Shown here piece after piece: positions 1 through 64,000 of a stretch of 64,000 nt of DNA. Origin of the DNA: Lepidodermella squamata. Its lineage: Eukaryota; Animalia; Gastrotricha. The notes under the pieces were generated by a model. It saw only the letters and a list, made by a program, of their open reading frames with translations, had not been told where the DNA came from and did no database searches. The stretch covers positions 1,860,001 to 1,924,000 of the forward strand of contig JBLDXI010000054.1 in NCBI GenBank assembly GCA_047495785.1. Direction: 5' to 3'. The first letter of the stretch is position 1. Each line of letters opens with the position of its first letter. Both the position numbers and the translations under genes were made by a program.

Positions 1-806
1 TTCAACCGGACAGGTTCATCCACGAAAATGCCGGGATCTTGAGTTGCACGATTGCTTAGACCATAGACCAATACTTTTCGGTTGGGGAAATGTGAATGTC
101 GATGTTTTCACCGACTATGCTGCTCTTGGGCTCTTGGGCTACGACGGCCAATGGCCCGGAGGTCGTCGCGTCAAACTACGATCTTCAACGAACTGCGAGC
201 CTGTTCCACTCCCAGTACTGTGTCTCCACAAGCCATACCGTGTCTTGCCTTGAACCTCATAATTTCCGCCGTGTTGTGGCAAAAGGGCACCTCTCTCGGA
301 AATACTTAAAGCTACCCCATGGTCTACTTGATTCTCCCCGCGCCCTTAATACGTCCAAGGACGTCTCTGGAAGAAGTCACCTCGTCGCTGTTTTGCTCAC
401 ATCATCTTCGAGTTTTCACACATTTTCTTGACGGCCGGCGCGAGCTTCTTGTCAACATTTGAGATAACCTTTCATGAGCACTGTTAATTGCAAAGTAATG
501 ATATCACCGGTGTAACAACATTTTATTTTCGCGTTATAGTTCCTTGGATAAATGAATGTTACTGTAGAACATGAAAAGATACGTGAATCAGCAGTATTAT
601 CTGGACTGATTTCATTAGCAAGGTAAACATCAGACAAAGAACAACATTCGATAATATTACAATGCGCATCAGAAAACGGAAAACAGTTTTTAACTGTATT
701 AGCTGGGATACGATAGAGAAATTAATTGCGGACAATTTTCTTAAGTAAATTCCGTTACCTGAAAAATCATGAAACAACAGAGTTATCCTTAATCAGTTGA
801 GAAAGC

Positions 807-1485
807 TTACTTCTTTTTCTTAGGAACTACCCTGAACTTGACGGTGACACCTTTTGAATTTGCACGACTAGTCCTCAATGCCTCTATCAATGCCTCATGA
901 TTTTGGATCAAGTTGATTAGGCTACTCGGATAGTTGACTTGAGCGAATGTAGTCGATGTTCCGGGACGCCTTGTGCCATTTACTTGCATTTGAATGTTTA
1001 AATATTCATCTCCCTCACTGTCCGTGAATCTATTATGCAAAACAAACTATTCTGATAACTTCCTAACAATAGAATACGAAAATTCACGTTTTCTGATGAT
1101 CCATTCGAACGCCCGTTGACGTGTCAGTCGGATCTGAGTACTGCATAGTACCTTGACCAGGGAAATTGTACCTTTTTCGCCAGGCTATGTAACACTTTTC
1201 AGCATCGAAAAGCTGTTTTCTGCTGGTTTCGCAAAAGTTTGTGTTATCTGTGAAATAAAACATGATTTCAATTTGCATTTCTTCCCCATTGCTGTTCTTC
1301 AGGGCAGCTTCTTGTCCGTAATTTCGCAGATCATCACGTGTGACGTCGACAAATATTGACTCGCGTGCTTGATTTTTGTTGTTGTCTTCTTTTTCTTGGC
1401 CCTTATTACCGCTTCCGGCTGGTATGCTAGGTAACGCGTTCCACGCTTTTTTCGCAAGGTAATGCAAACCAAAGGCAGCCAACAA
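807..1485 (-). CDS. Probable spliced or broken gene of unknown function (two adjacent ORFs, 133 aa and 77 aa)
   Basis: Two protein-like ORFs 43 nt apart with a GTGAAT donor-like site at the end of the first. No in-frame acceptor could be found and no family was recognised. Confidence 0.3.
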
Positions 1486-2447
1486 GGCAGCACCAGTGAT
1501 TACTCTTACCTCTAAATCTTGAGCAGAACCAGAACCTTTTTTCGATATACTTATTTATATATAAATAGCTGAATGTCGCTAAAACGTTTAGTAAGATTGC
1601 AGCAAAAATGCTAAGAAAATAAATAAAATTGATTAATTTTAAACGAATGTAGTGGAGAGCCGTAAATAAAATGAAAGAAAGTGGAAATGTTCTTATCTTG
1701 CTCTAACCTCCGCAACGGAACTTGCTTATCCATAATGAGCGCTGATTCCAGCCGCCTATTTCGGCTGGCAGTGAAAAACCAGTCAACCATAATGCGCCGC
1801 CGGCAATAGCATTAGCAAATGCTGTCGTTATCGAACGCAGCACGAATTTGGCTAATTTCCCATGTTTCAGCACAGTACCGATTCCTGCTGCTACGCAGGG
1901 CTGGATTAACGCATATGGGCTTGAAAGGCTGCAGCCCAGGGACCACCAGAAAAAATGGTGACGACTTCGATTTGCTTGAATATTCGCGCAGCCCGATCCT
2001 CGGTTCGCTTATTACTAAAAATAATTCATCTCCGCCGATCGCATATTCACTTAACTTTCAGCTCTTTTTATGCAGAGCCTGAAGCTGCATAGTGCCTCTA
2101 TCCTAAAGGACCTTCAAAAGGTCGGGGATTGTGACACTTTTGTACATGTACTGATTTTATTGCAGGTTGAAAAAACGTCTGACTGCGGAATTAGCGATCA
2201 TATTGCCCTCACCTTTTGCCGGTTTCAAATTCAAGGATGAGGAACCTAAACATGAGAGAAGAAAATTTTGGAGCTATGCTGACGAACTTATAAGTTAGTG
2301 GACATCGGATGATCGATAGCTTTTCAAGAAAACGGCAATACTTTTCCTGAAGCGGAAAGTGTCGGTTAATTGATTTTTGACACAGTTCTTTTTCACAGAA
2401 AGGAAAGCATCATCTATATGCGCGTCAGTTCATGTAATAATATAAAA

Positions 2448-3614
2448 ATGACTTTTTCGAACAATTCAGCATGGATGTATGCGAGTTTACCCGATCTTGG
2501 TTATAACTACAGCCGTTTATGGTTCCCGAGCATGTTCAACGCCCCAGCAGATTCATACGAAAATCGCCTTGGATTCACTATTGTTTGCATTCTTCTGTCA
2601 ATCAGCGTTTGCATATCAAATTCCGCGAGTGTCTTTACTTACTACAAAAGAGGCGCTAGGAAAGACTTCCTAGTCCTCAATTCTATACTGGCTATAAACA
2701 ACGGAATTTACTGCATAACATACACAGCTGCCATGGCAATGACCACAGAAACCGGGCTATGGGAATCCAGCAGTATTTCATGCACAACAATCCCGTGTTT
2801 GACTCACATCTCAGGTGTTTACAGTCTAGGTGTTATGATGCTGATAAGCTACGAACGGCGGCGTTGCATCTCGAACATACTTTCAACAACCAAAAATCAT
2901 GTTTCGAAAGTGTGTATGTCAGCGTTCTGTCTTTTCCTTGCTACCAGCGCTGTTGTTTCTCCTGTGACCATTTACCCATATGGCTATAACAGGCAATTGA
3001 TACCATTATTGAAAATGGGCGAAAACCAGACCTATTTAGTTCCAGTATGTGGAGCATTCGACTACAAGGTTGGGCTGATAGACAGCGCAGCTTTGCGCTT
3101 GATGGCCACAATGTTTCCGGTACTGGTAATAAGTGTTACTCTTGGTTATAACTACTGGCACTTTTTCAAAACTTTGCGAAAAGCTCGACAGTCTAAATGC
3201 CCTAATATCATGCCTCGACAGGCGAATCCCCCTAATATCACACCTAGGCTGGCTAGGTCTCCTCCTATCGTGCCAGATCGATCGGTATACATTTCTGTTA
3301 AACCCGCTCTCCCTTCGCCAAGCTCTTCGAGAGAAGCTGAGTGGCTCGCACGTGAAACATTCTTCGCGAAGCAGTCGCTGATTTCATTCTTGACCTCCGC
3401 ATTATTCTATGCCCCGGTCATGTGGACCTTTTTAATGCTTACTCTGCATGACAGCATTGGACCTGATTTTCTGACTTCGAACTTTTGCAAAATCACTGTC
3501 ATGGCGTTGATGCTCGAGATGGTTATAGCGCCGACAGTTCTAACTTTGCGCCCAGGCTTCTTCTCACAATTGAGCAAAAAGCTGCAATTTTTCATTAGGA
3601 AACTTAGAGTATGA
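2448..3614 (+). CDS. Divergent rhodopsin-like (class A) orphan GPCR, intronless
   Basis: About 7 hydrophobic segments, TM1 Asn (ISNSASV), Cys at the top of TM3, DRY-equivalent SYERR, TM6 FYAP and TM7 IAPTVL. The start Met is uncertain (2418 or 2448). Confidence 0.8.
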   Translation: MTFSNNSAWMYASLPDLGYNYSRLWFPSMFNAPADSYENRLGFTIVCILLSISVCISNSASVFTYYKRGARKDFLVLNSILAINNGIYCITYTAAMAMTTETGLWESSSISCTTIPCLTHISGVYSLGVMMLISYERRRCISNILSTTKNHVSKVCMSAFCLFLATSAVVSPVTIYPYGYNRQLIPLLKMGENQTYLVPVCGAFDYKVGLIDSAALRLMATMFPVLVISVTLGYNYWHFFKTLRKARQSKCPNIMPRQANPPNITPRLARSPPIVPDRSVYISVKPALPSPSSSREAEWLARETFFAKQSLISFLTSALFYAPVMWTFLMLTLHDSIGPDFLTSNFCKITVMALMLEMVIAPTVLTLRPGFFSQLSKKLQFFIRKLRV

Positions 3615-4049
3615 AATTCAGTTGAAGACTTCAAGGAGTAAAATGTATTGCAGTGCGCATTATATTTTATTTTGATGTTGAGAGCCAGCATGCTGTTCGC
3701 TCATTCAATATTCAATCCATTTGATATAGAGAAACATTGAGCAGAAAATTTAGGGTGGAGACATTGAACATTGAACATCGACGCTAGAAGCACTCTAAAA
3801 TCGGGTGGGCTGCGTTCCAGTGTTTACAATGATAATAGCAATCCGGCAACAAGCTTGAACATTTTTGATTGAAATTAGATGAAATCGACTTGTTAGCTGC
3901 AAGTTATAGCAGCCAGTGCTCTTCTCTTTCACTTTAAATTGAAATCGGAATGATATCGGAACCGAGTTTCGTAGCTCATCAACTCTCGATTCCAAAGCTG
4001 TTTGTCTAAGGTGTGCGGGTCAAGTGCGCCGTGTGCGATTCAGAGGGAC

Positions 4050-4215
4050 GAACTACGGACAGACGACAGACGGACGGACAAACAATTTTGACAGTATAGT
4101 ACCGGGATTCACCCGGGATTCACCCGGAAAAACCCCCAGCAAACCACAGAGGGACCCTTTGGTCATGACATTGGAAACCAAAAATACCCCCTAGCTCGAC
4201 GATCTTACTTCTCAG
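4050..4215. mobile_element. Dispersed repeat, possibly a non-autonomous Helentron/HINE-like element
   Basis: GACAGACGGAC-type microsatellite at about 4056-4080 and an 11-bp tandem CCGGGATTCAC. Positions 4125-4207 match the reverse complement of 55838-55917. Confidence 0.45.
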
Positions 4216-4596
4216 TGTTAGACCTAGTCCCTAGTCGGATCACTGCAAGGAATCTTCTTTTCTGAAGTCCTGAGTCCTGATTGATCGGACCTGGCTTGAT
4301 ACTTGTTGAATTCCGGCAAAATTTCGAGTATAAATATAGACAATACGAGGCGAGGCATCTGATTCCAGCTCCAGCCCAGATTTGAGATAGTTGATGCGAT
4401 AGGGCTCAAATTCCTCACCAAGCCTCATATTACTCTCCTTCTTCGACGTTTGTTTGATCACCATGGCTCAAAACGGAACAGGAAATTGGAACCCGATCAC
4501 GCCCGATCAACGATCAACTAATAATTCCAAACCTTCAGTAACATAAAATCATAATTTGAAGAAACAAGCTCTAGTTTTTACAGCCTCAGCGAAAAA

Positions 4597-5766
4597 ATGG
4601 AAAGCATACTTCTGGCGATTTGCATCTTCGTCACAACGGGTTTCGCCTTGGCAAAGCCACCAGATAACGATACTATTTGGGATTTCGATCCAACGAAAAC
4701 AATTCTGAGCAACTGCAGGATGGGCCCGACAGTCAACAGCCCACACGAATTCGAGGACGAACGAACGACTTTAATCACGATATCCTTTCAACCTAAGCTC
4801 CTCACTGAAATCGACGACGTGGCAGAAACCTTTACCATGGACAGCGTACTGGTCATCGAATACCAATCGAGCTGCTTAGCAAATTTGTATCGGAACATAT
4901 CTCGCAATGGCGACGTAGCATGGCCGCGAGGTTTGGAAGACCTGTCAAAGGAGGACCCGGATCAATACTGGTCCCCGACGTTGTTCCATCAGAATTCTAT
5001 CGGAAGTTCAAAAATGGATGACGGTTTTTCCAGAATAGTTCGCATCCCCGTGAAGAAAGGCGTGTTTTCTCTTGTTATCATAGGGAAATTCGCGTCCTAC
5101 TGCAATTTTGACGTGACTTATTTCCCATTTGACAAGCATACGTGCCAAGTGGACTTCATCATCATGCAGAGCCAAACGTTCTCAAGATTTGTCAAAGCAT
5201 CTTTCCTTTCATATGCTACCCCGTTCATGAAGTTGAATTCTGGCTGGGAACACGACTTGGCAACACGATCCTGCTCATTCGGCACATTTTTCTCCGGCCG
5301 AAACTCGAATTTCTCCAATGCTAGCTTCTACTTTGAATTCACTCGAAAACCACAGTATTTTTTGACGTATTTATACGCGCCGAGTTTGATTCTAAGCCTA
5401 ATGATTCTGTCGTCATTTCTCATCCCAGCCGATGCTCCAGACCGCCCAGCTTTTGCGTGCACAGTTATGTTGGCGATTTTCGTTCAGCAGAATAGCATCC
5501 AGGAGAATCTCCCCAAGACCCCAAAGCCAGTTGTCGCTGGAATTTTCAGCCTATCACAGACCATCATTGCTATGTGCTGTGTTTTGTACGCCGCGTTTAT
5601 GTGTGGATTTATTGCGCTGTTTCCTGAAGCAGCGTGCAAAACATACAAAATCTGCGGAAAGACCATTGCTATGTTTGTAATAGTTGATGTCGTAGTATTT
5701 ACACTGACCCTAGCTCTGTACTGCCTTTCCAACATTTCAGTATGCATCATCCTCTCACAGCTGTAA
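4597..5766 (+). CDS. Divergent Cys-loop pentameric ligand-gated ion channel subunit, intronless (389 aa)
   Basis: Signal peptide, loop A WSPTL, Cys-loop CNFDVTYFPFDKHTC (C-x13-C), pre-M1 RKPQYF, four TM helices and a short M3-M4 loop. No vicinal loop-C cysteines. Confidence 0.95.
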   Translation: MESILLAICIFVTTGFALAKPPDNDTIWDFDPTKTILSNCRMGPTVNSPHEFEDERTTLITISFQPKLLTEIDDVAETFTMDSVLVIEYQSSCLANLYRNISRNGDVAWPRGLEDLSKEDPDQYWSPTLFHQNSIGSSKMDDGFSRIVRIPVKKGVFSLVIIGKFASYCNFDVTYFPFDKHTCQVDFIIMQSQTFSRFVKASFLSYATPFMKLNSGWEHDLATRSCSFGTFFSGRNSNFSNASFYFEFTRKPQYFLTYLYAPSLILSLMILSSFLIPADAPDRPAFACTVMLAIFVQQNSIQENLPKTPKPVVAGIFSLSQTIIAMCCVLYAAFMCGFIALFPEAACKTYKICGKTIAMFVIVDVVVFTLTLALYCLSNISVCIILSQL

Positions 5767-6782
5767 TGACGTTTACATGGAAACTATTGTTGAGCTCTTG
5801 AGAACCAAACGGCTCTTTAGCGAGATAAAACCGCCTGAAAATTTGAAAAAAGAAGTGTGGTACAAATTTTATATCATTTGATAGAGATGGATTATGATTA
5901 TGGATCAGATAATTTATCCAGATTTCTTTAATTTTTCACAGTCAACAACCACAACAACACAGTCATCTCAAAGTTTAAGCACACTTCCCTCGCGCATTGC
6001 TCCAGTTTATTTCAGCCATGGCAGTCCGTCTCAGACCGGTTTGAGATGATTTCGAGAGTGTTAGTATGGGCACGCGCGTGATTTATACTAAAATCGCTGT
6101 TTGATAGCTTATATTGCGACTTTTCGGTTAACACTTGCAATCATGCCGCGCAGCGGCAGCCTTTCATCGGAATTTAGGCCAGACTCGATGGCCGCGCCCC
6201 AAAATCAAAGAGAGCGGCCTTTATTGCTGGTTGATTGCGCGCTCGAATTTCGGACCGGGTATTTTCCCGTTACGCTGGTATTTCGAATTTTCGCAGTTTC
6301 AGCATTTTCCGGACTAACAAAACGTTGTTAAAATCCGGATTACGGTGATTAGCAGGTGACTTAGGGTGCTGCGTTCAAATAGCCAAATGCGCGCACACAC
6401 CACTTCACGCCCACTTGTGCTGGAGTAGCCAGTCACGCACACACTCTGTGTTCGAATAGCCATTGCGTGACACAAATTTTTTTTGTCCGAATAGCCACAT
6501 TCTATTTTAATGAGGAGTTTCAAGAAATTGAGGAGTTGAAAGCAAAAGAATGCTTGAAATTCTTCACCTTCTTAAATATCCTCATTAAAATAATGCGCAT
6601 CGAATTCGCCTTCTGCGGAATTTTACGGCCACACTGTAGGTGCGACGCATTACTAAACATGATTTCCAGCTACTTAACCATAAATTCTTTCATCGTTTCA
6701 TTTGCCGTATGAATTACAATCATTCGTCGTCACATCAGAGACTGTAAACTTGTTTTGCAAATTTTAACAGACAATATCCATA

Positions 6783-9080
6783 ATGAATCAGGTTATTCTG
6801 TTTAGCGTAGCAGTTTCGTTTAGCTACCACGTCTCCGATGCTGAAAAGCCGTTCAACATGTCCATATTAGGTATTGTTCCTAAAACCTACTTCGGATCCA
6901 TTTGCAAGTTGGGCACTGATCTTGTAATTGAGACCATCAATAAACGTTCAGATATTCTCCCCGACTACAACATCGTAATGGAATGGAAAGACGAAGTCGA
7001 TTCGGCTTTAGGTTATTCACCGCTTGTCGAGTTTCTGAAATATAAAGCGTCACCTTCGAAAGATAACAGCTTTCAAGCTCCGTTGTACTTCAGTGGCTTC
7101 TTGTCCAATGCAAATATCCCTCTTGGAAAAGTTCTACACCACTTAGATTCTGTCGGTATATGCTTCGTTTGCGGATCTCCAGTTTTAGTAAACCACAAAG
7201 TATTTCCGAATCTCTATCAAACTGTGACTACAAGTGACATTGAAGAGTCAGCTAACGCCAAATTTATTAAAGTAATTGGGAAATGGACAAGGATTGGGAT
7301 TCTAACAACTGTTCTGAGCGATTATGACATCATGGCCGCAAAATATTTTCACCTGTTCGCTAAAGACGAAAATATGACGATACCTTATTTCAACGCTGTT
7401 TTGGGAGTCGATAGTTCCGTTATTGAAGAAATAGTCAGTATTGACATTCGTATACTTTTCTTATCCATTACCGTTCGCCCGATGCTTTGGTCTTTCCTCT
7501 GTTTCGCATACAAACGTGGCTTGACAGGTTCCCGTTACGTTTTCTTAGTCAATTCTTTTCCAGCGCAAAATCCAGCAAACATTACCCAAACAGACCTTGT
7601 AGACAACGATTGCACCCATGCGATTCTAGCAGAACAGTTCAAAAGTATAATTTTTGCAGGGGTGGCATTGTCGCCTTCCGACAAGTCTCGAAAATCTGAG
7701 TTGGGATTTTCAATTCAAGAATTCGACTCCCTTATCGATGCTAAACTTGGATACCACAATGAAGATAACACCCGGGCATATTTATGCCATGATACTGCGG
7801 TGACCGGAATTATGGCTCTTCATGACACCAATTTGCAGTTGATGAAATCATGGAATACCTCGATCAAGGGACATAGCAGCAGGGAACAAGTCGCTAAGGT
7901 GATGAATGAATCAGTTTTAGCCATAAACCGCGCGGGATTTCGACGTCAATTGCGCTACAACCAGCGCGGAGCTAATGACGAGGACATTGTCACTTTCATG
8001 CGATGGAATGGGTATAAATTGCTTATCAATTACCAAAGCCAGCCGGAAAAGCAGGGTTTCACTATTGAAACTGTCCCTTCTGGGCTTGCCTTCGAAAAAT
8101 GGTTCGGTGGTCGCCCAAAAGATGCAGCATGGCAGCGAATCATTGTTGATGGAGTCTCAAGGCCCGTTGCTATTTCAGTATTCTTTTTCAGTGGGGCTGT
8201 CACATCTGCTCAAGCTATATCGATCGGTTTGCCATTTTTCCAACGGAACATTGGGCTATACGGCTCGCTGACAATAGCGAAACTATTATGCATTGCTGCA
8301 TGCACGTTGCTGAACATTGGATCAGTGCTGGCTGTCTTAGAAACAACGGGGGCAATGCAAGTGAGTAGGATCGTTATTTTCACAACTTCCGTCTCTTTCG
8401 TCAATGGGATCGTCAGCTTTCGAGCAATCAATCTATTTCGAACGAGCCGTCAGGCTGCAAATGCTCTAAAGAGGCGATCAACTCCAAACCGTATAGCCCT
8501 ACGGAGGGTAAAACCCAATCAAATGAAAGCTGATGCTGTTCAAGAATTAGAAAATGGTGCTTCAAACTCATTGATAATGCGCGCTTTTTGCTACCTAGCA
8601 GTGAATATAGCTGTAGTGATTGTTTGGCTTTCAATTGATGGTTTCACTTGTACCAAGATTGCTAATGCCTCTGATTCATTCTATGACCAGACTTCGGACA
8701 CTTCCTTCTCGTTTGAGGTGCTTCGATGTGGTGTGACATGGAATACTTTGATGATATTGGTTTTAGCCGGAATGCAAATTTCGCTCGTGTTTCTCGGCTT
8801 CGTTCAGGCTGTTCGCCTCAGACCTTTTGTTGGCATTCTAAAAAATCACCCTAATTTTCCGTCAACTTCCTTAATCACAGGATTAGCTAGTATGAACGCT
8901 CTGATGCTTTTCATTTGCGTGTTTGTCTTGGCCATTGCTACTTCTTCGCAGAAATTGCAACAGATTTTCGTAGCTTATGGAGCTCTTACTCTTTCTGCAT
9001 CAACTTCGGTCATTTTGCTATTTATGGATCTGAAAATGATTTTCTTCAAACCGCAAAACAAAGTCGCAGTGGGCTTGTAA
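6783..9080 (+). CDS. Class C GPCR, GABA-B-like architecture (Venus flytrap + 7TM), intronless (765 aa)
   Basis: Signal peptide, ANF/VFT motifs (INKRSDILPDY, FPNLYQT, KWTRIGIL, AYKRGLTGSRYVF), no Cys-rich domain, and seven hydrophobic helices at the C-terminus. Confidence 0.92.
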   Translation: MNQVILFSVAVSFSYHVSDAEKPFNMSILGIVPKTYFGSICKLGTDLVIETINKRSDILPDYNIVMEWKDEVDSALGYSPLVEFLKYKASPSKDNSFQAPLYFSGFLSNANIPLGKVLHHLDSVGICFVCGSPVLVNHKVFPNLYQTVTTSDIEESANAKFIKVIGKWTRIGILTTVLSDYDIMAAKYFHLFAKDENMTIPYFNAVLGVDSSVIEEIVSIDIRILFLSITVRPMLWSFLCFAYKRGLTGSRYVFLVNSFPAQNPANITQTDLVDNDCTHAILAEQFKSIIFAGVALSPSDKSRKSELGFSIQEFDSLIDAKLGYHNEDNTRAYLCHDTAVTGIMALHDTNLQLMKSWNTSIKGHSSREQVAKVMNESVLAINRAGFRRQLRYNQRGANDEDIVTFMRWNGYKLLINYQSQPEKQGFTIETVPSGLAFEKWFGGRPKDAAWQRIIVDGVSRPVAISVFFFSGAVTSAQAISIGLPFFQRNIGLYGSLTIAKLLCIAACTLLNIGSVLAVLETTGAMQVSRIVIFTTSVSFVNGIVSFRAINLFRTSRQAANALKRRSTPNRIALRRVKPNQMKADAVQELENGASNSLIMRAFCYLAVNIAVVIVWLSIDGFTCTKIANASDSFYDQTSDTSFSFEVLRCGVTWNTLMILVLAGMQISLVFLGFVQAVRLRPFVGILKNHPNFPSTSLITGLASMNALMLFICVFVLAIATSSQKLQQIFVAYGALTLSASTSVILLFMDLKMIFFKPQNKVAVGL

Positions 9081-9699
9081 TATTCCTATTCTACCACTTA
9101 TTTCTTTATAAATTCATTATTATAAAGAATGACGCTGAGGAAGCAAGGAATATTGTCTATATTATTACATTTTTTGAAGCAATAGCAGCTATAAACTTGA
9201 ACCAATATTTAGAGGACAGACTGTATGTGAGATACAAGTTCTCATCTAAGGACATTTTTCCTGTCGCGCCTCTAGACGCCTGTCTTTTCGCTGATTAGCG
9301 TATCTTATATTAATCCTCATTATATATTGTATAATGTTCAGAAAGTTACTAATGAATTACTGAAATCCACTGTTTTTTCAGTATCAGTGAAAGTACTGAT
9401 TCTAATTAGAATGTGCGATTTCAGTACCGAGGTCTGAGGTGACTTTTTCAACATGCCCTAATTTCTGTTGTGCTCGACTTTGATCAATTTTTCGGGCATC
9501 CACGCAACAAAATAATAACAATTAACTAATTTTCTTGTTCATGCCCGAGGTCGAGTGGGGTGCAGCTAAGAAAAATCACCCTTCGACTTGATTAGATAAA
9601 AAGCCTCGACAAAGCCTGACATGAATGTAATTAATTCACGACCCTCGTTAATTTCTTACTGCGTGTCTTGAGATGTATATTCAGCAAAAACCGACATAC

Positions 9700-9788
9700 T
9701 AGTTGATGTCGTAGTATTTATACTGACATTCGCTCTGTACTTCCTTTCCAATATTTCAGTATGTATCATCCTCTCACAGCTGTCATGA
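9700..9788 (+). pseudogene. Orphan duplicate of the last (M4) coding segment of the 4597 Cys-loop gene
   Basis: Near-identical to 5681-5769 (TAGTTGATGTCGTAGTATTTA...CATCCTCTCACAGCTGT), with scattered substitutions. Confidence 0.85.
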
Positions 9789-10461
9789 TTGGCATTTGGT
9801 ATGTTGGGCTAATGTAGGCAAAACTAATGTTGGGCCTTACGAGTTTACCAACCGGCTTTTTGACAAGATTTGTTTTCATTAATTTCGTTAGTAGCAAATA
9901 AAACTTAATATCATCGTATTATGAATTCTTTGCCTCGCAGACATCAGATTCGGAGGTGAAGTGACAGACATTCAGAAAACATTGTTGAAGGAACGGCCGG
10001 ACGATAGGATCATGAAGCTGTAATTGCCAATCGGAGGGCAAGCGATCACCAACTGTATTGATGTATTGTATTGGCGAAATCACCTGCGTCGATAGAGCCA
10101 CCATTGCTAACATTCTTCACGCCGTAAGAAATGAACAAATTTACTTCCATGAGGTCACTGTCTTCAGCATCATCCGCGTATTCGTTTTCATCTGTATCGC
10201 TGTCAGCTGTCACAATCATCACATGTGGAGGCAGCGTGGTCGTCGTCGTCGCCGTCATTTTCGCTAACGGGCATCCTCAAGGAAACGATTAGTTTAGACG
10301 GAGCCGGTTTTCCGGGTTTCTGTTCCACTTCGTAGACTAAATGGTAGATTTCATTGAATTCTCCCGATTGTCCATGAATTTCTCCTATGATTGAGGCTAA
10401 AAAACGATACAGAAATAGTGTCCCCACATGGTTGGTTATTTTTTGCTTCAATGGAAAAAGC

Positions 10462-10498
10462 GATTCCGCCCGGTGTTTCCGCCCGGTGATTCCGCCCG
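10462..10498. repeat. Triple 13-bp repeat containing TTCCGCCC (GC-box/E2F-like)
   Basis: gattccgcccggt gtttccgcccggt gattccgcccg, immediately beside a copy of the TTTTAAGGTGGA motif. Confidence 0.7.
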
Positions 10499-10757
10499 CT
10501 CACGCGTTTTAAGGTGGATCTTTTATTATTAATTTTGGTTAAAATCCAAATAACTGAATTACTGGGCGAACCAGACTCCATTTAGGGATTGCACTAGCAA
10601 AGCAAAAATTTGAACCAAAGAAAGCATTTTAACAAAAACCATTTTTATTGGACAATAATACTGTGGGAGAGCTTATAAACAATATTCAGTTCTGGATGTG
10701 ACATGCACCGTGTAGTTAATTACTTGACAACTGGCGTCGACCGTGAAATGGCGTGAT

Positions 10758-11141
10758 TCAAAACGGTTCTTCAAGCTTGACAGGATCACAGCCCAACAAT
10801 ACCAATGCCGTCGCTTCGCATAAAGATATTCCACCGAAACTCGTTGAACAGCATAGAGCATAGTAGTCGGCGTATCGTTTCCTGGAATTTTGCACCGTGC
10901 TAATTGTCTCAAACGCCAATTCTTCGATGCATTGTTGCAGCAACGCCTTCAAAGTCATCGCCGTCGGATTGAACGCTGGAATCTGATCGGCCAGGCGAAA
11001 TTTTGGGCTTTTGTTGTAGCAGCTCGATATCTTGAGCATTGCGGTTTTCACGCACTGATTGGTGTCGCTCAGACTATGCAACAGCCATATACATTTGGTT
11101 AGAATCGACTGCGTTTCCGAGGATTAAATCGCCGATGCCAT
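10758..11141 (-). pseudogene. Short ORF with a premature stop at codon 6, unknown family
   Basis: ATG at 11141 is in frame with the 107-aa ORF but is interrupted by TAA. The recurrent upstream motif is at 11221 and an AATAAA lies on the minus strand near 10645. Confidence 0.3.
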
Positions 11142-11425
11142 GCGTGGTTTCCACCGCAAAAAGAATTCAGAGCAAAAATCGATTTAAAAAGGGATGAAAC
11201 AAAAGGAATTTGTTGAACGATTTTTTAAGGTTGATTTTTTAATTTCAAGAAAATTATTGTAATCAGGCATTAGGGGTATGAGTGTTTATGCATTTTATCC
11301 AAATTTCGAGCGGAAAGTGGGGTTTTTTTGGGGAAAATAACCAACAATGTGGGAACAGGAATCCTAAACTTGTGTTTCGGGCATAAACTCGATTTCTGCC
11401 CTCAACACCGTTAAGGATTCCTTAA

Positions 11426-11760
11426 TTTCTGTATTCCTGTACAATACAGAAACACTTTTATTAAGATGGACGTTTTATTATCGCATTTTCCTATATAAAT
11501 GGCGTACCCCTATAAATGGCGTATATAAATGGCGTCCTATATAAATGGCGTAAAGATCACTTTTCCCCGCACTTTCTAGCTACGTTTTACGATATTGGAC
11601 TCGAGGCTGGCTCGCTTTCGCGAGCTGGACGCCTCTCGGCCAATATCGGAGTACAATAACTGCGTTATGTACTCCTTCGAATCCAATATATACTATTTCT
11701 GTATTCCTGTACGATACAGAAACAATTCAAATATTAAAATTAAGGTGGGTGTTTTATTTT
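11426..11760. repeat. Two hairpin+motif units flanking a TATA-containing minisatellite
   Basis: TTTCTGTATT-cctgtac-(A/G)ATACAGAAA hairpin at about 11427 and 11696, each followed by a TTAAG(A/G)TGG...TTTTATT motif. Four imperfect CCTATATAAATGGCGT repeats lie at 11490-11551. Confidence 0.75.
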
Positions 11761-12339
11761 CGAATTAACTCGCGCTTACCATTTTGGGATTATAATGCTC
11801 GCCGGTTTATTGCTTTTTATTCTCGCAAACCATGTCGCAACAACCGTGGCAAATTAAAGCAGCAAAGTTTATGAGTTTTGGCACTTTTATTTAAGCTCAT
11901 TAATTATTTGCACCAGACTAACAACAAACAATGAAAAATGTCTAGAACAAAGGTTGACTGAGGTCACAAGAAGACTTTCCGTCAATTGCCAATATGGAAA
12001 GTGCAGTTGTTGAAGGTAGCGCCGGACGCGAAGCTGAGCGGCATACAGTGCTTTGGCTACGCATTCCGACACCGAATCGCATGGTTTGACTGCTGACTAG
12101 GAGACCACCCAAGTTTTCAAGGTCTTGGCCTGATTTCGGGGGAACCTGGATCTCTGGCCATTGGTACAAGAAAATTAATGAAAAGGTGAAAAAAAATTCA
12201 AAATTCGCAGATTTTTAAGGTGGAAATTTTATTTTCTATCAATTTTATCTGAAATTTACCAGGCGTTCCCTATATGCTCCCGGAACGGGGTCCCTGGGTG
12301 GTTCCGGTTACGGAGAAAAGCAATCTCGAATTCACTCAG

Positions 12340-13070
12340 AATACAGAAACACTTTTCTTGTACGAATGACTGTATGAATCGAGGTTCCGACTATCCGACT
12401 ATATATTCTGAGCCATCCAAGATTGCTTAAATCTCCGGAAGGCTTCCATGGTTTCATCGATTTTTTCTGGTGGCATCGCTAACGTCGTAGCATAGCCGCA
12501 ATAGCTGTGACATTAGGGTAGGTGTTCCGAGTTCCCTTCAAGATGGAGCTCAATTTCTTAGGTTCCATGCCTTTCGCATTAATCAGAATGTTGACCATAG
12601 ATTCAATAGGCTAAGCGGTACAGTTTGAATTGAGGATGAAGCCATGAAAATACCAGGGATATAGCCATACGTCATGCTGGGCATGTACTCATCGAAGACA
12701 TCCGGAAGCTCATCCTGTTTTACTTCGATCTCTTCATGGTTAACAGGGACTTGAGGCAGAGACTCATTCAGCAATGATTCATAGGTTTCCCCAAGTAGCT
12801 CCGTAATGATCGAATAGGCATTATTCAGCTCGGTCACGGCTATCCCACTCCTCGAATGACGATGGGCTTTCGCAATGTTGAGAATTCCGCACAGGCCGTC
12901 TGTGCGGAATTCGCTGTTTTAGTAAATTGCTCCCATTGGAATCTATTTGCACTTTCGAACCCTTTCGAATGTTCCACAACGCACTCATCTAGCTGAGTAT
13001 GTCTATTTGTGAGATCGAGCTTCACCTTTCGCCTGCCAATTCTCCTCTTGCCACCCGTAACATCTACGGC
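12340..13070 (-). pseudogene. Frameshifted coding remnant of unknown family
   Basis: Consecutive protein-like segments in shifting frames (KLDLTNRHTQ.., TELNNAYSII.., MVNILINAKG.., MPPEKIDETMEAF..). An 8-bp tandem duplication TCCGACTA at 12386-12401 creates a stop. Confidence 0.35.
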
Positions 13071-13867
13071 AAATGTCGAGTATAGAGTTGATATGACAAT
13101 TGTGGCGTTGAGTAGGTCGTAAATGCATACCAGGTCTATGAAGTCTATTTATCAAATACATTTAAAATTCAATTATGATCTAACAATATCTCTCAGCTTC
13201 ATCCAAATTGCTAAGAATGCCGAAAATCCCATACATTGTCATGAAATCTTCATCAAGATTATACCACAGGTATCGCTTAGAAAAGTAAAAAATTCGACAA
13301 CATCTTGAATAATATCCAATATCCAACCCTCCAGCTCGGCCAGACCGGAAAAGACAATGAAAATTCACCCTACTGTTTCGTCAATTTCGAGGGGTTTTGT
13401 ACCGTGTCTTAGTGGAAAATCTTCATAATTTCCTCAACTACCTCGTTTTTTCGTTTCTCTTCATTGAGATCTCGCGTTTGAGATCTTATCCTCATTCGTT
13501 AGTGTAAAGCAAGAGGATAACGTCGAAAAACGCTGGAGCCTCACCTTTAAATTTTATATTCCTCGCTTGTTGGTCAAATAAAAGTATTCACTGATTTGCT
13601 TGAAATTACGCCGAAAAAAATCAGCATTTTCATGTCGTTTCCATTTTTGATATCTCCTTCTCTTTCTAATTCGAATTTAGTTGTTCAAAAAAATAAGCCG
13701 CTCCTAGAATCTCCCACCAATTATTGATGAGTTGTTTACATCAACTACATAGTCTGCTTTTGCGTATAGACGCGTGCCTGACAACATTTTACGCCTAATT
13801 TTAGGCAAAATTTCATTCAGGCCCAATCATTTTTTCTACGAATTGTTCACAAGAATTTTTCAGAAAA

Positions 13868-16189
13868 ATGAATTTACTCCACCTTGCTGTTATTTTTGCG
13901 ATTATTCCAGCTGTTAAATGCCAATACAGCCGGTGTTTATCAGCTTTCAACAACAAATGGGTACAATGTGAAGAACCCCCAGGTTGCGATCCTTTAACTG
14001 AGTATCAGGTTTGCTTCACGAGATTTTAAAGTTAATTGAAGTTCGAATCTTCGATAATTTTTTCTAGCTCGGACCATCAGCAACTTACTCTGCGTGCACG
14101 AAAGGGGTAAGTTACGATCAGATAAATTCTTGAAATCACTTATTCCAAGTACCACTTTTACAGACAGGCTTTCTTTGTTACAAATATTTGAAGTTTTCCA
14201 TCGTTTGCAATGCTGGAGTAATTGCTTGTAAACCAGCGAATAATGAAATGGAGGTTTGCCATAAATTGCGTTAATTATTCCACTTTAGTTCATATTTATT
14301 TCATTTAGATTGATCGATTTCAAGGGAGCGCCCTGATTAAATACAACCTCGATGCCTGCTACAACGCTTCTATTACCTTCCCGGTTAGTATTCCAATTTG
14401 TCAAAGTATCTTTGCTATTTCTCTATTTTCTATCTATTTTATGAATTATGTATCAGAATCAACAATTTATGCAGTGCAAAAATGGAGCGGCGGCTGTTAC
14501 GTGCATTCCAAGCTCGAAAAACTGCTCGGAAATCGGATTGGTTTGCTTTTCAAACTGTTTAATTTTTTTCTGGAATGGCATATTTTTATTATCAAGACAA
14601 ATGGCGGCCTGAAGGGCAATTTGGCATCTTGTCTGAGCGCCAGCGAACGTGAGTGGGATTTTTCTCGGAACTTCGGAGGCTACTTACTGTATCTTTTCCA
14701 GTCTCCGTGCCGGATAGCGAGAAGCCACACGTTCGTTGCTTCGACGCGTCCTCGAAAGCTTTCACAGACTGCCGCCTGAAGAGTGCTGGCTGTTCGAGTG
14801 GCGAAACTACCAAATTTACTGACGGCTCATTCGTAGACAGAGAAACATGCCTGCGTGGGGTATTGATTTTTTCCAAGATCCCTATTTTATTTTTGGAATT
14901 TCTCTAATTTTTCAGAATGCCGTCAGATGCAACAAACAAGGAGGCGATAAGGAGTGTCGCAATAATTGCCCATCTACTGCAACAAGAGTGAATTCTTCCC
15001 TGTTGCCATTTAGTTTGTTTTGAAATGTTTTTTTTCACCAGGAAATACTTTACACAACTTTCAAGGATTTTGCGAGCAACTACGGCAAGTGTTTAGACGA
15101 AAGTATGCTACAACATGGTTTGTTATAAAATTATATGAAGGCATTTTTTGTTTTATTTTTAGTGGATCCATGCGCTAACAGCCCTTGTCAAAACGGCGGC
15201 ACATGTATAGGCCCGAATAAGTGCAAATGCGTCAACGGATACATTGGAAATGCTTGCGAGACAAGTCAGTTTACGCATTTTTTTAGTTTCAGATTTAGAT
15301 ACGATTACGTGTAAATTGCAGCCAAATATTACGTTCCTGGGCAGGGTACATTCTTCCAAGCCGCTGTAGTAAACTGTCACGATGCAAATGCCCGTCTTGC
15401 TGTTATGAAAACGCCCGAAGATATTGAGGCCGCGATGGTTGCATCCGGATTCGATCCAAGCTCTATGCAGCCCTACATCGGTCTCACTACGACGTTCTTA
15501 TATCCCGACAACTCGTCGTTCGATCTATTCTCGCTAAATTTCGCATATCTTCAACCAAAAAATGATGGACCTTGTAAGAATGATATTGCTAATTAAACTA
15601 ACAACATGTTAATATTTTACCACAGGCACGCAGATTAGGCCGAGTGGATACTGGGTTATTTCTTGTGAAAGCACGCGCGTCGCGGCTCTGTGTCAAAATC
15701 CGACAACGGTATATTACGACATATCAACGAGCGAAACAACATCGCCATTTGCTATATTTTTACCAGGGTGATATGCAACTCATCTCAACCAGTAGCCAGA
15801 ATGCGGAAACTCAAAAAAACGAGTGTCTCACGAGAGGCCTGCAGGTGGCAATATTAAACAATCAAACAACGTACAACATTGCGCTTCAGATAGTCTCGTC
15901 AGTGCCGGGTAATATCAATTCTAGAGGCGCGTTCATCGCCGCTAAACGAACGGAACCGGTTACGTTTACTTGGGCGACAGGCGACTCGTTAATGGGCATC
16001 CCCGGAGTTAAAATTTCGAAGGCTCTATCAGATAGTGATAAACAACACTGTAAGTGAACGGACGCTTGCTTACAAGTTATTCATAACCAAAATTGTTGTT
16101 TTCCAGGTGTAATTTGGGACGCTGTTAACGGTTCATTTGTGCAGGCCTATTGCGATGTCATACGCAAATACATGTGCGAGAGACTGTAA
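13868..16189 (+). CDS. Secreted multi-exon protein: Cys-rich N-terminal region, EGF, two C-type lectin domains
   Basis: Signal peptide MNLLHLAVIFAIIPAVKC and many short GT-AG introns. EGF DPCANSPCQNGGTCIGPNKCKCVNGYIGNACET; CTL motifs (ARLAVM..PYIGL..SCES..ALCQ; FTWATG..CVIW..YCD..YMCERL*). AATAAA near 16248. Confidence 0.85.
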
Positions 16190-16528
16190 AATAGAAATAT
16201 GAATCAAAGGTGAGCTGAGAATTCAATGTTCTGTGTGATATGAGGTGAATAAAAGGTTTTGATCCCGACTAGGGAAAGTTGTTCCTTCTTGTTCATTGGT
16301 CACTATTAACCACACTAATACCCATCGGCAGGGTGTTAATTACAGGGCTGCAGGGTTGTCGCCGACAAGTGTGTGACATTCATAGGAGGGGGCTGGGGTT
16401 ATTATACGCCAGCTCGGCAAGCTCGGACAAGAAACCGCTGTTTTGTCAATTTCTCGAGCAATTGAGAATGCTGCCTGCTACTTTTAAATCGTTACTCGCA
16501 TGTCAGTGGGCGATAGCCTACAGCCAAC

Positions 16529-16722
16529 ATATCGTTAGCGTCGTTGAATAACTCGGATTTAGCCTTGTTTAGAGCCATTTGAAGGTGATAGGTGCCAAGT
16601 AAAAAGTTTTTATTTTGGCCTCTTCATTCGCGTTAAAAACGCCGGTTTTTACTTGTCACTCGTCAACTTAAAACGGATGTAAACAAGGCTAAATCCGAGT
16701 TATTCAACGACGCTAACGATAT
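16529..16722. mobile_element. MITE-like foldback element
   Basis: About 43-bp perfect terminal inverted repeat (ATATCGTTAGCGTCGTTGAATAACTCGGATTTAGCCTTGTTTA and its reverse complement). No coding capacity. Confidence 0.8.
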
Positions 16723-17013
16723 CAGCGAGTTTTTTATTGTCGACCTGAGAAATTGCGCTTATTCATAGAAATTAATAATAAATTGGTGATAGGACCTATC
16801 GTAGCTACGGGTCACGTAATACTGTAATACTACGTCGCGCATCGTGTGGAAACTGATTTATCGACATTTATAGAACTAGCCATGATGATCGATACTGAGA
16901 ATTTTGCCATGACGCATTTTCTCATAATCATAAACGAGATTTGGTGTCGAACAAAGCGTGATTTGAGCTGGGGGTAACCTACCAGCCTTTATATATTCAG
17001 AAAAAGATCCACT

Positions 17014-18700
17014 ATGCTAAACGTTGCAGTTTTTCGACTGTCACTGGCTATATTTGCAGGCGCTTCAGCTCAAAGTTAATTTTAATAGTAGATCTTGGTT
17101 ACCGACAGCTTATTTTTATTATTTTCAGGTATTTGCAACCCGCCTTGCAATGCTAGAGGTGGGCTCTGCAATGCGCCCAATGTCTGTACTTGTCTAACCC
17201 GTTTCACAGGCCAAGATTGCTCTCAAGGTAGCATTATTTGCTAAGGAAATTCTATTACACAATTGGTAACATTTTTTAAACTTCAGTCAATTCGCCATTA
17301 ATAGATCAACGAATGTTCTCGAAGGAATTTTCGTACTTGAATGACGGCAATTATGGTTAGATTGATATAGATGACGTTTGAAATTTTTATTAAATGGAGG
17401 GTACGGATGGTACCTCGAGATCTCGAGGCGAGAAACCCCAAAAAGGTACCCTCCTCCCTCCTTTTTTACTCCCCGATCCTACTTCTTCCCACCAATGACC
17501 AACATTATTCCGCAGATCAAAACTGGATATATAGCAGCTCAAAGAATTTCACCACTCTATCGTCCGATAATTTCATCAATCTGGCATTGGCCAGTTACAC
17601 GTATTCGACACTGACGAGTCGAAAAGTGAATCTTACACTCAGGCCTTTTACTGATTATTGACAATATCGTTTCCTGCAGATTATGGCGCTTACTGATTTT
17701 TCGGTTAATTTCACAATGGATTTACCTTCCAGCAGTGTCGATCATTACGGCATATATATTCTGTCGAATTCTTCAATCAAAGCCAAACCAACTGACCCAT
17801 ATGTCGTTGACGGAAGTAATTTTGCCGGCCTGATGATTCGCTTCAGTGTCCATTGGGGAAAAATTGGCATCATTGCATCGCAAACTTCAGTGGCTGTCGA
17901 TTTAACGGGTGAACCTTTCAGGCTCATTAGTGTAAATTAGTTTCTTGAACTGCAACATAATAGTACCGATTCAAACTCTCTTCACCCTGAACCCGACGTG
18001 GACAACCGGTAGAAGCCATGTTGGCCTTGTTGTGAGAAACGGCGATACGTTGTCGCTAGATATTTGCTACACCGGCGGATGCCAGGTCATTTTTCGCGAC
18101 TACGTACTTGCGCCATTCCTACCGATAAAAGACCCGACAATGCAGCCGGCTGTTCTCGGATTTTTCGTCGGAAATTGGGGAGCTGGTGGTCGCGTCTCAT
18201 TGGTCGACGCTAGACTCTACTCGTTCAGTAAGTTTTAGATGACCGCATGTGTTTTCATGACCTGTACGACTTGTACCTCTCAAGTTGAGCCAACATGTGA
18301 TCCTGGATGCAAGCGAGGAACTTGCGGTGGTACAAACAAATGTGCTTGCAACGTCGGCTGGACTGGGCAATTTTGTGATCAACGTAATATTTAATAATTA
18401 AACTGGGATTCTCAATGAAACCAATTGCTCATATTTCGAAGAGGCCTGTGGGTCGATAGTTTGTCCAAAAAAAGCTTGGTGCCGATCATCGAACAATTGC
18501 TCATGTTTTGACAAGTGGAAAACAGGACCTGACTGTGTGAAACGTAAGAATATTGAAATAGAAACGCATAATTAATTGATTGCAATTCATCTCCAGCCAT
18601 CTGCGACTGCAAGATAGCGAAGAGGTGCGTCGCACAGTTGTGCGATTGTCCGGATGGATCACAGAAGCACGATTGTAACGAGGCCAATTCTTTACTCTAA
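17014..18700 (+). CDS. Secreted EGF + ConA/L-type-lectin-like + three EGF-like domain protein
   Basis: Signal MLNVAVFRLSLAIFAGASA. EGFs ICNPPCNARGGLCNAPNVCTC..C and TCDPGCKRGTCGGTNKCAC..C plus two more. Central beta-rich domain (FSVNF..DHYGIYI..FAGLMIRF). Multiple short introns. Confidence 0.8.
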
Positions 18701-19064
18701 AAGTAATTGAATTGCTCTGAATCCTGATTCGATTCGATTCTACTTTAAAAACACGAACTATATTATATCAGGCAGATTCCCAGGTACCTTTTTGGGTAGC
18801 CATAGCAACACATTTTGAGGATAATGTCAGGGAAATGTCAAGACTTTAAGGCACTACTCTATACTTAATTGTTAATAAAATCATAAATGAAAGTCGTGAC
18901 TATGATTTCCAGCCAACCACAAAGTATCAGAAACATATTTTGAACAAGTTGCTTCGGCTCATGACGCAGGCACGCAGAGCCAAAAAATCCATCTTAAATT
19001 CATTCTTTCGTATTTTTTTATTTTTACATGTCTGCTAACAGTTTCGCTTTTGGCTTACTTGAAA

Positions 19065-21813
19065 ATGGCTGGATCTGACAACCTGATCGAAGCATCCCTC
19101 ATTTCAAAGCTGTTGTTAGCTGCTTCCTCCGAGTTGCCAGAATCAGGCACCGTCGAACTCGGTTTCTCCCTAATCGCAAGGAGTGAATCAGTTCTTGGTG
19201 TACGTTTCTCAGATGGCTCGAATCTCGCAGATATAGCCAGGATTCGCATTTTCGCTGACCCATTCGCCCGCCGCATTTGCCATTTAATTGACGAAAATGG
19301 CGTTGTCAGGTTAGCATTCGCTTTCTTGAAAGACTCCTACTACCACATAAGCATAGCCACATCGAAGATTCAGATTTTCAAAACTACAGTTTTGAAACAG
19401 CATGTGACATCCTTCCACGAACTTGGGGCTGTTTCGATAATTTTCAGAGACAAAGCTGAGCTACTTGTTTTGGTGAGAAAACTAACTGGTTACTTGGGTC
19501 CGGTGGAGTTGAGCGAGAATTGCCTCCCGAATTACGAAGCTGCTCGCCGGCAATTGAATCAAAACGATTCGCTCAAAAAAGATTACTTCCTTCGCGACTC
19601 TATTTCAAAACGAGAACTGGAAGAAGGATTTAGGCCTATCTACTCCAATTTCAATGACTTTCCTGTAATACCGAAACTTCGAGTAGTAAAGAAGCACATA
19701 ATGAACAGCTTGGCCCATTCTGATGGTCTATGCGATGCCCATTCGGAATCGAAGCCGCTTCATGACGATAAACGATCTGCTCGAATCTACAGCTTAGCTA
19801 ATGAGAAGCTAATTGCTCAAAGCCTGGCTGCTGTAACTAAGGATAAACCGTTGAAAATGGAAGATATCGCGCCGTTTTTCGAGCGCCCGTTCAACGAACC
19901 TCGCATCTCGAGATTCTTATCCGATTCCGTCTATCAAAAACTCGTGATAAACATACCGCCTTACCCGGATAACGATTACGTTCGAGATCCAGCTAGTATG
20001 CCTGGGTACACCCGAGATTTCGTAGAGCATATCGGGAATCAGTTATCGGATTATCAACGAAGCCCGAGGCCGACATTTCCAGGTGTTCAAAATCGCGTTG
20101 GAGGGACTGCAGAACCTGTATGGTGTTACGCCCTAAGAAGTGATCTCAATTTATCAAGAAAATCGGTCGTGACATTTGTTAGATTCCTAGTTATGATGCC
20201 GCCTGAAGCCTTCTTTAACGAACAACGAATTTTCGCATTCACGACAGTCGGATTTCGGATTATTGACGAAATTTGGGAGCGCAGAGGGTCGACTAGCATG
20301 CCATTCCATAAGCAAAAGTTCGTTGAAGGAGAATGGAAGCCTGTCAACTTACTCGTTATTTTCCCGGAGGCAGGCCGACTTTGTGACGGTCCTCTGGGCC
20401 TCACGCGATGGATACGCTTCCTTCAACTCAAAAGGCCGAAGGACGGAAACCCTAACTTTGAACTAAAAAACAACGGGATCGACATAAGTTGGGCCCTTGC
20501 TGTATCTGCTACTACAAAACCTATGAAAAAAGGATTTTCACCCAAACTTGCGGCACTTGATTTTCCTGATCAACAGGTAAGCCTCTATAATCTAGAATAG
20601 GTCGTTTCGGACCTTCAAGCTTTCCATTTAGGTTGTGATGATGTCCCGAGAAGTTGCGGTTAGTAGCCCAAAGGCTACATGGTTCAGCGTCCCGAAATTC
20701 GAACTATGGCATACACATAGCTTCTCAAACTCGATACGAGCTAAAGGTGACTTATGGGTTCTAGCCGGCCTGGAGGGTCAGCGGAGCTTGGTTTTTCAAA
20801 GCAACGACAGTTCAGTGGAAAAATCACGCTTCGACTTGAATCCTGGGTTCGCGAGGTTCGAGCTACGGGAGGCTGAGATTATTGTTTACCACGCCGATCT
20901 CCAAGACTCTTTAGAGCCGAAATATCAAGGCATTTTGAGGATTGAATTTGCTAGCCCTGAAGAGGCTGTCGCTTTCCTCAGAGGTTTGAAAGGCTACTTG
21001 GGAGACAGCCACCACAGCGAACTAGTTCAATCTAGGGATGCCAAATTCTTTGAACGTAATACTTGGCAGCCGCTTTCGGAAATTCGAGCTGTGGCAATCC
21101 CTTCCCTTAACCATTCAATGCTGTCCCTTGAAGTAGTTGCAAGAATTATTGGCAGATCAATTCCGGAGCAGTGCTACTCCGACTCACCTGCGTCGATCGA
21201 AGCTTATTCTAGGATGAATGATGGTGAGATAAGAACAGCGTACCTAACCGGCCGACTTGACCAACCTCAAAACCGTGTCCTGTTCGAGTTACCCTATAAC
21301 TACCCTCACCCTTACCGAGACGGCTTTTTGAACCGTAAGAAGGGAAAAGCGGTCGAGTTCGACATACAGTTTAGCTTCAACACCGTGAAGAGCCTCAAAA
21401 AGCGGGTGAGCGTAGCGTTGTATGACGAAAACCAAGAATTTAAGGTCTCTCATTTTCATAAAATGATGGGTAGAGAAAGGGACGATTACTTCTTCTTGGC
21501 AATGGTTTTCGACACACAGAGGACTGATGATTGGCTGTTGACTGGAGAGCGGATGACTTGGGTGTACCCAATAGTCATGCACCTTCCGACTCGCGTACTG
21601 GATCAGACTGGCGTGACTGTTTTCGGAGCGCATTGTTTCAAGGCAAATCGCGAGGGTGGCGAATGGAACTGGGAACTCGAGCGAGTGGCTGTGGTGTTCA
21701 CAGAATGTGATGGCAAATATAACAAAGCCGGGCAGAGATGGTTTCGGATCATTTTTGACTCGCCCTCACTTGAGATTAAATGGGCTAAAATGATGCCGAT
21801 TGCTAACGAGTAA
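19065..21813 (+). CDS. Orphan ~900-aa two-exon protein with internally duplicated halves
   Basis: A 55-nt intron 20577-20631 (CAG|gtaagc...tttag|GTT) joins the 516-aa and 392-aa ORFs in frame. Both halves share I.F....E....R.L.GYLG and GEW....V.F.E...RW.R...I.WA motifs. Confidence 0.8.
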
Positions 21814-21914
21814 AACTAATGAAACACTTTTGAGGTATAAACTAGATGGATAGGCCATAGCTACAACATTATTACGCGTGAGTAGTTATAATTTTCCACA
21901 TCTAAGCTTGAGAT

Positions 21915-22515
21915 TTAATCCTTTTCTCAATGTGAGTGTTTCCATGCACTGCGAAGGTTTTAGCTGCATGAAGTATGGCATGTTTTGAAGTACCCAAATC
22001 GGGGAGTCAGTTTTAGCCAATCACGCTGCCGTCAGTTTTAGCGTCGGAAGCTACTTGCCACGTCCCATTTCCTGCCAAGAAAAACAATCCCGCCCGTTAC
22101 TTTGACCATTTTTCATGCGCTGGGTAAACTAACTCAGCCCGATAAAATTGCTGTAGTAAAACTGACTGAAGAAAAATGTAGGGTCACAGCTTGCAAATTT
22201 GGGAGAGTCGATGAAAAATTTCTCCGATCCACGATTTTTCACTGACAATAGTTGCTCTCGAGTGAGCGCCACGTAATAGGCAACATTTTTTGCTGATCAA
22301 CTTTGAAAAACAGAGCAAATGTCCACGATTGGTTACCCTAGTGGAACCCTAGTGATGTCGCAGGGTTCAAGAAGCAAATCGCAACCTTCTCACCGGTTGT
22401 AATTTTGATGTATGAAAGGTTCAGTCGATGATGAGAGTGGCAGATTCATCGGCCAATAATATCAGATATCCAAGTCTCTGCTCCCAACGGCCAAAATGCT
22501 ATTGGCGCTGGCAGC
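21915..22515 (-). pseudogene. Deleted duplicate of the LamG/lectin N-terminus of the 26034-29054 channel gene
   Basis: Colinear high similarity to about 28064-29004 (e.g. GATGAAAAATTTCTCCGATCCACGATTTTTCACTGACAATAGTTGCTCT identical), with internal deletions. Truncated at the hairpin at 22517. Confidence 0.9.
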
Positions 22516-22516
22516 A

Positions 22517-22626
22517 CGAAATATAGATCGAGTAAAACGAATGAAACGAGTGGAGAAACGAGTGCTATTCTCGTCGTTCCGCCTCGATTTCACTCGTATC
22601 ATTCGTTTTACTCGATCTATATTTCG
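22517..22626. mobile_element. Short foldback/MITE-like hairpin
   Basis: CGAAATATAGATCGAGTAAAACGAATGA... and its reverse complement form a stem of about 37 bp. Related AATATAGAT/ATCTATATT motifs recur at 22910-23030. Confidence 0.7.
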
Positions 22627-23021
22627 ATATTCCAACGAGACGCTGCCGAATTCATGCAAAGCGGGGACGAAATGCTGTCGGATTTTCTGGATTTTTCGGG
22701 AAAATTCTGGTTCCTACGGCCGATTTGTGCCGCCCGAATGAAAGCCTGCCAAGCTACCTCCGTCTGAGCAATTCTCAAAATTGAATTTCTCCATTTTCTT
22801 TCTCAATAAACTGCGTTGCGACAACTATATCCCAGTGTTTTTCCATTACAAATAGCTGTTTCAAGACCTCGGGGTCCTTCAAGAGGGTTGAAAATGAGCG
22901 TTATGTCAAAAATATAGATACACCTGAATCTATATTTCGAATATAGATCATAAATATAGTTCATATTCAAATCTATATTTGAAGTATGAAAAAATATAGA
23001 TTTGTGTTTCAAGGTTAAAAA

Positions 23022-23286
23022 TATAGACACAGTGTTATATTTGTATGGTATAACATGAGTAAAAAGTTCATATCTGAACGGAGCCGACCGAGATTTACGA
23101 ATCGAATCGAGTACGGCGGTTTAGACATGAACGATTTCCGAATTTTATACCATACAAATATCGAATTGTCAAAGCTACTACTCAACTCGCCTCCGGCTCG
23201 TTTCGATTCGTAAATCTCGGTCAGCTCCGTTCAGATATAAACTTTTTACTCATGTTATACCATACAAATATTACACGGTGTCTATA
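23022..23286. mobile_element. MITE-like element with long terminal inverted repeats
   Basis: About 85-bp near-perfect inverted repeats (TATAGACAC.GTGT.ATATTTGTATGGTATAACATGAGTAAAAAGTT...CGAGATTTACGAATCGAA). Confidence 0.85.
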
Positions 23287-23289
23287 CAT

Positions 23290-23517
23290 TCGAGCGATTC
23301 AAGTGAGAATTCTGAGGTCGAAGAAGATACTGGCAAGGAAGAATCGAGTGAAGAACGGAGAGGAGGTCATTCGGGTATTAAAACTCAAGCGAGAAATATT
23401 GTGAATATTGACGATCAGTGCCGAAGCCGGTCGAGAATGGGAAATTACTTCGGGTTCCCTGTCGTCGTAAGTCGTAAGAAAGATCAAGTGTTGAATTTCA
23501 GCCATTTGGATTCTTAG
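23290..23517 (+). pseudogene. Fragment of a paralog of the 19065 orphan gene
   Basis: FPVVVSRKKDQVLNFSHLDS resembles FPVIPKLRVVKKHIMNSLAHSD. Its first 40 nt match 25548-25586, which lies inside another fragment of the same family. Confidence 0.5.
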
Positions 23518-24315
23518 CTGCGTCGCTCGTGGAAGCAGCAGCTTTGAAGCGGTACTTCGCATATTTTGACCAAAACAAAGCTGAACCCATGAAATCGCTT
23601 CTTTCAACAGACATGAAAGTAACCTCAACTTTCTACTAACAACAAAACAATAATCCGCCAATAAACCAAATTTTGTTTCCCAGTTGCAACCTGGGTTTTC
23701 CTTTTCGAACATTCAGACAGTTGATGTGAGATTGCTGCGAGCTATATGGCATACAAATTGAGAGCTTATTGCAATTGTCGCGCAATTTGGACACCTTGAA
23801 TACGCCCATGTGCACTTTTGGGGATTGGAGGTGAAAGATGTTATTTGCGAACGACCGCATCCTCGTATATAGTTTCTTCAGTAGAGAAATGCAATAACGT
23901 CCGGCCATTTAGGCATTTGAGCCATTAGCCGTGAAAAAGCATGTCTTCTCAGTTAGCTATTATTTCCTAATTAATTAAGGTATTATTTCTTATTTCTTAA
24001 TTATCATGTTTACAAAAGATTGGCTAAAGCTTGTCACGTGTTTTCGATTTCGCCGGCGCCGATAGTTTAGTGCTGACGAAAAGCAAATAAGATGATATAG
24101 CCAACATATCTTGCATCAACTCAATAACAATCGGCTAGCGGCTAGACTAAATGTTTGATCTTAGTTTCCAGCTGCTCAATAAAATGACATCGACGACGTG
24201 GATATGTTTACAATTGTCTCTTCGAGAAGAAGATTCGCCGAGAGGCTAGTATTGTAATTTTCCATCTTGCGAATTCTTTCAATTTCCATCATCAAATTTA
24301 CTAGCTGAAGTTAAG

Positions 24316-24964
24316 ATGACGTTCATGCTTTATTCGATCTTAGTTATCAGCGCGATAGCTGCATTATGCGGTAAGCATATCAATGGATAACGTCAATCCT
24401 GTTCTAACTTTGTCTTGTATCTTCATACAGATGCGCAGAAGTTGATAGAGCAGTATAGTTTTAAAACCGCTCCAGCTTCATTTTGTTCGTCTGCTCGTAA
24501 GACGGAGAAAGTTGTCACTCTCGATGCTTGCACTGAAAGGTGCGTGCAGCTCGGAGAGCAATGCAAATACTTTGACTATGTCGCAAATAAAACGGAATGC
24601 GGGCTTTATACCCCATGCAACCCCAAAAATACTATAAGCCAAAAACCGAAGGTTCCAGCGTGGAAGAAAGAATATCGTAAGCCGCTTGTCATAAAATTAT
24701 GATATTTCTTGAAACTTTATTGAAACAGCCCTCAATTGGTTCAACTGGTTCAATGGATATTGCGGCGACATAATGAACACCATTACCACGGCTAACCTGC
24801 TAGAGTGTGGTGACTATTGTGACTATAGCTGGAAGTGTATGAGCCTTGTCTACAACTTTGAGAGTCGCCGATGCCAAATGTTCGCCAATTGTGGCCTACG
24901 AGCTGTTCCAGCTGGAACTACTCCGGTGGGTTCAATATCCCTGAGGAAAACTAACCTCGCCTAG
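24316..24964 (+). CDS. Small secreted protein with two PAN/apple domains (3 exons)
   Basis: Signal MTFMLYSILVISAIAALC; TLDACTERCVQLGEQCKYFDY..ECGLY and LLECGDYCDYSWKCMSLVY..RCQMF. GT-AG introns. Confidence 0.85.
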
Positions 24965-25380
24965 GCATGCAGTCAAAAAGATGTAAACACTCAATTGGGT
25001 GCTTAAATATTAGCGACAACAGGATTCATTCATCATTTAGTCGGAATATACACAGCTCTTCCTTACCAATTACTCTTCTCATTATCCAAGCATTTATTCA
25101 AGCAATTCAGACCATTAATGATAATCAGTTATTGAATGTGTCATAGCTATTTTGTGTCAGGTTTATACACCTTTAATCTTGCTTTGCGTGAGGTGACGGA
25201 ACAACATTGTGTGTATGTGTGAGTTATTCAGAAATAAAATTGCAGTGAGCAGTGAGTGCTATTGCAAGCTTGAGTTGACAGAAAATATTTGCTCTAATGC
25301 GGCCTGAAGCATTTATTACCGATTTTGCATTCATGATAGGCGATTTTTAATTATTTACCAAATTTGGGAACTTCTACCAT

Positions 25381-25710
25381 GTCAGCATGTCCACGGCGAA
25401 GATTCAGATTTTCAAAACAACAAAAAGGAGGCACAGAGTTTCAAAGAACCCAAGACCCAAGACCCAAGGGTATAGGCAATATCATAGGCATTAATTGACA
25501 ATTTCCATTCATTGAAATTGAGGAACTTTGATCCTTGACTTGATCACTCGAGCGATTCAAGTGAGGATTCTCAGGTCGGAGAAGAAAATGCTGGCGTGGA
25601 AAAACCTTGGATACACCCATTCGCACCTTTGGTCAAATGTTTCAAGGCATTGTTTCAAGGCAAATCCCGAGGGTGGGGAATGGAACTGGGAACTCGAGCG
25701 TGTGCCGTAA
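25381..25710 (+). pseudogene. Internally deleted remnant of the 19065 orphan gene family
   Basis: About 25396-25418 matches 19363-19385 (CGAAGATTCAGATTTTCAAAAC). About 25648-25700 matches 21631-21683 (HCFKANxEGGEWNWELERV). Confidence 0.8.
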
Positions 25711-26033
25711 GAAAACCTATGAAGTGAATAAGGGCAAAAATGATGGGTGAATCCATCCGAAAATGTAAGTTCTGCCGACTTTGAAAGCTCTAATAACGCA
25801 GCGCTCAAATCGATTATGAAGTCTCATATTGGAAGATTCCACCCGCACTTTTAAATGTGGTCGAAATAATCAAAAACAAAAACTTGTATGCGACAACATT
25901 ATTAAAACTTTTAACCCTCGTTACACTAACATTACATAAAAGCAAGGTTGAAAACTGAGGAAACAAGAGAGATAACTGAGGTTTGAATGCAACGAAATTT
26001 GTCGCAACTGTTTCCGCAGCAATCATTTTATAA

Positions 26034-29000
26034 TCAGAAGTAGCCGGTCTCCCAGAATGGATAAATGAAAACCGCCATAGTCATGATAGCTAGCAGTGAA
26101 TAGACTGCCAAATCAACATAGCGGCAAAACTTCTTCTTATATTTCTGCTGACTCAGCCAGAGCATTGCCAGGCTCTGCGTCGTCAACAGTAAGGAGATGC
26201 ACTCCAAGCAATAAATAACATCGCTGATTAAAACGCGTTGATTGGATCGCGGAATTTTTCCAGCAATAGGCCCGATCGATGCTGTGTATGCAAGCAGCAG
26301 GTAAACATTGAAGCAGGCCCGATCGCTGTTATCCGGCGGCAGAAAAATCGTACTAAGCGCCAGGAGAATCAACACGAAACATGGTCCAAGCAAGTTGTAT
26401 AGAAAATAGTCGGGCTTGCGGCGCAGCTCAATTGAAAATATGACCCGGCTCGATGCCAGCTCGCTTCTAAGCTTCGGGATAGTTGTCTCAATCTTGTATC
26501 CAATCGGTCGAACTCGCCACTCTTCTAAGGTGCTAGCTGAATCCCCATCCATCGTGATAAGGCTAGCCTTAGTCACGCTGACGAGATTAACCGGTTGTTC
26601 AACAGTGAATACCAAGCTGCAGAGTTGGGTATCGAAGGGGAATTTGGACAAATCAAAGTCGCAATTAGCTTCAAACAGGCCGTATTGCTTCCAATAGAAA
26701 TACATTGGCCAGTAAGTGGCGTTGTCCCACGTTTGATTCATATAGATATCCATGTAGTTAGCGAACGACGACATTCCTGAGTCACTGGCTGCGTTTTCGA
26801 AAGTGATACCTGGATGCCAGATTGAGTTGACATCGACTGCCCGAATGCGATCGGAGACGAAAGATTCGTCGAAACGGCATCTTACAACCAGCCATTTCGT
26901 GTAAAGCTGACCGGTGATTGCGAAGGATTTTTCAGCCTCTTGAACCTTTGCAAGTCGATCGAGGGAGAACGTCATTCTAATAGGCAGCATGGTTGGCAAG
27001 GGGCTTCTGTTGGATGAGGATAGGTCAGGACACCACCGGATCAAGTCATCTACAGCTAAATTGGTTAGAGGTTTAGGAGGCGGGGGCACGGGGAAAGCCG
27101 CAGCTTCAGCAGCTTTTTCCAGATTCTCGTAAATTAACCCAGAAATTGTGGAGCTTGTTGCTGATCCAACAGTACTGGCACGTGGTCCATTAGAAGTTAT
27201 CGTTACAGGAACAGGATTCGATGTTGAACGGCTAACTAAAGGGGTTGAAGTACCGTAAGGCACCGAGGTACTCGGCGATCCTGTAGTAACAGATTGCTGT
27301 GAAGTTATCGGAATCGATGTTGTTTCGGGGAATTTAACAGTCGTAGTAAAAGAAGATGATGTGGTGATGGGCTCCGTCGTGGTTGCTGTGAAGGTTGTGC
27401 TAACAGAGGTCGTCATCGCACTGGTGGTTGCAGGCGATGGAGTAAAAGGATCAATGGATGAGCTGTCAGATGTTGGTGGTATTCCTGTCACAGCTATGTT
27501 AACAATTTCAGCTTTGCTATCATAGTCAGCATTGGAAAACCCGGACACGATCGCGATTATGTGACTTCCTTGCTTTAACAAGTCAGCAAATTTAGCATTT
27601 TCAGCATTGTTAATACAAATAATCCTCGTGGCTGGATCCCATTGTCGGATTAGTGAAACATTCAGATAGCCATTCAGGATAGCCATTCAGGCTGGTTATT
27701 GAGTAGGTAGCGTCGTCCATCCCAGTTGTTGGAAACTCGCACGATCCAATTTTGAATTCGGGTTTCATGTTACTCTGGTCGTGTAGAAAGATGCTTGCAG
27801 AATCATCAAATAAGTTCACGTTAATCAATGATTTAAAAGGATAGAATCGTATTTGGAAACCAGCTTTAAAACTTCCGCCGGTAGGTTTCAGCCCATAATT
27901 CTCTATTTCAGCGCATTCATCTGAATCCGGTTTTACACTGTTGAAAGTGATCAAAGATCAATGAATTATTCATTACCTGTTGTCCTAGCTATGCTGTCGC
28001 TATGAACAATGTAGATAGCATAGCCGTCATTGTTTGTGAGCTTTGGATTTGTTGCAATCCTTATTTCAATGTGAGTGTTTTCATCGGCCTGCATTGCGAA
28101 GGTTTTAGTTGAATGAAGTACGGCCCGTTTTGAAGCACCCGACTCAGGAAATTCAGTTATCATGCCGCCGTCAGTTTTAGCGTCGCAAGCTACTTGCCAC
28201 GCACCATTCCCTGTCAAGAAAAAAAAATCCTCCCCGTGAAACTGACTATCTCTCACGAAAAAACTCACTCAAACCGATTATATTGCTGTAGTAAAACTGA
28301 CTGAAGAACAGTGTAGGGTCATAACTTGCAAATGTGGGATAATCGATGAAAAATTTCTCCGATCCACGATTTTTCACTGACAATAGTTGCTCTTTATTGA
28401 GCGCCATGGGGTATAGCGATAACCACGAGGCAAATGTCGGCTGGTTTAACTTGAAACCGCTGCGACGCAAGCTGCGACCGCAAGGAGAAAAGCGCCTGAT
28501 GATGTTTCTGCCGGCACGCCTGTGGCCAATAGCATTCTCACAATTTCGCTTTCACAAAACATGGTATAGGTTCTGGTTTTGTTTTCGAAGGATACAGCCA
28601 CAAATTTCCAACCGTCATTAAACTGGCAATCACCATACATTATTGCTGACCCCCCGTCAAATAAGTATAACGTATTTGGACTGTATCCCCCCGCATAATT
28701 AGCCCATAGATGAAGACCAAAGCCTGTTTCGTCTTTGATGAACTCAAGGATAGGCAACATTTCTTGCTGATCGGCTTTGAAAAACAGAGCAAATGTCCAC
28801 GATTGGCTCCGTAGTGATAGCACAGGGTTCGAGAAAGAAATCTCATCCTTTTCTCCGGTTGTAACTTCGATGTAGGAGAAACTCAATTGAGGATCAGCGA
28901 GGAACTCCGTAATGCCTGTATTTTTGCCGTCGATTCCTCGGCCACTAACATCACTCAGCCAAGTTTCTGCTCTCAACGGCCAAAATGCTATAGGCGCTGG

Positions 29001-29054
29001 CAGCTTGACGCTTTCAACGTGAGCGAGGCTGAATAGAAAAAAAGGGATCAGCAT
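26034..29054 (-). pseudogene. LamG + L-lectin-like + mucin stalk + Cys-loop channel gene with two frameshifts (pseudogene, null allele or assembly error)
   Basis: Signal peptide and LamG-like domain (AFWPL..SWTFALFFK..WKFVAVS). In-frame introns 28211-28268 and 27921-27976. S/T-rich stalk, Cys-loop CDFDLSKFPFDTQLC and four TMs. Frameshifts at about 28470 and at a 13-bp duplication 27665-27690. Confidence 0.85.
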
Positions 29055-30028
29055 CCCTTGCCGATTCGTAAAATATGAAGGAGGAGTGTAGGTTATGAGT
29101 TATGCAGCAAACCAAGATAGAATTCATATTTCACAAAACATTCAACATGGTTGCAAATTTCCTGTTATAAAAATAATATTTTGATTCTAAAAAAAACTTG
29201 CTGCGCCCTAATACAACTGAACCGATAAATGGGTCAGTTTCAAGATCCGGGTTAAGAGCAAATATCTATAAAAATCTTCGACAAATTTTCAATTTTTATA
29301 CTCCTCCATATGCCAGCCAGTTACCAAGTCGTTCGGGCTTTGCACAGCCTTAGTTATCACCGCTGCATTCGGAAAAGCATAACGGCTAGACTAAACCTAT
29401 CGTGTTCCCTCATAGAAATACAGCTTTACGAACGGCATTTGGAAAATTGCACAACGGAATTAGGGGTTACACCCCATACCCCGTGCAACCACTTACACCC
29501 TATAAACCAAAAACCGGTCTAACGGTCTAACGCAATTGGCCTTAGATACGCAGCATAACAGCATACGTGTGCATTGTATTCGCCATCGGAAAATATTCCC
29601 AGCTTTTCGGATTTTTGACCATCCGAAGTAGCAGTTCAAAGTCCAAACCTGACGGCGAATAAAATAGGTGGAATAGTATGTATATCTTAGGTGACGCAGG
29701 GGCTCGGTAACTCTAACACTCATGCACTTTGGGCTTTGGACTTTTTATCCTAACCGGAAGTCTCTGCTTCCTGTTATTTTCAATTTCGTCATTGGCTTCA
29801 ATTGCGTCATTGACATACTGCTAATCGCCCATTTTTGTGAAAACGTTTGCGTCAAACGTTGAATGTAACAAGTCTGGTAACTTTAATGTTGCTCTTATGA
29901 AGATTAGAGCAAGATTTGTAAATAATAGACAGATTACAAGATTATAGGACATTAAAAGACACCTTCTTTATAAGTTTGATGTTTTTGTTCTCTTTCGTCA
30001 TTCTCAACTTTTAACTAAACACTGAAAA

Positions 30029-30454
30029 ATGTCTAGAAGTATTCTATTACTCCTTCTCGCTTTCTTCATAGAAATCGATCTCAGCTTCCAAGCAAAAACG
30101 CAAACAGTGCTTGAGAAATCGAAATGCCTATGCCGGCCATCTGCTGCCGCCTTTGTGTCGCAATGCACAAGCGATGGTACTTCCGACGAAGAATCTGACG
30201 ACGAGCCTCGGACTGAGGCAGTGCAGGCCTTCGAATGCGCCTTGGAGTCAACAACGCCCACTGTTAAGCGTCAATGTGCCTGTACAGCTGAGACGAAGCA
30301 GTCGATCGCAGACGAATGTGAGACGCCGGCCGGTGTTCAATTCTTCAAGCCAGCTACTTTCGACTGCGATGTTATCAAAAAGAAAAAGCAGAAGCCGGCA
30401 GTTCAGAGGCGTTATCCGATGAAAAGGATTTTTGTTGTTCCGGACGACCAATAA
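30029..30454 (+). CDS. Small secreted cysteine-rich protein (141 aa), unknown family
   Basis: ATG, hydrophobic N-terminus, 8 Cys with two CxC pairs, downstream AATAAA. Confidence 0.6.
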   Translation: MSRSILLLLLAFFIEIDLSFQAKTQTVLEKSKCLCRPSAAAFVSQCTSDGTSDEESDDEPRTEAVQAFECALESTTPTVKRQCACTAETKQSIADECETPAGVQFFKPATFDCDVIKKKKQKPAVQRRYPMKRIFVVPDDQ

Positions 30455-30998
30455 TATCGATCTGCGTGTCGCTAAGGTGGTGATTTACAATGGCATGAAA
30501 TGAGCCATATTAATATTCCATCTCTAACAATTAATGTAGAAAATAATTGGAATTTAACCGTTTTTTAATAATTTAATTATGAAAAATAAATAAATTTGTA
30601 TTAGAAAATAATTATAAACCCTTTGTTTCGCATATTTAGTCATTGGTACTAGAAGTTTGGGACTCAGCTAGGAAGGACCTAAAAGTTTGTTTTTCGCTGG
30701 CGCCAGAATGTAGCACACAGAAGCAAAATCGCGTAGTTGTTATGTTTATTTGACAACAAAGTGCAATGCAAAGCAATGTTGTAGTAATATAGCCAGCATC
30801 GGCGATTAAGGATGCGCACTTTGCGCGTGTGTCACCTGCGCAAAATATGTTTACTCTTCGCGCGCGCGCACGCAGAAGTGCGCTCGGTAAAACAAACCGC
30901 AGTTAAGCAGCTAAATATCGCTTGCTGGACATTCGGGCCGGAAAAACTAGCGCAAACAACTGCTGAAAAATAAATATTCGGATAGATACATTCCATCG

Positions 30999-32355
30999 AT
31001 GCTCATCGCGATCACTTTTATCCACAGCGCCTTGATTTTTGTGTCGATAGCGAATGCCCAAGGTCTGTTGGCTAATATTTAAGTAGTTTAAGTAGTTAAA
31101 AATATTTTTTCCCCACCAGATGCCTGCTCATCTACTGCAACACGTACTGCTCCAACAAACTTCAAGTATAAAAAGGCGAAAGAATATGGACTAACCGGCA
31201 GCACACTGCAAATCTTCACGTCTGCAATTATTTCGTGTCCCGGTAAGCAAACATTATTTCTTTTTATTTTGAAAAATCCCTAAAAATCGACTTGCTATGA
31301 TATTAAACTCCAGTATATCTTAGCCCTTTGTTTTTTTCTGCTTTTTTCCAAAATTTATGCAATTTTTAATTTTCGAATAATGCTTCATTCTGTGAATCAA
31401 ATATTCAACAATAGGTTACCTTCATGCATGGCGCTTTCCCCCAGAGAGTGATTACTTCAAGGGACTACATCTCGCAGTTTTCCGTCAAGTCCGCAACTAT
31501 TTCTTCATCGTCAATGAAACTTACGTGGAAATGTCGCTGCGAGAGGTTCGAATGTACCCAAATGGCGAGATGGCGAAACTGAAACGCGATCAATGGCTTG
31601 AACTGCTGATACCTGAGCCATTTCAAGTCGATAAGGGTGACTATCTCGGCGTCTATTACGACAACTTCACGTCACTGCGAGAAACCCTAGCCATAAAAAC
31701 TGAGGACGTTGAAAAGGACCCAAACTCCTTCTCAATGCCGACTTTTGTTTTCATCGAAGATTCTAGCACGATGTTGATTAAGGAGGCTGGCTGGGCGGCT
31801 AGGAAGATTTTGGACACGAGAACTGCTCAGGTCACCTTTCGAATGCCGGCTCTCACTGCTGTGATAAATTCACAGCCAACAAGACTTGGCTACATCCCTG
31901 CCACGAATTCGGACATCCCTTCCTACATTCTTCAACCGATGGGAGACTTACCGTGGCCCTATGGGGTGGATGTGGATCCTGTTAGTGGCAGGGTTATCAC
32001 ACTACCGCCGAAGAAAGCTTCAGTTTCTCCTTTTACCTGGCCCTCATCTACAAGCTCAGTTTTCACTACGCCCGCTACGTCTACTACTTCGACGAAGAGA
32101 ACTACAACTGCTCCATTTTTTGAGTTGCCTGTAGATGAATTACCGCCAGTCGTGCCGGGGGCTGATAGCCCAATTGCGAACAATGAAATTGAAACTGTTC
32201 AACCTGCTCGGGACTCTATTCCTATCAACTATGTGGATAGCACTTGGCTCGAAGATGAATTGCCGCCTCCGCTTGTTCAGGCGAAATCTGCTTCGTCGAG
32301 AAAAGCAGAGAAAGAGCCGTCGCCTATCTACGTCTACGATTACGACTTTTACTAA
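30999..32355 (+). CDS. Secreted protein with a beta-sandwich-like domain and Pro/Thr-rich tail (3 exons)
   Basis: Signal MLIAITFIHSALIFVSIANA. Spliced reading gives ISCPGYLHAWRF..LAVFR..QVDKGDYLGVYY, followed by a T/P-rich C-terminus. Confidence 0.7.
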
Positions 32356-32365
32356 TGTTTTGTTA

Positions 32366-32463
32366 AGATTAGTTCGTTGCATAACGCTTTAATCCGAAAA
32401 AAACTAGAATGGTAAGTGCGCTTCGTGCGCAATTGATGTTGGCGTTATGCAACGAACTTATCT
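32366..32463. repeat. Short inverted repeat in the 3' UTR region
   Basis: AGATTAGTTCGTTGCATAACGC / GCGTTATGCAACGAACTTATCT, 21 of 22 positions complementary. Confidence 0.65.
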
Positions 32464-33044
32464 AATCGCCTTAATAAAAAACTTGTTAAAACATAACCTT
32501 GCGCCCTGAATTTCAAACAATAATTGCAGATTACCTGTTCGTCCATGAAAAATACATTTTTATCAAAATCAAAATAAATTGACTTAAATTAATCGCGAAA
32601 TCTTGAATAAAAACAACTTGATGTAACATGCTCCTTTGAATTTTCCAATGATGCGAACGAGATAACACCAGTGCCCCTAGAGGAAAGTTAACACTAAGTA
32701 ATAGAATGGAATAATTTATGAGCACCTAGCTGAAATAATGAAAATTAACCGGATATTGAAAAGTTGCCCGCTCGTTAAAAATCGATTGCTGCATTGTTGA
32801 TATAAAATTTGCGCTTGCATCTACTATAGGATAGGCATTTCTGCCTCAGCAGTACAGGGAAACGTCTCAGAGCTGTATAGACATTCAATTTCCGACATAA
32901 AACGAATAGCACCCAGAGGTTTTCTTGTAGTAAAATGTCTGGTTGCTAGGAAGTATACCGCAGCTATCAAACGTGCCGTGTTAATTCAATTCCTTTCTCG
33001 GACTACAACCAAGACATTTTACACGCCACAGCTACTAAAATGAT

Positions 33045-34867
33045 ATGTCTCACTCAGCGTTTCGAATTTTTGAAATCTTGATTACGATAACATTGCTTTC
33101 ATATGGTATACTTGGCTTGACTAACGCTACGTCGAAAACTTTCTTCACGATTATTAACGAAGACGGTTTTGCGTTTGAGAGCTCAGTGAAAACATGCGCA
33201 GCGGCCGATGGCCAACTGGCTTCGATCAAATCTTTACAAGACCACGAAAAAGCAGTGGCCGAAATGCAGAAAAGAGGTTAGTTTTTCTTTTCACTTCTGC
33301 TTGCCCCTTCACAAGGTTTTCTCATAGACCATCCGAGCTATTTAATCGGACTGATTCGAGTCAATATTTCGGCCGACTTGTCAGATTTTATGTGGCTTGA
33401 TGGTGAATCATTATCCTTTACTTATTGGAGCGAGAATCAGCCCAATCTGAGCTCAAATTTCCAATGCGTATCTTACATCGATTCCATACCATCAACGAAC
33501 TTGAGCGACTACAAATGGGCCCTAGTTTCATGCGATGAAATAGCGGTTATCCTATGTGAGAAAGTTGGATCGAGTCGGTACAATACAACAACCCTTCGGA
33601 ACTTCCACACCACATTGCATCGCAAGAACAATTACAGCCCTGTGCTACAACATATCAGCAACCTCGATTCACCGACGGAAGATGCAGCTTGGCTCTCAAA
33701 TTCGGAAATTTTCATTATCGTTGCTTTAGTTGGCGCGGCAGCAGCTATTGCAGTGACTTTTACCATTTTCTACTTAGCTGTCATTCGGAGGAGGTTAATA
33801 AGAGTAAGGCTTTCAGTTACGAAATGAGAATCTCTCCTACTGATAAATTTTAGATCACAAAAGCTAGAACCGAGTTCGAATTCCGACGTTTCAGCACAAC
33901 ATCAGACAGCCTGTGGATAATCGACCAATTCGAAGTTTCATGGAATGACATCAAACTCAACGGCAATGTATCAAAAAATGGGTTCCACTCGGGCGTGGTA
34001 CTCGGAAAGCTCGAAAGCAGCGAAGACGAAGTATGTGACCAGGTCGCTGTTAAAATTTTGCACGATCGAGCCTCAGAGCAACAAAGGAGGAAATTTCTAC
34101 GAGAAGTTGATGCTTTGAAGAGAATTTTCACGATTTGTGGGCCTCATGAATACGTTATCTGTCTATTGGCCTGTATAACTAAGCCGCAGTACTCGTCAAG
34201 TCTAGCATACGTGACAGAGTACTGCCGACTTGGGTCATTGCGAAATCACCTCTACAGCCTTCGAACTTGGGTAGCAGAGTCTTTATCTAATCAAACCAGC
34301 ATCACTGTGGATGAAGCTAACGTGGAGGTCGAGAGGCTTGTTAAGCTATACATCGCTCAGATTTGCGACGGAATGGAGCATTTGTCGAAACATGGTTTCA
34401 TCCACTGTAATCTAGCCTGCCGGAATATTTTAGTCTACGACAAGGAGTGCGTGAAAATCAGTGGATTTCACTTACTTCGTGGGATCTACGATGATGAAAA
34501 GGGGCCTGATTCTTCTCAACACGATTTTGTGAAATGGCAACCACCTGAGGTTTTGTTAGATAGTCACTACTCAACTGCGAGTGATGTATGGTCATTTGGT
34601 GTGGTTATGTGGGAAATCGCATCTTTAGGCCAATCGCCTTTCCCTTTGGCGACGAAATCTGAGGTAATAGAATACCTTCAGAATGGACAGCGATTAAGGA
34701 AGCCGGATCTTTACTGCTCGGATGATCTCTATGCAATTATGCTGAAGTGCTGGAATTTAAATGTTAAACTCAGACCTAATTTTGCCGAGTTGCTTTCTCT
34801 TTTTGTTGAGATGAGTGAAACGTTGAGACTTGAGCAGAATCCAACTTTAAATAGTAATGAAATGTAA
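33045..34867 (+). CDS. C-type lectin domain receptor tyrosine kinase-like protein, predicted pseudokinase (3 exons)
   Basis: Signal peptide and CTLD ([31 protein letters not shown]), TM helix followed by RRR. In-frame introns 33277-33327 and 33804-33853. TK domain with [29 protein letters not shown] and [12 protein letters not shown]. Confidence 0.92.
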
Positions 34868-35369
34868 CGCAAATAAAAGAGGAGTAACCATGTCGTGGCG
34901 TTTTAATTTCGACGCTTTTCAAGCTAACTATTCGAAATGGCGCTCAGTTTTCAGGGGACTCCATCACATCTTCAAATTTGGGCTTCGAGGAATAGCTTAT
35001 CACACCGGGTTTCGATTTGCGATATGAAATTGAGCGTTCTTCCTCTAAGCTAATCCGGGCGGAGGAGAATAGGAGCTTGCCTCGCGGAACAATGATTTAT
35101 CGATGATCAATAAGTGATCCGCTTACAAATAGTCCCTGGCAAATTTGGTCAAAACCTCCCTATCTTGCTGCATCAGCATTCTATACTCTTGCTGCTTTTC
35201 TCCTTCAAAAATATTAAAGCTCGTCGGTGATAGACCACCAGCCACCATTTCAACTTCGTTCGACAAACATCATTTTTAAAGATTAGGATCAAGGCTGATT
35301 TCTTAAATCTGCTTCTGAATTTTATATAACAATTAACGATTTTTCAATGAATTTGATTGACAATTTATT

Positions 35370-36159
35370 TCAGTCTTCCTCATCGATTGCTAAGAGCTCT
35401 GTCTTTTGAATCCTGATCTTAGCTTTCTTAACTGGTTTTTCGGCAACCCTCTCTGAATTCGCTGCTTCCTGAGCTGAAGCTTCTTCCTGAGCTCGTCTGG
35501 CTCTCTCAGATACAGCTGCCCTCTGATGCTTGAGTTCGGATCGGTATCTTCCTTGCTCACTGCTAAGAATACGATTCAGGCCGCTTTTGAGTTCTACCAG
35601 TCTTTGCCCATCGAAATACCAAGCTTTTCCGTTAGGAGATCGTGCAATTTTGAAATCAGGGGAATATGGCGGGGAAATAACCATGGTTACTAAGAAGTTC
35701 GTAGTTTCTCCTCTTCTGCCCGTAACTCCAAGTTGCCGTACCTAAAGAAAAAAGTTTGATGGTAGTGATAGCTCTAATACCTACATAATCGCATCAGCTT
35801 ACATGATAATGGGTGCCCCTGCGAAGTGGTGTATCAACGTGTAAATTTCTTACAGCTCCCGATAACAATTGGCTTAGATCACCGACAAAGTCTTGACTTT
35901 CAATGCCCACGGGGTTGCCATCAGTGTCACAGCCGAAAACAATGGCGCCGCCATACGCTGAATTCACCAAAGCATTCACATTGCGATCGACTTGTTTTCT
36001 CAAGCTATCCGTAATAGTACCACTAGTTTGAAGGTAAATCACGTTGCCTATCGTGTCATCTCGTGGTACAAGGGGACCGCTACCTCGCCTTACGTAATCT
36101 CCATCGGGAAGTTCGCCTTCTCCGAGGGCCCATTTTAGGTTTGGCGCTTTGGAGGACAT
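35370..36159 (-). CDS. Stand-alone Schlafen/AlbA_2-like domain protein (242 aa, 2 exons)
   Basis: VNALVNSAYGGAIVFGCDTDGNPVGI matches the AlbA_2 core A..N..GG.i.iGv.d.g...G. In-frame intron 35742-35802. Second half FLVTMVISPP..NGKAWYF, then a charged helical tail. Confidence 0.75.
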
Positions 36160-36210
36160 AAATAAGATGAATCAAGCTATGAATTGAACTCATTATTTCT
36201 ATCGAAGCCG

Positions 36211-36236
36211 ATTTTTAAGGTGGATTTTTTATTTTC
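36211..36236 (-). promoter_or_regulatory. Recurrent candidate core-promoter motif AAAATAAAAAATCCACCTTAAAAAT
   Basis: About 52 nt upstream of the Schlafen-like ATG. Near-identical to 12211-12236, with related copies at 10507, 11221, 11461, 11740 (minus) and 18982 (plus). Confidence 0.5.
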
Positions 36237-36506
36237 AAAGACATTTTCGATTTTCGAGGATCACCCTTGCTTGATCATTCTTCCATCAAAATAAACTCTC
36301 TTTGGAGTCTTCTAATTTCAGAAGAAAGTGCGACTTTGTTCGCAGCCTACTTGCTCCAAAACAACATATTTGCGAGTCGTGTTCTCACAGCTAACTCATC
36401 CAATTCATGGAAGCCACCCACTCGTGTACACGCACCTAACGTTAAGTAAACATTAGAAGCAGACATTAAATGTTGTAAAAGATTCATAGAAACTCACGAA
36501 AAAAAA

Positions 36507-37148
36507 ATGAAATTTTCAATTTTACTTTTCTTGGTTATGTTGGTCCTCATCACTGTCGCTTCTGCCGACCGGGGGAAAGGCAGAGGCAATGGAAATGGCC
36601 GTGAAAATAGACATCAAGGCAATGGAATCAACAATCAAAATGAGGATAATGGAGGCGATTCGAATTCTCCCTCAAACGGCCGTGGAAATCAGAGTCGTGG
36701 TGCTGGAAATAGACCTTACAAGGCAGACAACGGTAAGAATAGGAAGAACAAATCAGGAAGCGGAGAAAGCAGCGTGAAGAGCGCCGAGCGGAAAGTGAAC
36801 CACGGACGCAGCAATGGACAAGGCAAAGGCAACTCTAGAAAAGGTCGCGGCGATGGATCCGGCAATGATATCAGTTCTAGCAGGAGTGGAGAGGAAAGCG
36901 CTAGAACCGCAACAATCAAGCCTGATGTTAGGAATCGCAGACCTTCAAACGAGCCACCGAGACGTCGCCAAAGTGAGGCCACGCGGCGAAGTGACGATGC
37001 AACCACTCCGAGTTGGCTGACCGATCCTGGTTTCGAAGAGCCAGAAACGAAAACGCGTCCGACACGCCCGCCACGCCGACCAACCACGCCAAATCAAACG
37101 ACAAGGGTATCTCTCGGCAATGCCAATGGCCGTGTCAACGGTCTTTAG
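36507..37148 (+). CDS. Secreted low-complexity Gly/Asn/Arg/Ser-rich basic protein (213 aa)
   Basis: Strong signal peptide MKFSILLFLVMLVLITVASA, no Cys, disordered-type composition. Confidence 0.75.
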   Translation: MKFSILLFLVMLVLITVASADRGKGRGNGNGRENRHQGNGINNQNEDNGGDSNSPSNGRGNQSRGAGNRPYKADNGKNRKNKSGSGESSVKSAERKVNHGRSNGQGKGNSRKGRGDGSGNDISSSRSGEESARTATIKPDVRNRRPSNEPPRRRQSEATRRSDDATTPSWLTDPGFEEPETKTRPTRPPRRPTTPNQTTRVSLGNANGRVNGL

Positions 37149-38514
37149 CAGCTGATGATTTTGAACACAACTTTATTGTAACTTGTGATTACGAATAACG
37201 TTCTCCGTTGTAACAGTGGAACAGGATCCTCGAACTATGGGGAATTTTCAGGCAAACTTTTTTACTTGTTGGTGGTTTCCACCTCGGGCTGCCGAACAGG
37301 GTCACTACGATACCCCTCATTCCCATCCGTACTTCGCGCCATGTCCGTCAATTAAAATCGTTTTATTTAGAAACTGTTTAGGATACCTTATATCTTTTCT
37401 GTCAGCCTAAGGTAATCCATTCTTGAAGGACGAAAAATATGTGAGACTTTGCCAGCGATTTCGGCCCTGTCTTCATCTTCAGTCGTTAAACGTAGTACAT
37501 AGATGGTTTCGCAATGATGAATATGTGCCGTCTATTTTCTTTTTAAATGACTAGATATGGATGAAACGGCCTACCACGTCTCGCTTGTTTTCCATATACA
37601 GATTGCGGACGTTGAATGTAGGAGTTTACACGAAATTGAACAGAAAATATGTCTATTTTCAGCCGACTAGAGAACGAGGAATTGATTTTTCAAGAGGGAA
37701 TGACGTCTAGCAACAGACATTGACAGAATAAATTAATTAGCGGCAAAATCTAATGGACGCCAAGGTCTCAGGTCTCAGACAGCGTTCCTGAATTTTTCTA
37801 AATACATAGGCTGTTTTCATAGGTCAAAGAGGACAACTCACAGATTTCAACACCATCAAATGCGAACTTCGTCGTGTTAGAAAGACGTCGTATATCACAA
37901 TTTCACCAATTAAATAACTGAAAACAACTGACAGTACGGGTAAGCACAGACAGACTTCAATAATAACATAATGTTATTCAAAGAAAAAGAATTCTTCTCT
38001 GAAAATTTAGTTGTAAGGGATAAAGATCGAGCACGAGATATCGCCATAGGCTATAAGATCTCAGGAAGTCACGTGTTAGCGTTATACCGAATTGTCTTGG
38101 CCTTGATTTTTGTACCGAGAATCCAGACATCCAGAATAAATGTTTTCATAAGCTTTTTGCTTTTAAGCTGCGTTGCCCGAAGGTTCAATTTGTTTAAAAT
38201 CGACTTTTCGTCTCCCCGTGAGTTCGACTTCATAATTCTTCGTCTTGAATTCGTTATAACGTTTTTCTTGTTTCAATACTTTCCCATTCCTATGTCCCAT
38301 ATCATTAGCTTGATTAGAACTGTCTGCAGGGATTCATTATATATTACTAATATGCATCATCTTGATAGAGCTCGGGCTAAACTTAACTCATCTGCGGCTG
38401 GAATTTCCGGCTGTAATTAGGTCGATTGAGCAAAAAGCACATATAATCAATGTACAGTGAATGCTTTTATCCTCAGTTTAGATAGCTCATCCTTAAACCG
38501 CAATTTTGACCGAA

Positions 38515-40968
38515 ATGAAACTCAATCCTTCACGGATCTTCTTGATACTGTTCACGCATCAAGTGTCTACTGCTTTGAAGCCGAACCGGTTGACCATACT
38601 TGGCTTACTTCCGCTGACCAACGTCGATCCAAACCAAACTGAAGCTACAATAGCAGCTGCTCAGTTGGTAATTGACGTGGTTAACAATCGGAGTGACATT
38701 CTACCATACTATCACCTCGATTTAGTGATCGAGGACGAGAATCAGGGTAATTCCGATGTTGCAAGATTAGTCGAATATACGAGATGGAAGGGCGAATATC
38801 GATCTCCACTGGTTGTCGGAATGGCATTTTCACACGGCTGTGGGTCAATGATCCCAGTGTTGAGCCACCTTAAAATGGTGGCCATTTCAACCTTTTGCCA
38901 GTCTCCGAATCTTTTTGACCCAGCAACCCGTCCTAATTTGTTTCTCACTCTGTCTACAACGAAAACAACAGCCCTCGCAATGCTGCGTTTCATGAGTGAG
39001 ATCGGAAATTGGTCGAGATTCGCCCTGTTAACTAACATTGAAAACGACGATGACTTCAGCACGGCTTATTACCTCCACAATCGAGCAATAGACTACAACT
39101 TCACGGTCCCTTGGTTCGCAGCTGTCACAGAAATAGATAGCGGAACTTTGGCTAGCCTGAGGCGTTCAGATCTGCGAATTATCGTCATTGCGTCTTCGAA
39201 TGCTTCATTCGTTTCTGAATTTATGTGTAAAGCTTTCAAAATCGGCATCACCGGGAAGCGATTTGTTTTTCTTGGCTTGATCGGAGGATTTACAACTGAT
39301 CACTCCGGTTACTGCTCTGAAGAAGCGATTGAAGAACAGCACAAGCAGTGGTATTTTTTCGGAAGGTAAGCTATTTACCGCGATAGTAAATTGTAATTAC
39401 AATAACTTCTTCTCAGCCGAACCAAACCGCTGAATGATTCTCAAATTGCTGAGTTTGATTTAACAAGCCGGGACTTTGAAGAAATGATATCTATGAAGCT
39501 CAATATTTCGAGAGATTTCTCAGACTCTTTTCTTCGTGGCTACGCTGTTTTCGACACTTTCGCCCGCGCTGTCATTGCACTGAATGACAGTGAGACCATA
39601 CTCAATGCCGAACATAAGCTCTCCCTATCGGACTACCTTAGCCGTCCTGATGTCATTTTCAAAGTTACGAAGCAGGCTGTATTAAGCTCCTCGATTCGAA
39701 GTGTGCGTGTTGGTGAGATTCACTACGACTACGCAAGCCAGCAGTTAAGCGGTGATATTCAAGCTGCAACACATTGGTCTCCTGAAGAGGGCATGCATAA
39801 TGTTGCTATGATTGGCCTTGGTGGGGATCGCAATGAACTTCACCTGGAGGACTATGAATTTGAAATTGTCGATGACGATATCGATTGGATATCAGGGACA
39901 CCACCAAAGCAGGAGCCTTCAATTTTCGTGAGCTACGTCGAATTCCCTTGGGGAGCTAGGATAGCTTCAATAGTCATCAACATGTTGATTTCAGTGGCTC
40001 AGCTGATCGCTCTAACTCTTGCGCTTACAAAGAAATTCCGAAATTCGAAGTATTTCAAATCTTCGAAAATAATTGGCATATTTGGATGCATCATACTCAA
40101 TTCATCCTCAATTTCGATTTCCTACATAGCATCCGGTGATACTTTCTCTCTTTCGATAGCACTAGTAAGCTTCGGAGCATCTCCAATCTATGGAATTGCA
40201 TCTTTCAGGCTTATAATGATCTACAAATTCGTTTTGAGTAGAACCAACTACTTCCAGAGATCGAGCAGCACAAAACAACGCTCGATTCCAAATAACAGCC
40301 CTGTTTCTAGAATCTTCAGTGATCGTGATTGGATCGCATTGGATAAAACTTCCTCCAAACTCACCGCAACATTCGTATTCCTGAACTTTATTCTGACCAT
40401 TGCTTGGTTGATAATAGCTGATAACGCTTGTATCTTGGAAATGAATGATCATGTTATCTACGATGAGGAGTTAGATAGGTTTGACGAGACCAGGTACTTG
40501 AGATGTGGCCCGAGTCCAATTTCAGCTTCTACTGCATGGATCCTTCTTGGAATTGTGGGCGGGATCAATCTGTCCTTACTTCTCGCTGGTTGTATGTCTA
40601 CATTCAATTTGAGGAATATTCATGGCGTGCCAGAGTCTTGTGTCGAGTTCGCTCCAAGCTCCGCGACTCATCTCAACGCTATTACAACATTTTGTGGCGT
40701 AGTATTAATAGTGCTGATATCGTCCTCTAATTCAGTCACTTGGATGCTAGCTTTGGTGTTCTCACTTCAATTTATATCTGTAACGACATCGATCGGTATG
40801 CTCTACCCTAATTTCAAGGAAGCTAAAACGACCGCTCTCACTGTTGGCGTCGCTCATGACTTGACAGTTTCGAATAGGGATCCTGTATTTCATTCATCAC
40901 TTTGGACTAAGGGAACGCGATCACGCAGCCATTCACTCCAAAATAACACCATTGGCCCGATAGCATGA
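38515..40968 (+). CDS. Class C GPCR, GABA-B-like (VFT + 7TM), 2 exons
   Basis: VNNRSDILPYY, RPNLFLT, NWSRFALL and AFKIGITGKRFVF. In-frame intron 39366-39416. Seven TM helices. Clear paralog of the 6783 gene. Confidence 0.92.
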
Positions 40969-41721
40969 GCGGGGAAAACTGAGATAGTTCAAAATTGCAA
41001 TTCACTCCAAACATTTCAAATAAACGTGCCAATCGTGCGATGAGTCAAGTTACACATTTTCATTATCAAAATATCTCAGACAGTCTCAGGTCGGCCTTTT
41101 GCACTTACAAGTGGTTTGAAGACCATTAGCAAAGTGAATGCGAGAAGAAGGTCTTCGGTCTGTAATTTACCACCAATAAGAATTCCTCTAATCTTCTCAA
41201 GGAATTCTCTAGATAACGTGACACGTTGATAGGAACGGATACCACGAAGCATACCAACAGCAATATTGCAAATAAGGTCAATGCAATGGTTCCAACCCAG
41301 CATACAGTCTGGTAGAGGGTTTTTTCTTAGATCATAGCAAGGCGGATATCTTTCATTGATATTGATCATTCGATGTCGCGAAAATCTAGTCGAATAGCAT
41401 TTTATGCGTTGTTTTGAATTTGAATCGTTTTGCACGACATGCGCGAAAATTACGCCTCTCGGCTAAACCTACCGTTGTTGCGGGGTACCTGGAACTATGC
41501 GGGGTAATGATGCTAACGTCTAGTTCGTAAACGTTAAAATAAGTTTATGTCAGACTCCGGAAAATTCCTTGTTTAATCAATTAAAAATTTACAAGATGTT
41601 CAAAAACCATCGAGGCGTGGCTTGTAAGAATTAGGATATTTCTTTCAGCTTTCAGCATCTTAAAGTTTACAGAGAAAGGCACAGAGAAAGGTTGCAGTTG
41701 ACACACAAGTCCTTATGTCAA

Positions 41722-43845
41722 TTAGTTTCCTTGCAATATAGCAGAATAGATATGAATAACAATAAACGCGCCAGTAGCGGCTATCGATGCCACAAAATCG
41801 ATGAACCGCAACGGTGTGAAATATCGCAGCCAAATTTTGGCTGGTTTGCTTTTGTGAAAAATCCAACTAGCCAACCAAATCGTTAGCAAATCATAGACTA
41901 CAACAGTCGCTGCGAACCATGTCACCATTTGCGTATAAGTGCATAGAACCGTTTGCATCGATTTCTTCGGGACTTGGCTCAAAACCTCGGTTTGAGACAC
42001 CGTTAGAGCTAGAACAATCGTAGCTGTAAAGGCAGACCGATCTGGGGCTGAGGGTGGGATGCAGAAGCTAGGCAAAACCAGTGAGGCTAAAACAGCGGTT
42101 GGCATGAAGAAATTTTGTATATAGTAATCAGGCCGCCGAGCCAAAGTCACATTGAAATTCACCCGAGAAACTTGATAGGCATTGAAAACTTGGGAATCAA
42201 TCACTTTCCCGGTTGAAATTAGTCGCCATTCATCTTGCGGTCTCATATCCTTCAAAAGCCAGGTGAAGAACGAAGGACTTGCGAAGGTTATTAGATCTTT
42301 CGACCTCTGAAGGGTGAAGCTAATGACACAAGTTTGAACATCAAAAGGAAATTTCTCGAGGTCAAGATCGCATTTCGATTCAAACAGTCCTTCACGCGTC
42401 CAGTAGAACGTGAAAGTTCGATTCTGTAGGGTGTTAGCGTTTTTCGAGTTCATCTTAACGAAAAAGTCCTCTCCAACTGGGACGTAATTCATGTAAATGT
42501 TAGCGTTAGCCTGAGAGATGAACCTCAACCTCGGCACCCAGACTTCACTGGGCGACAGGACTTGAACCTCTTCGAAATCCCGATCTGTTATGACGTCAGA
42601 CGAACTTGTCGGGCAGGTGTTGACAGACCACCACAACAGAGCGATGGCACTCACTGAGATCGATTCTTCAATGTTGTCTATCCCCATGAAACTCGTTACT
42701 TGAAAGGCGACATTGATCGGGAGAGGTGAAGACGTGAATGTAGGTGGAGCGACTCTTGTTGCGAGGAAATGGTCGCAAACTTTGGTGACACTCGTCGCAT
42801 TTTCAAGCAGTTCACTCCGCTGCGGGCCGATATCTGGAATAAGCGCTTGAATCCCTTTCTCTTGAAAAGCAGTTGAAATTTGGGGCGTCGTTAGTATCAT
42901 TGAACTTGGGGTTGTTGGTTTGTCTGTGACGAGCTTAGCAGTTGAAGTCTGCTTTGAGGTTGTTTTAGTTGAGACTTTCGTGGTCGAACTGCTTGCCGAA
43001 GTTGATGGCGATGACGACGATATAGCCTTTGTTGATGTAATTGAAGTTGTTGCTGTTGATGCGCTTGTTGAAGTACCAGAAGTGGTTGTAGTACTCGAAG
43101 TACTTGTTGAGGTTGTAGTCGTAATTGTTGATGTCATTATCGTATAAAGCTCTTGCCAATTAGCCCAGGTAGTGTAAAACCTAACATACGCAAGTTTACC
43201 ATTCCCGGGGAGCGAAAGCTTAGCAGACGACCCGATATAAATCGTGTCGAAGCCTGAAAGCGTAGGAAATGGCGACGCTTGGTTTGTGAATGTGAAAGCG
43301 TATGAGGTAAGGGATGCTGCTCCTGGATAGCCGGAATACATAAATAATTCGTAATTACTGTCATTGATCGTTTTGAGAACGACGCCGATAAAAGTCCAGC
43401 TCGAATCCGTTATTACGATGTTAGCATAGATGGGTGCGCTGCTAGTTTGAGTAGAATTGATGAAGACCGATTTATACGTGTAGTATACGTCTAGAAAGTT
43501 CACAAAGTTCAATATCCCAAAGTCGCTGGTCATACTCGACGGAGCCTTAATGAAAAAACAAATGGTGAAGTCTTTGGGAGCCACCGATTCCACGGTATAT
43601 GCAGCAATATACCCCAATCCTTGTGACAGCGTATGAGATCCCCCGGCTTGAGGCCCATCGCCTGATACAACTGGTACAACTGCGACGTTTGGTATACTCT
43701 TCGGCTTAAATGTATCCCCTGAAGCGAGGTAGCCGTAAAGACTCGCCGTTGAATTCAGTGGCCAGTATCCAACTAAAGATGCAGGATTTAAGGCGGCTTG
43801 GCTTTGGTGAATGGAAACTGTCAGCAGAAGGGCTAGCAAGAACAT
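41722..43845 (-). CDS. Intact Cys-loop channel subunit with N-terminal LamG/pentraxin-like domain and Ser/Thr stalk (707 aa, intronless)
   Basis: Signal peptide; LVGYWPLN..DFTICFFIK..SWTFIGVV..IYIGS..GKLAYVRFY; about 85-aa T/S stalk; WVPRL; Cys-loop CDLDLEKFPFDVQTC; RRPDYY; four TMs. Confidence 0.95.
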   Translation of the reverse strand: MFLLALLLTVSIHQSQAALNPASLVGYWPLNSTASLYGYLASGDTFKPKSIPNVAVVPVVSGDGPQAGGSHTLSQGLGYIAAYTVESVAPKDFTICFFIKAPSSMTSDFGILNFVNFLDVYYTYKSVFINSTQTSSAPIYANIVITDSSWTFIGVVLKTINDSNYELFMYSGYPGAASLTSYAFTFTNQASPFPTLSGFDTIYIGSSAKLSLPGNGKLAYVRFYTTWANWQELYTIMTSTITTTTSTSTSSTTTTSGTSTSASTATTSITSTKAISSSSPSTSASSSTTKVSTKTTSKQTSTAKLVTDKPTTPSSMILTTPQISTAFQEKGIQALIPDIGPQRSELLENATSVTKVCDHFLATRVAPPTFTSSPLPINVAFQVTSFMGIDNIEESISVSAIALLWWSVNTCPTSSSDVITDRDFEEVQVLSPSEVWVPRLRFISQANANIYMNYVPVGEDFFVKMNSKNANTLQNRTFTFYWTREGLFESKCDLDLEKFPFDVQTCVISFTLQRSKDLITFASPSFFTWLLKDMRPQDEWRLISTGKVIDSQVFNAYQVSRVNFNVTLARRPDYYIQNFFMPTAVLASLVLPSFCIPPSAPDRSAFTATIVLALTVSQTEVLSQVPKKSMQTVLCTYTQMVTWFAATVVVYDLLTIWLASWIFHKSKPAKIWLRYFTPLRFIDFVASIAATGAFIVIHIYSAILQGN

Positions 43846-44182
43846 TTTTCATTGAAATCGAAGAAAATTCTTTCCTAAATTCCATCAGACTCGCTTCTCT
43901 TGTGTTTGCATTCAATTTTTAAGCTTCTTCTGATTTTGAATAAATATTTGGAAATATCTAAAGTTACCATCAACTTACCTTGTATGCCTATCAAGGTGTC
44001 GGGGTCTGCTTCAACATACTAAATTTAGTATGTTCGATAATTGCAATTAGACGCAATTCTCGAGAGAAAACGGAAGCTAGTCAATAAGGACCACTTCTTG
44101 TTGCCTGGTTGCTAAAGATATCCGGACAGGGCGTGAGGTTAGAAATAAATCAGAAAAAACGATTTCAGTATTAATTAATAAT

Positions 44183-47100
44183 ATGGAATTAGACATAGGC
44201 GGGGACGCCCCACCTGGTTACTCGAAATTGATATGGATGGCCAAGAAACATCATTGGCCAGCGGTTGAGACCGCAATTTTATTCCTGCGGAAGTCGCGTA
44301 ATTTTACTGACCTAATGGGTCGAGATAAGGTAGCACTTGTTTCATTGTTTCATTGTTTCATCAATTTTTTGAAAATACTTCCATTCAGGATAATGGAATG
44401 AACTTGATGATGATGAGTTGCCGAGATAACAGGCGCCAAGTTTTCGAAGCGCTCATTGAATTCGGCTTCAGCATCCACGAACGTTCAAGCGATGGAAGAA
44501 CAGCTTTACATTACGCCGCTTCTAGCACAGCAGACATCATAGTAGAGAAACTAATATTCCTCGGGGCTGATCCAATGATTGTAGGCGGGGTGAGTTTATG
44601 ATATTTAAGGAAGAAATCTTCTCATCATTCATCATTCAGCCTGATGCACAACTCGCACTTCATATCGCATGCCAGCGGCCTTCCTCGGCCCTGATAATGG
44701 CGAAGCATATGCTGAAGAAAATGCCTTCGAATGGCCGCTTGATCAATGACGGTCTAGGAAATATACCTATCACCTACGCTGTCGAGACTGGCAATGACGT
44801 TTTAGTTCGAGAAATGTTGCAGGAAGCCCCTGTTCAGCAGGGTAGGGAATGGCGCCACAAAGACACCAAAAACAGCCTGGTAAGCATGAATTTTAGATTT
44901 CCGCCTTGCCTCAACGCGAAATTTCTAGTTACACTTGGCGACAATTAAAGGAGATGCGAAAGTGGCGCAGACGTTGATAGACCTTGGCAAGGCAGATCTT
45001 GATGCTCAGAATCGATCAGGCCAGACACCGCTGCACATAGCGGCTGGTAACAGGGACGAGAAAATGATACGGCTATTCTGTCACTATAAGCTCAACTCGA
45101 ATATTCAAGATAAACATGGCGAAACGGCACTGCATTTCGCTGTTCGAGCTGGGAGCTACAACATTGTTGTCATGATTGCTGATCAAATGAAAGGCGACGT
45201 CCAAATAAGGAAGGCGGACGGCTGTACATTGGTAAACATTGATTCCTCTCATACTGCTTCTTAGGCAGAATGGGTCATAAATCACCCTTAAGATCGTTTT
45301 TTATCGCAGATGCATATGGCCGCTGAATTCGGCCATGGAGACTGTGTTGAAGCCCTTTGTGATCGAGATGTACCCCTCCACATGCCTAACAAACAAGGCA
45401 TCCTGTCCCTCCACCTCGCTGCTTTGAACGGCTTCCCTAAGGTTGCGCAAGTCCTCATCGATAAAGGAGCTCCGATAAATGCTCGAACTAAGGAGCGATA
45501 CACTCCAATGCATTTGGCTGTCCTCCACAATCGACCTGAGGTTATTCAGTTGCTGATGGGCTGCGGGGCGAATGTCGCAGTTCAGGGCGGTCCAGCCGGG
45601 GAGTTGCCTCTTCACATCGCTGCGAGAATGAATGCTGTAGAATGTGCGAAAATGTTGCTGCTAACTGGGGCTAAGGTCAACGCTCCGACTGGCAATGAAC
45701 TCGAAACTGCCCTCCACATCGCAGCAAGGAAGGGTTACATGCGACTTGCCAGCCTGTTATTGGAGGAAGGTGCTGATGTTCAGTTGGTGTCGAAATCAGG
45801 CGAGTCAGCACTTCACGTCGCGGTCAGGCATTCGCATTATCAACTGGTCAAGCTTATTATAAACCATGTGAAGAAGCAGATTTCGAAAAAGGATGCGAAC
45901 AAATTGGTTAACATTCAATCTGTTGAAGGCGAAACAGTACTGCATTTGGCATGCGGACTTCGTCCAAACACTCTTCACTACCCGCTTGAGGATGTTGACA
46001 TAGCGAATGTCCTTTTGAAAACTGGGGCGGATCCTACTTTGCCCACTAGATTCGTAAGAGATCAGAACTTCAAGGAATTCTGCCTAATTTCGATTTTTTT
46101 CAGACATCTGAGTATCCCTTGCATTACTGCGCTAGGGTTGGCAATCTAAACGTTGCTATGGAGCTCGCAAGACATATGGATCTCAACTTTCCTCCACTGG
46201 CGAACAGGCAAGCTAAAAACGGCTGGTCTCCTGTATTGACAGCTTGCTTCCATGGCCACACTGATGTTCTCGAATTTCTAAGTAACATCTGAAACTGTCA
46301 TTTGAAAGCTAATTATTTCTTAATTTTTAGCTAAACATAATGCTCGAGTTGATATTTTTGATGAACAAGGTTTTTCGGCTCTTCACCTTGCGGCAGGTAA
46401 CGGTTTCAAGGACTGCTGCGAACTTTTGATAAAGAAAAGGGCGTTCGTAAACATTAAAACCAAATCAAGCATTACACCGCTGCATTTGGCAGGTAAAATA
46501 GCCTCATCAAAACATAATCTACCTTAAAAACTAATTTTTTAAGCTGCCAATGGTTTTCGGGATGTGGTTCATATGCTTGTCAGCAAATATGGAGCGTCCC
46601 ACGACTTTACGAATTTGGAGAAGAAAACTCCGCTACATCTGGCTGCCGAAAATGGTCATCAAGCTGTTGCAAAAGCCCTCATTGATCTCAAGGCAAACGT
46701 TAACGCAGTTGATGGGGTAACGTTTTCATGCTCATGACTTGAATACACCTAACATTTTGTTCAATCTTTAAAGCTCGGTCAAAATCCTTTGCACCTTGCA
46801 GGTTGGTTGAGGGCTGATTAATTAGTGAGTCCACACTCGTTTTTTTTCTAGCGGAGTGCGACCATCCGGAAGTTGTTCAAATGTTTCTCAAGACGTTTCC
46901 TGAATTAGTCTACACCGCGAATGACGATGGCATGACGTGCGCTCACATCGCAGCAGGTTCGATTGATTTTTCAGAATTATAATTAATTGAACATCTCGAG
47001 CATTTAGCCAAGGGTTCCGTTGCGGTCATCAAGGAACTCATGCGATTCAATAAGAGCATAGTGGTCAGTGCGAAGAATAAAACTACTGGATCACTGCCTC

Positions 47101-50100
47101 TGCACCTGGCGGCCGAGGGTGGCCACGCCGAGGTGGTTCAAATTCTACTATCAGCCGGCTCCTCGGCTTTGGCGGAAAATAGCGATGGCATGACTTGCAT
47201 GCACCTTGCTGCGAAGGAAGGCCATTCAAATGTACTTGCAGCTATGCCGGCAAACATATCATGGGGCTCCCCCAGTGTTAAGGTTAGACTGAAAAATGAG
47301 GTGTAAACTAATCTAACAATGATCTGAATCGTACAGACTGGCCTCACTCCACTTCATGTGGCTGTGTACTACGCACAGGTAGATCTTGTTCGCGAAATGG
47401 TGACGAGGGTGCCTCCTGATTGCAGAACTGAAAAAGCTACAGCTTACAACATCAAGGATGAGCGATTAATGGCCCTGATAATGCTTGATGTATGAAACCA
47501 CCCAGAACTAGAATCTAGAATTCATGACATTTTGAATGTTTCAGTACGGTCTCACGCCGCTTCATGTCGCTTCTTACGCTGGTGTTGATAAAGCAATTCG
47601 AATGCTTCTCAACCTTTCTGGAGTTGATGTTGAGGCTAAAAGTGCTGTTCTAGTAAGAGTTGCCTTAAAATTACTTATGGAAGATTCAGAAACAAACAAT
47701 TTAGAGAACTACACCCATCCATCTCGCAGCTCAGGCCGGGCATCTCAATGTGACTAGCTTGCTTCTATCTCAAACTTCAGCCCTTTTAAAACTCCAAGAC
47801 GCTCGAGGCCTGAAGCCCTTGCATCTCGCAGCTAGAAATGGCCATTGCGACATGGTGGCTAGTCTTCTGTCACAAGGATCAGATATCAATACGTCAGATA
47901 ACGTGAGTTTTGATGATCTGTCCTTGAAATCAAGTCGTCTACACGTGATTTTAGCATGGTTGGGTTCCTTTACATCACGCAACAAGATGCGGTCAGTTAG
48001 GAGTCGTCAAATTATTGCTAGAACTCGGGGCTAACGTGACCCATGCAACTCGTGACGATCGAGTTCCACTCAGTCTCTCAGCCGCCTCAGGTCACGTGGA
48101 CGTATTCATGTATCTTTTGACGAAAGAACATAACACTGAGGCGTTGATGGAGGACAAGAAATTTATTCTGGATCTCATGAAATGCGGCAAATCCAATCAT
48201 CAGAAAGCGATCGAAGAATTCTGCCTTGTTGCGGAATGTCCTTTAGAAATAGCCGCGAAACTCAGCTTCCTCTTCCTCAAGAGGTCGACACTGGATATTG
48301 ATCACGAGAAAGACTTCTCGGCCGCAGCTAAATTCTGCGAAGAGCTGACAGGGAAATTAATGGCTATTGCCTCGAATATGTCATCGCCAAGCAAGATTCT
48401 TAAGGCAGCAGATAAAAATGGCGTCCCTTTCATCGATATTCTGGTCGATGATAAATTGAAAACGGTTGTAGCGGACGCGGCTGTTCAAAGATACCTAACT
48501 GATGTTCTGGAGGGCGATATCGGTCTTACTGGCCCGAAGTTGTTCGGCGTTTTCCTTCTATTCGTTTTCTGCCCACCAGTCATGTTTGCAGCATCTTTAC
48601 CTTTCGGTCACACCTATCACAAAGTTCCTATAATCAAATTTATGTGTTCAGCTTCGGCTCATATGCATTTCATCTTTGTTCTTTGCACTGTTGTTGTTGT
48701 TCCGATTTATCCCAACGCGCATAGAGACAGCTTCTTGCCTACGTGGAACGAGTATCTGCTATTGATGTACCTTGGCGGAATACTGACAGCCGAATTGACG
48801 AACCCTTCGAATGGATCTGGAGGTCGAATAGTTCGAGGCATGACCTTAGCTTTCTCATCGGTCGCAATTCTGCTTCAAGTCATAGCCATAACGTATCCTA
48901 TCATGACCTATGAAGCCCAGATCCTCATGTACACCAGAAATGTGGTATTCTCCTTACCTGTTATGATATCAGTCCTGTCTATCATTGAGGTGGGTCTTTG
49001 CTAGCTGTTTCTGTTATACCTAGTGGCTTTTTATTCAGATTTTGACCTTTAACAAAATGTTTGGCCCTCTCAGCATCATTTTGGTCTACATGATTCAAGA
49101 AGCAAGCACGGCTATCATTATTATGCAAGTTTTTTTCGTCGGCTGGTATCTCCAAAATCAGGCGATTTACACGCCGATATGCCCAGGTAAGTCTACGTTA
49201 CATTAATCCTAATGAGACTCTTACCCTTTTTAGACCTCGAACCTAATTTGACTTTGGCCTGTCGGTGTAACGTCAGAGTCCCGCCAGGATGTCCTACGCC
49301 GTACACGAAAGACAACAATGACTTTATAGTTCCTGGCTGCTGGTCGAACGAAGAGTTGATAAAAGATCCCGTCCCTGCATCGTACATAATCGGGCTCATT
49401 CACGGAGCTCTGTTTCAACACGAAGATTTCCTATGGTACTCAGCAGTCCGCAATTCGGGTGAATGGATTCGGGCACCGCAGCAGATTCAGAAATGCTTAT
49501 TTCACATCATTATGGTTCTCATTTTGTTGATGTTAGCCTTGGCTATCGCATCGGACACCCTTGAGAGAATCATCAAACGAGCCGATGAGGAATGGCAGTT
49601 CGGCAGGGCTCAGCTAATCCGCAATATGAGCAAGACTTGTAAGCACTACACTCTATCTTAATTTCGAGTTTCGAGGATTTTTCTTCATTTTCTTTAGCTC
49701 CGACACCAACTCCCTTGAATCTACTCGTGAAGCCATTGATTTATCTCAGAGCTCTCATCAAACGGAAGGGCCTATTATGCACGTCCTATGCTCCTTATTA
49801 CATGATGCTGGAGGAAGGGATAGGCGATGCCGGCGAAGGCGAATCCGAAGAGCCAGGGATTTTCGACGACGCGATTAAATGGATCAAGGACTTGATTTAT
49901 CAAAAACGGGTTGATGTGCTGCTCCAAAGCGCTCTGCAGGCCCATTCAGATGTGTATAGCGGAGGTCGTGCGCGTAAGATGGACATAAAAACTGCGAAAG
50001 CCAAGGAAAAAGCTGCTCGAGAAGAGCAGAGGCGGCAGCGTTTGGAAGCTTTCCTCCCTGAGCCTTTGCATGAAGCTATCAATTGGGAGAGCGTTGTCGA

Positions 50101-50345
50101 ACGGCATCGTGAAATCGAAGCTGAGGGTAGCGAGGACGAGTATATTGAGCAGCTCGACTGCACAATGAGTGAGCTTGAGGATTGGCAGGCCGAAATGTGG
50201 GAGGAATTGGAAGAGATTGAGGTAACAACATTTTTTATTAAAAATTCATGCTTCAATTTTCGATATAATTAAGGATGATGAGGAGCGGCTAACAATGGCA
50301 GCGTGGATGGTTGAGGAGTTCAAAGATATTGTTAAGCGTACATGA
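44183..50345 (+). CDS. nompC: TRPN/NOMPC mechanosensitive channel (about 29 ankyrin repeats + TRP membrane domain), multi-exon
   Basis: About 29-30 ankyrin repeats counted across spliced exons. TRPN-type segments EHNTEALMEDKKF, HKVPIIKFM, FGPLSII and TRP box DEEWQFG..LIRNM..PTPLNL. Final exon 50274-50345, AATAAA near 50395. Confidence 0.93.
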
Positions 50346-50748
50346 GTTCGCGTATTATTATATCAATTATATCTGTTGAGCAACATAGCACATCAATAAA
50401 CACAACTGGAATAAAAACCCACAAGTATTTGGTGATCATTTATTAATCATTTAAGGCTATCATTCAACCAAGGCATGCAGTACGTTAGTATCCTACACTA
50501 TCACCCAGTTTTGACAATATTTGTGTACCTTTGTAAACTTAAATTTCATCGCTGGGAGTGAATAATACGCGATGATCTTTTATTCATAATTATTCAAATA
50601 TTATTGTTCATCTTTAGACTTAAGACACGTGAGAAGAATTGACAGCTGAACTTGCTTGGAGTGGTGCCATTATCATTAACGGCACCCTGGATCGAAAACA
50701 TAGACAATATATCAAGCGCAACTACTGAGGTGAACAAAATCGCCAGCC

Positions 50749-50755
50749 TATAAAA
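50749..50755 (+). promoter_or_regulatory. TATA box of the peptide precursor gene
   Basis: TATAAAA about 120 nt upstream of ATG 50868. Confidence 0.55.
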
Positions 50756-50867
50756 CGTGGCTAGAAATGGTGAACAAGTCAATTTTCATCAACAGCAATA
50801 TTTCATCAAAAGCAAATTTGTTTTCGAATACTTTATCAGTCAGTCCTTTAATTTGAAGCCAGAAATA

Positions 50868-51866
50868 ATGATGTACAAGCTAACGATAGCAGCCTGCTTG
50901 GTGAGTTTTTCCTACTGATGAACACTTTACATAACGATGATAATTACGTTTTGAAACTAGGTAGCAGCAGTCATTGCAAACCCGCTCATGGAGGCCATGA
51001 GAGGCGAGAGCGAATACCAAGAAGCAAAACGTGAAGACAACTACCAGGAGGCCAAGCGCGGTGAAGAGAACTACCAGGAAGCCAAACGTGGGGAAGAGAA
51101 CTACCAGGAAGCCAAACGTGGGGAAGAGAACTACCAGGAGGCCAAGCGCGGTGAAGACAACTACCAGGAGGCCAAGCGTGGGGAAGAGAACTACCAGGAG
51201 GCCAAGCGCGGTGAAGAGAACTACCAGGAGGCCAAGCGCGGTGAAGAGAACTACCAGGAAGCCAAACGTGGGGAAGAGAACTACCAGGAGGCCAAGCGCG
51301 GTGAAGAGAACTACCAGGAAGCCAAGCGCGGTGAAGACAACTACCAGGAAGCCAAACGTGGGGAAGAGAACTACCAGGAGGCCAAGCGCGGTGAAGAGAA
51401 CTACCAGGAAGCCAAACGTGGGGAAGAGAACTACCAGGAGGCCAAGCGCGGTGAAGAGAACTACCAGGAAGCCAAACGTGGGGAAGAGAACTACCAGGAG
51501 GCCAAGCGCGGTGAAGAGAACTACCAGGAAGCCAAACGTGGGGAAGAGAACTACCAGGAGGCCAAGCGCGGTGAAGAGAACTACCAGGAAGCCAAACGTG
51601 GGGAAGAGAACTACCAGGAGGCCAAGCGCGGTGAAGAGAACTACCAGGAAGCCAAACGTGGGGAAGAGAACTACCAGGAGGCCAAGCGCGGTGAAGAGAA
51701 CTACCAGGAAGCCAAACGTGGGGAAGAGAACTACCAGGAGGCCAAGCGCGGTGAAGACAACTACCAGGAAGCCAAACGTGGGGAAGACAACTACCAGGTT
51801 GCCAAGCGTGGTGAAGACAACTACCAGGAGGCCAAGCGCGGTGAAGAGAACTACCAGGAAGCATAA
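50868..51866 (+). CDS. Multicopy secreted peptide (neuropeptide-type) precursor, 312 aa
   Basis: Exon 1 50868-50900 and exon 2 from 50961 (intron gtgagt...ctag) give signal MMYKLTIAACLVAAVIA. This is followed by 29 peptides separated by KR. Repeat variation is almost all synonymous in this frame. AATAAA at 52073. Confidence 0.9.
51030..51863 (+). repeat. 30-bp coding tandem repeat with 60-bp higher-order periodicity
   Basis: Alternating GGGGAAGAGAACTACCAGGAGGCCAAGCGC and GGTGAAGAGAACTACCAGGAAGCCAAACGT units. Six identical 60-mers at 51361-51720. Confidence 0.97.
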
Positions 51867-53256
51867 ACAACTTGAGCGATGACAGCAGTAAGCTCTGTTA
51901 CGGTCTACCACCAGGAAGTAGAGTTTTTTGTGGTTTCGTCCAACGGTTTCATCTGTTTCACCTTCATTGCTCTTAAAGCCATAATCCTCTCATTTGTTAT
52001 TCGCAATAATAGCTGGCAATCATGTGTAATATATATCGCTTCATCAAGTCATCATAATCGCCTTGCAAATTGAATAAATAATGCAGTTCGTTCCAAGTTA
52101 CGAATGGCTTTTCCACATGTAGAAAATGGAAAAAATCTCATATAATTTCAATTAGTAGGTGAATAATTTCAACTGTAGTTAATTTCTTATTTCTTAACAG
52201 CAGGAATGGCTCGCTCGTCCTGTTTCTCTGAAAGAAGTATATGAAACAAAAAGAAGTTGAATATTCGCCTCGTCGTTTTTCAATCGAGGTGGAAAGTTGA
52301 TTGATGGAGAAACGACGCATTTTGAGCCAGGCAACCGATTGACGACGAACTTCGAACTTCTAAAGTTCTCATCTGAGTTTTAGTATGGTGTTCAACGTGG
52401 CATGGTCATAAGACATAAGACGTTACAGTGTCCTACAAGTCAAAACTTTAGGGACCCATTTAGCAAACAATAAGTTGAACAAGCTCAAGAACAAAACTGG
52501 CTAAGTTTTAGTCTTGATTCTTATCTAGATATCTAGTTGGGTATATTCGGCCTAGTCGGCATTATCAAGGTCATTCAACAATAAGCAACATAACTATCAG
52601 GTTTGCGGCGAAGTCCAGCTTTACGCAATCTGGAACAAAATTTGTATCCCTAACGATTTCCCATCGTGCAATGCATTACTGACCCTTTCGATATAGGTAA
52701 TGCTGCTACATGATGAAATGGTGTCGATATGAGTTCAATTCCAAAATGGACATGAAGAACAAACTCACAGAATATAGTTTATTTTAAAGGCATTTAGGAA
52801 TATTGTGATAGTAGTTGGAGCCACGTTCAGTGAACCATGAAGGCAGCTCCCTGGCTCCTCTGAAACACTCTATGCAATGCTATGGGCGCTATATTCATAA
52901 GAGGTTAGATTATTACAGAGCAACAATCACTACAAATAATAATAAAAACGCTCGAAATGAGAAATTAACGGCTAGGAAAAGTGCGAGACTGCAAGGCGTC
53001 CAACTATGTGAACTAAAAATAATGTAGCTGCTATACAGTTGAAATGAATCTAGGTGTGGCAAAGCTACTTTCAGGAGAGATTTGAGAACTATTTTGTTCA
53101 ATCGAAGGCCTCTCGATCCAATTCTCAAACGCTAGAGTTTGAACCCCAAAACATGTGTACAAGGTTGCACAAAGCAATATAATCAATGATCAATTCAGAT
53201 ACGAATAACAAACTAAAATGTAGTCTGCTGATGCGTGATATCTTGCTTGATACTTC

Positions 53257-56200
53257 CTAGCTTGATGCCACTTCAATCTCGCAGATTGGATAGGCGTCAG
53301 TATTGCAAGCCTTGTCGTACCACTCGCTAGAATGCAGATTATCCTCGTAGCCGAAATATATGCAACCGAGAGATGCATAACGGGGGTCGTTCGTCAGCAA
53401 GGGCCTTCCCGTCATGTAATTTGTGAATGTTACCGTTGTCCCAGTGTCCCATATCGGATACTGACCGGTTGCGTCGATACGTGACGATATACCAAGATGG
53501 TAACCATATACGCTGCCCTGCCATTTCCCTATTTGAAGAACGTCTAATTTAAGTAGAAAAAGGAACTCAATGGCATACTTCCAAGATGCATTGTTATGCT
53601 TGTTATATAATGCTGCTCCGCCTCGCTCTCTATCGTAAGTAGGTGAGACTTGGTATTCTGGCAAATAGTGGTGGCCTCGGCTCGGTTTCTAGGCATCCTA
53701 TAGATTATGTAGCAACTACCAAGGAAGTAATACGGACACCCTGTGGAAAATAGACAAATTCGTCCAGGTAATCAATTCCCCGCGTTTGACTTACAATCTT
53801 TCATGTCTAGGCTACAAATCGCACTTGCATTTGAGTCGAAGCGCTCAGTCGTCCATTTATATTGTACATCATTGTTCAGAGTGATTGCGGCGTACGGCTG
53901 GGACGGATCCGTGAAAACCTGACCAGCTGCCCAGTCGGATTCGGCTGAATTCATCCAGGGTGTATCGATCGAAAAAAAACTTAAATAAAGCTAACTCACC
54001 ACACATTGGCAAAGGATCGCAATATTCCACAGTCGTCTTATCATCATCCCGCACGCAGAAAGGGCCGTTTGGCATCAAATCTGGGTCTGGATTCCTGCAG
54101 TAACGATGCACAGTGCTTTGCTCAGGGAATCGGTATAGCATTTGGCTGTAGACTGTAGCGTTCCACCAGGCGCATAATGCCCCACTGGCAGTTTTCGACA
54201 TTTCACCGTTATACTCTCGACCTGATGGCGTGAATCGGCAATCTTGTGGATATGACTGGCTTATCGCTTTCAAAAGGCAATCCGTTTACTCGCAGTATTA
54301 ATCAAAAGCTTTTCTGACTTACGGATTTCGCATATTGGTACGTGAAGATCCCAATCCGCAACGTCGGTGAACCAGTCTTTTCCAGCTCCATTCATATACT
54401 CACCAGGATATTTGCTAGGACTTAAAAATAGAGATGATGCAAAATGAATTCAGTAATTTAACCCTTATAGCGGGTCTCGCTATAGTTAAGGCGAATTGCT
54501 GCCAATAGGCCATTTTTCACTCTACGCAATTTCCTCATTTCAACGCTTATTGCAGATCCCCTTTAGAAAAGTGAAGGACGAGAAATTCAAATTTCGCATT
54601 TTTTGCAAATTAAATTTGCATATTTGAATCTTCATTATCATTCAAATTGGTATAATTTATGATAACTCACGGGTTCATCGGCCAGACTTCATACGCTGGC
54701 GAACCATCAAGGTACAACTTATTTATCAGTGATGTCCAATTAGCAGGGTTGGGATATGTTGAAGCGTTCACAGCTCCGTGATCGAGTACCATCTTGGGTG
54801 TTGGTTGTTTGATTACTTCGAGGCGCTCGAGGGTGTTTTGCAATAGTCTTCGTTTCTGTGGAGAGTGGACTGGCATCGTCAAGGTTCCTCCCATTTTCGA
54901 ACACCTGGCAGCATGCTGGGGAGGCTTCAAGCTCTCCAAATCCACAATTATCAAACACGTGTCATGATATCTCACATCTCACGCCGTACGGGCACGGGCC
55001 TTTGTCAATGTCTGTTGGGTAGTATGCAAAGCTTGGACTGCTGACATGATCTGTCCTCAACGGAGCAGTGTAGAAGATACAGCATATACCTGTGGCCGGA
55101 GGGTCGTATTGGTGCTGATAGACCACGCATCTACCAAGCTTGCTTTTGCAAAAATCTGCACATCTCGTCGCTGACATAAAGTTGCTAGCCGTTCCAAAAG
55201 CGCAATTGTATGTTACGGACATCACGGTGCCATTTAAATTGATGCCAGATCGCATGGATGGCGGTCGAGCCTTGTGAATTTTGTCGTAGATCCACGCGTC
55301 GACTTCCATGTCAGTCATCGGGGCGTTGCAGGATGCTTTTTTCAGATAGCAAGATTTGGTTTTTCTTGTGAATGTGAATGCGACGCACTGATCGCGATAG
55401 ACGCGGTCGCACATGTTGGCACACTCCCGAGCGTTCTTAACGTTGTGTAATTCGGCAAGATCATTCTGGCCACAGTCGCCCTGTCGCCGTATGTAGCCCT
55501 TCACCTCTTGAATCGGCCGCGGCCACACGTTTGCAGAGAAAGCAGCGTAGCCAGTCCACCATTTCTTCGAATTAGGCGATGCGTTTTGCTTGAGAATCTG
55601 CAAAACGATTGCGAAATAAATAGCTATGGCCAATTTTCAAGAGCAAATAAGCTTTCAGCACATTTCAAATGTATTGGCATATCGAGATTGGCGTATCGCA
55701 GCGCTCTAGCGCTCTATTACATAGAGGATCTACATATTCACTCACATGATAACGTTAAGGTGACGCTTGCGCCCTCAGGTTAAGAGTCTAGGCTCATTTC
55801 GTTCTCAATCTTTGTGAATTAGAAACTCTGTCCCAACTAGGATCCTTGAACTAAGGGGTATTTTCGGGCCAAAGTTATATGACCAAAGGGACCCTGTGGT
55901 TTTTTTGAGTTTTTCCAATTTGAGGGTACGATTCCCACCTGTACTTCGCGCACTAGGCGCCCCTGAGAGCGTAGGGTTTCAGTTTTACGCACGCTCTCTC
56001 CCTACGTTGTACCAGCAGTAAGTCTCACTGAGGCTTCAGGCCCGGTGACGTCGGAAAATAAATTATTTGTATATTCTATGCTTTGGAATCGATATTCGTT
56101 TTGCAGGCTGTAGTTTCGTCAGCTGCCAATCATAGCGCATAATAAGCGCAATAGGCGTGAAACATAAAAACAAAAGCTGATAAAATCTGGGGCGGGCCTA

Positions 56201-57343
56201 TTTTGTGCTGTTATACCAGTTAAGTGTCCACCTAGCACAACCCTTTTCGCTACTATACAATTTTGATTTGGAGTAGATTTGCGTTAAGCCGTCCTCGACC
56301 GGCGCAAAAGATTTTGCCCGGCTTATTGAATGCCCGCTTTATTGCAAGCCGGACTGGTTCGGCTCTAGAAGAAATGGTGAATTTCTTCACAAATTATTCA
56401 AGAATATCAAAGCTATGAAGAGATGAAATATTTACGAGTGAAGCGAATTTGACGATCGAGAATCAAGAGCAAACAATGATTTGTTCAAGCCTGCTATCGT
56501 TTTTGCTGATAAGCCACTAAATGCAGCTAAGACCGGGTTTTCATGTTCTCCAGATGAAATTTGTACTATTATAAGCCGGACTTTTTGTTGTTAAATTCAC
56601 TAAAAATCGGTACTTTATAACGCAAGTCCGGCTAGTTGCTACTATTTGTGTGTGAAACGCTAGACCGCGGCACGAGCCAAGCAAAATGGTCCGGCTTATC
56701 GCAAAACTACTGTATTAGTAAAACATCAATAGTATAATGCTCTTAACTCTTATCATATTTTTGGCTTAAAGTCGAATTTTCCCATCCCAGCTAATCAAGA
56801 AACCTGGTATAGCTTCTGCCGTTGTTGCACGTTTTGAAATGTTACCAGCTCCGACTGAAAATTTTCGCTGCAAACCTTCCACGAATACTGACGCCAGAGC
56901 GTTTCATTTTGTAACAGGTAACACCTGTCGTTTTCATTGTCCGAAATCCAGCCTGGAGGACAAAAGTGGCTCTGAAAGGCCGAAAATTCTTTGTGCTACT
57001 GGCAATTATATTGTGTACTACTAACCCTGTAATACATTTTATGATTTCCTTCCGAATCTCGCTCCAAAATTGGCAACGGACTTGCCGATCCGATGTGGCT
57101 GTACAACTTGCAACTTCGCTTCGTTTTGCTGTAGGCGAGGCTACTACACCTTGCGTTTCCCGTGCAGTAGCCCGTGCATGAAGTTAACGAATCAACTGAT
57201 CCTTCGTAGTGCGGCGACAGAGTCGCTGGTAGCATGCCTTCAAATTCAGGCTTGCTCACCCATTTCTCGAAAGTACTCAGCAACGATTGGCAATCGCTGA
57301 GGCAGAAAGCCCCTGCGGAAAGCATCCAAATGAGCAGAAACAT
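53257..57343 (-). CDS. Secreted mosaic: PAN, split CTL, PAN x2, CTL, kringle, CTL (one frameshift at 54969-54982)
   Basis: Signal MFLLIWMLSAGAFC; PAN (SCTGYCTGNARCSSLAY..CKLY); CTL starts CPPGWIS..CY and CPYGVRYHDTC; kringle GREYNG..C..W..YCRNPD..GPFC..EYCD; terminal CTL. Some internal splice junctions are unresolved. Confidence 0.8.
55838..55917. repeat. Second copy of the dispersed repeat seen at 4125-4207, in an intron
   Basis: Reverse complement GGAAAAACTC..AAACCACAGGGTCCCTTTGGTCAT..AAAATACCCCTTAG aligns to 4125-4207. Confidence 0.7.
56271..56714. mobile_element. Degenerate MITE (Tc1/mariner/pogo-like TACAGT end), intronic
   Basis: GAGTAGATTTGCGTTAAGCCGTCC at the left end versus reverse-complement CAGTAGTTTTGCGATAAGCCGGACC at the right end. 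Internal AAGCCGGAC motifs in both orientations. Confidence 0.55.
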
Positions 57344-57765
57344 TGGGGTAGGGTTACCTAAATATTCATAAAAATTGTCGACTTTTTAGAACACTAACTA
57401 TTTCTTAGCCATGAGGTTTCCAAATTTCACAGCAGTCTGCAAACAGTCAAAACCCATGTGATTAAGCTTATAGAATCTCATGAGCTACTTTCTCACCGCT
57501 ACCGAGCCATCGCTGTTCAAAGTTGAAAAAGGGAAACACTGAGAACCTCTCGACGGCGCCCTAAATTTGCATTGAAGCTTCATTTCTGAACCCTGAACCT
57601 AAACTGATCAGCGATGGCTCGGTAACATATAGACCGAAGTACGACCGCGGAACTGGTAGGTTCTGACTGTTTATGGTTGAAATTTGGGAACCCCATGGTT
57701 AAGAATTAGCAAGTTTTCGAATAATTGGACAATTTCTATGAATATTTAGGTAACCTTACCCCAAT
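57342..57765. mobile_element. Long foldback MITE-like element
   Basis: ATTGGGGTAGGGTTACCTAAATATTCATA / TATGAATATTTAGGTAACCTTACCCCAAT termini. Imperfect complementarity extends inward (CCGAGCCATCGCTG / CAGCGATGGCTCGG). Confidence 0.85.
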
Positions 57766-58337
57766 TAAATGAGTTATGTCTTTATTGAATTTCATTAATA
57801 TCTGGTATTTTTGAGGCTGTGTTGATTTACGATGCTAAGCAGCGCGTAATCAAAGCCTGACTGGCAAGATGGTAATCGCAGTTGTAATTTGATTATTTGC
57901 GGAGCGGCGGCATCGAAATTGTCGTCAACAGGTACAAATCGTTAGCTTGCCTGCTGCTAAGAATAAACGCCTGTATACACATATATAAGTACAGTTCTGT
58001 CTGATGTCTGAGCCAGTGAAGAATGCGCATTTCATGAAATATTAATTTCATTTGAATTTGATGCAGCTGGCTAATCTCTGGTATTTTTGGTCGATTGAAA
58101 TATGCGATGAATAATTGTTATAAGACAATATTACGAAATTATTAGAAGCGTGGTGTGTGTACTACAAGTACTATAGGAATATACAGAGAGAAGATAATAA
58201 AAAAGCTGAAATGAAAGTGCCTTTATACTGTTGATTTTATAATCTAAACTGAGTTTTTATTCATTCAATATTCATAATTCAAAATTGATGTGCTGGTAAC
58301 GTGGAATCTCATTATTATACTATGCAATGGCTTTTAT

Positions 58338-58808
58338 TCATCCAGATACAGCTGGTTTCTCATTCGCTTGCCCAACACGCAGACCGACTCTCAGATCACT
58401 AAGAAGAATCAGAGGAGCTTTCGAAGTCGATTGCGAATCGGTTTGCTCATTCGCCGCCGTGCTCAGCGTTGTCTGTCCACCATCCTCAGCTGTCGTGCTA
58501 TCAGTCGAAGTTTCACTAGCAAGGGTCGATCCATCGGATTCTGAAGCAGTACTTGATACATTATCAGTCACTGTACTTGAACCATCGAGTGCAGACGATG
58601 CTGATTCGGTTGTATCGGCAGTTGCACTTTGAGCAGCAGCGTCAGGGATAGCTGTAGATTGGCTGGGGTCCAATGTTGTATCCTGAGAGGTTGTGTCCTG
58701 AGAATCGCTAGCAAGAGTTGTTGTAGTGCTCTCCTCGTCTGGAATAGGAGCTGCAAGAGCAACAGCCGTAAAACAGACAATAAAAACAGTAAAAAGCTTG
58801 AAGTTCAT
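58338..58808 (-). CDS. Secreted acidic Ser/Thr-rich (mucin-like) protein, 156 aa
   Basis: Signal MNFKLFTVFIVCFTAVALA, S/T/D/A-rich body, downstream AATAAA on the minus strand. Confidence 0.8.
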   Translation of the reverse strand: MNFKLFTVFIVCFTAVALAAPIPDEESTTTTLASDSQDTTSQDTTLDPSQSTAIPDAAAQSATADTTESASSALDGSSTVTDNVSSTASESDGSTLASETSTDSTTAEDGGQTTLSTAANEQTDSQSTSKAPLILLSDLRVGLRVGQANEKPAVSG

Positions 58809-59220
58809 TGCTAACTGATACTCAAGTACTTCTGAGGACGAAACTAACTTCTGTTGAGAATGGCGGCCATTTAAATGACCGAGTTGACGTGATTACACTA
58901 CTCGTGTGGGTGGAGACAATTACGCTTCTTCACGTGATGACGCATGTATATTCCAATAGTAACATTTAGATGCTCACGCGATGTGTCATGAAAACGTGTT
59001 TAGTCCCTGGGCACCTCAGTTGAGTCTGCGCCCAAAGCCAAGCCGAGTGCAAGAGACAGTTCAGCTTTCAGCTTTCAGTTCTACTTTGCTCGTTTTATTT
59101 CAATCCTCAAACACATAAAACCGATGAAGAAAAATATTATTCAGTATACAAATTAATTACAGACATTCAATCAAAGTGAAATCTTGGGATATTATTTCTA
59201 TACGGTTTAGCCTTTAATAG

Positions 59221-61635
59221 TCATGCTTTTCGTGGCACTGATTTGTTGGTCGAGGCAGCTTCAACAAGAATGCGTTTCGCTACCGCTCCGTCGAGACTGA
59301 TGAAACTTTCGGAGCGAACGACGTCGACGAGATTGGCCAGAATGAAAGACAAGCAAGCGGCAGGGAGGGAGCCCTCGCGATCCAAGTTTGGCCTTTTAAG
59401 GGCAGAAGCGTAGATCAAAGATGCGTTCTCAATTGTGAGGCAGTTACTCACGATATGATCGCAACTTCAAACATGCAAAATTTTTGAAATAAAAATTAAT
59501 TTTTTATTATTTAATAGATTCAATGGAACTTACACAAGCTTGCGAAGAAGAAGCTCTCCGCACAATTCAGCCATCTCGCACAGACTGATCAAGTCATCGC
59601 AATCCAATTCGATTTGCTTATCAATCCCAAGAAACTCGTTTGTATACAAAAATCGAAGAAATGACCGCACAACAGCGTAAGGAATGTGATCGATAGCTAT
59701 AAGGACAGCTCGGCCTTGATGCCAACCTTTGGCGCCGAAAACCTGAAGAAAACGCGGCGATCTCAGATCCAACAGCTGCTTATGCGCGTAGATCGGCGCA
59801 TATCCGGGTACAATGATTTGCATGTCAGAGTGCTCGGGGTTGTCGAAAGCCTCCAGTAGACACCTTGCCAGGGTTGGGTAAGGAACCGGCACGAACGAAT
59901 TCGCAGGGGTGTACGGCAGCCTTCCGTAACTCTGAAGTGCCTCTGTAACTGATCGGCACCTCGTCCAAGTCGGGCGAGATGTGCAAGCTGTAAATCCTGA
60001 TACAGCTAGGTCTCCCCATACAAAAATGTCCCCGGTAACTGCTTCGGCGATACTGAGGTCTAAATGAGGATGGGAGGATACAGCTTTGATCTTTTTCATC
60101 GGCGTTACAGGGGATTCATCGAAAAACGAGATTCGGGTCGGAGTGATGATAGGAGAATTTGGCATTGACATCATTGCAGAATCCCGAGAGCCCAGACAGG
60201 GTGAATTAGGAGAAGAAAGATTCTTAAAAAAAATGATTCAAAATAAATTACAAAAATAGTTGGGTCTTTTACGGATGAAGCTTGGCCTATGCCTAGTTGG
60301 CCAGAATCATTCGATCCCCAGGCGTAGACAGCAAATGAGTTCGAAACAGCCAAGCAATGCGATCGACCACTTGCGATATGCATAATCTTAACGTCTCTTA
60401 TCGCATCATTGGTCAACATGCGGCAATTTATCATCCCTTCGTCGCTTGTCAACTCGATGACTTTGTTGTAAGAGGCGTTGAGGTGATGCTCGTTGAACGG
60501 CCATTCATAGACGCGTCCATCTTCATCCAAACCGACTATTACATCCTGATAGCTCGCGATTTCAACAAAGGGAGATCGGCGTCTAGCGATGCAGCCGAAT
60601 AGGGTGAGTTTTGAGGTGGAGGTTGGTACCACGGCGTAGTTTCCATTCGATTGGTCGTTCGCCTGTTTACGGTTCCCAACGGGTGAGCCGGTTCTAGAAA
60701 GCGTGGGCTGCTCAAGAATCAAGCAGGGGATGAAAATGAGGACAATTTATTATCGAGCTTAGAGGGAAACAATGCAAAATAGGAGCGTAAAAGCAAGGAT
60801 AGGTTTTTAGAATAAAGGTTTTAATCTCAGGTCGAAACGCTTACTTGTGCCTGAAATTTCATAATAAACTAAAAATAATAAATTTTGCTGGTTTCACGTT
60901 TTCTTAGACGCTTTTAATTTGAGTATTCAAATATGAGTAACCTACCAGTTTGCTTAGTAGGCCAGCGGACTGAGAACAGATGCTCCAAGCAAAGACTTCG
61001 CCGTAGCTCGTGAGGCAAGCCGCGTGATTCAGGCCGCATGTTATTTGAATTACTTTCTTGTCCTGAAGTAAAGGATGCGCAGAAACGAGAGTGCAAGTTT
61101 GATGCGCAAATAGGCAGGACGATCGCCGTTTGGCAGCTGAGGACGAGGGAAGTGTTCCATTGGGTGACATGGATTCATCCGATCCCGCAGGATCTCCAAA
61201 ACTAAACAGCTCACCCCCTGAAATTAGCAAAGTTTGAAAAATCCGAAAAAATAGCGAAAATGTATCACACTCAGATGAGAATGAGGATTTTCAAAATTTA
61301 TTATTCTGACCTTGAGTTCGAAGGAGAACATATCGATTGTTAGCAGGACTAGTCGAATGCGCTAGCTCGCAAATGCCCTTCCCACAAAGCACATCGATAC
61401 GGCTGACGTAGCAATTCGCGGTGTTAATTGTCGAAGATGTCCCAGGTTGGAAGTTGTATATAACCGATTGCGACATGGTCGAATCGCTGTTGAACCCAGT
61501 CAACGCGTAGACATCATCGTCTCGACTGACCAGTAGCATTTGATTGGCATCATGGCCGTAAATGCACAGCGTTGATGCCTTGCATCGAAGATCACTGGGC
61601 AACTTTAGCAACAATTCGTCGACAAAAGTCGCCAT
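59221..61635 (-). CDS. RCBTB: RCC1 and BTB domain-containing protein (RCBTB1/2-like), multi-exon
   Basis: RCC1 repeats (QITCGLNHAACLTSYGEVFAW; IASGRSHCLAV..VYAWGSNDSGQLG), BTB (AFDNPEHSDM..IYAHKQLL..RS..F..FLRFLYT) and BACK-like tail LTIENA. Confidence 0.88.
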
Positions 61636-64000
61636 AATGCAAAGAGTAAAAATCTAAAGAAAATGCGATAAAATGAAGGAAGTGTAAAAAATTAGCTAGA
61701 CGCAGTAGGAAACGGAACTTCTTTTTTTTTGATTGAAGGGTGGTAAAAAAATTATTCTCTAAAGAGAGTCAAGGCACCCGTCTTGCGCAGCACGGCAATT
61801 ACTTGTAGCTATTAGCTTGTAACTTTCGGCCTGCCTTTAATCTAAATTTTTAAACGACAAAAAAGCGCGTTAATTTTTCACACTTGTGCGTGCGAGCGAT
61901 TGTTATTTACTTAGAGGTGCGAAAATTTTGTGCGCCCTGTGTTTTTTCTACTTTACGGCTGCCGTAATAATTATACGCGCACCGCCTATTCACGATGTGG
62001 CGAAACAATATTTTTGTACATTTCTCTATTGCGGCTCAAATTTTTTCAACTTATCGCCCTTGATGTAATAAATACTAAGTAAATAGTGGGATTTTATTCA
62101 TCATGTGCTGTAGATGATGGTTTTGCGTGGCAGGTTAAAGCAAGAATATATATTGTTGTTTATTCAATTCGAATAAACAAAAATAGCATTTGCTTTGTCG
62201 AATTTGAGCCGGATAATATGCTATTCTCGGCTGAAAGATGAATCTATAAATTGAACTGAAACACCCAAATTTAAAATTTGACACGGAAAGCAGCCTTTGG
62301 CAAAATAGGGAATGGACTCGAAATTGTGACAGCGAACTGGTCACTTGTCAAAAGTAATATCAACCGGTCATGTGGCATTTAAGAAAAAGCAATAAATACT
62401 CGATAAAGTAGCTCAATGAATTGGATATAGAAATTAGGCCGCAATATTTTTCAACAACGCCGCGTCCCTCCCGGCGTATTTCTATCAATTTTTTGTTAAT
62501 GCGAAAAAATAACAGCCGCGAGGTCGTAGCATCAATGTCGGTGCTATGTGCATAAATTTTATAGTTTAACTACTGAAAAAATGTAATACATTTTTATGAA
62601 GCCAGGGGGATTTTATCAGCGGTCAGCAAGCGATTATAAGTTTGCCAATTTTTAGACTACGAGAGCCACTTAACGGCGCCGAGCTAGAGGCGGCCGAATC
62701 GAATTTTCATCGATATATTCTTTTTATTTACAAATTACATCGCGGCTTGTTTTGTTGCGTATAGTCGGTAGCTAAAGCAGCAGTACATTGCATATATACT
62801 GACCCGTCTCTTAGAAGCCGCGGCCTATTTAGAGCGTAGCCAGACACCACAATTTGACTTGATTACTTCCGCTTTCTTAGGATTATGATAAACAAAAACA
62901 AAATGCACAGCCAAGTATGTATAGACATCGTGCTTTTCTTTTACGTTATTAAACATTGGGCCAATTACTCTGGCAGTGATTTCGATATCGATTGAGGCTA
63001 ACAATTGTAAAACAATGTTGCACAGCGGTAAATAATAGTGGAATGAAGACGTAGGTAAACGCTATGCTAATGGAGAATGTTGATAAATAGCCCATTCATC
63101 GCGTATGCTATTGTCCTTGCCAAATAATCGCATTAAAACGCTAAGCATCAGGTTTTTTGTACATGGCAACTAGCGAATCGTTTTCTTGCAAAAAATACGG
63201 GACGGCACGAGTTACGAACCAATTTGGAAAAATAATCCCCTATTGATGAAAAAAACAGAGTACTCAGCAGCCACTGGACTGATCAGAAGGCTATTCACCA
63301 ACTCAGGCCCCAGCTTAAAACTGACATTACAAGAAATATGGATTCCTATACCTCGCTGTTATAACAATACAATGTGGATATCGTCATATCTCTCATTTAA
63401 GAACAAAAAATTTTCAGATTTTTTCCTCTTGAATTTTTTAACTGTGGTTAAATTTGGGCAATCCTTCTTGCGCTCAGATAGGAAAGATTAGAAATACTTG
63501 CTAGCATCGAAAAAATTGAATCGAATCGGAATGAAGTCACAAGTTGCGTGGCACAATTTTCGTGACATGTAATAATTCCAAACATTTTTCCAGTCATCGA
63601 AAATCGCACCCCAATGGGCTGGAATCTTCCTGATTATATCCGGAAAGTAAGGAAATTAAGCTATTACGCCATCGTGAAATGGTGAACACACCGTTTGCGC
63701 CGCAACTCAATCGCAGCTACTGTAGAGAAACAGTCACCTTTACTAAATAGGAATATCATCGGTATAAATTAGACGTCAAGGTGTGGAAGCAGAATGCAGA
63801 ATATCGGCATCAGTCAGCAATACATAGCATAGGTATCAATCTTTTTATAACCACTGCGTGTGAATAAATGGAAGTATAGAGGTGGGATAATAGAAGCTAC
63901 TACTGCTACCCTATCGAATATTTACAATACCATCAACGCGATTCAACGAAACATAGGATTCAGAGAAAGCGACGCGATATATCTTTGCAATCATTTTCTC

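What the first reader, a model, noticed from the sequence alone, without database searches (positions are those of the whole stretch)
50868..51866. Unrecognised acidic octapeptide precursor: 29 KR-flanked GEENYQEA-type peptides
Seen: TATA box, spliced signal peptide, then 22x GEENYQEA, 4x GEDNYQEA, 1x GEDNYQVA, plus GESEYQEA and EDNYQEA. Each is followed by KR and the last ends at the stop codon. There is no Gly before KR, so no amidation. Established: signal peptide plus dibasic-flanked repeats defines prohormone-convertase substrates, and Tyr in an acidic context is the typical sulfation target (as in CCK/sulfakinin). I recognise no matching family. Inference: a new non-amidated, possibly sulfated neuropeptide, pheromone or secretory peptide. 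Speculatively, GEExYQ echoes the conantokin-T N-terminus, which raises possible Glu carboxylation.
Basis: partly seen in the sequence, partly recalled or inferred. Interest (0 to 1): 0.82.

Follow-up and report, generated by a model that had tools for sequence, protein, structure and literature searches.

The report
Secreted multi-copy acidic tyrosine octapeptide precursor
This is a real, spliced and transcribed animal gene that encodes an export signal followed by 29 near-identical acidic eight-residue peptides, each separated by a Lys-Arg cutting site. It belongs to a family of at least ten genes with no relatives in public databases, and neither cutting into peptides nor any function has yet been shown.

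Summary
The gene has two exons (50868-50900 and 50961-51866) and encodes a signal peptide followed by 22 GEENYQEA, 4 GEDNYQEA, and one each of GEDNYQVA, GESEYQEA and EDNYQEA. Every unit is followed by KR except the last, which ends at the stop codon.

- **Expression:** a contig of a probable RNA run removes exactly the predicted 60-nt GT..AG intron.
- **Selection:** repeat units differ almost only at synonymous sites (62 synonymous against 8 non-synonymous), and only in this reading frame.
- **Family:** the genome holds at least ten paralogues. They encode GEENYQEA, GEA[AG]YEEA, EAGYEEAQ flanked by RR, and a 13-residue variant. All share the TATA box, the split signal peptide and a last unit that ends at the stop codon.
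- **Machinery:** the genome encodes at least eight P-domain convertases, 7B2, a tyrosylprotein sulfotransferase and a gamma-carboxylase.
- **Relatives:** none were found in Pfam, the word search, the exhaustive 1.84-billion-protein search or the literature.

My best reading (about 0.6) is a precursor cut at its dibasic sites into free acidic octapeptides, which may be sulfated. I could not resolve whether neurons or gland cells make it. The main rival is an uncut acidic repeat protein. The genome's statistics match the published gastrotrich Lepidodermella squamata assembly.

The scan already found this family at other loci of this genome (s1-407519, s1-374097). I class it as a new member of a known kind, of moderate interest.

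The parts
50749..50755 (+). TATA box (TATAAAA within GCCTATAAAAC), about 118 nt before the ATG
   Evidence: Sequence. The same GCC(A)GCCTATAAAA element sits at the same distance in 8 of 9 paralogue upstream regions. Function is inferred.
50840..50867 (+). Part of the 5' UTR covered by a transcript contig
   Evidence: X1 contig record 1 matches 50840-50899 with 0 mismatches. Its remaining 25 letters upstream do not lie on the window, and 50838-50839 is AG. The true 5' end (TATA-driven start or a trans-spliced leader) is unresolved.
50868..50900 (+). Coding exon 1: MMYKLTIAACL, the first 11 residues of the signal peptide
   Evidence: Translation. Conserved as M[MIV][YFC]KL[TAM][IL].A.L in the paralogues.
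50901..50960 (+). Intron, 60 nt, GTGAGT...CTAG
   Evidence: An X1 contig skips exactly these 60 bases with GT..AG ends. X1 shows no depth in the intron, while the DNA run X2 covers it.
50961..50978 (+). Start of exon 2: VAAVIA, the end of the signal peptide. Predicted signal cleavage is after VIA.
   Evidence: The hydrophobic core of residues 1-17 has GRAVY 2.0, V at -3 and A at -1. By inspection only; SignalP was not available.
50979..51002 (+). Short pro-piece NPLMEAMR, ending in a single Arg in this copy
   Evidence: Translation. The paralogues have NPLFEAKR or NPLGETMRR here, which are dibasic.
51003..51863 (+). Array of 29 octapeptide units, each followed by KR except the last
   Evidence: Synonymous-only variation in this frame.
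51864..51866 (+). Stop codon TAA directly after the last ...QEA
   Evidence: All paralogues likewise end right after the ...EA of a unit.
52073..52078 (+). Candidate polyadenylation signal AATAAA, about 210 nt after the stop
   Evidence: Sequence only. Not tested.

Best explanation
The gene encodes a secretory polyprotein. The 17-residue signal peptide takes it into the ER. In the late Golgi and secretory granules, a Kex2/PC1/PC2-type convertase cuts after each Lys-Arg. The P4 residue is Glu, so this is not a furin R-x-K/R-R site. A carboxypeptidase then removes the two basic residues. About 28-29 free acidic octapeptides result (GEENYQEA, 938.36 Da, charge about -3), without amidation. The single, almost invariant Tyr may be O-sulfated by the genome's TPST before cleavage.

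The peptides are then released as an extracellular signal (neuro/endocrine peptide or pheromone) or as a bulk anionic gland secretion. Which of these applies is not resolved.

Shown here: the gene structure, splicing, transcription, selection on the peptide sequence, and presence of the enzymes. Inferred: cleavage, trimming, sulfation, the secreting cell type and the target.
For: - **Architecture:** signal peptide plus 29 units, each ending in KR, with the last ending at the stop codon.
- **Transcription:** spliced transcript contig.
- **Selection:** among distinct 30-nt units, 62 synonymous against 8 non-synonymous changes where 82% non-synonymous is expected (P about 1e-37). The figures are 47/14 and 11/0 in two paralogue groups. 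The other two frames show the opposite pattern.
- **Dibasic site kept:** the site survives although its residues changed, from ...EA-KR-G... to ...EAQ-RR-E... in the C29 and C40 genes.
- **Composition:** no Cys, Ser/Thr, Pro or N-glycosylation sites in the array, so nothing suggests a folded, cross-linked or mucin-like product.
- **Machinery:** the genome has at least 8-10 P-domain convertase loci, a 7B2/secretogranin V homologue and a TPST orthologue.
- **Family:** at least ten paralogues share the promoter, the split signal peptide and the layout.
Against: - No mature peptide has been observed.
- The octapeptides have unprotected ends (no amide, no pyroglutamate), which is less usual for signalling peptides.
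- The first unit of this copy is preceded by a single Arg without upstream basic residues.
- The K-to-Q plus G-to-R change also conserves charge, so it does not prove cleavage.
- The array ending right after ...EA in every gene can be explained by common descent.
- AlphaFold2 (single sequence) draws two long helices at pLDDT 77 and pTM 0.22, so an uncut helical polyampholyte is not excluded.
- There are no orthologues in other species to test deeper conservation.
- Run X1 is RNA only by inference.
Confidence: 0.6

Rival explanations
1. The protein is secreted uncut as an acidic, Tyr-bearing decapeptide-repeat polyampholyte. It could be a matrix, cuticle, egg-envelope or adhesive-system component. 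The KR pairs would then serve charge patterning rather than cleavage.
For: - AlphaFold2 predicts long continuous helices at moderate confidence.
- There are regular K/R-to-E spacings at i+3 and i+4.
- Decapeptide Tyr/Lys repeats occur in secreted structural proteins such as mussel foot protein 1 (from my own knowledge).
- Very high summed contig depth over the family fits a bulk product.
- The KRG-to-QRR change conserves charge.
Against: - The array has no Cys, Pro, Ser/Thr or Gly-rich motifs typical of structural secreted proteins.
- Every residue of the unit, not just composition or charge, is under purifying selection.
- The two basic residues are always adjacent, and Lys-Arg is the classical convertase site.
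- pTM is only 0.22, and single-sequence helix predictions for charged repeats are unreliable.
Confidence: 0.2
2. It is specifically a neuropeptide precursor, made in neurons and acting on a GPCR. This is a sub-case of the best explanation.
For: - The layout is that of multi-copy neuropeptide precursors.
- The 7B2/PC2-type pathway is present.
- The animal is a bilaterian with an exact mir-124.
- Neuropeptide mRNAs can be very abundant in tiny animals (from my own knowledge).
Against: - There are no cell-type data.
- The peptides have no amidation or other end protection.
- At least ten genes encode about 200-250 copies, which fits a gland product at least as well.
- The receptors in the window are 7-47 kb away, and the linkage carries no weight.
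Confidence: 0.3
3. The peptides are gamma-carboxylated on Glu, like conantokins.
For: One clear vitamin K-dependent gamma-carboxylase orthologue is encoded: HTTM domain at E 2e-53, and about 34% identity to vertebrate GGCX over 83% of the query.
Against: The peptides are 8 aa against 17-27 aa in conantokins. The only non-repeat pro-piece is 8 aa, too short for a carboxylase recognition sequence. No Pfam conantokin match was found. A six-residue match in acidic low-complexity sequence is expected by chance.
Confidence: 0.03
4. It is an expressed but functionless minisatellite that happens to be open in one frame.
For: Repeat arrays stay open in several frames. ORFs of 283-343 aa exist in three other frames or strands.
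Against: Synonymous-only variation occurs in exactly one frame. That frame is joined in phase to a conserved signal-peptide exon through a verified intron. The family has diverged at the peptide level while keeping the layout.
Confidence: 0.02

Closest known systems
Multi-copy neuropeptide precursors of invertebrates (for example FMRFamide or Antho-RFamide precursors with about 20-36 copies)
   Same: Signal peptide followed by many near-identical short peptides separated by dibasic sites, made by PC-type convertases plus a carboxypeptidase.
   Different: Those peptides end in Gly as an amide donor and have basic or aromatic C-termini. Here there is no Gly donor, the peptides are strongly acidic, and there is no sequence similarity.
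Orcokinin / pedal-peptide type precursors (non-amidated, acidic, multi-copy)
   Same: Non-amidated, partly acidic peptides in many KR-flanked copies.
   Different: Those peptides are 13-15 aa with the conserved N-F-D-E-I-D / F-x-x-F type motifs (from my own knowledge). None is present here, and no homology was detected.
CCK / gastrin / sulfakinin
   Same: Tyr in an acidic context is a candidate for TPST sulfation, and TPST is present.
   Different: No C-terminal amidated motif, no Gly donor and no Pfam Gastrin match. It is not a member.
Conantokins (Conus)
   Same: N-terminal G-E-E-x-Y-Q string, and a gamma-carboxylase gene is present in the genome.
   Different: Octapeptides rather than 17-27-residue helices, no long propeptide, a different phylum and no family match.
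Fungal Kex2-processed repeat proteins / yeast alpha-factor precursor
   Same: Signal peptide plus tandem KR-flanked short peptides, often in multigene families. The same processing logic applies.
   Different: Fungal rather than animal, and unrelated in sequence. Here the animal context is shown by mir-124, Cys-loop channels and GPCRs.
Predicted 'small negatively charged releasing factor' of flatworm duo-gland adhesion (PMC6410801)
   Same: A small, strongly anionic secreted molecule in a relative of flatworms that also has duo-gland adhesive tubes.
   Different: Purely a functional analogy. The flatworm factor is unidentified, and nothing links this gene to adhesive organs.

Membership tests
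Convertase-processed multi-copy secretory peptide precursor (architectural class) | N-terminal signal peptide | tested here: met
   MMYKLTIAACLVAAVIA has a K in the n-region, a 13-residue hydrophobic core (GRAVY 2.0) and V-I-A at -3 to -1. It is conserved in the paralogues. By inspection; SignalP was not available.
Convertase-processed multi-copy secretory peptide precursor (architectural class) | Repeated peptides bounded by dibasic sites | tested here: met
   28 KR sites in this gene. The paralogues have KR or RR, with the site kept after residue changes.
Convertase-processed multi-copy secretory peptide precursor (architectural class) | Processing enzymes encoded by the organism | tested here: met
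   10 P_proprotein matches, 8 of them at E<1e-17. A 7B2 homologue at E 1.3e-8, above the cut-off.
Convertase-processed multi-copy secretory peptide precursor (architectural class) | Mature peptides actually released | not testable with these tools
   Needs peptidomics.
Neuropeptide | Expression in neurons or endocrine cells and action on a receptor | not testable with these tools
   Only whole-animal contigs are available. There are no cell-type data.
CCK/gastrin/sulfakinin | C-terminal amidated ...M-(D/R)-F-amide type motif with a Gly donor | tested here: not met
   Units end in ...QEA followed by KR, with no Gly. No Pfam match at E<=10.
CCK/gastrin/sulfakinin | Sulfated Tyr | tested here: inconclusive
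   The Tyr is nearly invariant, with 3 acidic residues within +/-3, and a TPST orthologue is present. However, K/R also lie within +/-5, and there is no chemical evidence.
Conantokin | 17-27-residue peptide with several Gla residues, preceded by a propeptide carrying the carboxylase recognition sequence | tested here: not met
   8-residue units and an 8-residue pro-piece. No Pfam match.
Conantokin | Gamma-glutamyl carboxylase available | tested here: met
   HTTM match at E 2e-53. Best named relatives are vitamin K-dependent gamma-carboxylases.
Orcokinin / pedal peptide | Conserved 13-15-residue peptide motif | tested here: not met
   The motif is absent from all units. The motif itself is recalled from my own knowledge.

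The most novel reading that the evidence does not exclude
The octapeptides (charge about -3 each, more if sulfated) are made in huge amounts from at least ten genes. They could be the 'small negatively charged releasing factor' that has been predicted for duo-gland temporary adhesion in flatworms but never identified (PMC6410801). Here it would be found in the flatworms' sister phylum. More generally, they could be a gastrotrich-specific sulfated peptide hormone or pheromone system with an unknown receptor.
Probability: 0.1. Interest if true: 0.8.

Novelty: new member of a known kind. Interest (0 to 1): 0.45.

Why it matters
If the peptides are released, this would be a peptide family with no known relatives, from a phylum (probably Gastrotricha) with no published neuropeptide or secretory peptide catalogue in the literature I could search. 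It is encoded by at least ten genes and about 200-250 peptide copies, so it is likely one of the animal's major secretory products. The predicted masses make it directly testable by mass spectrometry. It would also add a non-amidated, strongly acidic and possibly sulfated type to the known range of invertebrate peptides. The family is also a clear example of a 30-bp 'satellite' that is really a coding array under strong purifying selection.

Tried and rejected
**Searches for relatives (all blank or spurious)**
- Pfam on exon 2 and on a paralogue found nothing.
- The word-based homologue search with exon 2 gave no hit.
- The ESM Atlas gave no usable hit.
- The exhaustive phmmer search gave 506 hits. 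The top 150 are unrelated period-10 low-complexity proteins such as GPSPYVEPKR or EDNPESGKKR repeats, none with Y[QE]EA[KR]R and most without a signal peptide.
- Literature string searches for all family peptides gave no relevant paper. The only NYQEAK hits are serum albumin.

**Organism identification**
- Searches for cuticle collagen, CPR cuticle protein, let-7, COX1, innexin, connexin and GH6 were all blank. I treat these as inconclusive, because the tool's first look may miss eukaryotic families.
- For a while the blanks led me to consider a sponge. The exact mir-124 hairpin rejects that.
- A silicatein test found only ordinary cathepsin L.
- The class C GPCR homologue search found nothing.
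- A candidate spliced-leader string near the 5S gene matched no paper.
- The look-up of encoding contigs is blind to this genome.

**Other**
- The Sulfotransfer_3 hit on C42 is not a TPST.
- Trans-splicing at 50838-50839 is not established. The AG is not conserved in all paralogues, and the unmatched 25 letters of the contig were not shown.

Full report
**Observation**

The window sequence at 50300-52300 holds an ATG at 50868. Eleven codons follow (MMYKLTIAACL), then GTGAGT at 50901 and an AG at 50959-50960. An open frame then runs from 50961 to a TAA at 51864-51866.

Joined in a script, the model gives 312 aa. It consists of a 17-residue hydrophobic leader (…LVAAVIA), the pro-piece NPLMEAMR, and 29 units: 22 GEENYQEA, 4 GEDNYQEA, 1 GEDNYQVA, 1 GESEYQEA and 1 EDNYQEA. 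Every unit is followed by KR except the last, which is followed by the stop.

Tandem Repeats Finder reports a 30/60-nt array at 51031-51859. The two alternating 30-nt unit types differ at four positions, all synonymous.

**It is a transcribed, spliced gene**

Two public runs hold the stretch. Their contigs were laid on 50400-51075.
- Run X2 (2024) covers everything, including the intron, so it is DNA.
- Run X1 (2015) has no depth upstream of 50837 and none in the intron.
- One X1 contig matches 50840-50899 without a mismatch and then continues at 50960, skipping 60 bases with GT..AG ends.
- The DNA run shows no such joint, so this is a processed transcript of this very copy.
- Summed X1 contig depth over exon 1 and the repeats is very high. 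It pools paralogues, so I use it only to say that the family is strongly represented.

**The frame is under selection**

I cut the arrays mechanically into 30-nt units.
- The three GEENYQEA genes have 27 distinct unit variants, with 62 synonymous and 8 non-synonymous codon differences from the consensus, where 82% non-synonymous is expected.
- Two other paralogue groups give 47/14 and 11/0.
- In this gene the coding frame gives 14/5, and the other two frames give 0/16 and 1/16.
- The long ORFs on the other strand and in the other frames are therefore by-products of the repeat.

**A gene family**

A six-frame search of the window's own genome (121.2 Mb, 151 contigs) found 32 matches. Reading the loci gives at least ten genes:
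- GEENYQEA genes on C54 (this one), C19:3086425 (32 units) and C2:986502.
- GEAAYEEA/GEAGYEEA genes in two clusters on C2 (about 884-895 kb and 987-995 kb), with an identical copy on C135. One gene mixes both peptide types.
- Genes on C29:2975730 and C40:230452 whose unit is EAGYEEAQ followed by RR.
- A gene at C19:2909989 with 13-residue units, YRPREEN[VL]QEA plus KR.

All share a GCC(A)GCCTATAAAA box about 118 nt before the ATG, an 11-codon first exon, an intron of about 60 nt, an exon 2 that starts VA[AT]V..NPL, and a last unit that ends at the stop. Nine genes read in full hold 197 units.

In the RR-type genes the K of KR has become Q and the following G has become R. A dibasic site survives one residue further on. 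This fits selection for a cleavage site, although it also conserves charge.

**Machinery**

The genome has:
- ten P-domain (furin/PC-type) matches, eight of them strong;
- a 7B2/secretogranin V homologue;
- a clear tyrosylprotein sulfotransferase, whose exons on C21 match human TPST1/2 at E 2e-26;
- one vitamin K-dependent gamma-carboxylase orthologue.

Cleavage, sulfation and even carboxylation are therefore all possible in principle. None is shown.

**No relatives**

Pfam finds nothing. The word-indexed search of 5.8 billion proteins finds nothing, and the Atlas finds nothing. The exhaustive search of 1.84 billion representatives returns only unrelated period-10 low-complexity proteins. Full-text searches for every peptide string of the family give no relevant paper.

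The joined two-exon protein was never sent to a search or folding tool.

**Structure**

AlphaFold2 on exon 2 alone draws two long helices (mean pLDDT 77, pTM 0.22). For a charged repeat without an alignment this is weak evidence. It does keep the uncut-protein rival alive. The array contains no Cys, Pro, Ser/Thr (one Ser) or N-glycosylation site.

**Organism**

The neighbouring genes are a rhodopsin-type GPCR, class C GPCRs, three Cys-loop channels, a tyrosine kinase and ankyrin, PAN and BTB-RCC1 genes, so this is an animal. An exact mature mir-124 sits in a good hairpin (z -5.1) at C33:2859271, which points to a bilaterian.

Earlier notes of this scan suggested a spiralian, 'probably a gastrotrich'. 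The published Lepidodermella squamata assembly is 122 Mb in 157 contigs with N50 3.9 Mb, 43% GC and 28,377 genes (PMC11660948). This matches the present genome: 121.2 Mb in 151 contigs, contigs of 3.6-5.5 Mb, and 42-43% GC in the window. The match is circumstantial, not proof.

That paper does not mention peptides. I also found no gastrotrich neuropeptide catalogue.

**Interpretation**

The best-supported mechanism is a secretory polyprotein cut at KR or RR by Kex2/PC1/PC2-type convertases. The P4 residue is Glu, so these are not furin sites. Carboxypeptidase trimming would then leave free acidic octapeptides, possibly Tyr-sulfated. I give this 0.6.

Whether neurons or gland cells make the peptides cannot be told from these data. 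The gene number and the abundance fit a gland product at least as well as a neuropeptide.

The main rival (0.2) is an uncut acidic repeat protein. The conantokin-like carboxylation idea is very unlikely (0.03).

A speculative but testable reading comes from flatworms, the sister phylum. Detachment of their duo-gland adhesive organs is predicted to use an unidentified small negatively charged molecule (PMC6410801). Gastrotrichs also have duo-gland tubes (from my own knowledge), and these peptides are small, abundant and strongly anionic.

**Verdict**

This is a new, orphan member of a well-known kind of gene. The same family was already reported by this scan at other loci of this genome (s1-407519, s1-374097), with the same conclusions.

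Noticed in passing
L014 (G000:C25:1257300-1262400), about 1000-1900 and 3350-4000, + strand: Two neighbouring genes encode more than 20 tandem copies of a different ten-residue unit, QDAANPEGSR. It is flanked by a single Arg and has no dibasic site. The scan has already noted it (s1-398090).
   Followed up: partly
L013 (G000:C42:486000-488700), about 1083-1553, - strand: A 157-aa open frame begins with a hydrophobic leader and then repeats EAEANL[MI]EAQR[GS]ISGRRPRR. This may be another processed repeat precursor, only distantly similar to the present family.
   Followed up: no
L003 / L019 (G000:C2:985002-988637): A short 62-aa GEAAYEEA gene ends about 100 nt before the signal-peptide exon of a 222-aa GEENYQEA gene that lacks its own TATA box. 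This could be a tandem duplication or an operon-like pair.
   Followed up: no
L010 (G000:C19:2908800-2912000), - strand: This paralogue has 13-residue units, YRPREEN[VL]QEA plus KR. The core Tyr is replaced by Val or Leu, and a new Tyr-Arg-Pro-Arg is added at the N-terminus. This suggests a change of function.
   Followed up: partly
window 50838-50840: The X1 transcript contig starts matching right after an AG and carries 25 further unmatched letters. This could be a spliced leader or an upstream exon. Against that, a conserved TATA box lies 90 nt upstream. Unresolved.
   Followed up: partly
L040 (G000:C33:2857771-2860790), 1501-1520, - strand: An exact 20-nt mature mir-124 sits on the 3' arm of a stable hairpin (-42 kcal/mol, z -5.1). 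Rfam misses it, probably because of its long loop.
   Followed up: yes
L041 (G000:C2:2908301-2911419): The 5S rRNA gene lies on the opposite strand, about 230 nt after the 28S end. It is inside an 8.46-kb rDNA unit that is arrayed at several contig ends (C2, C5, C17, C22, C27). A possible small RNA gene with a GT donor lies about 200 nt from the 5S gene (compare s1-422642).
   Followed up: partly
G000, many contigs: There are more than 50 mostly intron-free papain-type (cathepsin L-like) protease genes, often in tandem clusters on C3, C6, C10, C15, C31 and C55.
   Followed up: no
window 2370-9298, 26034-29054, 37971-43845: The window is dense in receptor genes: one rhodopsin-type GPCR, two class C (ANF-receptor) GPCRs and three Cys-loop channel genes with long single exons. 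The scan has already noted them (s1-398053, s1-398201).
   Followed up: no
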